Shown piece by piece: positions 1 through 64,000 of a DNA stretch of 64,000 nt. Source of the stretch: Octopus sinensis (taxonomy: Eukaryota); NCBI RefSeq assembly GCF_006345805.1, contig NW_021835988.1:248001-312000 (forward strand). Reading direction: 5' to 3'. Within the stretch, counting starts at the first letter, position 1, and the number at the start of each line of letters is the position of its first letter. The notes under the pieces were generated by a model, which was not told where the DNA came from, made no database searches, and saw only the letters and a program-made list of their open reading frames with translations. The position numbers and the translations under genes were made by a program.

Positions 1-237
1 ATTAGACAAAATCCTAACCTCCTTCTCCAATAACACGGATCGAGTCTAAGAATATAACAAAAAGTTGTACAATGTCAAAACAGGTCCTAAAAATTGCTTT
101 TTCGACCAAATTAGTCAGTTCCCTTACTGAAACGTCGAGGAAACGCTCATAGTTTGCTTCTGTAAGTTCTTTCTAAACAATTAATAAAAAACACAACCTT
201 GAAAAGAGAAAAAAACTCGTTGACTTGTTCACAAATA

Positions 238-457
238 TCTGCACAATTCGCATCAATTTCATAATCATCAATCACTTGTCTGACATGTGCGGTCTGACAT
301 TAAAAAGTTGCCATATTTTGCATCACCTGTTCGTTTTGGTCAAGAGGGAATAGAAAAAGTCTTTCCTCTGCCAGACCTGACCAAACAACAGCAGGCAATG
401 ATACACCTTGCATTCTTTGAGGCAGAAATAAAATCTGGACTTGATTACTTCAATTAA
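238..457 (+). pseudogene. Malate dehydrogenase (mitochondrial MDH2-like) C-terminal relic
   Basis: 287-457 translates VRSDIKKLPYFASPVRFGQEGIEKVFPLPDLTKQQQAMIHLAFFEAEIKSGLDYFN*, matching the MDH C-terminal pattern (V.S...LP.FASxVxLGxxG.E). Upstream SAQFA lies in another frame with an in-frame TAA. No other MDH exons recognised upstream in the window. Confidence 0.55.
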
Positions 458-663
458 CATTTATCTCATAATTCTGATTCTGCTAATAACAACAAACATC
501 GTTGATGATAAAATCATTTTGGGACAAATGAAAAAATTGAGAGGCAGTTACCGCGTAGAATAGAGACCGAGACGCGCTGGAAGAGCTATCTGCAAGAGCC
601 AAATATTTAACTTTAGATAATTAATGCCTCGTTAAATTCTTCTATTTAAAATATTTTCCCGCA

Positions 664-1882
664 ATGTTTCCGATGCTAATTCTTTTGCTATCCTTAATTT
701 CCCAGACTGAAAATGAGTGCCCATCTCCGTTATTTAATCCATCTCAAAAGTCTAGAAATTAATTTGAATAATAGAGTTTACAAAAATTGCCAACTTTTGA
801 ACATACCTCTCCTTGATAATGCTCCGACAGTTCAAATTTTGTTGATACTGTTTATATTAATTGTTAGAGATGTTTCTTACAACAACATTCGTCTTCTCAA
901 TGATAATTCTTTTACTGAAATGCCACAGCTTACTGATTTGTAGCAATTTTTTGGTAGACTCTAGAAATTTGGAACACAACTCGGTAAAATCAATCACACG
1001 TAGAACATTCGACAAAATCCAAAATTTAACATCACTGTATTCATTTTTTTCGAATCGAAGGAATTTGAATAATAATTTATTAACCAGTTTTGAAATGGGG
1101 ACATTTGACAGCCTAACAAGCCTCCAAATACTGTACAAAATTATTCATTTTAAAACTAAAAGTTCATTCAGCGCCAACCAAATCACTTCACTTGGAAAAT
1201 TGTTTGATCAAAATGACAAACTTGCTAATATGTTTGCTAAATTTGTACAATTAAGCAATTTTCTCGACAACCCTATAAAAGTGGTAGACATGAGGATCTT
1301 TACTGTTGGAAATCGAAATTTGGGGTCTTTATTTTGGGTTATAGTTTTAGATCTGTTTCATTTTCAAATCCAAACGTGACATGTGCTTTTAATCTTGCGC
1401 GATATTCTATGTACATTTCATAAATCTAATAGCAAGTTTTATAATACCTCAAGAAAACAACAACAAACCAATTATATATACATTTACAGAACAAGATGCT
1501 GCAATAAAAAAGTTATAGACATTTTGTGACAGATAGTTCACGTTATATAAATAGATTTTGTCCAATACAAAATGTTACAGAAGAATGTAGGTATGCGAGA
1601 AAGGGTATTTCTCAAATAAATTTATATTAAGAATGCCAAGGACCCGATTTAGCACCACACCAGACTTCAACAGCTTCAATAATGTCAGAAGTAACGGCAA
1701 CGACTTCAACAGTTAAACCAATCGATTTAACACCACAGAATACTTCAACAGCTTCAACAATGTCAAAAGGAACAGTAGCGACCTCACCAGTTGCAACCAA
1801 TCGTCCATTTGAAAACAAAAAAGAACAAAATTCACATATTTTGACGTATTCGCTTGGCATTTTAATACCACTTGTGATTTAA
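664..1882 (+). CDS. Secreted/GPI-type leucine-rich-repeat surface protein (signal peptide, about 5-6 LRRs, Cys-containing cap, Thr/Ser-rich stalk, hydrophobic C-terminus)
   Basis: Manual splicing with 10 GT-AG introns of about 22-30 nt (e.g. 841-867, 940-964, 1037-1060, 1133-1162, 1232-1255, 1325-1350) gives an open frame. It starts MFPMLILLLSLISQTENECP, contains LRRs such as DVSYNNIRLLNDNSFTEMPQLTDL and NLNNNLLTSFEMGTFDSLTSLQIL, and ends SHILTYSLGILIPLVI*. Confidence 0.8.
1646..1780 (+). repeat. 78-bp (26-codon) internal duplication in the Thr-rich stalk
   Basis: GATTTAGCACCACACCAGACTTCAACAGCTTCAATAATGTCAGAAG at 1646 recurs as GATTTAACACCACAGAATACTTCAACAGCTTCAACAATGTCAAAAG at 1724. Confidence 0.8.
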
Positions 1883-2039
1883 AAACTTTAAATTTAAAAA
1901 CATGCCTCTTTCCCCTACTCTTTCTCATTTGTTATCTTTGGATTTAAAACCAGTGATGTTATCTGTGTAGTATTCTTTCTGAGCTCGCAGGTTCTTGATA
2001 AAACCATGACAAGTATATATTTACTAAAAAATTAAATCT

Positions 2040-2290
2040 TGCTCTGTCCGCTGTCGATCCTGAACTCGCTTCGAGGCTGGCCGAGGATCGAAAAATTCTC
2101 AAGTACCGCCACCTCTACAATTCGCTTCTTTTTACTCTAGTCTTCAGTAATCTTCGGGGCCACGACGCTCCGTTTCCTTTGCTCGGTCGACGGATATCAA
2201 GGATAAGACACGATTCCAGAGAGTTATCTTAGCTTTGGAAACATCTGTCGATATCCGTGATCCGTGGGAATGGCTTTACTATGGCGATAA
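2040..2290 (+). mobile_element. Degenerate 3' fragment of CRE-like RLE non-LTR retrotransposon
   Basis: Translates ASRLAEDRKILKYRHL...RRISRIRHDSRELS*LWKHLSISVIRGN, homologous to the C-terminus of the better preserved copies at 19677 and 38016. Confidence 0.6.
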
Positions 2291-2524
2291 AAATTTGCTG
2301 ATTTTTTTCTTGTTTGTAAAAGATCAAATCAGTTAGCTACCAGCTATCCATAGCCTGTGTGGCAATTACAAAACAGTCAAAAAAAGGTTGATATTTCTAA
2401 CAAAAAGGACATCTTTCCTTATATGTCCATTTACCTAGACTTCGTTTTTTGACCGGTAGAAGTATACAACCGGCAGCATTTTGCAAACCAGTAGCAACAT
2501 ACCATCCGGCCATTAATTAAGGAC

Positions 2525-3600
2525 ATGGAGATAAGAACACTGGCATTTGCTATTCATCAAGAATGCCACTGGGGAATACTAAAGCTTCACAAGAAGTGCT
2601 GTTAATTTTATTTTACTGTGAAACTCCCTATTATCAAACAAATTATAAAAGACTGCAAAATTTGTAAAGTATTTTTGATTAAATATACTTAGGTATCCGA
2701 TTCTAATTAACATGTAACGGCACGAAGTCCAAATGAAATATTCCAAGCGGATCTTATTGATGTTAGAAGATATAAAGATTTTAACGATGGATATAATTGG
2801 ATATTAACAATTATTGACATCTACAGCAAATTCGTAGTCTGCAAATCCTTAAAAAATAAATCTGCTTTTGGTAAAACTTAACATTTACTTTTAGAAGTTG
2901 AAATAAATTAAAAAAAATTTTTCGTCAAATTGGATATTGTCAAATTTTACAAACGGACAACGGATTGGAATTCAAAAATCAACTGATGAATCAACTATGC
3001 GGAGAAAATAAAATCAAACATATTTATGAAAGACCAAACCATATCCAGTTACAAGTTTATAAATTGGAAATAAATTAGGGTGTAATTTAGCGCTTTAACG
3101 AAACATTGACACAGGGTATGGCACTAAAAATTGGAAACAATTTTTGGACAAAGTAACTTTTTCCTATAATACGACACACCACTCGGCGATCAATAAGAAA
3201 GGGTATTTCTGGAATTAACACTGTGATTCATGAAATACCAGGTTGTAATCTTTTTTTATAATTTAGATCAAAATAATGAGACATCGTTTGTCGAAGATAA
3301 ACTTAATGGTAAATTTACGATGCATTTATTTTTAGAAACGAATAATAAAATTTTTAATTTCACTCCTCCAGACATGAATTCATCTTATTTTAAAAGAATG
3401 AATAAAAAGAGGAGTACACAGGTCAAAATATGATTTCGAAATAGGGAATGAGGTATAATTAAATAATAACAGTTTAAGATCGAAGCTTAAAAAATTGTGG
3501 GACGAATCCGTCATTGAAGCTACACAGATTTGAATCTACATATGAAGAAAAGGGAAAAGTAAAAAATATAATGTCTAATAACAGATTAATAGTTAGTTGT
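2525..3600 (+). pseudogene. Intron-containing retroviral-like DDE integrase (Ginger/Polinton-type), degenerate
   Basis: HHCC zinc motif (IHQECHWG...CKIC) and core EIFQADLIDV...WILTIIDIYSKF...ILQTDNGLEFKN...QLQ|GVI*RFNETL...YNTTHHSAI. GT-AG introns at 2669-2692, 2871-2894, 3055-3078 and probably 3242-3266. Several stops and frameshifts. Confidence 0.75.
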
Positions 3601-3952
3601 CTTTCCTAACATTTAGATCAAATTACGAAATGATACCAAGATAGTTACTATGAATAGAGTTAAAAAATGTTAAGTTTTTAAAATTTTTAGCAATTATCTT
3701 GAGTCAGTAATTAGTGTCAAACTATGTAGGTCACCCTGTCAACCCTGTCAAGAATGAAGGTTGCTTATTTCCTAATAACACCAACAATGAAGCTTGTCAA
3801 TCAGCGTGGTATGGTCGCCAGCGTAGTTTGCGACATATTATTTTATTTACGATTATTTTCGAAAATAAATCCAAATTAATTAATCAATTTGACCAATAAT
3901 TAAAGCAAAGCTAATTTTTAGAAACTTTCTAAAGTGTCATGTTCATCTTAAT

Positions 3953-4777
3953 CAGCGGTTCTCAAATGCGGCCCCCGGGGCCGCATGTGGCCCCCAGGAT
4001 TTTTTTTGCGGCCCCTCTAGAGTAACTAACTTTTTTAATTTTTTAATAATGTTAAAATTTAATTATTTATTCTTAAGGTTAAACATATCCATAATTGGTG
4101 ATTTAATTAATCAATTTGAAGCACGTTTTGGGGTACATTTATATAAATTTAATTTTTAGAATTTTTAAGAATTCCTTCCTTTAATGAAAATATTCGCAAC
4201 TCCATTCAGCGTGGAAATTAAGGATGCGCCTGCAAAGTTTCAACTAGAACTCATTAATTTACAACATGATATAGAACTGGCGGCATTGTTTAAAAATGCG
4301 TCCATTATTAATTTTTACGAATTAATTCCTCAAGACAAATTCAAAAATATAACACACAATGCATATATTATATCAATGTTTGGATCGATATTTATGTTTG
4401 GATCTACATATTTATGCGAATCAATATTTAGTAAAATGATTCGAATAAAAAATAAATATCGTAACAAACTCACGGATAATCACTCTTCTTCGACTTTACT
4501 TATTCCGGATTTCAAAAACTTAATAAACAAATAATACTTTCTTTTTAGTTACAACGCCTTTTGTAAATTTTTTAACTTTTATTTATTTATAAAGGAAATG
4601 GAAATTAAAAAAAGGGTCCAAAAAACTCATTAGGCACCAGCAGTGGCTGCACTTTGGATTGCAAGCAAGTTACCGGCTTGGAAAATATAAAAATATATAA
4701 AAAATTTTTTGTGCGGCCCGCGAAGCTAATTTTAATTATCGATTTGGCCCTTGAGCTAGAAAGGTTGAGAACCCCTG
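3953..4777 (+). mobile_element. Internally deleted hAT (Charlie/SPIN-like) DNA transposon, 825 bp
   Basis: TIRs CAGCGGTTCTCAA / TTGAGAACCCCTG and a perfect 8-bp TSD ATCTTAAT (3945-3952 and 4778-4785). Internal ORF 4184-4534 resembles a hAT C-terminal dimerisation region (FGSTYLCESIFSKM...KNKYRNKLTD). Confidence 0.9.
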
Positions 4778-4870
4778 ATCTTAATAATAAAATGGTATGG
4801 TGTGTGTCTGTCTGTCTGTCTGTCTGTCTGTGTGTGCACACCAACTTCAAATTGGCAAAGTAAAGATAAA

Positions 4871-5431
4871 TTCCCCCCAAAAAAAATTTTCTGCATTTTG
4901 GTTAAAATGAACAACTACGATGTCCTCGACTTACATGATGAGGTCCTTAAAACCTTCCCCCCAAAAAAAAATTAAAAAAAAATTTTCTGCATTTTGGTTA
5001 AAATGAACAACTACGATGTCCTCGACTTACATGATGAGGTCCTTAAAACCTTCCCCCCAAAAAAAAATTAAAAAAAAATTTTCTGCATTTTGGTTAAAAT
5101 GAACAACTACGATGTCCTCGACTTACATGATGAGGTCCTTAAAACCTTCCCCCCAAAAAAAATTAAAAAAAAATTTTCTGCATTTTGGTTAAAATGAACA
5201 ACTACGATGTCCTCGACTTACATGATGAGGTCCTTAAAACCTTCCCCCCAAAAAAAATTAAAAAAAATTTTCTGCATTTTGGTTAAAATGAACAACTACG
5301 ATGTCCTCGACTTACATGATGAGGTCCTTAAAACCTTTTCTGCCAAAAAATCAAAAAATTATTTTCTGCATTTGATTAAAATGAACAACGTTAATGTCCC
5401 CGACATTCATGATGAGGTCCATTAAAACCTT
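4871..5431 (+). repeat. Tandem array of ~95-bp units inside Helitron copy 1 (about 5 near-identical units plus 1 diverged unit)
   Basis: TGTCCTCGAC recurs at 4921, 5017, 5113, 5208 and 5302, with a diverged unit at about 5395. Confidence 0.95.
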
Positions 5432-6391
5432 CGAGGCAAAAATCTCACGTATTAAGAATATCCTTGATGAAAACGACAGCGAGAATATTAACAATGATGA
5501 ACTCCCAATTATTCGCGATAAAGAAATTCAATTCATCCTATGATTTTCTCTTTAAAATTAAATGCATATATCATTATCGACCATGAATCAAAATTAAAGC
5601 TATTATCATATTTGACTTTGACAGAATGTGCAATTACAGATTGCACGACCTTGAATAGAGTGTGCAATTAACAGATTTTGAAAAACACTTTGATAGTTGA
5701 AACCACATTAGCACAATCATTAACACAATTTACCACCAATTGACAGCGCAATCAGAAGAATTTGCGTAAAAATATTAACTATTTAGTTAAGTTTTTCGTA
5801 AAGATAGAATTTATTTTCGGTATGCCTCTTTTCCTAAACTTTTTTATTATTCAAAAATAATTTTTTCAATAGATAACCGAAGGAGGGAAGACGACCTTAA
5901 GAAAAGAAGTTTTTCGTAAAGATAGAATTTATTTTCTGTATGCCTCTTTTTTCCTAATATTTTTTATTATTCAAAAATAATTTTTTAAATAGATAACCGA
6001 AGGAGGAAAAACGAAGCTGAAGAAAAAACGGTCAGCTTAAAGTAATTAATTAAATCTTTTTGTGTGTCGCTTTTTGGCTGCTGCTACTCTGCCTGCCGCA
6101 TTTCCGCTTGCCCCATCTCCGGCTGCCCCATTTCCGCCTGCCCCATTTCTGCCAGTGGTTTGTCTAATCAAGGTCACTAAGCTAAATCTCCGGACTATAA
6201 AGGCTTTTAAGCATTATCTTAATTGGCTGTTAAAAAAATTAGACAGGTTATTGCCGTGGCGGCAGAGATTTTTTTTGTTTATACTATTTTACAAATTTTT
6301 AAAGTTTTTTTTTTGTTTTTTTTATTTTGTTGTTTTTAAATTATTTATTTTTATTTGTTTTTTTATTTTTTTTGTTATTTTCTAAAAATTC

Positions 6392-6862
6392 AACCGGATT
6401 GAATTTTTAAACTCCTTAGATCCCTCTGGAATGCGGAATCATCTTTTAAAGTTAAAGATAGGCGTTCCAGTGGTTTTATTACGAAATCTTGCGCCACCTA
6501 AATTATGCAACGGAACGAGGTTAGTTATCAAAAATTTGATGGCTAACGTAATAGAGGCGACGATATTAACAGGTAAGTATAGAGGTGAGGATGTTTATAT
6601 TCCACGAATTCCGATAATTACTGATGAATTACCATTTAGATTTAAAAGGCTGCAATTTCCTTTGAGGATGAGTTTTGCAATGACAATAAACAAGGCCCAG
6701 GGACAGTCATTAAAGGTAGTTGGGTTATTTTTAGAGAGTGAGTGCTTTTCACATGGACAGCTGTATGTGGGATGCTCGAGGGTAGGCAGAAGAGAAAATT
6801 TATTCATATATGCCAAGGAAGGACGGACGACAAACATCGTTTATCAACAGGCGATAGAATAG
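6392..6862 (+). pseudogene. Helitron RepHel PIF1-family helicase C-terminal fragment
   Basis: [30 protein letters not shown]...LCNGTRL...[22 protein letters not shown]...[14 protein letters not shown] are PIF1 motifs IV-VI. The N-terminal helicase and Rep domains are absent. Confidence 0.9.
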
Positions 6863-7029
6863 GGTTACATTAAACCAGGTAGTCTTATACATCTACATAA
6901 ACTTATAGTTGTTTGATGAAACAGGCCCTCCGCAGGAGCTAGGTCGCGGTGAGCGAAGCGAGCTGCCGAGCTAGTTTATTCATAATGACAGAAATCAAAG
7001 CACTGATTTTTATTGCTGATCATCAATTC

Positions 7030-7431
7030 TCAATCAATCAATCAACAACTTTATTTAGGTAACATATGGATAGTATGTGGGGTAATAATTAATGAAACGG
7101 TAAGGCTTGCTTACCGACTTCTTCCGCGAAACAAAAAAGAAAGGAGGGACCCCAACCTCTCAGTATAGAATTACCTTTGCAGGTAAGTCCCAGTGACTGT
7201 TGACCAGAATTTGTAGTTTTTGATGCTTTTTTCAACGATTTCCCCCACCGTAGGCGTTTTAGCCTCGAGCCATGGGGGAATCGGGCATTCCAGGCTTTGG
7301 GAGTAGGCGATTTTTAACGCCAGTCTCCGAGTTTTCTCAAACTTCCCGATAATGGAACTCCTCTTTCTAGAGAAGTACCATGCCTCTTTTCCAAATATAA
7401 GTCCTGGTAAGATCACCGTGTTTTTTTTCAT
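7030..7431 (-). mobile_element. 3' fragment of a LINE with a (TTGA)n tail
   Basis: ORF 7171-7431 (TVILPGLIFGKEAWY...KFEKTRRLALKIAY) resembles the post-RT region of LINEs and is followed on the minus strand by a TTGA microsatellite tail. Confidence 0.5.
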
Positions 7432-8069
7432 CTTTTATTTTTACAAAATAACAATAACTCAGTTAAACACCACAAATTCTTTTAAAGTACTGTCTTTCTG
7501 TGTTAGATAATAAATTTGAAAGTGACTTTTTAAATTCTCGTATTTTTTTCTCCATTGCTCGTCTTATTTAATAAATAAATTCATTGGTCTCTTAGTTTGC
7601 TTTATTAAGATGTATTTCAGCTTTCCTGATGGTTTGGTTTGCGTGGAATGCCCACAAAAAAGGAACCACTAGAAATGTCTTAATTTGAATTAAACATTCT
7701 GATTTTTCACAGTTTGTGTTGAATAAAAGGATGCCTCAATGATTAGATTCACAATAATATGTTTGTAGCAGGGACAATTGCTCTTTTGTTTGAATTTGAT
7801 TTTAAAAAGTTTAAAACTTTAAAGTAGTGTCATCATTCTAATCAACAAAAAATATTTTAAATGAAAAAAGAATATTTTTATTTAAAATTTAAAAAAGGAC
7901 ATTTTTTTCCTTATATGTCCCGGGTACGAACCCATTTTTGAATTTTCATATTTTTTTTTAATCTGTCTCATAACACCAAGTAGTGGCACTATTCAACGTT
8001 TTTTTAGCCGGTAGCACAATACCACTGCTAGCACTGTGCCAACCGGCCATTATGGTTGCCTGAAAATGG

Positions 8070-8330
8070 TTGCTCTCAAAGTCCTCTTTCGTTCAAGACC
8101 GAATTTATACTCTTCCAGTTTTTCAAAAGTTTGGAAAAACAGTCGACTATCTGTCTGGGAGGGTGAATTTGACTCGAAATATGCAGTTGTCGGCGGGTTA
8201 TTTGCAAGATAAGAATATTTTTGCATACACGGGATCACTATGCGTCCATTGCAAAAAAGCAGACAGTGATTATGTCCGAAGACATAATAAAGTGGTAAAG
8301 TGTATCAAGAGTTGCTCCCAAAAGACCTTG
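8070..8330 (+). mobile_element. Degenerate fragment of the R2/NeSL-like RLE retrotransposon family
   Basis: LQDKNIF...LCVHCKK-ADSDYVRRHNKVVKCI aligns to LQDRNLF...LCNHCKK...SDYLRRHNEVVKCI of the 15751-17148 copy, with an internal deletion. Confidence 0.7.
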
Positions 8331-9240
8331 GGGAGTGAACAGCAAGTTTTTTGCGGATGGGAAAAGACCAGAGCAGGGAAAAAATAATCAGTTGAGCACT
8401 TGTCAACATAGCAAAAGCTACAGAAAGAAGAGATCAAATGGTTCATTAAGTGAGGTAAAAGTTTAAAAAGTGGTAATAACACAAGCGAAAAAAGGCAAGG
8501 TTGATCTGAGAAGACCGCTCCAAAAGCAATTCGGGGGATCAACTTCTGGTGGAAGTTTTTTGACGACAGGGTTAAGCGTCAGTCTTAGAATGGACAAGGT
8601 AGAAATAAAATCGTGGATTTTTTTATAAACTGTGAACATTGGTTTTGGTGCATCTTAATTGAATTTTATAAGGTTTTTTTATTTTAATTTCCCCCAAAAC
8701 GTTTTAGCCATCAAAATTATGACTTTTAGCTTTGCTTGACAACTGATTTTCTGTTTTGAAAGATATCGAAAAGATCAGGAAAATCCTCAATCATGTCCGT
8801 GGAGTATTTAGTAAATGGATTCCGAAAGTGAACGAACACTAATCATAGTTCACAACTGTCAAAAAAGAAAGCCAATGGACAACTTAGAGAAGAACAAAGA
8901 ATCTCGAAGCATTACTATGGGACTGATAAAATACAGAGCAAAAAAGTGCTCTCAATTCTTGCACTCAAAAACTAAAATCAAAATGGGTAGGATACCCACA
9001 CATTTCTAAATCTATGAAAGTACGTCTATATTACGCGTTCTCTCACACTATACTGCAATAAATAAGGTCCAATTTAGATCGGAATGACTACTTCGAAATA
9101 TCTCCAAGGTAGATCTTGCCGATCCTGTGGACGTGTCTCTCTTATTTTTTATCGTAGAAAATAGATTATTTTATTAATAAAATTTAGTGATTTAATTGTT
9201 AAATTTGATTTTTAGAATTAAATACAAATTTAATTAGTAC

Positions 9241-12200
9241 ATGACATGCAAACATTTCTTGCAAGAATTAATCCTCGATTTCTTCAGCGATGACCAAAGC
9301 ACGCATTTCAAGGCGGGGACACGTCTATAAGAACTATTAAAATACAAAGACTGCACCACCTCAGAATCCGACGTTGAATCAATTATTAATGGACTTTTTT
9401 CTATAATTACGACCAGCTTCAGCCACTGCGGATACAACCCAGGGGTTACCATTGCTATATGTATTCCTTTTTTCACGAATTAGTGATCATCGTCGAGTTT
9501 GACAGTGATTTAGTCTTAGCCATGCAGTTGGCTCTTTATTTGAGATTTCTTCTTACAAACCTTCCAAGACCCGACCTCAGACATTTGAGCGAGGGCTTTG
9601 CACTGGTGGCCAACAGAGTGAGTAGAGAGATTTCCACTGATTGGTTGGAATTGGACCTGAACATATTTTTTGAATATCTCCATTTTGGAAATTCTGTCAA
9701 ACGACTTGGAGCAGTTTTTTTGTTTGTTTATTTGAGGTTATGTGTCTTGGAGAACTCGCCAAATTCAAGATTTTTGACTTTAATCCTTACTTTGACTTTA
9801 TTTTTGAAATTCTTCTAAATGTCCTCGACGATGTTTGGCTTGTCTAACCATTTCAGGTCGGAATGAGAGAAGAAACCCTTTCGACCCTCACTCGCCTCAT
9901 TTCCCATTCTGTAACCACACCGGCTGCCTGTGAAATACCATTTAAAGTAATTTTTCGATTTATCAGAATTTGATAATTTTAATTTTTTGCGGTTTGAACA
10001 CCTCCAATCCAAATAAAAACTCAAAATGGTACAGTTCTCTACTCGGACTGAAAGCCCTGGTGACTGTGCTCTTGCCTTTTTTTGTTTGTGCTGACTTGGG
10101 GTCTTTAGGTCGACTTTAATGAGGTCAGTGAACGTGTTGAGAACCCTCGGACTCACGACTATTTTTTTCACATGGTTTTTGAGGTGTTTGTGAACATTCA
10201 GAAACACAAGTCTTCTGTGTTTGATGAGCAAGATGAGTTCTACCAGTTTTTCCAACAGGAAAAATATTTGAACGATTTTATGAGCAGACTGATCCCTCAT
10301 ATTTCACATATTTCACAGCCAGTCTTATTTACCAATTTTTCCACTTTTTGTCTGCTATTCCAATCATGACGGACAATCCCACTTCGCTTCTCAACGTTTG
10401 CTGTCCCGGGCCATGTTTAGAGCATTTTCCTAAAAATATCAACGGCTAAACTGAAAAGGCACACGTCATATGCAGTGATGATGTATTTACTTGTCGTCAG
10501 AATCGCCATGGTTCGGAGAATTGCCCATTTTTAGATGGTCCCTTCATCAGTCAGAGAACTAATGGACGCATTGAGTGTGACTGCATTATATCTGATGGAA
10601 CGTGCTGGAGAAGAACAGAAAATAGTAAAAAATGCTGTCTAATCTGTAAGATTTTGGTAAAATCCTTGAAATCAATGATTGTTTCGACGTGTTACATTCC
10701 CAAATCAATTCATTTAGAGTTTTGTACTAAAATGTTGGCCTTTCTGAGGACTGCAAACTCTAGTGTTTTGGAAATTGAGGTTTGTGTGTGTCATACATGG
10801 TAGATAACTCAACTACTGGGAATGGTCGGAATTATGTCTTTGGATAAAATGGAGTTTTATTGTGAACGAAAGAAATGTGAGGACTCTCCTTTATCGAACC
10901 TCAGACCCCCGGAAGCAGTGAAAGATGCAAAAATAAACTGTCAGTTCATATCATAGTCAAACCTAGACAATCAGCAGTGACTTGTTGGTGGATAGGAATT
11001 TCAAGCATTCTGAGGACTATTTCAACGCAGTGTGTATCAAGATGGTCATGACGTTGATCAACTCGGGCAAATATTGCCGTATAGAATTTGAGGCCATGAT
11101 CGATGTGTTGGTCGCCACTGCCAGTGAGATGGGACTCAAAGTAGTTAAGAATCTCCCAGAAATACTGCCCGTCCTCTTCAAAGTGATGGATTCCGCTGAT
11201 GACATCATCATTAGGGTGTAATTTTATTTGTTAGGTGTAGTTATGTATGAAATATTTGTCCTGTCTTCTGGATATTTGTAAATTGCACATGAGGTCGTAC
11301 ATTTCGTTGATCATGAAGATTCTTATGGTTGTGAGGTTATCTGATTTGTAGGAACAGTGCAGTGTTAATATGAGGAGGCTCATGGCAGTCTTGGTCGTGG
11401 CTGAGAGAGTGGCCTCAGTGATTACCCACGAGTTCAGGAAATATGGGGAAATTATACAAATAATCGTCAAAAAAGTGCTTCAGAATTACATTTTAATTCC
11501 TGGTGTTCTTCTTCAGGTTAGTGGCATATTGCACTGCAGACTATGAAATTCCTTCAAAAAGTGACGATTGATATTTCCCAAACGAGCACTGTCAACGATA
11601 TTTTCACGGTCCTGACCTTGAAAACATTTCCGAGGAGACAATTATGTTGGTCATCGGTAGTGAAAAATGGTGAGGGATTAAAGGCAATTGCCCTGATTTT
11701 GTACAAATCGGATTTCCTGGAGTATGGTGAGTGATTGGTCAGAGTGATGACTACAAAGTATTTCAGCAGCACATCCTCGGCTGTGGTGGATTCCTCGGTC
11801 TTGGTAGTAAGAATGATTGCTCACATCATGGGCCAACGCTTCCATTCGGTCTTTTCAAACCTTAAAAGGTTTTTGGTGGAAAAAAAGATTTCCTTCCATC
11901 AAATCACAGCCATTCAGAACGCATCCCGCGGAATTGTTAGGTTATGTAATTTATTATGTAACAAGGACCTTGAATTTATCTCATCTTTGATTAGAGGCTC
12001 TTCTACTTGTTGGGTGAGACCGATCACGAAATACGAAAATTCGGGATTGTTTTTGGTTATAGAATATTCTATTATGTTTAGTTGACTAAGCCAGATATTC
12101 TCCACAAATACAAGGATGTAGATAATTGGATGAATCGCCTTTCCAATGAAGCAATAATAACGTGCAATGTGTCAGCCATTAACCAGTGCTATCAACTGGC

Positions 12201-15200
12201 CATAAAAATATCCGGCAATTTCAAGGTTTTTACTTTATTCAAGAGGATTGCAGTGATTTGTTTTTTTGTGCGTTTGTATGTTTATTCCCTGATATAAACA
12301 GCGACGAGATGATTCAGGTTATGCAACTCTTTTCGACCGCATTTGAATTATCCAACAATACTCAAGTCAATCTCTACATTTTGAGTTTGGTGGAATATTT
12401 AGAAAAGTTTTTTGCGGTATCAGTGTTGAGGACTTATAGACAGACCAGAGTGCCCATAAATACTTGTCTTCTGCGCAAAGTAGCCTACAACTGTCAAGAC
12501 TTGACAAAGTCCCTTTATTACGCAGAATTGGAGTTCCACGAAGAGCACGAGGAGGGCACTTCAGAATCTCTTTGCAGTTTGTACAGCATTCTGGATGTGC
12601 CATCATCCGTGTGGGGAGTTGTGTCCGGAATGACCCAGCATTTGAATGATGCGAACAAGCTACATGGAGAGTGGCATGAGAAGATTGGAGATTGGGAGTC
12701 TGCTTTGTATGAATACAAAAAGAATAAATGTGTGAGTGATTGTCTTCGATGTTTTGCCAACCTTGGGCGATGGAAAGAATTAAAGGAGGAATTGTTGCCA
12801 TACCTTGACTCCATATCACTCGACGACAAAATGGCATGCTCACTTTCAGTATGGGAGACAGACAACAGGCCCTTGTTTTCTGACTGTTCTAAATTTATTT
12901 CTTCCCATTCGGCAGAAGGCTCATTGTACCACGCAGTGGATTCAATTGTGAGAGGTGACTACGACTCTTCTCTTTACGTAGTGTTGCTACCACATTTTAG
13001 TATCTTGATGTCCACGACAGGTTTCTAACAGATTCGCTAAAGTCTTCTTCTCTGGAGGATGTGTTCAATATTCATAAGGTGGCTGAATGATGTAGTATTT
13101 TAGACAAGTTTTGGAATACATTTGTCAACTGAGTTGAGAGAGGCAGTTGGGGTGTTGAGAAATGAGCTAAACAAGTCCTCGGTTTTGTCACTGTGGACAC
13201 AGAGACTGCGGGTTACTAATAAATGTTTCAGTGACAGCTTGTTAGTATAAATTGTGAGTCACTACGATTCCATCACAGAAATGACCCCGCGATTGGAATT
13301 CACTCACGAATGTCTTAATTCGTCCAAATTACTTTTGACTGAACGGTACCTCAGAAAGCTCTTTGGATCTGAGGGCACTTCAACAATTGTGTGTGACCCT
13401 GAGTTGAATTATTTCTATGCCGTTCACCTCTGTCAAAAAAACTCAAAGGTAAGCTCATTTCTTTTTCTTTCCAGACATTGGTTCACAAATATCTGCTCTC
13501 GTTTATTGAGAATAATAACTTTCCCCACACCCTGTCCTTTAATCATGCAAAAAGTCAAAAATTCGACAGTTTTGCCAAGTAGAGTGTGTGTGGCATATTT
13601 TAGACTTACAAATTATTTTGTGGTACTTCATGAAGAGATTAATGGAAATAATATTCTTACTTCGAAAAGACTTCTTTCTATTGTCCAGAACGTTGTGAAC
13701 GACCTTCATTTTAAACATATTTATTCTCTGGAGGTCTACGAGGTTGATTGGTGTGTTTTATCTTCAGTTGTGGCACAACTTTGCCCGACTGAACTACGAA
13801 ATTGTGAATTACTGTCACAATTTTGGTGTCTCTCCCCACTTGACAGATGATTCTGATTCGAACCAAGTTTTCTAGCATTGGGTGTACTTATATAAAGGAA
13901 AAGGAAGTTATAGATTGTTGCATCAATGCTTTGGAAGGATTCATGAAGACTATTGTGTTCTCTGAGACAAGCGGTTTGGCACTGCAGCACATTTTGAGGT
14001 GAGTTGGTGGTTCTGAGAGATTGCAGGTTCACGATGCTTTGGCTCCGATTTGCATCATTTCCCGTAATCCACAATTGCATGACTCGGGCTCTCCAAGTGA
14101 TCCACATTGACAATTGGCTGCTTGTCTTGCATCAACTGATTGCAATGATTGATAGTGACATTGTCCCAGTGAAGGAGACAATTCAGTATTTATTAAATTT
14201 GATTGGACTGGCACACCCTCAAGCATTGTTTTATCCTCTCCTTGTTTATTACAATTCTGGGAATAGTTCAAAAGTGAAGGCAGCTTCAGATATTCTCAGG
14301 TCAATCCATCTGAAAGATTCGAAAGTGAAGGATGACTTTATTATGGTTAATGTATTTGTTAGACAGTTGTAGGTCGTGGATGAACTAATTCGAGTTGGTC
14401 TGACTTGGGAAAAGTTGTGGTATGAAGGTTTGGACGAGGCATTTTCTCTACTCAGAAAAGGACATAAAAGGAATGTTTTCCATATTGAATGAGTTTTACG
14501 TCATGATTGAAAGGAAGCCTGTCACTTCTTGGGAAGTCGAGTTCACTAACCTATATTCCTCCCGCCTCACCGAAGCCCGTCGACTTCTCGAAATATACAA
14601 TTGCCTAAAAAGATTAAAGAATTGGAGTCTCTCCGGCTTCATTCTGTGTCCCCGAGGTTGTTTGAAGCCCGCAAACTCGCGGGGTGGTTCCCGGGACGTA
14701 TGTTCCTGGGGGAGAGTTGATTACCATTGACCGTTTTTATGATCAAGTCGTGATACTTCCAACCAAAAGGAAACCGAGGAGAATTTCCTTGATTGGTGAG
14801 TATGACTTGTGCATTGTAGGGTCTGATGGCAATAAATATGAGTTCTTGTTGAAAGGGCATGAGGATTTGCGACAGGACGAGCGTGTCTCCCAGTTCTTGT
14901 CGGTAGTCAACGAAATCCTTCGTCGTAGGGAAGATGGGAAGAGGAAAATAGAGTATTCGTTGTTCTAGAATTTAAGAATAACTAAGTTTGCTGTCATTCC
15001 CTTGTCATTCAATTCGGGACTTATCCAGATTGTTCCTCAAACCGACACTTTGCAGTCATTGATAAAAGAATATCGCCCGAAACAGAAAATACTGCCCAAC
15101 ATTGAGAATAAATTACTTGAAATGGTTATTTGGAATTATTAAGTAATAGTTTTCAAATAGTCGATTTGATAACTTTACGGCGTTGCAGAGAATGGAAATA

Positions 15201-15700
15201 TTTGAGAAGGCGATGGAGGCCACTAACGGATCTGACCTGGCCAACATTCTGTGGCTCAAGTCCAACAACTGCGATGTTGCTTCGAGTTTCCATTTTAGAC
15301 GTGGTTTTTTTGGGGGCAGAATTTTATCGAGTCGTTTGCCTTCATGTCGATTGTTGGCTATGTTCTCGGTCTCGGTGACAGGTCAGAGGAGTGCTGAGTA
15401 GTTCAGACACCCCCTCAATATAATGTTGAATAGAATGACTGGCAAGGTGGTCCACATTGACTTTGGGGATTGTTTTGAGGTGGCAATGATGCGAGAAAAG
15501 TTTCCCGAGTCAGTCCCCTTCCGTTTGACTCGAATGTGTGTCAAGGCTATGGATGTACGATTATATTCTGACAATTCCAGGCTGGGGGGGGGGGGTGAAG
15601 GGTTACTTTTATGAGAGATGTGTGTATATGATGCGTATTATGAGGGAGTCGAGGGAGACTTTGATGGCAGTCCTCGAATCGTTCATATACAATCCATTGA
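9241..15700 (+). pseudogene. TOR: TOR (PIKK) kinase, multi-intron, disrupted
   Basis: Collinear HEAT, FAT, FRB and kinase segments ([45 protein letters not shown]) separated by more than 20 introns of about 20-30 nt. Lesions: in-frame TAA at 9328 and 13248, TGA at 11732 (ambiguous), frameshift near 14445, frameshifting deletion near 14597, G12 tract at 15584-15595. No FATC domain found. Confidence 0.85.
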
Positions 15701-15750
15701 TTTCAAATCGATAGCAAGTTTCAAATCGATAGCAAGTTTCAAATCGATAG
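15701..15750 (+). repeat. 18-bp unit x2.8 at the TOR/retrotransposon junction
   Basis: TTTCAAATCGATAGCAAG at 15701 and 15719, with a partial copy at 15737. Confidence 0.9.
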
Positions 15751-17148
15751 TATTTTGGTGTACTTGAAGATAGTGGAAGCAACGTTCTTAAGAATAGAGT
15801 TATGGACTCTATCTTTGAGAATGTTAAGAAGAGGATAGCTATGCTATCGAAAACGAAACTTAACTCTGTGAATCTGTTTCGTGCTATAAATGAATATGCA
15901 TTGTCACTATATAATTATTATATTGGGCTAATCAATATTGAACCTTCTGAATTTGATGATATTGACAGACAAATACGGCAATTGCTTACGTCGCTCAGAT
16001 TACAACCTGCAAATAAAGAGAGACTGTATTTAAACCAGAAGGCTCTTGGAAGAGGGCTTTCATCAGTTACTTTCAAAAGTGAACTAATGCTCTTTCAGTT
16101 CCTTACGAGTCTGGAAAATATGTCAACTATATGCTTACGGAGGGCCGGGATTCTGCGTGTAATTAAAATAAATAAATGGCATTTGGCTATGATCGCAGGA
16201 TTTCTATCCTCTAAATATGCAATTGTTGATAAGAAGACTATTACTATTGAGTCTCTAAAGTCCAGTCCGATACAATATTTACAAAAGAAAATTAGTTCTA
16301 AAGCACTACATTCTGTGCTCTTCAAATTTATGGATGAACCTAATGTTGATTTACCTGCATCCTCAGACTGGCTATCTAATGGAAATAATGGGCCACGAAG
16401 CGAAGCATTGTATTGTCTTTTGCAAGATCGAAACTTGTTCTTTGCATCCGCTGACTCATTATGCAATCATTGTAAGAAAAGCAAGAAAACTGTTGACCAC
16501 ATGGCTACTCAGTGTGGTAAAATGCTCAACAGTGATTATCTCCGGAGACACAACGAAGTTGTGAAGTGTATTCACCTTAACTTGTGCCGAATGTATGGAC
16601 TCAAAAAAGCAAGACGATTGAAGGGACATTCTGTTCAGTCAACACTGTTGACGGGAAAAATTGAAATCATGGTTGATACAACAATCCTCACCGAAACAAA
16701 AGTAGAATACAACAAGCCAGATATCTTTGTTCACGACAAAGTCAGAAACGAAATAAATCTAATTGAAGTGGGTATTACTTCACAGGATCGCCTCAAGCAA
16801 GTGGAGGTTGAAAAGTGTCACAAGTATGATCTACTGGCAAGCGAGCTTTTGCTTCTGTATAGCTGTCAAGTAAAAATAATTCCTGTGGTTATGACATGGG
16901 ATGGAGTTGCCTCGAAATGCTTCAAAAATTATATGAAGAAACTATCTATTGAAGCAGGAACGAGGACATACATCCAATCCGTTGTACTGAAAAGAACGCT
17001 CGAGAGTATGATGATCGAACACAAGCACGGAATGAAGGTATCTGCTTCCAACCGGTATGAGGAGATGGTATGCAAAAATGAAGACTACCACCCAATGAAT
17101 GCTAAAGAAGATGCAATGGTTAAATCAGATGTGGTAAATGGGGAGTAA
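15751..17148 (+). mobile_element. 5'-truncated R2/NeSL-like non-LTR retrotransposon (RT thumb, CCHC finger, restriction-like endonuclease)
   Basis: Open frame from YFGVLED through KLNSVNLFRAINEYA, CNHCKKSKKTVDHMATQC, RRHNEVV and the PD-(D/E)xK motif KPDIFVHD...LIEVGIT...EKCHKYD. Confidence 0.9.
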
Positions 17149-17953
17149 GAGGCAGCTGGAAGTAGGCTCTTCTTCCAAGAGAAGGAGAATAGATAGCAGC
17201 GAGCTGGAGTGAGATCTGCTTAGTTTCTGATTAACTATTAATTTATTATTGTTTCAATTCAAGGGTGTCAAAAACATTTATCTTATCTTTGATTTTAATT
17301 CTAATTCTTGATCGTTCATTTGAATTGTTTTTTTGTACAAACAAGAGATGATGGGTAACAGCCAGTGGTTTCTCTTCATTAGCGAGTGTTTTATTCTTTA
17401 GTCTATATTTAGAGATTGTAATTTGGCATTGTAATTTGCAATTTAAAATGATACTCCGACATCCTTCTTTTTTGTTTTGAATATAAATTTGGCATTCATG
17501 TCGAAACTATGTAATGCTTGACCTACAATTTAAGCCAAAAGACAACAGCTGCAAGGATTCGAGGAGAAGAAGGCGAGGTCTTTGGATGAGCCGAGTCCAA
17601 CTCTTCCGAACTGACTGGAAGTTTCCCCTGACTTCACTCTATTTCATCACATTCCATAATAAGAATTGTTATGTTTTTCTGTCTCAAAGCAAAAAATTGT
17701 TTTTGTTGACATTAGAGAAAGAATTGGGTTCTCCTCCGAGTTCTTTGGAAAGAACTCTTTCTTTATTCAAAAAACTGTCCATCGCCATAAAAATGAAAAG
17801 CGTGACACCATTTTATAACATAAAGATTTGTCTAATAACTTAAAAAATATTTAAATAATCGCATTTCTCTATATCTCGTATCGCAGTAAATATGCTAATT
17901 CCTTCGGCAAATCAACTGACTACCCCAGCTCTTCTCTAGCTCAGAATAAATAG

Positions 17954-18112
17954 AGATATTATGTCTCAAGTTGTTTGGTTATCCTTATTTCGATAGGATA
18001 TTTGTCTGTTCAGTCGAAGGAGGCACAGATCAAGAGGATGCTCAGACAGAACAAGGACCCCATTACTGGAATTTCCTCCATGTGGGACTACGACAAGTGT
18101 GATTGGAAGTGA
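17954..18112 (+). pseudogene. Cytochrome c oxidase subunit IV (COX4)-like C-terminal relic
   Basis: SKEAQIKRMLRQNKDPITGISSMWDYDKCDWK* matches the animal COX4 C-terminus (Q..RML...NPI.G.SSKWDYEKNEWKK). A probable 27-nt intron precedes it. There is an in-frame TAG at 17951 and no intact TM exon was found upstream. Confidence 0.65.
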
Positions 18113-18224
18113 TATTTACTAGCTGGGATTACTTATTTGTTTTTACTAAACAATTAGTGTTTCCTTTTTTTTTTCTTTATTATTTTGTTAAAATGAGTTT
18201 TCAAAATATGATAATTATGTATAT

Positions 18225-18690
18225 TTAATTAGCAGCAGAGGATAGGATGGAATGGCAATTCACACGCAAGATGGCTATTGATATGCGTTGGAAAAGCCAT
18301 GTCCGTTCCCGATGATCATTTCTTCTTCTGCTTGCCAAATCCCCCAGTTTAATAAGGAATTTTTTAGTTCTGGGGCCGAGGACTCCCGATGTCTCCACTG
18401 CGATCGGGGCAAAGATGTGGCGGTGAGATAATGCACTGTATTTCTTGATTTTTAGCGTTTCGGCCAGGTTGGCTGCGGAGCCCGGCTCTGAAGCCGACGA
18501 CAAGATGTTCCCGGCGGAGAAGGTATCCGTGCAAGTGGCGTCCCAGATGAAAGACTTGCTCGTCAATTGTAAGGGCAAAAAGAAATTGTTGACAAAGATC
18601 CTTTTCTGTAAACCTGCTACTAAAAAGACGATTTTGTCTTCAAAAAACAAGTTCGTTGAGCCGTAGAAAAAATGCCGGAATTTCCACATT
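18225..18690 (-). mobile_element. 3' fragment of CRE-like RLE retrotransposon (second subfamily)
   Basis: FIWDATCTDTFS...AANLAETLKIKKYSAL...IFAPIAVETSGVLG...WLFQRISIAILRVN. Confidence 0.85.
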
Positions 18691-19266
18691 CTTAGATACA
18701 AAATTGATGTCGTCAGCCCAAAATGACTATTTAAGTGATGCAATTCTTTTCTAACGTTCTTAAACGCGGCTTCAAAAGGATTGCAAGGAGAACTGCCGAA
18801 AGAGAGTCCTCTTAAGGAGTATTTATCCTGGTGGAAAATTTATCCGAATAGTGTCTTCTCATTTCCACTACGAGACTCGTATCAGCTAGCAGGAAACGCA
18901 CAATTCCCAAAGAGTCTTGTACTTCTGAAATATGGCCGTTAATTACCGATAACTCCATACTATACTATGTCAGCAGTTGATCATATTTATGGATAATAGT
19001 AAATTCTATTTAAAAATCACAATAGCACTTAAATAACAAAAAGGAAAAGGATTCTTCCGGTCATTGAAAAGCTGAAAGAAAACTAATGACAACCAGGAAA
19101 CCAGCATCTTGAGAGGTAACTCGTTTGCTATTTGCAGTGCGGCCACTGGAGAATCCTAACTTTCTAATATGTATTGACTCCCAAATAATTTACTGTCAAA
19201 AAAACAAAAACCGGTTAAACGTAAATAACAAAGGTAAGAATTTTAAGCAGTTTCAATAAATAAAAA

Positions 19267-19337
19267 TGCGCCTGCCGGGAATCGAACCCGGGTCGCTCGC
19301 ATGGCAAGCGAACATGATACCTCTACACCACAGGCGC
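19267..19337 (-). tRNA. tRNA-Gly (anticodon GCC)
   Basis: Reverse complement GCGCCTGTGGTGTAGAGGTATCATGTTCGCTTGCCATGCGAGCGACCCGGGTTCGATTCCCGGCAGGCGCA. Perfect 7-bp acceptor stem, GCC anticodon loop, TTCGATT T-loop, and a T5 Pol III terminator immediately downstream. Confidence 0.95.
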
Positions 19338-19676
19338 TGCTTCATAAACCGTAGTTGTTTGGCATTTTACGATCTGGATTATTTTAAATCATGCTCAGGT
19401 TTCCAAACTTTAAAGGATTATTCAATTTTAGTTTTGATGCAGTGGTTAAAAAATATTTTTGCAAAAATCAAGAATTTGAAAAAAGTCTTTATAAAATGTT
19501 TTTCTATTATTTAAATAATACTACTTTTTACAACTCTTGTAAATATTTAAATTTCACTTCGTCTTATTTACTACAAATATAACAATTTTAATTTATAGAC
19601 TATCATGGCGATCATAAAATTCTTTACATTTTTTTATTCGAATTATTTAATAAATTATACGTTCAATCTCATAAAA

Positions 19677-20397
19677 CCCCACTCGGGCGATTGGCTTGAC
19701 GCTTTGCCGATTTTCTCTGCTGGAATGTTGCTGGACGACGAATCTGTCCGCATCGGAATCTGTTTACGGCTTGGCATAGAGATTTGCCAGCCGCACCATT
19801 GCAGATGTGGACAACTCATTGACAGGAGAAGTTTACACCCTCTCTCTTGTCGCCTCAGTGCCGGCAGGATCCCCAGGCACGCCTCATTGAATGACGTTGT
19901 GAAGCGCGCGCTTAACGCCGCTGGATTCCCCTCGATGTTGGAACCGATAGGACTAGACCGTGGAGATGGAAAACGCCCTGACGGGTCGACCTTATTCCCG
20001 TTCAGGAAGGGAATGGCACTCGTGTGGGATGTTACCTGCGTGGACTCATTTTCTCCTTCATCGTTGGTCGACTCCGCTTCTCGTCCTGGATCTGCATCTG
20101 GCCTTGCCGAATCTAGGAAAACTGCTAAATATGCCTCTTTGACCGATACCTGCTGCTTCATTCCCCTGGCTTTCGAGACCAGTGGGATAATTGGACCCAA
20201 AGCCCTCAAACTCCCCTCAAAGATTGGTTCAATCATCTCGAGGAGGAGTCACGACAGTCGTGAAACGAGCTGGCTTTTTCAGCGGATATCGTTCGCGATA
20301 TTACGTGGAAATTGCCTGTCCATCCGCTCGGCGACTCATCTAGATTAGTTAACTTCTCTTCTCTAATTTTCTTGTTTCTTATTAAAAAAAAAAAAAA
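19677..20397 (+). mobile_element. 5'-truncated CRE-like RLE retrotransposon with poly(A) and ~12-bp TSD
   Basis: PHSGDWLDALP...CRCG...RHASLNDVVKR...DGKRPDG...WDVTC...FQRISFAILRGN, followed by poly(A). AATCTCATAAAA occurs at 19665-19676 and 20398-20409. Confidence 0.9.
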
Positions 20398-20699
20398 AAT
20401 CTCATAAAATGTAAAAAAGCATTTCATTTCGGAAAGTTATTGAAATCATTTGTAGACGAGAAAGATTCTTGAAGAACAAACTATAATAAATTGTTGAAGC
20501 AAAATAAATAAAAAAAAGAAATGATTTGGCCTTTTTTGAACATAAACTGAAATTTAGTTTCCACTTAAAATTGAAACAATCAGCTTTTATTGCTAAAGTC
20601 AAAGTTTTTTTGAAAAAGAAAACTCACAAAAGAAATGAGTTGGGCAACGCAAAACGGTGAGAATGATAAAATATTGTATTGTGAAATTAAAACCAGAAG

Positions 20700-21220
20700 G
20701 TTGGGAAAACTGGAGGCCGTACTGCTGATCTTTTTCTAGACAACGAAAAGATCTCATTCACAAAGAACACTAAAATTCTGGAAGTCACTTTTGACACCAA
20801 CATGTTTTTAACTGCCCATTTAGAAAAGTCCATCAGATCCAGTCAGAAAAAGATTGGACTAATCAAATCGATATTTGGCGGACTAAAGAAACCGTTTCCG
20901 GCTCTTGGCACTCTCTAAAAACAATTCATCGTACCAACAATTGGCTATGCCTTAGCCGCATGGGGTATTAATTTGTCATGGTCTAACCGCCTTAAAATTG
21001 AGACTACACTATGCCGAGCCGCCGCGGCTAGCATAACGAAAATTTCCAATTTGAACAACATTATTCCAAGTTCCCTTGGCCACCTAATTAAGAAAGATGG
21101 AAATGGCTTCTTAGTTATCCAGAAGGACCACACGTCAAAAGACCAAGACCTTAGCAACCAGAAGCACATCACCCCGATTCAATTTCTCACAAAAACTGCT
21201 CCCCACCCGACAAATTGAAT
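20700..21220 (+). mobile_element. Degenerate LINE fragment (post-RT region, Jockey/I-like)
   Basis: KILEVTFDTNM...HLEK...KKIGLIKSIFG...KQFIVPTIGYALAAW resembles the LINE RT thumb (LGV.FD..L.F..H....Y...I.P...Y...W). Confidence 0.6.
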
Positions 21221-22069
21221 AATGCAGATGACATTTGAAGTTTGTAATTGACTAATTGAATTATGCAGATTTCATTTGAAGTTTATAATTAACAAATTGA
21301 TTTGAAAATGGTATAGATGACCATCTAGCATCACTCCTTCATCCTCTGTTTCCAGATCATTTAGGGTTTTTTTCTTCATTTTCAATATTTTCTTTACAAG
21401 AATGGCTTGCTTTATTATAAGGCTACCGAATGAATTAATCTCTTCAATGATTTAAATCATATACTTGTGCCAGATTATAATAGTAGGTATTGTTTTCTTT
21501 AACACGAGTGTCTGTATGAAAGTCCAAGTTCCTTCTTCAATAGACAATTTTTCAAAGAAAGCGCGGCAAAAAAATCATGGAAAGCTTCCATATTTTGACT
21601 AGATTAATAATTCTCTTTTAAAATAATATTAAATGTCATCGCCTGACCCGCCATTTGCCAGACCACATTTCCAATTTCATAAATTTCCCCAAAAACCACA
21701 TTTTTTTAAATCCGAAGTTATTCAATGAAAATATACAATTTTGTTAAAATTACAGCTAATCAATCACTTCAAAGAAAACTAGCCATAAAAAAATACTCTA
21801 ATTATTTTGGTGTTGTGGATTATTCTCAGTTCACTGGCAGGAAGTTTTACTTATGGAGCTTTTCCACCTTAACTTGCTTCAGGTCTTTTTGAGAGGTGAT
21901 CCCAATTTAAGCATGATTTGTTTCTCATTTTATTGAGTACAATGTTGTTCTGACTTTTGTATCCTTTTATTAATTTTGTTTTCGAAAATAAAAAATATAT
22001 TTTTTATAAAATTATTTAAATTGTAATTGACTTTCTGTAGCTACTAATGTGCATGTTTAGCTGATAAAA

Positions 22070-24001
22070 ATGGATTTAATTGAAGGAGCAAAATTTTACA
22101 TAGATTTAATGCTTGAAGATGCCGGTCCCGGAATGAAGGCAATGCTATTTGATGCCAATACAGTAACAATATAAAACATAATTAAATTAGGCAAAAATAG
22201 TAAGCTACATATATTCTCCAACGGAACTATTATACAAAAAAGTATTTTTATTCGACCAATTAAAAAACCAAACTTGCGAGTCTCTATCTTTCGTAGTGGC
22301 CATAATTTTTGTGCAGCCGACTAATTCTAATTATAATTTGATTCTCAAAGAACTGTCAACCCCCCGATTTACACATTATGCAATATGTCCCCAATATTAA
22401 AATATTTTAGATTTCTCAAGTTACTGTCCAACTGACTTTATCGAAGGGATTGCCATGGCAGATAACGACGAGAGAATCCTGGCCCTCAGAGTATTCTTAT
22501 CTGGGTTACTCCCTTAAGGAAATTTGCTTAGACTACTATGCCCATGGTCCCTGTCTCTTTACATTCAACATTGAGACATGTCATATGGTTGTAATTTTAT
22601 TAATATTTAATAATAGAATAATGGAGGTTGGAAAGGAGATTCATTTGAGCTTGTTTGTGGGGGATTAATGTCAGTGATCAATTCGTTGGGGCAAAACCCC
22701 GAGATCCGTCATCAAGGCTCGTCCCCTTATTGTGCCAAAATATGCTATGAGCTAAAAAATATTTTGGACATGCAGAACGAATCTTCTAAGGACTATGATT
22801 CGCTGCTAGTCATAGTAGATCGGAATATAGACCCAGTGATCCCTGTCATCAATTCGGTCTCTTTAACCGAGTTCACTAGCATAGTGGACTTATGAGGCTA
22901 TGATACACGAATTGGTAGGAATACACGACAATACGGTAAAATTGACACCGAAAGGCTCAAAGCAGATTGTAATAACATTAAATTCAGCGAATACATTTTT
23001 TAAACAGGTTTTGTGGACGTTATTGAACCACGTGTATAGAATCGGTTACTTTTTTACGATGAAATTGTGTCCAACGTGTCCAGTTGTATAGAAAAGATCA
23101 AAGGATTTAGCCAAGGCTTAACGGGGACTGAGTCATTGTCATATATGAAGGTTTTTTGGTTCAGCATGTTCAGGGATTTGTGGAAAAGTACACCAAACAG
23201 AGGAAGTGGGTGGAAATGGTGACACAACACTCCGACCTTGTAGGCGAACTAACCAGAATAGCCACAGAAAACAGTCTGTTCGAGACTTCGCTTCTGGAAC
23301 AGGACATTATTGCATCAAAATTAGATTTCTCTCAAGTTATGCAAGTATTTTGAGTTTTTTACAATTTTTATTGCAGAAAGTTGGAAATTTGTTTGCCGAT
23401 TGTCCGAATGTGACTGCCTTGGACACAATTCGACTGTCGTTGTTGTGTTTGATCAGATTTCCTGAGGCTGCCAACTACAAACTCGACATATTCAACAAAC
23501 ATTTACTCAAGTTGAACGTCTCTCCTCAAATGTATCAAATTCCGCAGTCATTTCAACGTTTTTTGAGCAAAAAGTCGAGTAATCGGGCTGATGGGACTAT
23601 TTTGCGGTGGAGGGAGGCTTTGAAGAAAGCCTCCAAGTCCAATCAAAGTGACCCTGTCAATTTGTACCGACGCTACCGACCATATTTGGCTACCCTGCTT
23701 TCCGAGATTGCCGAAAACAGTCTATCACTAACTGACTTTCCAAGCTCTTTGCAATATAACCCGTTTTTTGGAAAGGATGTGAAGAAGGGAGCCCAAACTA
23801 AAGGGGGTTACTCAAAAGTTGTCGTATTTATTGTTGGAGGAGTCACCTATGCTGAGGCTGGAGTCCTGGAATCAGAAAATTGGCCTTTTCAGGTTATTTT
23901 GGGCGGAACTCGAATTCACAATTTTGACACGTGAGTTGAGGGGTGTTATTTTATTTAGTTATTCCAAGGAGATAGTCAACATTCTTAGTTCGTCTGGATG
24001 A
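22070..24001 (+). CDS. VPS45: Vacuolar protein sorting 45 (Sec1/Munc18 family)
   Basis: Nine GT-AG introns of about 23-32 nt give an uninterrupted frame: MDLIEGAKFYIDLMLEDAGPGMKAMLFD...DRNIDPVIPVINSWTYEAMIHELVGI...VVVFIVGGVTYAEA...VILGGTRIHN. Confidence 0.9.
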
Positions 24002-24135
24002 TTGAGTTTATTTATTTAATTGATTATTTAATCATTTTTAAAAATATTTTACCACTTAAATTTATTCATACAAAAATCAACCTTAAAAATATACAAACAT
24101 GAATTGTAATCACTAAATATTTTAAAACAATTATT

Positions 24136-25239
24136 TTAAACAAATTTTGAATTATAAATTCCTCTGAGGTCACTTAGAATATTTTCAAGTTGATTAAAAA
24201 ACTCACATGACCCCTCATTTGATGAATAGCAGGCAGCCTTGTACGTGTTTGAAATTTGACTGCTAATGAATGTGATCATATCCTCAATCATGTTGAAGAC
24301 ATTTTTAAAGTCAAGGCTTTCATTGTGAAAGGCCAAAACCGATTTCATATTGCACATCATTGAATTAAAATTTGCAAATTGTGCGATAATTTTTTTATGT
24401 CCTTGTTTTATTGATTTTTTCTTTTGTTTTGTGAGTTTTTTGATTTCCGTGTCCATATTTTTTAGGATTTGTGAGATCAAGACGTCATTTTTAGCGAAGG
24501 ACCTTTTTCTTCTCACAACGAACTCTTGACTGAGATTAGAAGACAGTAGCGGAATCTCCTGCATTTTTTCAATATTTTTTTCAAGTGCCGTGTACTGTTT
24601 TTTAAACTCAATTCGTATTTTATCAATAATTCTTTCTTCATTTTCCCCAAATAGAGCGAGATCTTCGGTTATTTGAACAGTCTCAAGCAGATTTTGAAGG
24701 TCGGTTGTTATCTTTTTGAAGCATTCTGTGTTTTTGATGTTAATTTTGAACAATTGTGAAGTTTCCGAACCCCATTTCTTCATGGTCAGCATACTTGAAG
24801 TTTTTGTTAACATTTTTCTAGTTTCAGTAAGTTTTTTCTCGATGGAAGATAAATATTTTTTATTTTTTTGTGCGCTTAATGAAGCTTCTGGAATGATTTT
24901 GATAATATTTTCAAGGGATCGAATTATTTTGTCGACAATTTTTGAAAATTCAAATAAAAAATCATTTACTTCTGGTCGTTCGTCGAAATATTTAGCAAGT
25001 CCAGTATTTATTATCAAAATTATTTTTATGAAATCATCCATCGCACTCCGAATATTTAGTTTTGTCTCTTTTGGAATCAAAGTTTGATTAGGGGCCGTTT
25101 CCTCGACCAATGTGTCGTATACGGTGTTGCACATGTCGTACAGTCCGTCATATATTCCGTCGTAGATTGGCTCGTTCTCTCCGTCTTCGAACATATTTAT
25201 TCTCAGCATTTTTAATTTCTTTTCTAATTCTTCATCCAT
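24136..25239 (-). CDS. Intronless 367-aa orphan, predicted helical/coiled-coil protein
   Basis: A 1104-bp open frame in AT-rich DNA is unlikely by chance. The sequence is K/E/I/L-rich with heptad-like character. No recognised domain. Confidence 0.65.
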   Translation of the reverse strand: MDEELEKKLKMLRINMFEDGENEPIYDGIYDGLYDMCNTVYDTLVEETAPNQTLIPKETKLNIRSAMDDFIKIILIINTGLAKYFDERPEVNDFLFEFSKIVDKIIRSLENIIKIIPEASLSAQKNKKYLSSIEKKLTETRKMLTKTSSMLTMKKWGSETSQLFKINIKNTECFKKITTDLQNLLETVQITEDLALFGENEERIIDKIRIEFKKQYTALEKNIEKMQEIPLLSSNLSQEFVVRRKRSFAKNDVLISQILKNMDTEIKKLTKQKKKSIKQGHKKIIAQFANFNSMMCNMKSVLAFHNESLDFKNVFNMIEDMITFISSQISNTYKAACYSSNEGSCEFFNQLENILSDLRGIYNSKFV

Positions 25240-27867
25240 TGCGTGGCGCTGTGAAATGGATTTACTTGATTATAGTATTAATTATAAGCTCGTAGGCAAT
25301 TTAAGACATTCTAGTTACGAAAAATATTCATTTACCTTTTGGAAAATTAATTATTTTTTAGTTAACTACTATTTACAAATAAAATTATTAGCTTTCGGTC
25401 GGATCCCTTCTTTTAAGGATTTTGACGAAGGGGCCGAGGTTGTCTACTTTTTGTGGTTTTTATTTTCAAGTTACTGGATCTTAAATTATTTCGATTTTAG
25501 TAAGAAATAAAAAAATAATACAATATTTTATTTGGTATAAATTATCTTAATTTGGTTTTTTGTTTTTTAAAAAGTAATAGTGTAAATCGCTCCGAGAATG
25601 GATATTGTTTATTCTAGTAGGTTATGTTAACACAGACTCACTTTTTGCTGTTCTGGTTAGTTTGATTCTTTCCTTAGTGTTTTTAAGAAGTACTTTATGT
25701 TGTGTCTAAACTTGGAAGCACTATTTAAGTTTTCTCTTTGGATGGTTCTTATGATTCTTATGTTAGACTTATGTTAGACTGACGTTGAACTACTGACACA
25801 GACTTTTTAATTAATAAAAGAAACTAATTCCTTTGAAGTTAACAGAGGATGACACTCCTCTCTTTATCCCTCCTTTTCTCTGGCTCTGTAGATTTCCAAG
25901 AAGTTGTAGTCCAGCGCCTCTTGCTGACTAAATGACTACCGACACAGAAAATCTTATTGCAATGCTAATAATTTTAATAAACTGTCTTTTCTAGTTTTTC
26001 TTAGTAAAATTATTAAAAGATCTCAATATTTTAGAGGAGTGACACTATATTATCACGTGTCTAGGAAGGGACATCTGTGGATGTGTCGGTGATAGTAAAA
26101 GTTACTTTTTGACAAATCAAATATTTTTTTAATATTTTTATGACATATGTATTAGTTAGGATCATTCAAAGATTTAGTCGTCGCTAATAATTCAAGAGAA
26201 ACTTTGAATGCTTCAGGACTTTGTGAAATAGGAAATATATCGCCTGAAATAGATCGCTTCTGCTTTCTCCAACGAGGATGAATGTTTGAATCCTCATGAC
26301 TCTTATTTTCTGAGGGATTTAAATGATTAAAAAAGAATTCCAAAGAAATATTAAACTATTGTTTATATTTTAAATATTCACACCGAGTGAAAAAATCATA
26401 AAATGCCATGACAAATGTTGATTTTTCTTCATTTTGAATTCGTAACCAAACCGAAAAGAGCATTTCAACAAATTGGATTTAGTAATTAGCATAAGTGTCA
26501 AAAAATTAGTAATTACATCTGAATTTAACGTTAATTGAATTTATTAGACAAAAACAATTTTCTCGACCATATAAATACCAAGTAAATCCGGAAACCACTC
26601 AAATCATATCATGAATTCGAAGTTAATACAGTATGGGGGTTCCCATGTAGCTTATCAAATAGCAAATGGATAACTCTGCGAATATTCTTGTTTAAATGAT
26701 TATTTGTTTTGATAACTTTTTGGAAAGTTCTAATAAAATATTTAAACATCTAAAGATTAAAATATAATACTACCTCAACTGCATTACAAGGTAAACAACT
26801 AAGGATAACTTTAATAAAAGGTATATTCAATAGTAACCAAATCAACATTTGATTTTGTCTAATGAGTCAGTGGTAGCAAGCATTTGATATTTACCAGTCA
26901 ATTTACAATTGGATTCTACAAACAAGTCGGCCAAATACTAAAATAATTAATTATTATAAAAAAAACATTATAAAGATTTTTTGAACAATCGATGATTATT
27001 TCTCGTTTCTCAAAACAAAATTTAATAATTTTCTCAAAGAACTCTCACATCAAAAATTAAATCACTAAAAATTTCAAAAACAAACTTATGAATCGAGCGA
27101 ATATCCGAGGAGAGACAATAAATTAGAGATATTGTAACTACAGATAGAATAAAAAAATAAATTCCAATTTAAACTGTTTGGCGAATTCAAATGAGATTTA
27201 AAATTTAGTTTATTTTATGAATTGCGACAAATTTAAAAAAATTTGGATCGAATGACTTTTTTGTTCTGAAAAATTATTAATCATTGTAAAACTAAAAAGC
27301 AACACATTAAAATAACTTTAGTTTCAAAACCATATAAACTGAACAATTTATTTGACTTAATATCTGAAATCATAGATATCAAAGACATAAAATCTCGCAC
27401 AGATATCCTGCATTCGTCTACGATTGTGATTTTGTTCCAAAATTCACAAAAATTCACAAATTATAAATCAAAAATATTACTATTTTTATATATCTTATTG
27501 ATATGAGAGCAAAATCCGCAAAATGTGAATGCAGAAAATTTAGGAACAAAAAGCGAAGTGTTTTTTCAAATTCTCGATAAAATTGTAAAAATTGATTATT
27601 CAGAACAATCTAAAAGATTCCGATAATTTTTTTTAAATTGGGTTTTTTGAATTCCGAAATCGAGAGGTAATTGGCGTTAATCCCAACTTTGAGATTACTG
27701 TAAACGGTATGGAAAGATGTTTTTAATCACAAAAACTGATTATAGTGTGAATTTTAAACCCGACAAATAAAAGAGAGGCATATCAAAACAAAAGTCAATG
27801 TCCTTACACACATATTTTCATTAAAGAATAGTAATTCCAGCTTAAACATAGTAAAATAGATTCAATA

Positions 27868-29457
27868 CACTCAACCCTCTCAAATTGGCCATTTGTGATT
27901 CCTTCAATTTTGTTGGCCAATTAGAGAATAAAATCGATAATTTTTTCAAAGAAACTACTTTAATGTGTCTTCAGTTAGCATATTTTTTTAAATTAAAGAA
28001 AATTAAAAAAATATTAATATCATTTATATTTTCATCATTTTCATCTTCAATGTTTCCGCAATTTTCCATCTCTTCTATTGTATCATTTTCTGCATATTCA
28101 TATGCAAGAAATTCTTAAATATCCAACGGATCAAAAATATCTGTTCTTACTATCCTCTGATTTATTTTTGACGTTATCGTTATTTAGAATTTCGAAACAA
28201 TTTGAAATGGTATGTTGCGATACATCTTCCCATGCCAATTTAACAAATATCACAACATCCTTTAATGTGAGGTTTTTATATGAACTATAAACGGATATTT
28301 CTTGATGTTCTAGTATGCAGATTTGTGCTTATTGAAAAGCGTTTTAGAATTTTTCATGATTCCCAAGTCCATTATCTGGACCAAGACTGTACTATTTCGC
28401 GGTATAAACATGATTTCAATATTGGACAAATTTTTTGGTATGCAATGGGAAGGACAATTATCCCGAATAAGTAAAATTTGTTTTTTCTGTATTTTAGATT
28501 CAAATCAAAGTTTATTAGCCAATCTATGAAGATTTTCCCATCATAATATAAAATAAATGAATCGTAATTGTGGTTTTTGAAACATCTGGGTTTTTTGGGT
28601 TTTGATATCATCACAGGTTTTAATTTGTGAGTTCCACTCATATTCGTGGAAAGCATTATGCAATACGATCCTGAAATTTTTGTAACTTTTAAATCGGTTA
28701 CAACAAATGAATTTTGAAGGAATGATTTTATAAAACAATCAAGTTTCATCTAAGTTGTAAATTTGATCATCATTGTATCTCTGTGAAACTTTACGAAATT
28801 TAGAAAGAATGACTCGATGTCAACGTCTGTTTTCATTTCGCGATGCAATTTTCGCATTCGAAATCCATGCCGTCTTTTAAATTTTTCCAATAAACCATTT
28901 GAGTTTTTAAAATTTACTAATTTAAGTTGTTGCGCTAAAAACATAGCCTTAATAGAAATTAAAGCATCATTAAGAAAATTGCCTAAATATTAGACCCTAA
29001 ATACCTCGATGCTTAATCAAATCCATGCAATCAACCAATTTTGCATCAAGTTCAGGAAACTTGAGATTTGATACTTTTTGAGGCTAGATTTTGTTTTTGC
29101 TACCTTTGAGAAGAGAATCTTTTTCGATTATTATTATTATTTATTTATTAAAGACCAAACACGGGCAAAGCCAGTTAATTATAGTTATTCCCGTGATCGC
29201 CGATCCAAACGAGGGAGATCCTTCTGAAAGGTCCGATCCTGCCCGCATGATCGGCCTGAGACGACGATGAAAAAATGTTGTCGATAGAATGTTGTTGATT
29301 GTTTTTCGAAAAATTTTTTATTAAACAAAATACATTTTTCGGCCAAATGGTGACAAGAAAAATGGGTTAGGGTTATTTGACAATTGGCTATTTTGCAGAG
29401 TTTTTTAATTTTTCAGAAGGAAATTGTTAAAAATGGCTAATTTGAGAGGGTTGAGTG
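27868..29457 (-). mobile_element. pogo/Tigger (CENP-B-like) DNA transposon, degenerate
   Basis: 27-bp TIRs CACTCAACCCTCTCAAATT(G/A)GCCATTT flanked by TA on both sides. Minus-strand remnants FPELDAKL, SNGLLEKFKRRHG, TNMSGTHKLKP...KKPRCFK and AWEDVSQHTISNCF. Confidence 0.9.
29128..29301 (-). mobile_element. Short LINE 3'-end insertion nested in the Tigger element
   Basis: (TAA)n tail on the minus strand at about 29128-29150 and a candidate 8-bp TSD TTTTTCGA at 29120-29127 and 29302-29309. Confidence 0.6.
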
Positions 29458-30669
29458 TATTTATTACTTTGATTTTTTAATAAATAATACAATACCAGAA
29501 GATTTTTAAGACTAAAAAGATTTCGTTTTTTTCAAAAAATGTAGAAATTTCGTAAATTCTTGAGGTACTATTAAATCCAAGACGTGGCGTTATGTGGTTC
29601 ACCAACTCGCTTGAATCTCGCAATTCGAACGTATTTCGAAACGTCCAGGGGGCACCTAATGCCCACCGGAAAAGAACCATTAAAACTCGTCCCCGTGGTG
29701 ACATTTTCGTTCCAGGACGATGCACTCTACTATCAAATCTAATGATATGTGTGCTATATTATAAACAATCTGATGGAAACAAATATTGGTAATTGCCTCA
29801 AATGATTTTGAATCCATGAAACTGCATTGTGAAAGGATAGTCGAAGAACAAAAGAATCAAAAGACTATTCACCGTTGTTGGTTATCTACATTACATTACA
29901 TCGAGAACGAATAGATTTGGATTTCTGCATTTTTTCTATCTAGTTGTTTATTGAGGACTTGAGGAAGAATACTGGATTAAAAGTTTTTTTTAATCGCTGG
30001 TGATTCAAACCGTAGACTTGATTCTTGTTACAACTCTTTAAATACAAATAGTGATATTTTTTTAAAAATATGAGGAAAAACTGACAGTGTATTCATTGGA
30101 AAGTTGTAAAAATTTTAAATAATAAAATTAAAGTTGATCCCGTGTACAATTTAGCTTATTAATCTAAAAACCGATTTCTAAATGTAAATTCGGATTTATA
30201 AAATGGACGTTAATTCAGAAAATAACGAACGATAGGTTAATAAAGTGTAATGCTAGACCTACATTTTGCTAACTTATTACAAAATAATTATGATCACTTC
30301 TTGGAAATTTTATTATTATTAAATAATTTTATTTATGTTTCAAAAAACTATAAAAATAATAAATAAATTGATTTGGATCATTTCTTTCCTATGTTTTGTC
30401 GTGTTGTTTAGTCTACGTAATTTAGCTTAAAACTATTCCATTTAGCTTGAAAAGATTATTATTTAGCTTAAAACTATTATCATTTAGCATAGCAAATGGT
30501 TTAGAGTTATTTATAACATTTATTGTTGATTTGTTATATTCCATTAATGCATCACTGGTCACCACTGATGACTTAATTGCTACTTTGATAAAATGATAAT
30601 TTTTTCACGCTCTGAGGTGATAAATAATGTAAATAAGATTAATCCACATTATATTTATCTTTAATGCAG

Positions 30670-31150
30670 TATTAGGCCGGGGAGATACCTATACATTGCG
30701 CATAGGAACAATTTAGTCAGAGTGTTCCTCATACTGACTGTTGTCTAACGTGAAAATCGCTTGCTCATCTCCTTGCGAGTACTACACCAACTTGGAGTTG
30801 GAGTCAAAGGAGCTTGCGAAGCAGTTGCACATGGAGTTTGACAATGGTTTTTAAAAATCCAGTGGAACTTATCTTAATTTTGAAAATATATGTTCTGAGT
30901 GCTTTTAATAGCACTAGACGTGATCATCTTCTAAAATATGCGTATATTCGCTGTACGGACGCCATTTGTAGCTAGTATGAACACGCCTAACCTTCTTTTC
31001 TTCAGGTCATTTAATCTATTGCTCCCCTTATTGTTCTCACCTGGAGTTGATCACATCGCTTGTAATTCATCTTCCAAACTGAACATTTGGTATTTCGATG
31101 ACATCATTCTGAGTGGTATACTTGACGTGATCACGTTCTCGTCCTTGGTA
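30670..31150 (+). mobile_element. Degenerate CRE-like reverse transcriptase core fragment
   Basis: HQLGVGVKGACEAVAHG and PLLFSPGVDHIA...LNIWYFDDIILSG, which contains the RT YxDD motif. Confidence 0.7.
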
Positions 31151-31199
31151 AAAAAAGAATCTCATTTTTCTGATCAAAGTTGAGATAAAATCTGTCCAA

Positions 31200-31340
31200 A
31201 GACTCTTTCAGGTGGAGAACAAAAAGCTCAGAAAATATGATCTCCTATCTAAAGAGTTGGAGCTGATAGATCAAGCAAAAATGAAGATTATACTTAAGTG
31301 GGATTCACCTGTAACTTCAAAGTTTATGAAGTACAAAAGA
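31200..31340 (+). mobile_element. Small R2/NeSL-like RLE C-terminal relic
   Basis: QVENKKLRKYDLLSKEL...KMKII..WD aligns to QVEVEKCHKYDLLASEL...VKIIPVVMTWD of the 15751 element. Confidence 0.6.
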
Positions 31341-32146
31341 TCATTATATAGGAATGACAGATTTTTGCATATATTTAGTCGTTGACTATAAAAAAACTAG
31401 AATGTATGATTGACTTTTGTTGATACAAAATTGAGTCATGGAAAAGGAATAGAGTCGGATAGTAGATTTATTTGTTCATATAATTTTATTTAAACAGTAA
31501 ACAATGATTTTATTTTCTATGTTTGAATGTACGAATTGTATAAGAACCATGGAAAAGAACCGAAATGTGAGTTCTATCCTTTTGAATAAACGAAGAAAAT
31601 TTTGTGATCTGTGCAGCTTATAGACTTAAAGGCCACTTCTAATATTATAATTTCTTCAATTTAAAAGAGTTTGTAAAAAATAATTAAAATCAAATACGGT
31701 TATTGCGAGGAATTGGATTATATGATTCCATAATACCAACGATTATTTTATAATCAATATTAATTTTGATCAACAATATTTCTAATCTTGACAGATTATA
31801 AAATACATTTTGACATTATTTATTGATAAAAATATGTAATGAATACTAATGTAGGCTTTCTATGAAGCAAAATTGAAGATTATTCCCGTAGTCTTGACAT
31901 GGGATAGATATTTCACAGTTCTTTAAAAGCCATATGGATAAGTTATCTATTAAGAAGGAACGAGGACATAAATCAAGTCGGTTGTGCGAAATAGGACGCT
32001 GGACGAAAAGTACGCCTCTACTGCCAATCAACTTGCGGAGCTGAACAAAAAACCTATATGAATACTAACATCAGCAGCAATGAATTTGAATTTCTACGGA
32101 GTGGTCAGTCCTCTATGAAACGAGAAGCAATCACAACCCGATAAGG

Positions 32147-33049
32147 GTGAAGATCAAAAGAGAAGTTGTCACCAGAAAAGTTCCCATTCCATACAATTAC
32201 AAAGCGGCCAAGTGGCCATGGTTCCAAGAGATATTGAACACGAGACTAAAAAATTGCAATCTGTGCAGCTTTAGCTCTCTCGACAAGGCCATTGGCTTCT
32301 TCTCGAAGATCATTCTGGAAGCAAGAGCAATGGCTATTCCTAAACGTCCACCTCACGCTGCTTGTAGTCGAAGGATATCCGGTCTGGCCAAGGAGAGAAA
32401 TCGCCTCAAGAAGTCAAACCGAATGTCTTCCGACATAATTACCCGCATCAGATATTTGAACAAGGAATTGAAGACCAGTGAACACAGGCACACCTATCTG
32501 AAATGGAATCGCATTCTTACTACCGTGAACCGTAATCGTTCAACGGGTGAAGTGTGGAAAACCATTCGGCACGTGACCAGGGGGGACTCTCCCGAACCAT
32601 TCGAAGATTTCGATAAAAAAGACTTGAACAACCTCATAAATTTCTATGCGAAAAATGCACACAAGGAGTACAGGAAATCCGATTCACTTCCCTTTAACAG
32701 AAGCCTAAAAAAACGGGCGGAACTTCTCCTCCTCTCGATAAAGGAGGTGGAAGATACCTTGCACTCTACAAAATCATCGTATTCTCACGGCCCGGATAAA
32801 ATCCCGGTCATCCTATTAAAAAACCTTGGTGTCGAAGGAGTCAGGTTCCTAACATCTATCTTCAACTATTCAATCAACAACAATGTGATTCCGTCAATAT
32901 GGAAACAGGCCCTAATAAGGCCGATACTGAAGCCTGGAAGACCAAGAGGGGACCCGGCATCTTTCAGGCCGATTTCCCTGTTATGTTTGATGTCAAAAAT
33001 CCTGGAAAGACTGGTTCCACAACAGCAAAATTTTAGAAGGCTAAAGTGA
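32147..33049 (+). mobile_element. Jockey/I-like LINE fragment (region between APE and RT, plus RT N-terminus)
   Basis: YNYKAAKWPWF...SHGPDKIPVILLKNL...FNYSINNNVIPSIWKQALIRPILKPG...SFRPISLLCLMSKILERLV, truncated immediately afterwards. Confidence 0.85.
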
Positions 33050-33338
33050 CAAAGGTTTTGAAATCATTGGCATTGAAAACTTCTCAATTTTACCGTTTTC
33101 AAAGATACGGAAAATGTTCGAGGTTTAGGAAAATGAATTAATGTAAAATGAGCTGTATAAATCCAGATTTATGGTATGAAATAAAGCAGTAATAAAAATA
33201 AAATTATATTAGGGCATATAACAGTAAATTGATAACGAGAAAAATATTTAAATTATTTATATTTCTAAGAATACAGTCATAATTTTATTGGAATTTCCGC
33301 ATGACACATTTATATTTGACTTTAGCGTGAAAAAAGAA

Positions 33339-34274
33339 ATGGTATGTCTCTATTTATTATTAGGAGCGTTAGCTTTTCAAACACTCGGTAATTTTAAATT
33401 CAATGTGAAATCTATCCATAGGCTATCCATGGAAATTGAAAATTTTTTTTGATAACATCCCTGTTTGCTTTTAATTAATAACTATAGAGAAAGGATGTTT
33501 TAACGACAAAACAAGTGATAATTTTTAGCTATATAATAGGCTCTTTCTGATGTAATTGAAATAACGGAAGTTGATAGGTCAAATAAATTAAATCACTTGG
33601 TTATCAAAATAGAGTTAGTTTTATTATTTTTATTCTTTCAAAGTAAAGACAACAAAATTATGGATAAAATATACACTGAGGATGAGAGTAAAGTAATATA
33701 CGTAAAATACTACAATCAAAATGTATTTAAAATTAAATTTATATAGAAAAATCATGGAGCAATTCTATATAATATATTAAACTTTTTTGGTTTGCCTGAT
33801 TCAAACAATACAAATAGTATTATGAATAATACTTTGTGGTAATTCTATATCATTTTTATTTAAGTAATCGACTATTGTCAAAAAAAGAGTTAAATTATCT
33901 TCGAAATATGAACCATCTTATAAATGACAGTAATCAAAAATTTATTTTTTCAGCAACTTTATCACTTCTTTTGAAAAGTAGAATAACACCAACAGAAAAG
34001 CCAACAACAGTGTCCTTGAAAAGTAGAATAACACCAACAGAAAACCCATTAGACAGCACACGTCCTACTTCAAAATGTATATATTTATTATTATTTTGCA
34101 AATCGTGTTATTCCTGTTAAAAATAATTTAAATTTGAAACCAATAAATGTGAAAAAATTTGAAATGCTTTATCTCATACCCATTTTCGTTGCACTTCTGA
34201 TTATTTCGGTTATTGCCGTCATTATAGTAAGAAAAAAGAGAAAATCGGAAAAATATGATAATTTAGAAGAGTAA
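33339..34274 (+). CDS. Type-I single-pass membrane protein, paralog A (signal peptide, ectodomain, T/P/S-rich stalk, TM, short tail)
   Basis: Starts MVCLYLLLGALAFQTLG. Seven GT-AG introns of about 24-34 nt keep the frame. The TM exon MLYLIPIFVALLIISVIAVIIVRKKRKSEKYDNLEE* is joined only by a GT...AA intron at 34077-34101. Confidence 0.65.
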
Positions 34275-35083
34275 TTTTAAATTCAAATTTTATTAATAGA
34301 AATCCATATTACCAGGAGGCCCTAGTAAATTAAAACTATAATAATAAATTATTAATATTAACAAAGCTTTTTTGGTTTTATGATTTTCATTTATTCTATA
34401 ATCTTAGAAACTTAGTTTATAATTGAAAATTACGATTAATTTCAAAATAAATTAGATTCTATTCACAATAAAAATTAAACTCAGAGGAAAACTATAGATA
34501 AAACATGCTGCAATTGCCATAGTTTTGAGAAAGTCTCTAACAAATTTGAAAATAACGTTCTAAAGTTCGTATCCATTAAATTCATACATTTTTTTCGATA
34601 CATTTTTTCAGTTCTCAAATATCACAAGTCTAGTAGAAAGATTCAAATCATAGAAACCCAAAATAGAGTTGTCTCTGAATCAACCAAAAAACAATTTTTC
34701 ATTGAACATTGCATAGAGATTTGAGAAAGTTTTTGTTTTGAAGTTAATTTTTCTCAACAAGGGAGTATCTTCAAATTCATTTTAATAACTAAAAATATTC
34801 ATAATTCCAGTATTAAAACAATTTTTTTTAACATTAAAAGTAACTCTGAAGCTTCATTTTTGTATCTAAAGAAACTTGTTCATAAACAGACAAGAAATGC
34901 CTACATTAGCAAATAACTTTCAAAACTTCATAAATTCTTTTTGATCGTTACAATTAAGAAATGATTCATTGAAAAACACGATAGAATATTCGAAGGATTT
35001 TCGAAATTGAACTTGGAAAAGACCACAGTATCAAGTTTTTTAATCAAGAGAAAACAAGGACAAATTATGTTCATTTTGTAAAT

Positions 35084-37157
35084 CAGCGGTTCCCAACCGG
35101 GGGTGCCAGCAAAAATTTAGGGGGTGGAGATTTTTAAAATTTATAGTTAATTTTTTAAAGAGCAAATATTTTTCAAATCTGAAATCTATTATTTTTAGAT
35201 TATACCTTTTTAGATTGGAAATTAAATTTATGTAATTTTATTTATTCGAAAAAATATATTATTATATCAAAGTTTTTTTTTGTTTCAAATTGTCACGTTT
35301 ATTCTTTGTTGTTATGAAAAAGAGAAAGTAAAATGATGATTATGTCCGTTTTTGATTTACATATACTAAAATCGATGATTTCCAAAGGCCCAAATGTTTC
35401 TTATGTGAAGCTATATTCTCTAACCAGAATATGAAACCTTCCAAACTGGAACAGAACTTTCTAAATAAACATGGTGGAACTAATAGTAGCGGCAATGATT
35501 TAAAATCTCTAAAAATCAAGAGAACTCGATATGATTTGCAAGTGACTCTTCCTAACTTAGGATTTGTATATCTTGATAAACCTATTTTGCTTGCTTATTA
35601 TAAAGTGGCCAATAACATCGCAAAGTCTAAAAATCCACATACAGTCGGAGAAGATTTGATTAAAACATGTCATTGGAAATGGTCTCATTAATACTCGGAA
35701 CAGAGTCAAGACAAAAGATTGAATCATTCTCGCTATCCAATAATATAATTCACAGTCGAATATGTGTGTTAAGAAATGATATTTTGTCCCTAATTATTAC
35801 AGAGATCAAATCAAGTCCTTTGTTTATATCTCTTCAGTTGGACGAATCAACTGATGTCTCTAGTTACCATTGTTAAAGATTTTTTAATGAAACATGATTT
35901 GGATACCCAGACAATAGGGTCTATTTGTACAGACGGTGCTCCAGCAATGCTGAGAAATATGTCCGGTTTTGCTGGGCTATTAAAGAATGAAATCCCGAAC
36001 ATAAGGACTACGCATTGTTTTCTTCACCGCTATGTATTAGCTGTTAAAACTCTCCCCCCATTGTTGAAAAATGTACTTGCCACCACTTTAAAAATTATTA
36101 ACTGGATAAGAGGTCGTGGTATGAACCATCGAATTTTTAAAACAATTTGCAGTGATCTTGGCAACAATCATTTTATTTTATTATTTCATACCGAAATTCG
36201 CTGGCTCTCACGAGGTCAAGTTTTAACCCGCATCTTTGAGTTAAGAGAAGTAAAATTATTTCTTCATAAATATAATCATGATTTATTGCAATATTTGGAA
36301 TCCCACGAATTTATCCAGATGCTGGTTTATTTTACATTTTTACTCACATGAATAATTTGAGTTTATCTCTTCAAGGTACAGATGTTAGCACACTCAAATG
36401 GCACGAAAAAATGGCTGCATTCAAAAATAAATTATCTTTTTGGCGTCGGCGAATAGAAACATACAATGTCACAAATTTCCCAACCTTAGAAAAGGTGGTC
36501 GACAATTCAATGAATCCTACTTTTCGTAAAGAAATTATATCTCGTTTAGAAGTATTGTCCACGTCTTTTGTAGGATATTTCGGAACGGATCTAAATATTA
36601 CGGATGAATGGATTTTGAGTCCATTTTCGTATAATCTGAAAATTATGTCAGATGATCATGAACTCAAAGAAGGTCTAATTGATCTTCGAACAAAACAAAG
36701 CACTTATAATAGAGTTTCACAATTGTACATTGGAGCAGTTTTGGAGTTCAGTAGTGAAAATGTATCCAAAATTATCACAAAAGGCTTTGTATGAAATTAT
36801 TCCATTTGCAACGACATACTTATGCGTGTCAGGATTCAGCTCTCTTTTGGTAATTAAAACTAAATACAGAAATCGCCTGAATCCTGAACATGACATTCGT
36901 ATTGCGATTAGCAAAAAAATGCCAAGATTTGACAAAATCATTGAAAATAAACAAAAACAAAGAAACCATTAATTATTTACTTTTGTTCTTGTGTGACTGT
37001 ATACTTTTGTTAATTTAAACTTTATTGTGTTTAATGTTAAATTTTTAATTTTTTCGATTAACAAACTTCTGGTTAAATAATAACATGTTCTGGGGGTGCG
37101 CGAGTTTGTACAAAAATATTTAGGGGTGCTAGCTCTAAAAATGGTTGGGAAGCTCTG
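35084..37157 (+). mobile_element. hAT (Buster/Charlie, ZBED8-like) transposon with fragmented transposase
   Basis: TIRs CAGCGGTTCCCAACC / GGTTGGGAAGCTCTG and TSD TTGTAAAT/TTGTAATT (7 of 8 match). Motifs MKPSKL, SLQLDESTDVS, CTDGAPAM, HCFLHR, HTEIRWLSRG and PFATTYLCVSGFS are spread over several frames. Confidence 0.9.
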
Positions 37158-38015
37158 TTGTAATTAGTAATAAGAGGATGACCGATGTGTGGTATCTGAT
37201 ACAAAGAAGTGAATATTTTAAAAGTAAGTGAAAAATTTTAAAAAATTAAAAATTGATTATATACATATCATTTATTTCCACGTTTTCCCGTCTCTTAAAA
37301 ACTATGGATAACAAATTAATAATCAAATTAATTTCTGACTCTACAATTCTATGGATTATTGCATATTAATAACCGAAGAGATAAATATGCAAAATTTAGA
37401 TGTTAACCCAAATTCAAATATGAAGTATGAGCGATCAGATACCCAAGAAGCACATAAGATGCATTACGATAGAAGGATAAATCTGAAAAAATTCTTTGTC
37501 TATGATTCGAATTAATTGGGTAAGAGCAGATTCGATCCTCTTAAATTTCATTTGACCGTGAGCAGACAGCATTCTTACACAATAAAACGAGTAAAAATAT
37601 GATTGGATGATCCATCCTTGAAATTCAATAAGATTCGAAACCAACCCGACTACGTACAAAAGCGCATTGTATAAAAAACCAAAAAAATGAGAATCTCTAG
37701 CAAGTCTACTAGCGATAGCATTTCTCGAAGGAGGGAATTCACTTTTCTATTGAATTAAAAAATGAAAATAAAAAATGAAACTTTGACTTTTATACCAATG
37801 TGAAAACTCATCTTCAACTGAAACAACCTTAAATGCTCGTACAATGGTGTTTGTTTCGTGATATTGAATGATCATAGAAATGAAATTTTTTTGTTGAAAA
37901 TATGAACATAAAATATAAAAAAATTGTATTTTTGTTACTAGATTTTAATTGACAAAATATTGTTCATATAAACCTAAAAAATAGCCATTCTATAACTTTA
38001 TGGGAAGCATAACAT

Positions 38016-39301
38016 GCCTGGGCATCACCCAGCTTGATGACCTTATCATTCTGGGTTCCCCAATCAATAGCAAGGCTACTAAGAAGGCTTTATGTAACAG
38101 GCTCGAAGAATTGGAAACTCCAATCTCCCGCATTTCCAAACTTGAATCCCATTTGGGCCTTTTCTTGCTCAAGAACTATCTCTTTATACCGAAGCTAACT
38201 TATCTCATGCGCTCATCGCCCTGCTTTCTCGAACAAAATCACTTGTCTCGTCTCGACAACATGGTCTCCAAAGCTCTTGAGCTTCTCGTAAATATCAAAT
38301 TCAAACCTTCAGACATGCGACGGGTTAATTTATTTATTCGCTACGGGGGCATCGGCATTCGTTCTTGTGTTGATTTATCCCTCCCATGTTACCTTTCCTC
38401 GTTGTCTGCTTCTGCTAGTTCCTTCAACTCTGTTCTTTTCCCCTCCCCTGAACAGCCCGAGTTGTTGGAATATACGGCGGGTGTCAACATGTGGATTTCT
38501 CGTGGGCTTAAAATCCCGGACGTCCCCTCAGTTCAAAAGAAATGGGATGATATACATTGTTCCCATGTACTTGAAGATATCCGCCTACGTGCTGACCAGT
38601 TTCAGTTGGCAAGCATTAATTGTGCCTGTCAACCCCACTCGGCCGATTGGCTTGACGCTTTGCCGATTTCCTCTGCTGGAATGTTGCTGGACGACGAATC
38701 TGTCCGCATCGGAATCTGTTTACGGCTTGGCATAGAGATTTGCCAGCCACACCAGTGCAGATGCGGAAAGGACATTGACAGGAGAGGGCTACACCCCCTC
38801 TCTTGTCGCCGGCCGTATACCCAGACATGCCGCCTTGAATGATATTGTCAAGCGCGCGCTCTACGCCGCTGGATTCCCTTCGGTCCTGGAGCCGGTTGGG
38901 TTAGACCGTGGCGACGGAAAACTTCCCGATGGGTCCACGCTTTTCCCGTTCAAGGGGGGACTCGCTCTCGTTTGGGACGTCACCTGTGTCGACTCGTTTT
39001 CCTTGTCATCTCTCATGGACTCTGCCTCCCGCCCTGGCTCAGCCTCCGCACATGCCGAAACAAAAAAAATCACAAAGTATGCCTCATTGGAGAACACCTG
39101 CCTTTTCGTCCCTCTGGCTTTCGAGACGAGCGGGATAATCGGCCCAAAAGCTCTGGAGTTCCTTTCGGAAATCGGCTTGATGATCTCAAGGAAGAGTCAC
39201 GAGAGACGTGAGTCTAGCTGGCTTTTTCAGCGCATTTCGCTCGCGATATTGCGCGGAAACTGCCTGTCTATTCGCTCGTCCTTTCAATCCAAGAATTAAC
39301 G
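38016..39301 (+). mobile_element. 5'-truncated CRE-like RLE retrotransposon (longest copy, one frameshift near 38810)
   Basis: ORFs 38000-38842 and 38775-39299: IILGSPI...PKLTYLMRSSPC...GGIGIRS...WLDALP...CRCG...RHAALNDIVKR...WDVTC...FQRISLAILRGN. Confidence 0.9.
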
Positions 39302-39446
39302 TGGATCATTTCATCCAAGCAATAATTAAATTGTCATATTCTTTCTTTTCACTTTAAAAAAAAATTCGGATTTATAAAATGGACGTTAGTTCAAAAAATA
39401 ACGAATGATAGGTTAATAAAGTGTAATGCTAGACCTACATTTTGCT

Positions 39447-39905
39447 AGTTAGTTAGTTAGTTAATGCACGTCCGCGTTGCCAGTAAACAAAGTTTATGGT
39501 TTCGCTTGTGCCATGTTTTTAACTATTCTTGTCGTTAGCCCCTTCCATCCCTTCCGTCGTCTTGCCCTCTTTCCGATTTTGTCCAGATCGTCTGCATCCA
39601 TCAATCGGCCTCCGATCATAGCATATTCCTTTGTAAGTATTCCCGGAAGACAGTCCCTTGGACGTCCTCTATATTTAGAGTATTTAGTATGGCCGAAAAA
39701 TTCTTCCATGGCCATATTGCAAGGTGTTTCTTCATTCGTAAAATATGTCGAAACAGGCGCCAGCGAATTTCAAGTACATTTAGACTTATAGCCCCACAGT
39801 TGCTAACCCTTGCGATAGTACGCTCTAATTCTTTCTCAATCGCGTCGGCTTCCCGTCCATGAAGCTTTCGAATACTTGACCGAATTCTTTTTTTCGTAAT
39901 AAGCA
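39447..39905 (-). mobile_element. 3' fragment of RTE-like LINE with a (TAAC)n tail
   Basis: EIRWRLFRHILRM...AMEEFF...RGRPRDCLPGIL...WKGLTTRIV resembles the C-terminus of the 59664-62589 element. A GTTA repeat lies at about 39447-39463. Confidence 0.75.
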
Positions 39906-40008
39906 ACATATTATTTAAAAAAAATTTTATATTTCGAAGAATACAGTCATAATTTTATTGGAATTTCTGCATGACACATTTATATTTGACTTTAGCGTGA
40001 AAAAAGAA

Positions 40009-41037
40009 ATGGTATGTCTCTATTTATTATTAGGAGCGTTAGCTTTTCAAACACTCGGTAATTTAAATTTAATGTGAAATCTATCTATAGGCTATCCATG
40101 GAAATTGAAAATTTTTTTCGAAGACATTCCTGTTTGCTTTATAATTAATAACTATAGAGAAACGATGTTTTAACGACAAAACAAGTGATAATTTTTAGCT
40201 ATATAATAGGCTCTCTCTGATGTAATTGAAATAATCGAAGTTGATAGGAAGTCAAATGAATTAAATCACTTGGTTATCAAAATAGAGTTCGTGTTATTAC
40301 TTTTAATCTTTCAAAGTAAAGACAACAAAATTATGGATAAAATATACACTGAGGATGAGAGTAAAGTAATATACGTAAAATACTACAATCAAAATGTATT
40401 TAAAATTAAATTTATATAGAAAAATCATGGAGCAATTCTATATAATATATTAAACTTTTTTGGTTTGCCTGATTCAAACAATACAAATAGTATTATGAAT
40501 AATACTTTGTGGTAATTCTAAATCATTCTTATTTAAGTAATCGAATATTGTTAGAAAAAGAGTTAAATTATCTTCGAAATATGAACCATCTTATAAATGA
40601 CAGTAATCAAAAATTTATTTTTTCAGCAACTTTATCACTTCTTTTGAAAAGTAGAATAACACCAACAGAAAAGCCAACAACAGTGTCCTTGAAAAGTAGA
40701 ATAACACCAACAGAAAAGCCAACAACAGTGTCCTTGAAAAGTAGAATAACACCAACAGAAAAGCTATCAACAGTGTCCCTTAAAAGTCGAATAACACCAA
40801 CAGAAAAGCCATTAGACAGCACACGTCCTACTTCAAAATGTATATATTTATTATTATTTTGCAAATCGTGTTATTCCTGTTAAAAATAACTTAAATTTGA
40901 AACCAATAAATGTGAAAAAATTTGAAATGCTGTATCTCATACCTATTTTCGCTGCACTTCTGATTATTTTGCTTATTGCCGTCATTATAGTAAGAAAAAA
41001 GAGAAAATCGGTTAAATGGAATAATTTAGAGGAGTAA
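40009..41037 (+). CDS. Type-I single-pass membrane protein, paralog B
   Basis: Same exon structure as 33339-34274. Three full plus one partial 15-aa stalk repeats. TM exon MLYLIPIFAALLIILLIAVIIVRKKRKSVKWNNLEE*. The last intron, 40840-40864, is GT...AA. Confidence 0.65.
40644..40811 (+). repeat. 45-bp coding VNTR (LKSRITPTEKPTTVS) x3.7
   Basis: TTGAAAAGTAGAATAACACCAACAGAAAAG starts at 40644, 40689, 40734 and (variant) 40779. Only about 1.7 units in paralog A. Confidence 0.9.
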
Positions 41038-41459
41038 TTTTAAATTCAAATTTTATTAATAGAAATCCATATCACCAGGAGCCCCAAATAAATTAAAAAT
41101 ATAATAATAATAAATTATTGATATTAACAGAGATTCTTTGGTTCTATGATTTTCATTTATTCTATAATCTTAGAAACTTAGTTTATAATTGAAAATTACG
41201 ATTAATTTCAAAATAAATTAGATTCTATTCACAATAAAAATTAAATTCAGAGGAAAACTATAGATAAAACATGCTGCAATTGCCATAGTTTTGAGAAATT
41301 TTTAGATTAGATCATATAAAATTAATTCTTGCTATTTAAACTGCTTTTCGGAGTAAAATGACTAAATTTCCGTCTAAAGCAGTGTTTTTTAAACTAGGGT
41401 CCGCGGTTTTTTTAAACTTCGGAGCAATCTTTAGTACCGCGGTCATTTTTTGGACCGTG

Positions 41460-42009
41460 TAACAATCTGTCGTCAGTTCAATCTGTTGTTAGCAATGAAT
41501 TTGTGGAGATTCGTGTGGATACTACGATTAGTACGGATACAGCTGTGGCGAATAACAAACCTGATATATTTGTCCATGACAAAGTGAGGAATACAATCAC
41601 CCTTATCGAAGTTGGGGTTACTTCGCAAAATTGTCTAAAGCAGGTCGAAGTTGAGAAGTTCCACAAATATGATTTATTGGCAAATGAACTTGAAGCAATT
41701 CATCACGCAAAAGTGAAAGTAATCCCTATTGTAATGACCTGGGATGAAATTGTCTCAAGATTTTTCAAGGGTCATCTTGATGTCCTCAAGCTGGAAGAAA
41801 GAGTGAGAGCATATATTCAGACAATGGTTCTGAGGAAGACATTGGAGAGCATGCAGGCTGAAGAGAGGCATGGTATATCGATACCTAGTGAGGAGAAAGC
41901 TGAAACGGAATGTCAACCAAGGGCAGCCTCAGAATGTGGAGTGTGCTTCGACGAGAACACACCCATACGGTCACTGGATTATGGGCCCAAAAAGAGAAGA
42001 TTAAGCTAA
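41460..42009 (+). mobile_element. 3' fragment of R2/NeSL-like RLE retrotransposon
   Basis: SVQSVVSNEFVEIRVDTTI...NNKPDIFVHDK...LIEVGVTS...EKFHKYDLLANEL...IPIVMTWD, the same family as 15751-17148. Confidence 0.85.
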
Positions 42010-42948
42010 TTAATTAATTACTTTAACATGGATTTTTTAGGTTATAATAACTAACGATTTATAAACCTAAAAAATAGCCATTCTATAGCTTTATGGGAAG
42101 CATAACATAAGAGAAAGTTTGCATAAAATGTATTTATTGTAGAATTCGATTTTTTATTAGCCTTCTATCTAAAGGGGAAAGTTAATTGATTGACTTTGTA
42201 TGCAGAGGAATTTTTAACTCGACTACGGTCATCAACTCTTATTTTCTGAAGTATGGAAGTCCTTTCAATGGTCTTTTTAAACTAATTTTAAAATAAAACA
42301 TAAAACTTTTCTAAATGAAATAAAACAAAATTAACGAGAACAAAAGAGATTATTTAATCAGTTAAATGAGAAAAGTAACCCAATGTAATCGCCATTAAAT
42401 GAGGCTTCATTTTAATTTCAAATCATTGTTATCAGTCCAAATTCTTTCTTCAAGTAATTGAATTGATCGCAGTAGACTGTCGCCAAATCCCAGTATACTC
42501 CAAATTTTAAGAAAATTAAGATTTTTTAATTCATCATGCCTGGACAGAACTTAGATATTTCAAGTTTTAATTTGAATATCTCTAATTGCAGGACTTGCAA
42601 TTAAGATTCGTGTGGCATTATGAAATGCTTCCGGTAACGACAGAACAATGTTCAAATTGGTTGATGTTCAAATTGGTGATCGAAATGACTTCTCCCACAA
42701 TTTCACAAACTATTTTTGTAAAGAAAAAACATTTCTAAAACAAAGTTGCTCAAAGAGTTCATTTTTATTGCGAGTCCACCAATTAATACTTTCCTTTCTC
42801 CGCATTACAACTTATTTTCGCAATCATTAATTATTTGTGCCGTGAAATTTTTTGTGATAAAAAAACTTTTAACGGATATTTTATGAACAAAATTCGCTCT
42901 TTGCCGGAATCCAACGCGATTCTTTAGGTTTTGTTGCATTCTATAGAT

Positions 42949-43973
42949 CAGAGGTTTCCAAATGGGGAGGCGCGCCTCCCTAGGGAGGCGTTGACTCGTG
43001 TCAAGGGAGGCGCGAAAAGTATTTCAGAAACATTTTTTAGAAAATTATATCTATGTAAAAAACGTGACTATATTCCGATAATAAGAGTTATTAATTTAAA
43101 AATTATATTTTTTCAAAAATTTATTAATTTATTAGACAATTAAATAATTTTAACACATGAATAAATTCTTGAGATGACTTTATTGTCAAATTTGCCTATT
43201 TAGTTGACATTTTTGGGAAATTGAGTATATTGAATAAATCAATGCAGGGACCACAACTACATTTATTCTCTCAAAAGGACAAAATAAAAGCATTTATGAA
43301 AAAATTGGTATTATGGAAATCAAATATACAAAAAAATATCTATGACATGTTTCCACTTTTAAACACCTTTTGCGCCATAGTGAACATTGAAGCAAACAAA
43401 GACATATTTGCTGAACATTTGGATTGTTTGTTGAAGCATTTTGCTCACTATTTTAAAGATCTCGACTGTAAAATGTTCGAATGGATACAGAATCCATTTA
43501 TTGATGAAGAAGATAATCAATTTGCATTGACAACTTTTGAAAAAGAAAAATTGATAGAATTGTCATGCGATACATTATTGAAACAAAAATTTGAGAGAGA
43601 ACCGCTAATTTCTTTTTGGTTGAATGTAAGAACGGAATATGAAATTTTGTCGAATAAAGCAATGAAAGTTTTGTTGCCATTTGCTACTTCATATTTATGC
43701 GAAACTGGATTTTCTGCACTAGCTGCAATTAAATCTAAATATCGAACTCGTTTAGTAGTGACTAATGAGCTAAGAGTAGCACTCTCTGCGATGACACCAA
43801 GATTTGAAAAACTTTGCGCCAAGATGGAAAAAAAATTATCTCATTAACTTTTTGTTTTAAAAAATTGTTTTTGATAAAATAATAATTGTATTATATTATG
43901 GAATATAAAGGGAGGCGCAAGATTGTACTTTTTCTCTAAGGGAGGCGCGTAAAAAAAAGCTTGGAAACCTCTG
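42949..43973 (+). mobile_element. Internally deleted hAT transposon, 1025 bp
   Basis: TIRs CAGAGGTTTCCAA / TTGGAAACCTCTG and a perfect 8-bp TSD CTATAGAT. Retains the transposase C-terminus (LNKSMQG...WIQNPF...LLPFATSYLCETGFSALAAIKSKYRTRL). Confidence 0.92.
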
Positions 43974-46217
43974 CTATAGATGAATAGTGAGCCAAGTTCC
44001 ACCTTGTGAAGTCACGAGAAAAACCAGGGAGCTTAAAATCGTTAGATAACCAAGCATTTTAACGAACAGCAAATCCTTTAAATTAATCTGGTTACGTAAG
44101 TCTAGGAGACACAATCAATAATTAAACAAGGATTAAAATAAATACTTAATCTCATTTCGAACATAAAATGAAAATAAATTTTAGTCAGACTTAAAATAAT
44201 CAGGATAAAATGCTGATCTCTAGTCAATAAAAATAGAAACCAATTTGTTTTAATTTTTATTTAAATTAATATTCCATTCGTATCGATTTTTTGAAAAGGA
44301 CGGGAATTTTTAAATTTTCTTTTTATTCCACTCACGTTTAAAATTTTTGACAGCTTTTATGGAAAAAACGAATCTTAAATAAAAACATTAAAATATATCT
44401 AAATTTCACTCATGAATAGTCGTGGTAATTTTAAAAAGTCAAGGATATTCATGTAAAAACGTAATTTGTCATTGATTGTTATATTAAAATCATTTGATTT
44501 AAATACTTTAAACAAATTTTAATTTTTTAATCATTGATTAACTTCAAAGAAAATTCATTAACATCAACTTTAGTATTCATTACACATTGGAAAAATATCA
44601 GTGCATAGGCTTTTTTCGAATTTTTTTGCAGGGAAAAATCATTGCATCTAAGGTCGAAAATGAGACCTTTTAACCAGGTGTTTTTATTTCATCTCTTCCA
44701 TAGCTTGCTTAAAGTCCACTTCAGAAGAGTAAGTGGGGTCTTTATTGAATGAAAAGAGACGAGACGAATGTGATCAATCAAGCCATTACAATAACGGTTT
44801 CTGATTCAAATCTTGTTCTTTTAAACAAATTTCGTCACGAATGATTTTGATGTCAAGTTTGTCTGATTTCTTCTGATCTTCTTTTCCGTGCTCTCTTAGA
44901 ATTTTTAAAGAACAGATGTTCCTGTAGTCCGCGAATCAGTTCAACGGCTTAAACAAGACGTGTGGCACTTGCTGAACCTTTGGATAAACTATTTTTTAGT
45001 CTCAAAGTCTAGCTTTTCCGCACTTTCGAGCTGGAGAGCTATTAATTGAAGTAGGCGCTCTTTGAGTTCTTCGTTTTTCCCCATTTGAGGCCTTTGAACT
45101 TGGCTACATTTGAATCAGGGAGGTTGATATCAGCAATCTCTGCTTCTAATCGATTACGTCTTTCAATCTCCTTTATCATAGTGCTGTAGATTTCTTCAAA
45201 AAGAGCAGTCTTCTTTTTTATAATCTCTAACTACTTGATTTAAAACATCTTCTGATAGAAAAAATACATCTTCTGATAAAATAAATTTCATGCGGGAATG
45301 CCTCGTCCGATCATATCAATCTTATCGCATATCAAGGGTTTAAGCTCACCATAATGTAAACTTATTAATTTCTAACAGTAACTGTTACTGTTATTAATTT
45401 CTAACTCTATGTAAATCAAAAATTTTAAGAAAAGTAAAAAAATAGATTTATTTCAATTCAATTTTTTTGTAATTATTAGATGTTTATAAGGCTTAAAATA
45501 TAAACAAAAAATATATAAAGTGGAAATGTAATAATCAAAATTAGTTGCGGTTCCGTTTTTGTTTAGGGATTTTTGAATTGAGGATGATATAATCTGATAG
45601 ATATTGGCAATACACAGTATACTTCTGTATTTATGCTTTGGGTTCAAAGAAAATTGTTTCGTTCACTAAAGCAGCTCTTATAAACGGTAGCGATTTATGT
45701 TGCGATTAAGCAAAAGAATTGTTGGACAATTAAATTAGATGATCTAGAAAAATACAGACTTAATAAATATTTGCGAGCGAAATCTTTAACGTATTAAACG
45801 TGTTGAAAAAGTCCTATTAGAGGTGGGTTAACGACGACCAAGTCGACAGCTTTTGAACTTTTTAGGGCGTCTTCAATGCGTCCTTGACCGAATGAGACAT
45901 TTTGAATGTGATTTTGCTTTGGTTTTTTTAAATTTTTTTTAATATAATTTAGGACATCCAGAGCACTATCTTCACAATGGTTTGTTTTGTTGAATTCTTT
46001 AGCAATGATTAGGCTAACGTAATTATTTAACGCGTATTATTATAGATCTATTTCGGATTTGTCGTAATCAAAATTAGAATTGTTGCAATTAAAACATACA
46101 GATCAAAACAATAGCATCTATAAAACTAAATTTCATAAATTCCTTTACTTTTAAATAATGTTTAGACCCAAAAGAATCGTAGATTAAAAGTATAAACAAA
46201 ATTGAATTAATAGTAAA

Positions 46218-48454
46218 TTATCGATGATTAGCCTTAAATCTTCTCTTTCCACTTAACAAGTGCTTTGGTCTCAGATTAGGGACATGTCTATCTCCCTCTC
46301 CCTTCCTAGACTCCAAAGCCATTTTCCTTTGTGCACATCTCTGCATTTTAGTGACCACGCGATAGGCCGCCTCATCCTTAAGTCCACTCATATCTCGACC
46401 AGGTCTCTTGACTAATGCCCGACCCCCCTCAGCCTTCTCACCAGCACTCAAGGTCACAGCCCTTCGATTCACATTTGACGAATTCCTCAGTTTTTTGAAC
46501 TATAATAAATATAAATACGCTCACTATTGTGGGGTCATAGGCCTCGCTTCCTCTTCTCATTCTCTTTTCGAGACTCCTCAATTCGAGTCTGTGGAGTGCT
46601 CGTGGAGTCTTTCGTTTGATGGTCCTCTTCACTCGTCCTTTCTGGATTAACAAATTCTTTTGTATTTTGATCCTAATTACTAATATGCCAAAATCAAACT
46701 GTTTTGCTGTGGCACGAATCTTCTTTGTGTCTTCGTCCTCACTTTCTGAACTATCATAAAACCCCGCTTTTTCCCTCAACTCCTCCTCTGTGTTGAGTTG
46801 TTCCAATCTCTACCACTCATTCCCATCAGTAACTACCTTAAATATAAAGGGATCCACAAAATCAGCCACATTATGACCATTATAAAACTCCGGAATTACA
46901 TCATACTTGTACTCCTCTGGCAAATCATAATTCTCTACAAACAATAACCACAAAACTACTTTTAAAATCAATAAAATAATCATCTCCCATTTCCCGTTCA
47001 ATGTCCTTTTCTAATCGCTTAGAAGCTTCCGGTTTTATGACCTCAGGGATGTAAGGGAGTCTCAACTACAAACCATTTGTGGCATTAACCTTGTCATCAC
47101 GCGGAATAGGCTCTGCCACGTGTACTCGGCTGACCAAATCAGCCCCTTTTGAGTTGATTTTGGCTTCAACTCTCATCTCCAATAATCGGTCACACGCCTC
47201 TCCCTTTACTTGTTCTATCCCCTCTCCACTAATCGTGCTCATTTGAAGGACAGTTCCCTCAAACTTGGAGATCACACTCTGATATATATTTACTATAAGG
47301 ACAGTACTCTTCTTTCGTCATCTAGTTGTTCCAATGGACACAAATCAGTCTTATTTGCACATACTAAGACCGGCTTGCCTTGGAAAAGTGGTTTTATATT
47401 CTCGTACAGTTCAAACTACAGTTATTTAGATGTTTTACTTGCTGAGAGAGGGAATATCCACAGGACTCGGATGGGTCGATCATGTATATTACTGATGCCT
47501 TCAGGTGAGCCAAAGCAGTCACTGCCTGCATTTCGATTGTGTTCCTTTCCTCCAATGCATGGTCCAGTATTCCCGGAGTATCAATCACCTTAATTAATTA
47601 TCACATATTATTTAATTAATTATTATTTTATAAACTAATTTTATAATAATAAAATAATTATAGTATGGCGAACCTGCCATCTAAGATAGTTATAGTCTGT
47701 GTGGCCTACGTAAAGGGACTTGGTGGTAAAGGCATAACTCTGTACTTCTACATCAGCTCTGGTTATCTAGGAATAAATAGACATTACTCACAGTGTTAAG
47801 AAAACTGGATTTGCCCACATTGGGATACCCACATATGATCAAAGTCCGAGTACTGGGGTCAATTGTGGGAAGTCTACTGAGATGTTGTCTAACCTGCTCG
47901 AGGTATTCCAGAGAGGAGGACTGTCTTCTTATAATAGTCACCATTCTACATTGATATTCCAGACACCACAACCTCCCAAGTCCCGCTCTTTTGAGTTGCT
48001 TACATCGGAAAAGAGAATCTGCGAGTTTGACAAGTCTGGTGTAGTCACGTGCAACACTGAGGTGGTGATAAAGTAAATAAACTTGTCGATTAAATTCTTT
48101 GCAGTGTTGATCTGTCCGAGTGCTAGTTTATAGTGATCTCGGTCGTATAGAATGTTCATTAGGTCTGTGTAGAATGGATGTACTTCCTTTGTGTGTTATA
48201 AAATGGGTACATCGAGTTTGGGGAATTGGGAGATTATTGCTGTTAGGCGGTCGTGGAAATTTTGTTGGGTGAATTTGATTTTACGGAGATAAAATTGACG
48301 GATTTTTGTTAGTTTTTCTCGTTTATGGACTACTGTTGGTGTTTTTCTCTGTGTTTTGGAAAGGGTAAAGTCGATAAAATTCTGTTTTATTTATTCTGCT
48401 TTATACTTTTGCTGATGGAACTACTGTTATGCCTCGGAAGTTATAACCCACCAT
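46218..48454 (-). CDS. NOG1: Nucleolar GTP-binding protein 1 (NOG1/GTPBP4)
   Basis: About 13 GT-AG introns, mostly 20-29 nt. Frame [16 protein letters not shown]|[20 protein letters not shown]...[11 protein letters not shown]...YAFTTKSL...VIDTPGILD...ANKTD...[17 protein letters not shown]. No lesions seen in the exons traced. Confidence 0.93.
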
Positions 48455-49099
48455 GTCAACACGTGTGACACAAATAAAATTTATTATTTAAATATTTATA
48501 TAAAAATGAATTAATGTTAAAATAATTGAAGCTTTCAATATTATTTAGGATAATCAGTTGCGATCTAGAATGCAATGTCTGTGCGTCAGAACTTTTGAAA
48601 TCAGGTTTGTTGTACACAGAAGATCGACAAATGTATTCTTAGAGTATAATATTGTTCTCTATAGAGGAAAAAAACTGCTGGTATTAGTTGACTTCACCGC
48701 AGAATTCGCCTTATGAGCCCTAAATACAAAGATAAAATTAAACTATTTTATGAAAATGATGTAGACTTTATATCTACTGACAAGGAAATATCAAATTCTA
48801 CTTAAAGTACAAACTATTTTGAATAAATGGAATATGCGAATAATATTTTAACAACTGACTATATACGAATCGAACGGACTAAGTCAAGAAATGATGAATG
48901 CTGAAGTACACAAAAAACCCAAATCACTACTAAATGATGCTTATAATATTTATCAAAAAATGCTGGCTTTCATATACTTTACAAAATGTACAACATCTGA
49001 CTCAGAAAAAAACATATATCACTGAAACTTAGAATGAGAAAATACAATAAGTTTAGTTTGTTAGTAGTCTCAAACTCTGACATGCAGAAAACCAGCGGT

Positions 49100-49700
49100 T
49101 ATTAAACGGGGCACGATGTGGGACGGTCGCTCCCAGAAATCCTGAAATGATACGTGTGGTAACGACTTTTCCGGTGGTCTAAAACAGAAGAACAAATGGT
49201 GGACGGAAATCGGATTGGACTTACACACGTGGCAAAGACTTTTTTCTGTTTTTTCCCTATGTAATCACTTCCAAGGCAGGGGTGATGCCCGCTGCGAAGT
49301 CTTACGAGGAACACACGTTTTTTTCTTAGCAATGGTAATTCTAATTTCCTGGGGAGGTTCTTAGAGTATTTTGTTTAGTGATAGTCTCGGAATGGCTCTC
49401 ATGGAAATAAAGTCGTATATTAATGCCGATCTTTTTTTATCTGTTTCCTAAAAGGATTTTCAACAGAATTCTTTCCAGATCAGCACAAGTAGCACGTATT
49501 TTCTTTTTTTTTGGTGGATTTGGGAAGATTGTGAGGCGGGTGGTAAGCAGCCGAGGAGTCATCCAAAAATTGGAACCCATGCATTTCAAGAGGTGACTAA
49601 TAGGGGAAGATTTTAAACATCCGATCATCGTTCTGAGCCCAGAATTCTGTACTTGTTGTAAGTTCTCAAATGATGTGAAAGAGACCTACGGAGATTAGCA
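49100..49700 (-). mobile_element. Degenerate LINE 3' fragment
   Basis: RVFLVRLRSGHHPCL followed by a Cys/His finger remnant (C..NP.SVHHLFFC-like), typical of the Jockey/I/R1 C-terminus. Confidence 0.55.
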
Positions 49701-50545
49701 AGAGAAGGCATAGTTCATTGTTATTTGAATAAATTGTTTTTATATCAGTTTTAAACTTTCCATGGCTTTTTCAAAAGAATAACCAGAAACTGTATGTGGT
49801 GCGTCCAGGTTGTGCCTGGCTTTGATACATATTGTATTCACGTTGGTAGAAAAACACAGAAATTAATCATAAGTGATACCCAAAATTTTGGGGTTTTTTG
49901 TTGTGGCTAATTTTCAAATAAAAGAGTTAGGGTTCATAACTAAGTTTACGTTTTTTAGTCGTCAAGAGCAGTGATTTTCAATCTTTTTTACTCGTCGCCC
50001 CTTTTGAACTTTCATTCCCCAACCAAATATTTCATCGCCTCAAAATTATCATTGTGATGTATTAATATAAAAAAATTTTTAATTTCGATAAATGGTTTTG
50101 TCTGAAGCAATAAAAAATCTTTTAACAAACTCGGAGCTATATTTATTAGACTATGTCAAATACACCGTGCAACCGAATAATGGAAAATTATTTTCGCACT
50201 GAAAATAATGAATTCAGAGCAAGACCCAAAACCTCATTTCAACTTGTTGTCCGTAAGCGAAGATGGCATGGAGGGTGGCCGAAATGCATGGTTTAAGCGA
50301 AACCATTTGTGAGATACGCGTAAAAATGCAAGTAGAAAAATCGATGATATAACTTCACTAATAAAAAAGTATAGTATTTATTTGTTGAAACTTTTTATTG
50401 GAGACATGTTAATAAATTTTTTCTAAGATTAATACATTTTCTTATTTTATTGTATTGACTATAATTATTAAAGAAAATATATTTAAACGTCAAACCAACA
50501 GTATAAAGAATTAATACACTTTCAAATATTTTTAAAGATTAGAGA

Positions 50546-52129
50546 ATGAAAATTTTCGTTATCATTTTAATTGTATTTTACATCGGATGCAACTATATAA
50601 ATTTTCCTCGAATTTCAAGCGACGAACCTTTAATTCTCACTGACTACTTAAATAAAGGACAAGGAGAATTGGCTAGGGAATTGAGCAGAGTTGAACCTTT
50701 TATAGGAAATGTTGAACTCTACGCTGGTTTTTTCAGAGTAAGCACTGAATGTGAAAGAAATACATATTTTTGGTATTTTCCAGCAGAGGTTTAATTATTT
50801 TTTTGATCACAAAAGAACGGAAACACATCAGCACCCATTCTAGTTTGGTTGCAAGGTGGACCCGGAGCCTCTTCGATATACGGCGCTTTTGTAGAAAATG
50901 GTCCCTACTTTATTGATTTAAACAACGAATGTAATTTAATTTTGATTAGCTTTACAGTAAAATTAAGGGAAATCTCGTGGACAAAAGAATTTAACGTTCT
51001 TTACATTGATAATCCTGTATATTTTAAATAATTATTTCAGGTCGGAGCTGGTTTTAGTTTTACAGATGAAGAATGTTATCTGACAAACGAAGAACAAGTC
51101 GGTTATTATTTAACAATGTAATCTTATCAAATTGACACGAGTTAGTTTTATGCAACAATTTTATCTGCTTTTCCCAGAGTTGAGGATTAATCCCCTTTAC
51201 ATTACTGGAGAATCTTATGCCGGGAAATATATTCCCGCGATGGTTTCAGCAATAGATCAATATAACTGGAACAATCCAACGCCAATTAATTTAGTTGGAA
51301 TGGCAATTGGAGACGGTCTTTGTGATCCTTATAATGTAAGTATTTTTTAGTTATAAAAAAGATGTTTGACTTTGGAACATATCTGTATAATATTGGACTT
51401 ATTTTCGATAATCAAATTGGCAAATTTGATGATTTGAACTTTTTGACACGTCAGAACATTGAAGCTAAAAATTTTTATCGCAGCAGTGAGGTTTTTTTTA
51501 TTGAATAAAACCAGTATTTTGATAAAATATTCGAACTATTCTATGAACTAACTGGTCTTACTGACTATTATAATTATATACTCGACGAGGTTTTATTTAA
51601 ATAATTTATAAGTTTAGGAAGTTCCTCATCAAAATTATGTTGATTTCGTGAACAATAACTCTCGTCGATTAAACGCAGGAAATTTAACTTATTGTGACAT
51701 TTGCGATCTTCCCTATCGGAAGCTATATGAAGATATCTCCAAATCAATGGCCCCCACAATACAAAATATCCTCGATGCAGGCTATAAAGTAATTTAAATT
51801 ATTATTATCAGACTCTCTTTTATTCCGGACAAGTTGACGTAATCGTACCCTATATTGCGACCAGTGCATTTTTAAGAGAACTTAATTGGACTAGAAAGAA
51901 AGAATTTTCAAATGCTCCTCAACAAATTTGGTACTCGGCAAACGGTTCAAGAGTGAATGGATATTATAAAACTGCCGGAAATTTAATGCAGTTAATCGTG
52001 AGAGATTCTGGACATATGGTTCCAACGGATCAGCCAGAAGCAGGATTTGAAATGCTTAAGCTCTTCATCTATGGGTTTGATCAATTATTTTTTTCCTGGT
52101 TTTTGGTTTACATTAACATATTTCAATAG
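50546..52129 (+). CDS. Serine carboxypeptidase, CPVL/vitellogenic-like (peptidase S10)
   Basis: Signal peptide, EPLILTDYL...YAGFF...WYFPAE, WLQGGPGASS, YIDNP|VGAGFSF, catalytic GESYAG, GQVDVIVP and SGHMVPTDQP. Eight GT-AG introns of about 23-28 nt keep the frame. Confidence 0.92.
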
Positions 52130-53109
52130 TAATTTACTGATTAATTAACTATTTTCTGATAATTCATCTAATCTTATCGTTTAAAAAATTTTTTGGTTAT
52201 CTTATCATCTATTTAATTCTTGAGATATGAAATTTTTTGAAAATTATCTCAAATATTAGATGACTCTTTTCTTTGTGAAATTTATAACTACACAAATTTG
52301 TTATTTTTTGTAATTCGTATATCTATTTTAATTTACTGATTCTATTATCCGTCGAACGTATTCACTAGTTAACTCAAACAACCCTTCAATGTTTAGAGCC
52401 AAATTATAATTATTTAACGGGGCTTGTGGTACATTTTCCCGTAAATTCATTTTACAATATCACCAGTATTCTCACTCTCAGAGTCCTTACACTCTCTGGA
52501 TCCATTCGACCAACACAGTGAAATGTGGTCTTTGATTCATTTCGGTTATACGAAAGTGTAAAAGACCCCTACTAGTCTGATCCAGTGGATACTTCATGTT
52601 CTAGTAGCATGCTAATTTAACGCGTAAATAAAATCATTCGTGTGGAAATTCCCGATATAAATAAGTGGCGGAGACAGTTTCCCAAAACTAATAACGACCA
52701 ACGACTTAGTCCTCCTTCTTACATTGTCTGGATTCGACAGACGCATCTGATTAGCATTTTCCGAAATATGAACACTTCGGAAGACGGAAATGTCACCCAA
52801 CTGTCCTTTAATTGTATCATTTAAATGCAGTCGACAGTAAAATGACTATATTAAGGGGAATGGACTGCCTTATAAGGAAAAAATGCAATCAATCATTCCT
52901 CGCGAACTCAACATGGTGCCAGTTTTAACAGTTTCGAACATAGCATTCCAATGAATACACAATACAATAGTCTTTAATTAATCCCTAAATAAATCAACAT
53001 GGATTAAAAAATTCGCCACAGTCTCGACTTATAGTTTAGTGACGCAGGACAGTGCATGTGAGGATAGCAATGCAATAAGCACAACGAATTATATTATCCT
53101 ACTGGACAA

Positions 53110-53350
53110 GAATTTTTTAAGTATTGCAATTTCCCTTCGTATCGAGGTGAAGATCTGCAAAGCCTACAAATGCCTCTGTGGGGGAACTGTTAACGAATAC
53201 AGTTTGCACCATCTTGCTTGCTGTCGGAGTGGTGGGCGTGCACCTCGTCACAACGAAATCAACGTTATCTTACAGAGAGCCCATGTTACCGGTAATGTCC
53301 GGTCAATTCTCGAATCAGTTAGACTTAATAGAGGAGACGGAAAACGTCCT
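53110..53350 (+). mobile_element. CRE-like zinc-finger/RLE fragment (third subfamily)
   Basis: IAISLRIEVKICKAYKCLCGG...HHLACCRSGGRAPRHNEINVILQRA...RGDGKRP. Confidence 0.75.
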
Positions 53351-53714
53351 GTCTTTCGCTTTAATCTCAAAAATAGCGTCGCTATTCGCAAGGCTTGTCG
53401 AGCGACTTGTGAAGCCGTAACCATATTAACTCAGTCGTTTGTCCTTTTGTCGAATATAAAAAATCATCTATCCTTAAAAAAGATATTTTTTCAAAATGTA
53501 ATAAAAAAAATTCGACCAAATTTTGGAAAAGAAAAGATATAAAGTCAAGCATCACTCGGAAATCTTTTCTTTTGTTGATGAAAAAGTTTATATACGAAGA
53601 GACAGCCTAAGAATCCATTTTTTGTATTGAAGGCGCAGATCTACAATTACTAATGATTGAATTACTGGTTGTATCATGTAAAAATAGTCAACACACAATG
53701 GAAATTATCTATTA

Positions 53715-56700
53715 CTAGCTCGGCAGCTCGCTTCGCTCACCGCGACCTAGCTCCTGCGGAGGGCCTGTTTCATCAAACAACTATAAGTTTATGTAGATGT
53801 ATAAAACTACCTGGTTTAATGTAACCCTATTCTATCGCCTGTTGATAAACGATGTTTGTCGTCCGTCCTTCCTTGGCATATATGAATAAATTTTCTCTTC
53901 TGCCTACCCTCGAGCATCCCACATACAGCTGTCCATGTGAAAAGCACTCACTCTCTAAAAATAACCCAACTACCTTTAATGACTGTCCCTGGGCCTTGTT
54001 TATTGTCATTGCAAAACTCATCCTCAAAGGAAATTGCAGCCTTTTAAATCTAAATGGTAATTCATCAGAAATTATCGGAATTCGTGGAATATAAACATCC
54101 TCACCTCTATACTTACCTGTTAATATCGTCGCCTCTATTACGTTAGCCATCAAATTTTTGATAACTAACCTCGTTCCGTTGCATAATTTAGGTGGCGCAA
54201 GATTTCGTAATAAACCACTGGAACGCCTATCTTTAACTTTAAAAGATGATTCGGCATTCCAGAGGGATCTAAGGAGTTTAAAAATTAAATCCGGTTGAAT
54301 TTTTAGAAAATAACAAAAAAAATAAAAAAAACAAATAATTTAAAAACAAAAAAATAAAAAAAAAAAAAAAAACTTTAAAAATTTGTAAAATAGTATAAAC
54401 AAAAAAAATCTCTGCCGCCACGGCAACAACCTGTCTAATTTTTTTAACAGCCAATTAAGATAATGCTTAAGAGCCTTTATAGTCCGGAGATTTAGCTTAA
54501 TGACCTTGATTAGACAAACCACTGGCGGAAATGGGGCAGGCGGAGATGCGGCAAGCAGAGTAGCAGCAGCCAAAAAAGCGACACACAAAAAAGATTTAAT
54601 TAATTACCTTAAGCTGACCGTTTTTTCTTCAGCTTCGTTTTTCCTCCTTCGGTTATCTATTTAAAAAATTATTTTTGAATAATAAAAAATATTAGGAAAA
54701 AAGAGGCATACAGAAAATAAATTCTATCTTTACGAAAAACTTCTTTTCTTAAGGTCGTCTTCCCTCCTTCAGTTATCTATTGAAAAAATTATTTTTGAAT
54801 AATAAAAAAGTTTAGGAAAAGAGGCATACCGAAAATAAATTCTATCTTTACGAAAAACTTAACTAAATAGTTAATATTTTTACGCAAATTCTTCTGATTG
54901 CGCTGTCAATTGGTGGTAAATTGTGTTAATGATTGTGCTAATGTGGTTTCAACTATCAAAGTGTTTGTCAAAATCTGTTAATTGCAGACTCTATTCAAGG
55001 TCGTGCAATCTGTAATTGCACATTCTGTCAAAGTCAAATATGATAATAGCTTTAATTTTGATTCATGGTCGATAATGATATATGCATTTAATTTTAAAGA
55101 GAAAATAATAGGATGAATTGAATTTCTTTATCGCGAATAATTGGGAGTTCATCATTGTTAATATTTTCGCTGTCGTTTTCATCAAGGATATTCTTAATAC
55201 GTGAGATTTTTGCCTCGAAGGTTTTAATGGACCTCATCATGAATGTCGAGGACATTAACGTTGTTCATTTTAATCAAATGCAGAAAATAATTTTTTGATT
55301 TTTTGGGGGGAAGGTTTTAAGGACCTCATCATGTAAGTCGAGGACATCGTAGTTGTTCATTTTAACCAAAATGCAGAAAATTTTTTTTTAATTTTTTTTG
55401 GGGGAAGGTTTTAAGGACCTCATCATGTAAGTCGAGGACATCGTAGTTGTTCATTTTAACCAAAATGCAGAAAATTTTTTTTTAATTTTTTTTGGGGGGA
55501 AGGTTTTAAGGACCTCATCATGTAAGTCGAGGACATCGTAGTTGTTCATTTTAACCAAAATGCAGAAAATTTTTTTTTAATTTTTTTTGGGGGGAAGGTT
55601 TTAAGGACCTCATCATGTAAGTCGAGGACATCGTAGTTGTTCATTTTAACCAAAATGCAGAAAATTTTTTTTTAATTTTTTTTGGGGGAAGGTTTTAAGG
55701 ACCTCATCATGTAAGTCGAGGACATCGTAGTTGTTCATTTTAACCAAAATGCAGAAAATGTTTTTTTAATTTTTTTTTGGGGGGAAGGTTTTAAGGACCT
55801 CATCATGTAAGTCGAGGACATCGTAGTTGTTCATTTTAACCAAAATGCAGAAAATTTTTTTTTAATTTTTTTTTGGGGGAAGGTTTTAAGGACCTCATCA
55901 TGTAAGTCGAGGACATCGTAGTTGTTCATTTTAACCAAAATGCAGAAAATGTTTTTTTAATTTTTTTTTGGGGGAAGGTTTTAAGGACCTCATCATGTAA
56001 GTCGAGGACATCGTAGTTGTTCATTTTAACCAAAATGCAGAAAATGTTTTTTTAATTTTTTTTTGGGGGAAGGTTTTAAGGACCTCATCATGTAAGTCGA
56101 GGACATCGTAGTTGTTCATTTTAACCAAAATGCAGAAAATGTTTTTTTAATTTTTTTTTGGGGGAAGGTTTTAAGGACCTCATCATGTAAGTCGAGGACA
56201 TCGTAGTTGTTCATTTTAACCAAAATGCAGAAAATGTTTTTTTAATTTTTTTTTGGGGGAAGGTTTTAAGGACCTCATCATGTAAGTCGAGGACATCGTA
56301 GTTGTTCATTTTAACCAAAATGCAGAAAATTTTTTTTTAATTTTTTTTTGGGGGGAAGGTTTTAAGGACCTCATCATGTAAGTCGAGGACATCGTAGTTG
56401 TTCATTTTAACCAAAATGCAGAAAATTTTTTTTTAATTTTTTTTTGGGGGAAGGTTTTAAGGACCTCATCATGTAAGTCGAGGACATCGTAGTTGTTCAT
56501 TTTAACCAAAATGCAGAAAATGTTTTTTTAATTTTTTTTGGGGGAAGGTTTTAAGGACCTCATCATGTAAGTCGAGGACATCGTAGTTGTTCATTTTAAC
56601 CAAAATGCAGAAAATGTTTTTTTAATTTTTTTTGGGGGAAGGTTTTAAGGACCTCATCATGTAAGTCGAGGACATCGTAGTTGTTCATTTTAACCAAAAT

Positions 56701-56847
56701 GCAGAAAATGTTTTTTTAATTTTTTTTTGGGGGGAAGGTTTAAAGGACCTCATCATGTAAGTCGAGGACATCGTATTGCCAATTTGAAGTTGGTGTGCAC
56801 ACACAGACAGACAGACAGACACACACCATACCATTTTATTATTAAGA
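53715..56847 (-). mobile_element. Non-autonomous Helitron, copy 2 (inverted relative to copy 1)
   Basis: Reverse complement of 4779-6974: CTAG|T end at 53715, PIF1 fragment at about 53827-54290, the same internal segments, microsatellite, and TCTTAATAATAAAATGG start at 56847. Confidence 0.88.
55215..56776 (-). repeat. Tandem array of ~95-bp units inside Helitron copy 2 (about 16 units plus 1 diverged unit)
   Basis: GTCGAGGACA recurs 17 times from 55245 to 56761 at about 92-96-bp spacing. Confidence 0.95.
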
Positions 56848-57829
56848 AATAAAATTGAAGGAAATCCATTATTTAGGATTCTATCTGCTCAAACACATTC
56901 TCGCATAGAAATCTACGTCTTTTTTATTAAAAATGGAGTTTCACACTTCGGAATAACAATTTACGTCTTTTTTTATTAAAACGGCGTCACGTCCGGTTTG
57001 TTTTAAGTGTTAACTCGTAATTATTAAATATAAATGAATTTACACCTGCTCTCAGTGGTATTGAGTTTGTTTTCGTATACACCAAAATCTCTTCAGCTGT
57101 TTTGGACACTTTAACACAGTATTTTCTAGGGATTGTAATTTTTTTACCAACTTACTAGTTTGATCTAGTCGATGTAAGTGGATTTGAAAAAGGGAAATTT
57201 TGACCATGCCTACTCCGTTGAGTGCCTGAGAAGACTCCTTTGTGGTTTATAAAATTTGTTGCAACTGTGATGGACAGATGGAATGTGCATCTACTAATTC
57301 TTTACATCAAATTTCTTGAAGTTACAAGAATTAAGCAACAAAGGAATTTCTAACTCTTGTAAATTCAGTAGATTGACAACTATCTTAATTGATTATTAAA
57401 AATTTTATCATTTACAAAAGTGTAATTATTGAACTCCATTTAAAGGGAAATAGAAAGGACTGAGGAAAATGAATTTGTTGGAGAAAGTGGATTTGATCTA
57501 GTATATACATCCGACTAGGTGAATGTGGATAGTCAAGACATTTGAGTCCGCACTAGGACATTTACTGTTTTATATCTGAAATACTTTTTTAGAAATTTGG
57601 AAATTTTTATGACAAATTAGGTTTTTTTATTGAAGGTATAAGTAAAATAAGATTAATGTTTAAACTTTCTAGACATAAACCGATCCATTTTAATTTTTGT
57701 TAACCTTGTCCGAAATTTGTGTGTCAAATTTTGTATCTCAATTCTTTTATTTTTTACAACTTAGATTTTATTATATCAAATTTTTTAAAAAAAAGATCAA
57801 CAACAGAGTCAGGGAACATAAGCTTGACG

Positions 57830-58440
57830 CTCGTCCCGTAGCAACTACCAACCAAACCGTTGACAGGTTGGTTGGCAAGGGGAAAAGGTTGGTTCTGTTT
57901 GTTACTGAAGGAGAATCAGCATCTAATCATCTCCACGAGGAGGTGAACCACATGACGAGACCATTTTGAAATGCTCGTGCTACAATTTCTTGTCAAATGC
58001 CGAACGCCAAATCACTCCGCCTACTTTCTTTGGCACTCCTCTAATAACAGGAAAATAATTCCGGCCCTCGCGGACAAAATCTGCATGCTTAAACCATTTC
58101 CTCCGACAATAACCAGAAGAAAATTCACAACTTGGTAGCTACGAAAACAATCAGATGTCTTGGAATAAACAAGCTTCTGGGACGCATTCCGCCACTAATA
58201 AACAACAACGAATCCTCCCTCTCGAGAGAAGCCCGAGTATTATCGTTGAAGAATAAGCCTTGCCGAATCCACGCATTCTCACTCTCTCAGTGACCTTTTC
58301 TCGTGTCCAGGCCCATTTTCTGCTTCCTCAAAACACCGGATCGCGATCGGGGATCCTTGGGAGCGTCCGACATTGGCAATTTCGTTCTTGTTAGCCACCG
58401 GTTTCCTTCAATTGAAGGGGCCGTGGGTAAATAAATAGGG
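57830..58440 (+). mobile_element. Jockey/I-like LINE 3' fragment
   Basis: NKLLGRIPPLINNNESSLSREARVL...SHSLSDLFSCP...DPWERPTLAISFL matches LINE C-terminal patterns. Confidence 0.6.
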
Positions 58441-59663
58441 TTGGTATGCATGGCTCTTCTATAACTGAACACCTGGACTCCAGTGCCGAAACTAGCACGG
58501 AACCTGTAAAAAGAACGACCATGGAGGATGTCCAGCCTCGTTCTGTTGATGAAAGTTCAAGCCTCTGGGAACGAACTCAAAATTGAATGCGTTAAAAACA
58601 ATTATTTCCTCTATTGATGTTAAAGATAGAAGAAGCTGTGCGGTATCAGTCCTTGAAGCTATCCATTCGAGGTTAGAACGTGTCCCCAGGTGTTGTTGGA
58701 ATGTCATACTGGAGAATTTTGATTCTAAATTTGGAGGTAAAATCTCCCAGTCCGAATATAGAAAGCTTGAATATTCCCTCAAAAGGCTGATCCTGATGTG
58801 GAGCAGTCGAACAAGATGGAGCAGAGCGGGTATGATGCAGGACTGTTCGCTTGCTGCAGGCTAACATTCGTGCAACAGTTGAAAAAAATATTCCTTCTGC
58901 ACAAAAAAGATTCCAGTGACATAAAAAAGAAAAGTAGAGAGACTTCGATCGATAGTTCCTTGTTGCCATCAATTAGGAATGCGTTATCATCTGTAGGCAC
59001 CAGCTCATTGACACTTTGTCAGTGTTCTAATGCTATAATACCAAACATCTTCTCTTATGTTCTACATCTGTATCTGGTATTATGATCATTGATGAGTTCC
59101 TCAATGAAAGTGCTGATGGTGCGTTGGTGGAAAGCTCTCCCAAGAGGAGAAAAATTCCAGGAGACGAGGATTATTGAGCTAACGTGATCATGAACACATT
59201 TTCCAACAAAACTTAGAATAACTTTTATTGGATTTTTTTCATTCTAATATCTCTCACGACCATCAGTTTAATCAGAAATGGATTGAATATCTTAAAACAT
59301 TTAATTGTTCATTAAACTAATTATCATAGACAAAAAATATTCACCACACGAAGAGAGTCGGAGAAAGGCAATGTTCACCCTGCTTTAAATATCAGGACAT
59401 TTTACAGTCACTGGATATGACTGAAAAATTCAGCCAAATTGCTCTTGAACATCCATTTTGACGAATACACCAATTTTAAAACACAATGTATAGATCTCTT
59501 CAACTTAATTATCCCGCTATAAATTATTAATCCATTCATAGTAAAAATGTCCACAGTTGAAATCAAGATACAAGGAATATGGGACATTTTATTTATTTAA
59601 ATTCTTAAAAGTTATTCGGTTGAGTTAGTGACGCAACTCTATTGCACAAAGTCTTAATCACAT

Positions 59664-62641
59664 ATGAGGCTACAAAGAGATTTTACTTTGCTATCATTCA
59701 ATGTCAGAGGACTATCTGACCTATCCAAGCGAAAAATCCTATGCCGGGATCTGAATGCATATGGTGCAACTATCGGATGCTTTCAAGAAACGAAGGTCAA
59801 AGGCGGGCTAGATGAGATACACAACGAGTATCGAATCATTCTCCTTCCATCAGAATCACGTCATTATGGGCAGGGGTTTGGCATTCATAAGACCTTTTGG
59901 AATTCAATTCACAAATACTACCGTGTGAACGACCGCATATGTGTACTACAACTGAGACAAAAACTTTGACCAACACGGATCGAATAATCAGCATTATAAA
60001 TGTCTACGCCCCACAAAGTGGAAGACTGAAGAAGAACATGGATGAACTAGACTCTTTCTATCACATGCTATCAAAGACCTACACGAGTATAAAAACATCC
60101 TTCCTTATACTAATTGCCGGTGATTGGAATGCTAAGGCAGGCAAAGGCCGTGGTGAAGAAGTGTTCATGGGCAGACATGGACGGGGGATAAGAAATGCAC
60201 CAGGTGAAATGCTTGTGAACTTCTGCAGCATATTCAAGCTACTGCTATGCAATACGGTCTTTCCTCATGCGGCACGTCATAAAACCACGTGGACCGGGAC
60301 TAGAAGAAACAAAAATGGGGAGTACGTCAACATCTATAATCAAATCGATTATATCATCTGTAGACAAGAAGAAAAACATCGATTGCTGGATGCCAGGTCA
60401 TATGGCGGGGCACTTACACTGAGCGATCACAAAGCATTGTGGCACGATTGAGACTGAAAAGAATTTTTGGATCGCCTCTTTCAAAAGAAAATGAATCAAA
60501 CCGAATTAGATACTCAGTGGAAAAACTGATTACATCAGATGTTACCAAGGAAAAATACTCCCAGGCAATCATCGAAAACCTAAAAGTAACAGAAACGGTA
60601 AAAGACCCAAACAAAAGCTGGGATATATTAGAAAAACTTATTCACAAAGCTGCAACGGAAACCATTGGAACGACTGCATTCAGAAACCACTCAAACCCAT
60701 TGAATCCAAATGTTGCCGAAATGGCAACAAAACAAAAAGCCATCCAACTGAAAATTGAAAACACCAACGACAAGGAGGCAAAGGAAAAACTCAAAAGAGA
60801 ACGTAGGAAAATATCGAGAACAATCAAGAAGGAAAATCTTAAATACGTGAAAGCTTTATTAAACTCTCGAATATCAGAAGTTGAAGACTTAAAGGATGGT
60901 GCGCAAATGTACGCAGCCATCAGACTACTACGCCGACGACAACAGAAAACAAAACTGGTTGTGCACGATGAACATGGGAAAACAATTGGAAACCCAATCG
61001 AAATGGTAAATACAATCGCCGACCACTTCGAAATACTATTCAATGGCAGGGCCGATGCTCTCGATGAGGGTGAAGAACGTTATCTAAACAACAAAATAAC
61101 ACACCTTGAAGTTTTGAAGGCTATAAAAAAATTAAAAAACAACCGTGCGGCGGGTCCAGACAACATCAACGGTGAATTGATAAAGTACTCCCCAATGGAG
61201 ATCTCAACTATAATCACAAATCTCCTGAACGAGATGTTCCATGGAAATACCATACCGCCTATTGGGAAAGGAACGCTAATTCCTCTCCAAAAACCCAACA
61301 AGCCGCAAGGTCCTCTTAACAACATTCGCCCAATCATACTCTTGAACACAATAAGGAAAATCTTCTCGCTCGTAACACTGGAACGTATTAAGGACCCTGT
61401 TAATGAATATCTGTCGGCTAGCCAAAGTGGATTCAGGCCTGGGCGATCAACTGCAGATGTAGTATGGGGACATAGATGGATCTGTGCCATATCTCAGAAA
61501 TTTAAAATGGCGACCACAATATTGGGCATTGATATGAGCAGGGCATTTGATACAATCCGCAGAGACAAGCTAATGGAGATCCTCAAAACTATTCTTGACA
61601 ATGACTCGATCAGAATGGTTCGAGCACTACTTATAGACACCGAGTTAACGGTGAAGATCGGACCCGTACAATCAAGATCTTTCAAAACAAGCATTGGAAC
61701 GCCCCAAGGTGATTCAATATCACCTGTACTATTCATTGTCTATCTTGAAGCGGCACTAAGAGATCTGAGAAAACTAGTGAAGACTACTTCAATAACTGAA
61801 GTGATATATGCCGACGATGTAGACTTTTTGTCTCATGATAAGTCGACACTCGAAGAACTGCTGAACATTGCTCCTCAGGCACTGGAAAAATGGTTCTTAA
61901 AAGTGAACATAGAAAAAACCGAATATGTAACAATCAACCGGGAGGCAAATAGAACAGACGAAAAATGGCGAAACTCGAAAAAAGTTGGAACTCTTTTAGG
62001 AGATAGTGAAGACATTATGAGGAGAAAGATGCTATCGACTGTTGCACTTAACAAACTGCGGACCACTTGGCTACGAAACCGCGAGGTTGGAACGGCCTTA
62101 CGTGCCAAATTATACAATGCTTTTATTAAACCCATACTTTTGTACAACGGAGGAACATGGGGAATATCTGAGTCTGAATCAAAATCTCTTGATGCATTCC
62201 ATAGAAGACAGTTAAGAATTCTTATTGGCATCAACTGGCCAAAGAAAATCAAGAACTCCACCCTATACAATATCTGCAACAGCAGACCCGTCAGTGTGGA
62301 CATTACCGAAGCACGTTGGCGCCTATTGGGCCACATTCTAAGACTCGACCAGGATGTTTATGCTAACTGGGCAATGGAATCATATTACGCAAAGGACGAA
62401 AGATCTGCGTCCCGAGGACGCCCACGAAATACATTACCTATTGTAATCTCAAAAGAACTACAACGCGTTAAAAGACAACTGAAAAATGGAGACGACCTAG
62501 ATACTCTCAGGAGTATAGCATACAACCGCACATCATGGAAAATTATGACCGAAAAGATAGTCTCATATGTGGCACATGTGGGAACTTAATTAGTTTAAAT
62601 TACATTATGTTCCTATGACAGTGCTAATAATAATAATAATA
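59664..62641 (+). mobile_element. Near full-length RTE-clade LINE (APE endonuclease plus RT), two frameshifts
   Basis: LSFNVRGL, CFQETK, NVYAP, IAGDWNAK, NQIDYI and SDH (APE). RPIILLN, QSGFRPGRS, DMSRAFD, GTPQGDSISP and YADD (RT). Frameshifts near 59960 and 60440. (TAA)n tail at about 62627-62641. Confidence 0.93.
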
Positions 62642-63064
62642 AAAGTAAAATCCATATTTTACTAGAATAAACTATAAAAAATAACAATAAAATAGTAAAA
62701 ATCGAGATAAACAAAAAATACTAAAAAGAAATAATATAATTGGAAAAATCCATATGAATGAAGATTAATTAATCAATAAAATGAATAGACTTGCAAAATA
62801 AAATTTATCAGTGATATTTTACCAGTAGTCAATGAATTAATCTTCAAACAAATGAAAAAACAAAATATATAAAAATAAAATATGAAAGCAAAAGAAAAAA
62901 ATAAAAATTAACAACCACAATCACAACACAAGAAAAAATGACGTATTTAGGACATGAGAATTTATTGTAATTAATTAGATAAATTTAGAACATTAAAAAA
63001 ATTAAATCAATAACATTTAATATTGTCAGTCTTTTTGCGTAAACAAATCAACACATAATTACAT

Positions 63065-63351
63065 GTCGACTCTGCCTCCCGCCCTAGCTCAGCCTCAGCA
63101 CATGCCGAAACGAAAAAAATCGCAAAGTACGCCTCATTATAGAACACCTGCCTTTTTGTCCCCCTCGCTTTTGAGACGAGTGGGATAATCAGCCCAAAAG
63201 CCCTGGAGTCACTTTCGGAAATTGGTTTAATGATCTCAAGGAAGAGTCACGAGAGACGTGAGTCTAGCTGGCTTTTTCAGCACATTTCCCTTGCGATATT
63301 CCGCGGAAACTGCCTGTCTATTTGCTCGTTCTCTCAATCCAAGAATTAACG
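63065..63351 (+). mobile_element. Short 3' fragment of CRE-like retrotransposon (same subfamily as 38016)
   Basis: High nucleotide similarity to about 39020-39301, including the terminal CAATCCAAGAATTAACG. Confidence 0.88.
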
Positions 63352-64000
63352 ACTGTTTAAATAAACAGGAAATCGAGTTCTGGATTGCTGACGATGGCCT
63401 TCTATTTTGTTTTTTTTGTTTATCCAAAGGCAGCTGTTTAAAAAAATATTCAGTCGATTCTCTTCGTTCCTTAAAACATCAGAACAATGTGCGTATAAAT
63501 TTTCCATTGTGACCTGGTGCTCATGCCGCATATTATTAAAAATTATGTACACCGATTTCAAAACACAAAATATACATCTCTTCAACTTAGTTATTGAGCT
63601 ACTGTCTGACGCAACATAGGAAAGCTTCAGGGGGGGGCACTTTTTTAAAATAACATTTTAGCAAAATAAAATGAAAAATTAAAACAAAATTATGAACATT
63701 TTGGGGCGTCGTACAATAATTTATTGTTACTTGACAATGTGGAATCCCATAAAACTGTTGAATGTTTAAATATAGAATTTTTATTTTTAGCAAAAAATAT
63801 ACGCTTTATTTACAACCTTTAGATATGAGAATAATCAAGGTTTTGTAAGATTATTATTCAAGTCTTTTGATATAATTTTTGAGTTTTCGAGATTTCGAAA
63901 ACGATTTTATACATTCTATTTCCAAATCAAACTTTCGTCGTGTCATGGTGCTAATTTCAAAGGGCTGAAAGAAGATAGATGTGGCATGTATTGTTAATTG

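Follow-up and report, generated by a model that had tools for sequence, protein, structure and literature searches.

A decayed TOR kinase locus with ultra-short introns and a missing 3' end

Architecture of the TOR locus and its neighbours

The 64-kb window, that is, the whole stretch of DNA that was analysed, contains a locus that clearly belongs to TOR, the central growth and nutrient-sensing kinase. The raw reading frames of this locus match Pfam FRB_dom, PI3_PI4_kinase and HEAT_ATR, and its best match in the PDB is mTOR. Full-length TORs match it in collinear order (tblastn and HMM), and the domains follow one another as N-terminal HEAT, FAT, FRB and kinase. The locus lies in a repeat-rich, transposon-rich stretch. 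Its main parts, and the two neighbouring genes that were modelled end to end as controls, are as follows.

9241..15711, plus strand: TOR pseudogene with at least 22 GT-AG introns anchored by homology; ATG at 9241, TOR homology ending at 15702-15711
12112..14345, plus strand: FAT domain region; canonical introns give a readable frame except for the TAA at 13248
14373..14681, plus strand: remnant of the FRB (FKBP12-rapamycin binding) domain, now split over three frames
14684..15711, plus strand: remnant of the PI3/PI4-kinase catalytic domain (PI3_PI4_kinase, E=2.3e-63)
22070..24001, plus strand: Vps45, intact control; 559 aa, 9 GT-AG introns of 23-32 nt, full-length Sec1 match
46218..48454, minus strand: NOG1/GTPBP4, intact control; 617 aa, 13 GT-AG introns, all four NOG1 domains

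The positions 9241-9946 align with residues ~6-215 of Trichuris and mussel TOR, although this match is weak, and a TOR HMM matches the HEAT region at 10904-11444. This HEAT region spans ~800 residues, compared with ~1250 in mussel TOR, and is ~300-450 residues below the usual TOR length. The conceptual translation is collinear with the TOR references and matches Pfam FAT (E=3.7e-11) as well as HEAT_ATR. The FRB domain is incomplete, with Pfam FRB_dom covering profile positions 1-82 of 99. In the kinase domain, 320 residues align to human mTOR 2109-2428 (mTOR has 2549 residues). The kinase motifs are intact: LLKGHEDLRQDERV with the ATP-binding lysine, GLGDRHPLN and HIDFGDCFE, so that both DRHxxN and DFG are present. 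The codon composition is like that of Vps45 and is still gene-like. A first-pass annotation of this DNA described a full-length TOR gene. This is only approximately the case: the HEAT region is shortened and the last ~120 residues are gone. Comparisons were made with the TOR of Sinanodonta woodiana (KAL3862460.1) and human mTOR (PDB 5h64).

Many of the apparent stops in the locus are merely tiny introns. The 22 homology-anchored GT-AG introns are 20-28 nt long and resemble those of the neighbouring genes, and their retention means that the locus is not a retrocopy. All introns of the modelled neighbours (30 of 30) are GT-AG. This gives 52 confirmed GT-AG introns in the TOR locus and the modelled neighbours together, with a single non-GT donor among 53. 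A host genome with such ultra-short (20-30-base) introns is probably that of a dicyemid parasite.

Lesions in the TOR reading frame

Lesions were placed by spliced alignment guided by four reference TORs (mussel, Trichuris, Cavenderia and Pelomyxa). Those that break the frame fall at the same places with all four references and can also be read directly in the sequence. The positions are listed below.

9328..9330, plus strand: TAA in frame, in the N-terminal helix (KAGTRL-stop-ELLKYK)
11732..11734, plus strand: TGA in frame, directly ahead of LVRVM (LVRVL in the aligned mussel TOR)
13248..13250, plus strand: TAA in frame, in the FAT domain (SDSLLV-stop-IVSHYDSITEM)
14442..14445, plus strand: +1 frameshift in a T4 run, one extra T; frame 2 (EGLDEAF) passes to frame 0 (LYSEKDIKGMF)
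14596..14600, plus strand: deletion breakpoint and frame change; the counterpart of human mTOR 2088-2108 (YMKSGNVKDLTQAWDLYYHVF) is missing
14682..14683, plus strand: -1 frameshift in a G run; EARKLA on one side lies in frame 2, VVPGTYVPGG on the other in frame 1
14948..14968, plus strand: 21-nt AT-AG intron, with AT in place of the GT donor
15584..15595, plus strand: G12 homopolymer, one base out of frame, following a 26-nt intron (15555-15580)

Five lesions resist any plausible splicing: those at 14445, 14597 and 14682, the G12 run and the loss of the 3' end. At the first three, the flanking conserved blocks abut or have no GT between them, so that no intron can bridge them. The extra T, which had been reported near 14445, was found within 14442-14445, and four of the four reference TORs place it at 14445-14448; the adjoining conserved blocks leave no room for an intron. 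Near 14597, a frame-changing deletion of about 25 codons had been proposed. The deletion and the frame change are confirmed, but measured against human mTOR the loss is 21 codons. It removes helix alpha-4 of the FRB domain, including the counterparts of W2101, Y2105 and F2108 of mTOR, and with it rapamycin-contact residues. The flanking blocks lack an intervening GT, and an intron therefore cannot explain it. The frameshift at 14682 was absent from the earlier list. These three frame changes fall within 240 nt of one domain. The G12 run is out of frame, as had been noted; G13, G10 or G7 would restore the frame, and G7 corresponds to the reference spacing. It is the only lesion that a homopolymer miscount could explain. 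No plausible splicing yields an uninterrupted frame at the TOR locus.

The three in-frame stops are all present where they had been described, in the segment aligned to TOR residues ~6-60 (TAA 9328), before LVRVM (TGA 11732) and inside the contiguous FAT block (TAA 13248). The TAA at 9328 can be skipped only through a 27-nt GT..AG (9323-9349), at the cost of the EL..Y motif. The TGA at 11732 could be excised, as the first-pass annotation had pointed out, by an 18-nt GT..AG at 11727-11744, which is one base below the shortest of the 52 confirmed introns. The TAA at 13248 is also enclosed by a possible 18-nt GT..AG (13241-13258), shorter than any confirmed intron. The AT...AG intron is present too, and a cryptic GT-AG alternative at 14953-14976 is likewise in frame. 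Each of the three stops and the AT donor therefore has an in-frame cryptic-splice escape, and they are weaker evidence than had been assumed. With these escapes and a possible miscount at G12, the lesion count is softer than nine. The GC donor suggested at 12215-12243 is not needed, since removing a canonical 20-nt GT-AG intron (12226-12245) brings both exons together in frame. The spliced aligner called frameshifts at ~12205 and ~13864, which are resolved by the canonical introns 12226-12245 and 13867-13897. Other frameshift calls in the FAT region vary between references and are alignment noise at ~24% identity.

We scored candidate introns with a model built from composition and splice-site weights, which discriminates poorly between real introns and decoys (means 2.3 and -3.7, SD ~3-4); under this model 13241-13258 scores like a real intron. 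A reference-free minimum-lesion path, in which any 18-34-nt GT-AG intron was allowed, finds a stop-free route through the whole gene. Along this route conserved blocks fall out of frame, VVPGTY is lost and GYVLGLGD is garbled, and hence its product is not a real protein. As such a path can neither prove nor disprove lesions, homology-anchored junction tests were used instead. It does illustrate a risk for annotation: gene-prediction software that accepts introns of 18-30 nt can run a false ORF through the TOR locus, and a bogus 'TOR' protein may then enter the pathway inventories of reduced parasites.

The neighbouring genes provide a control for sequence quality. NOG1 and Vps45 were covered end to end and a carboxypeptidase over 50708-52075, and across this scope we found zero lesions, compared with nine in TOR. 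At the TOR rate (nine lesions in 6.5 kb), NOG1 and Vps45, which together make up 4.2 kb, should carry ~5.8, and the Poisson probability of finding zero is ~0.003. Aligner-called frameshifts at 23820 in Vps45 and at 51575 in the carboxypeptidase are artefacts of distant guides, since the frame reads through or is joined by canonical introns at both. The earlier argument that lesion-free neighbours make general sequencing error unlikely therefore holds, with the carboxypeptidase contributing its modelled part. We rejected an alternative genetic code, because TOR is the only one of these genes with TAA and TGA in frame. Internal stops are lacking in NOG1, in Vps45 and in the modelled part of the carboxypeptidase, and NOG1 and Vps45 terminate at normal stops.

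The lost 3' end and sequence divergence

TOR homology stops at 15702-15711, at approximately position 2428 of the 2549 residues of mTOR, and what would follow, ~120 residues with FATC among them, is lost. When the C-terminal 130 residues of eight TORs were searched against both strands of the 64-kb window (tblastn, E<=100), there was no credible match, and the conceptual translation of the locus has no Pfam FATC match. The following features surround the break and the start of the gene.

15701..15750, plus strand: perfect 18-nt tandem repeat (TTTCAAATCGATAGCAAG, 2.8 copies) at the end of TOR homology; supplies a stop codon
15751..17148, plus strand: repeated-element ORF in place of the TOR 3' end, with other copies in the window
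41473-41904, 31155-32004, 21461-21933 (-): further copies of the repeated element
8068..8306, plus strand: degenerate fragment of the repeat family, ~0.9 kb upstream of the TOR start codon

It had been proposed that a retrotransposon replaced the FATC tail. FATC is indeed absent and a repeated element adjoins the break, but the term 'retrotransposon' reflects a motif resemblance only; neither Pfam nor the PDB gives a match for the ORF beside the break. Taken together, the three frameshifts at the junction of the FRB domain and the kinase N-lobe, the lost FRB helix and the lost FATC bear out the view that in its assembled form the locus is unable to give rise to a functional TOR kinase.

The sequence is also strongly diverged. 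Identity of the locus to other TORs is 24% in FAT and 53% in the kinase; among mussel, nematode and amoebozoan TORs it is 52% and 75%, respectively. The references share 85 invariant kinase positions, and the locus departs from them at 14. NOG1 of the same window is mildly accelerated (57% identity versus 66-74%). The high divergence of TOR would fit a lineage whose TOR had already come under relaxed constraint, and it would also suit a loss of the gene. The searched protein collections contained no close relative of the TOR locus (the best TOR match to the FAT segment reached 51 bits at 25-31% identity) and no close relative of NOG1 (at most 60% over the full length, 71% over a fragment). A 1036-aa chimeric TOR query gave no matches at E<=1e-10, which is uninformative, as that search may favour proteins of similar length; in two later protein searches, the matches listed were at most ~1.7 times as long as the query. 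Raptor, Rictor, LST8 and Rheb do not occur within the 64-kb window.

Origin of the locus

Judged from its sequence, with frameshifts, stops and a missing tail, the locus is a copy of the TOR gene that has become an unprocessed pseudogene. A dead duplicate is favoured over the loss of TOR, and we consider it rather probable that this non-functional copy is a 3'-truncated duplicate of a working TOR, made at the DNA level. The truncation, the retained introns and the flanking repeated element with another fragment upstream all support this. Duplicated pseudogenes far outnumber unitary ones and are usually caught young; TOR, however, is normally single-copy in animals, which counts against a duplicate. 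The duplication of the organism's working TOR would have ended at the repeat junction, and the copy would have been dead on arrival owing to the missing ~120 residues with FATC. A modest number of neutral mutations may then have followed: three small indels and the loss of 21 codons in the FRB region, slippage of the poly-G run, one altered splice donor and as many as three nonsense codons. The working parent copy would lie elsewhere in the genome. So few indels and at most two or three nonsense codons in ~5 kb of well-conserved coding sequence suggest a neutral divergence of roughly 1%, and the copy thus appears to be young. The intact catalytic motifs and the Vps45-like codon composition also point to recent decay.

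Alternatively, this may be the only TOR locus of a dicyemid-like parasite, decaying in place as TOR signalling is lost, which we regard as unlikely. The start of the gene looks native and lies in an AT-rich upstream region, as in the neighbours, and the divergence of TOR, far above that of NOG1, together with the short HEAT region suggests long-standing relaxed constraint. We also count for loss the small gene set (only 5,012 genes) and depleted pathways of Dicyema japonicum (PMC6736024), and that TOR complexes are missing in Encephalitozoon, Plasmodium, Cryptosporidium and Theileria, all of them reduced parasites (PMC3236823). Yet the few lesions and intact catalytic motifs would imply a very recent inactivation, and catching the loss of an ancient, essential gene at that moment is unlikely a priori. 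To our knowledge, TOR is single-copy and essential in every animal studied, and we know of no animal without it, which counts against loss, as does the fact that we found no mention of TOR in published dicyemid analyses within the accessible literature. If this were the sole TOR locus, the organism would be the first metazoan without TOR signalling, caught mid-loss, in parallel with microsporidia and apicomplexans (PMC3236823). The absence of any intact copy from the genome would show that a constant supply of host nutrients can make the TOR pathway dispensable in animals.

Two further readings leave the locus with a function. It is improbable that the gene is functional and that its lesions are artefacts, with indel errors in the sequence, a contig that was collapsed or wrongly joined at the 15.7-kb repeat, and stops that fall in tiny introns not recognised as such. 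Three of the four small indels do lie in homopolymer runs (T4, G4 and G12), every in-frame stop lies inside a GT..AG whose length is a multiple of three, one of these scores as a real intron, a stop-free path exists and repeats are classic sites of mis-joins. That path, however, wrecks conserved motifs, while a 21-codon deletion, nonsense substitutions and a G-to-A change in a donor are untypical of read errors. Moreover, the 4.2 kb of NOG1 and Vps45 and the modelled carboxypeptidase are rich in A/T runs and have no frameshift, and the bunching of three frame changes in one domain also argues against error. We give very little credence to a truncated TOR-derived protein or regulatory transcript, for example HEAT-FAT up to the first stop, with a new kinase-independent role. 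From 11735 to 13247, canonical introns link the exons into a chain that no stop interrupts, and the codon composition is gene-like, but expression is putative, leftover open frames are expected in any young pseudogene, and the TAA at 9328 would end translation 29 codons in unless it were spliced out.

Compared with canonical animal TOR/mTOR, the locus shares the domain order, the collinear alignment, the lysine in LLKGHEDLRQDERV, DRHPxN and DFG. It differs in its broken frame, the absence of FATC and of the counterpart of mTOR 2088-2108, the shorter HEAT region and the low identity. Like Encephalitozoon cuniculi, Plasmodium, Cryptosporidium and Theileria (PMC3236823), it would represent a reduced parasite with a non-functional TOR at the locus; those organisms, however, have no TOR remnant and lack the partner subunits, whereas here the gene is recognisable and recently inactivated, and the organism that carries it is an animal. 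The locus also resembles unprocessed pseudogenes, among them repeat-bounded, 3'-truncated segmental duplicates, which share its introns, frameshifts, nonsense codons, end at a repeat edge and transposon-rich setting. Known duplicates of this kind are defined by their parent copy, whereas for the TOR locus the parent copy is one that we infer.

Lesions of the TOR gene

The target of rapamycin (TOR) kinase gene on the + strand at 9241-15711 is a real, unprocessed pseudogene, an ordinary kind of object. Raw frame segments of the locus match the Pfam families FRB_dom, PI3_PI4_kinase and HEAT_ATR, and human mTOR is the top solved-structure match. In an exhaustive profile search, the FAT segment matched TOR-type proteins only, at low similarity (best 51 bits, 25-31% identity). 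Full-length matches from Sinanodonta woodiana (mussel), Trichuris muris, amoebozoans and parabasalids were taken as guides; tblastn matches and an HMM from 12 of the full-length TORs are collinear along the window. The locus was read with a protein-guided spliced aligner that permits tiny introns, frameshifts and stops. GT-AG introns of 20-28 nt account for several apparent stops and insertions; GTGAGTATGACTTGTGCATTGTAG at 14796-14819, which looks like an 8-residue insertion relative to mTOR, is such an intron. We called a lesion firm where conserved, frame-defined blocks abut without room for an intron, or without a GT between them.

Firm lesions (+ strand)
14442-14445: +1 frameshift; EGLDEAF in frame 2, then directly LYSEKDIKGMF in frame 0, with an extra T in a T4 run
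about 14596-14600: break in the FRB (FKBP12-rapamycin binding) domain; TEARRLLEI in frame 0, then LPKKIKELESLRLHSVSPRLF in frame 2
14682-14683: -1 frameshift; ..EARKLA in frame 2 against VVPGTYVPGG in frame 1
15584-15595: G12 run after a canonical 26-nt intron (15555-15580), throwing the following block out of frame
15702-15711: end of TOR homology at mTOR ~2428 of 2549, followed by a perfect 18-nt tandem repeat

All five were also confirmed by direct reading of the sequence. Both frameshifts and the FRB break recur at near-identical positions with the mussel, Trichuris, Cavenderia and Pelomyxa TORs as guides, and all four alignments stop at 15711. The G12 lesion recurs with three of the four; the mussel guide instead takes a 46-nt splice (15555-15600), the sole one that avoids the run, with an intron score far under that of every real intron. 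In-frame lengths would be G13, G10 or the G7 predicted by the first-pass annotation, which had also placed a frameshift near 14445 correctly but did not list the one at 14682-14683. Its FRB deletion of about 25 codons is real and changes the frame, but is shorter: the upstream block stops at human mTOR residue 2087 and the downstream block begins at 2109, so residues 2088-2108 are deleted (21 codons), which form the last FRB helix and include W2101, Y2105 and F2108.

Softer lesions (+ strand)
9328: in-frame TAA within a 27-nt GT..AG
11732: in-frame TGA within an 18-nt GT..AG
13248: in-frame TAA within an 18-nt GT..AG
14948-14968: AT-donor intron, the only non-GT donor in 53 introns

The three stops do lie in frame inside TOR-aligned blocks, as had been noted, but each has an in-frame cryptic-splice escape: the surrounding GT..AG is in every case a multiple of three long, with intron model scores compatible with its removal. 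All 52 confirmed introns are longer than 18 nt, and skipping any of the stops costs residues aligned to conserved TOR sequence. The AT start of 14948-14968 was likewise seen, and without this intron the product GKRK/NLRITKFAVIPLS agrees exactly with the references. A cryptic GT-AG at 14953-14976 also keeps the frame, which weakens the claim of a donor lesion. The GC donor proposed at 12215-12243 is needless, as a 20-nt GT-AG intron (12226-12245) connects the exons in frame.

Control genes and source genome

Neighboring genes in the window served as controls.

Control genes
46218-48454 (-): NOG1; ATG to natural stop, 13 GT-AG introns, no frameshifts or internal stops
22070-24001 (+): Vps45; 559-aa product, 9 GT-AG introns, full-length Sec1 match
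50708-52075: serine carboxypeptidase as modeled; exons joined by canonical introns

The guide sequences for these three genes were scaffolds only; the models were verified afterwards against the window sequence, Pfam and database searches. The 617-aa NOG1 product is 55-58% identical to animal NOG1 in full-length alignment and carries all four NOG1 Pfam domains. As previously reported, the three genes are free of such lesions, the carboxypeptidase in its modeled part; their introns are all canonical.

Could the lesions be assembly artefacts? The G12 run, and it alone, is plausible as a miscount. The 21-codon deletion, the nonsense and donor substitutions and the repeat junction are not mistakes that sequencing platforms usually make. 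At the TOR rate (nine per 6.5 kb), NOG1 and Vps45 together (4.2 kb) should carry about 5.8 lesions, and none is seen (Poisson P ~0.003, or ~0.08 with the four small indels alone counted). We regard an artefact as quite improbable.

Animal introns this short are known only from dicyemids and myxobolid myxozoans (PMC13644364). The window is rich in repeated-element and apparent transposon ORFs, with a GC content of 30-41% over most of its length, which fits Dicyema japonicum (49% repeats, many LINE copies, 36.7% GC; PMC6736024) and points to a dicyemid. So does the unlikeness of its repeat content to Thelohanellus kitauei, in whose genome LINEs account for 0.07% (PMC4986447), and so do the closest NOG1 matches, which are vertebrates, arthropods and spiralians, with no cnidarian among the named matches. 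Taken together, the tiny introns, composition and NOG1 matches suggest that the source genome is probably that of a dicyemid. Close relatives of the window TOR and NOG1 were absent from the protein collections searched, and exact searches with ORFs of the window matched no contig.

Mean GC is 0.35 in 22 anchored TOR introns and 0.27 in 30 introns of neighboring genes. NOG1 intron 6 (47589-47673, -) is 85 nt long and extremely AT-rich, the sole confirmed intron above 32 nt.

The missing 3' end and repeated elements

A 448-aa element ORF follows the 18-nt repeat. At least four other copies of its element lie in the window, one of them a degenerate fragment 0.9 kb before the TOR start codon. The ORF has no match in Pfam or the PDB; its CCHC-like motif, followed by KPD...D...E, is reminiscent of the zinc finger and restriction-like endonuclease at the C terminus of R2-type non-LTR retrotransposons. 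FATC-like sequence is absent from the whole 64 kb, so the TOR 3' end is missing, not merely displaced by insertion. The earlier statement that a retrotransposon replaced the FATC tail holds for the absence and for the adjoining repeated element, the name retrotransposon being one of motif likeness only.

Other features
19267-19337 (-): tRNA-Gly(GCC), Rfam 61.8 bits and ARAGORN, among the repeats that separate the TOR remnant from Vps45
21209-21300: 41-nt tandem repeat upstream of Vps45, 2.2 copies, 86% match
24136-25239 (-): 367-aa ORF without introns, immediately downstream of Vps45 and in the opposite orientation; no exact match in the contig index
6386-6859 (+; Pfam Pif1_2B_dom, 7.6e-17) and 53830-54339 (-): near-identical Pif1-type helicase C-terminal ORFs, apparently pieces of a Helitron-like element with at least two recent copies
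59658-62586 (+): open frames of 103, 186 and 741 aa, resembling the endonuclease and reverse-transcriptase ORF of a non-LTR retrotransposon that may be intact
19599-20399 (ending in an A16 run), 38631-39278 and 63161-63328: kin of the 3' part of 59658-62586
35356-36969 (+) and 43173-43844 (+): ORFs whose C-terminal sequence resembles hAT transposases (..PFATSYLCE.GFS..), by eye only
33830-34117 and 40503-40880 (+): ORFs with common ends and about 2 and 4 copies of the peptide unit KSRITPTEKPTTVSL, probably a further repeated element with a tandem array inside it

Age and origin of the pseudogene

The catalytic residues of the TOR remnant are intact, and its GC by codon position is similar to that of Vps45. 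The count of disabling changes suggests, as a rough estimate, a neutral divergence of roughly 1% since inactivation. The protein has diverged strikingly: identity to other TORs is 24% in FAT and 53% in the kinase domain, where TORs of mussel, nematode and amoebozoan share 52% and 75% with one another. The window TOR changes 14 of 85 kinase positions invariant in seven references; in a leave-one-out test, ordinary TORs change 1-8 of about 100-107. NOG1 shows only mild acceleration (57% versus 66-74%), and the TOR of this lineage was thus evolving fast long before the copy died.

We favor a recent duplication, with truncation, of a functional TOR that is just as diverged, since duplicates arise often, tend to decay early and in many cases stop at repeats. 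A divergent TOR paralogue of older origin, now dead, is compatible with the same observations. The less likely, though exciting, reading, to which we give a minor share of probability, is that the only TOR gene is now being lost, and with it TOR in an animal. The dicyemid genome papers, as far as accessible, make no mention of TOR. TOR loss is on record only for intracellular protists and microsporidia (PMC3236823).
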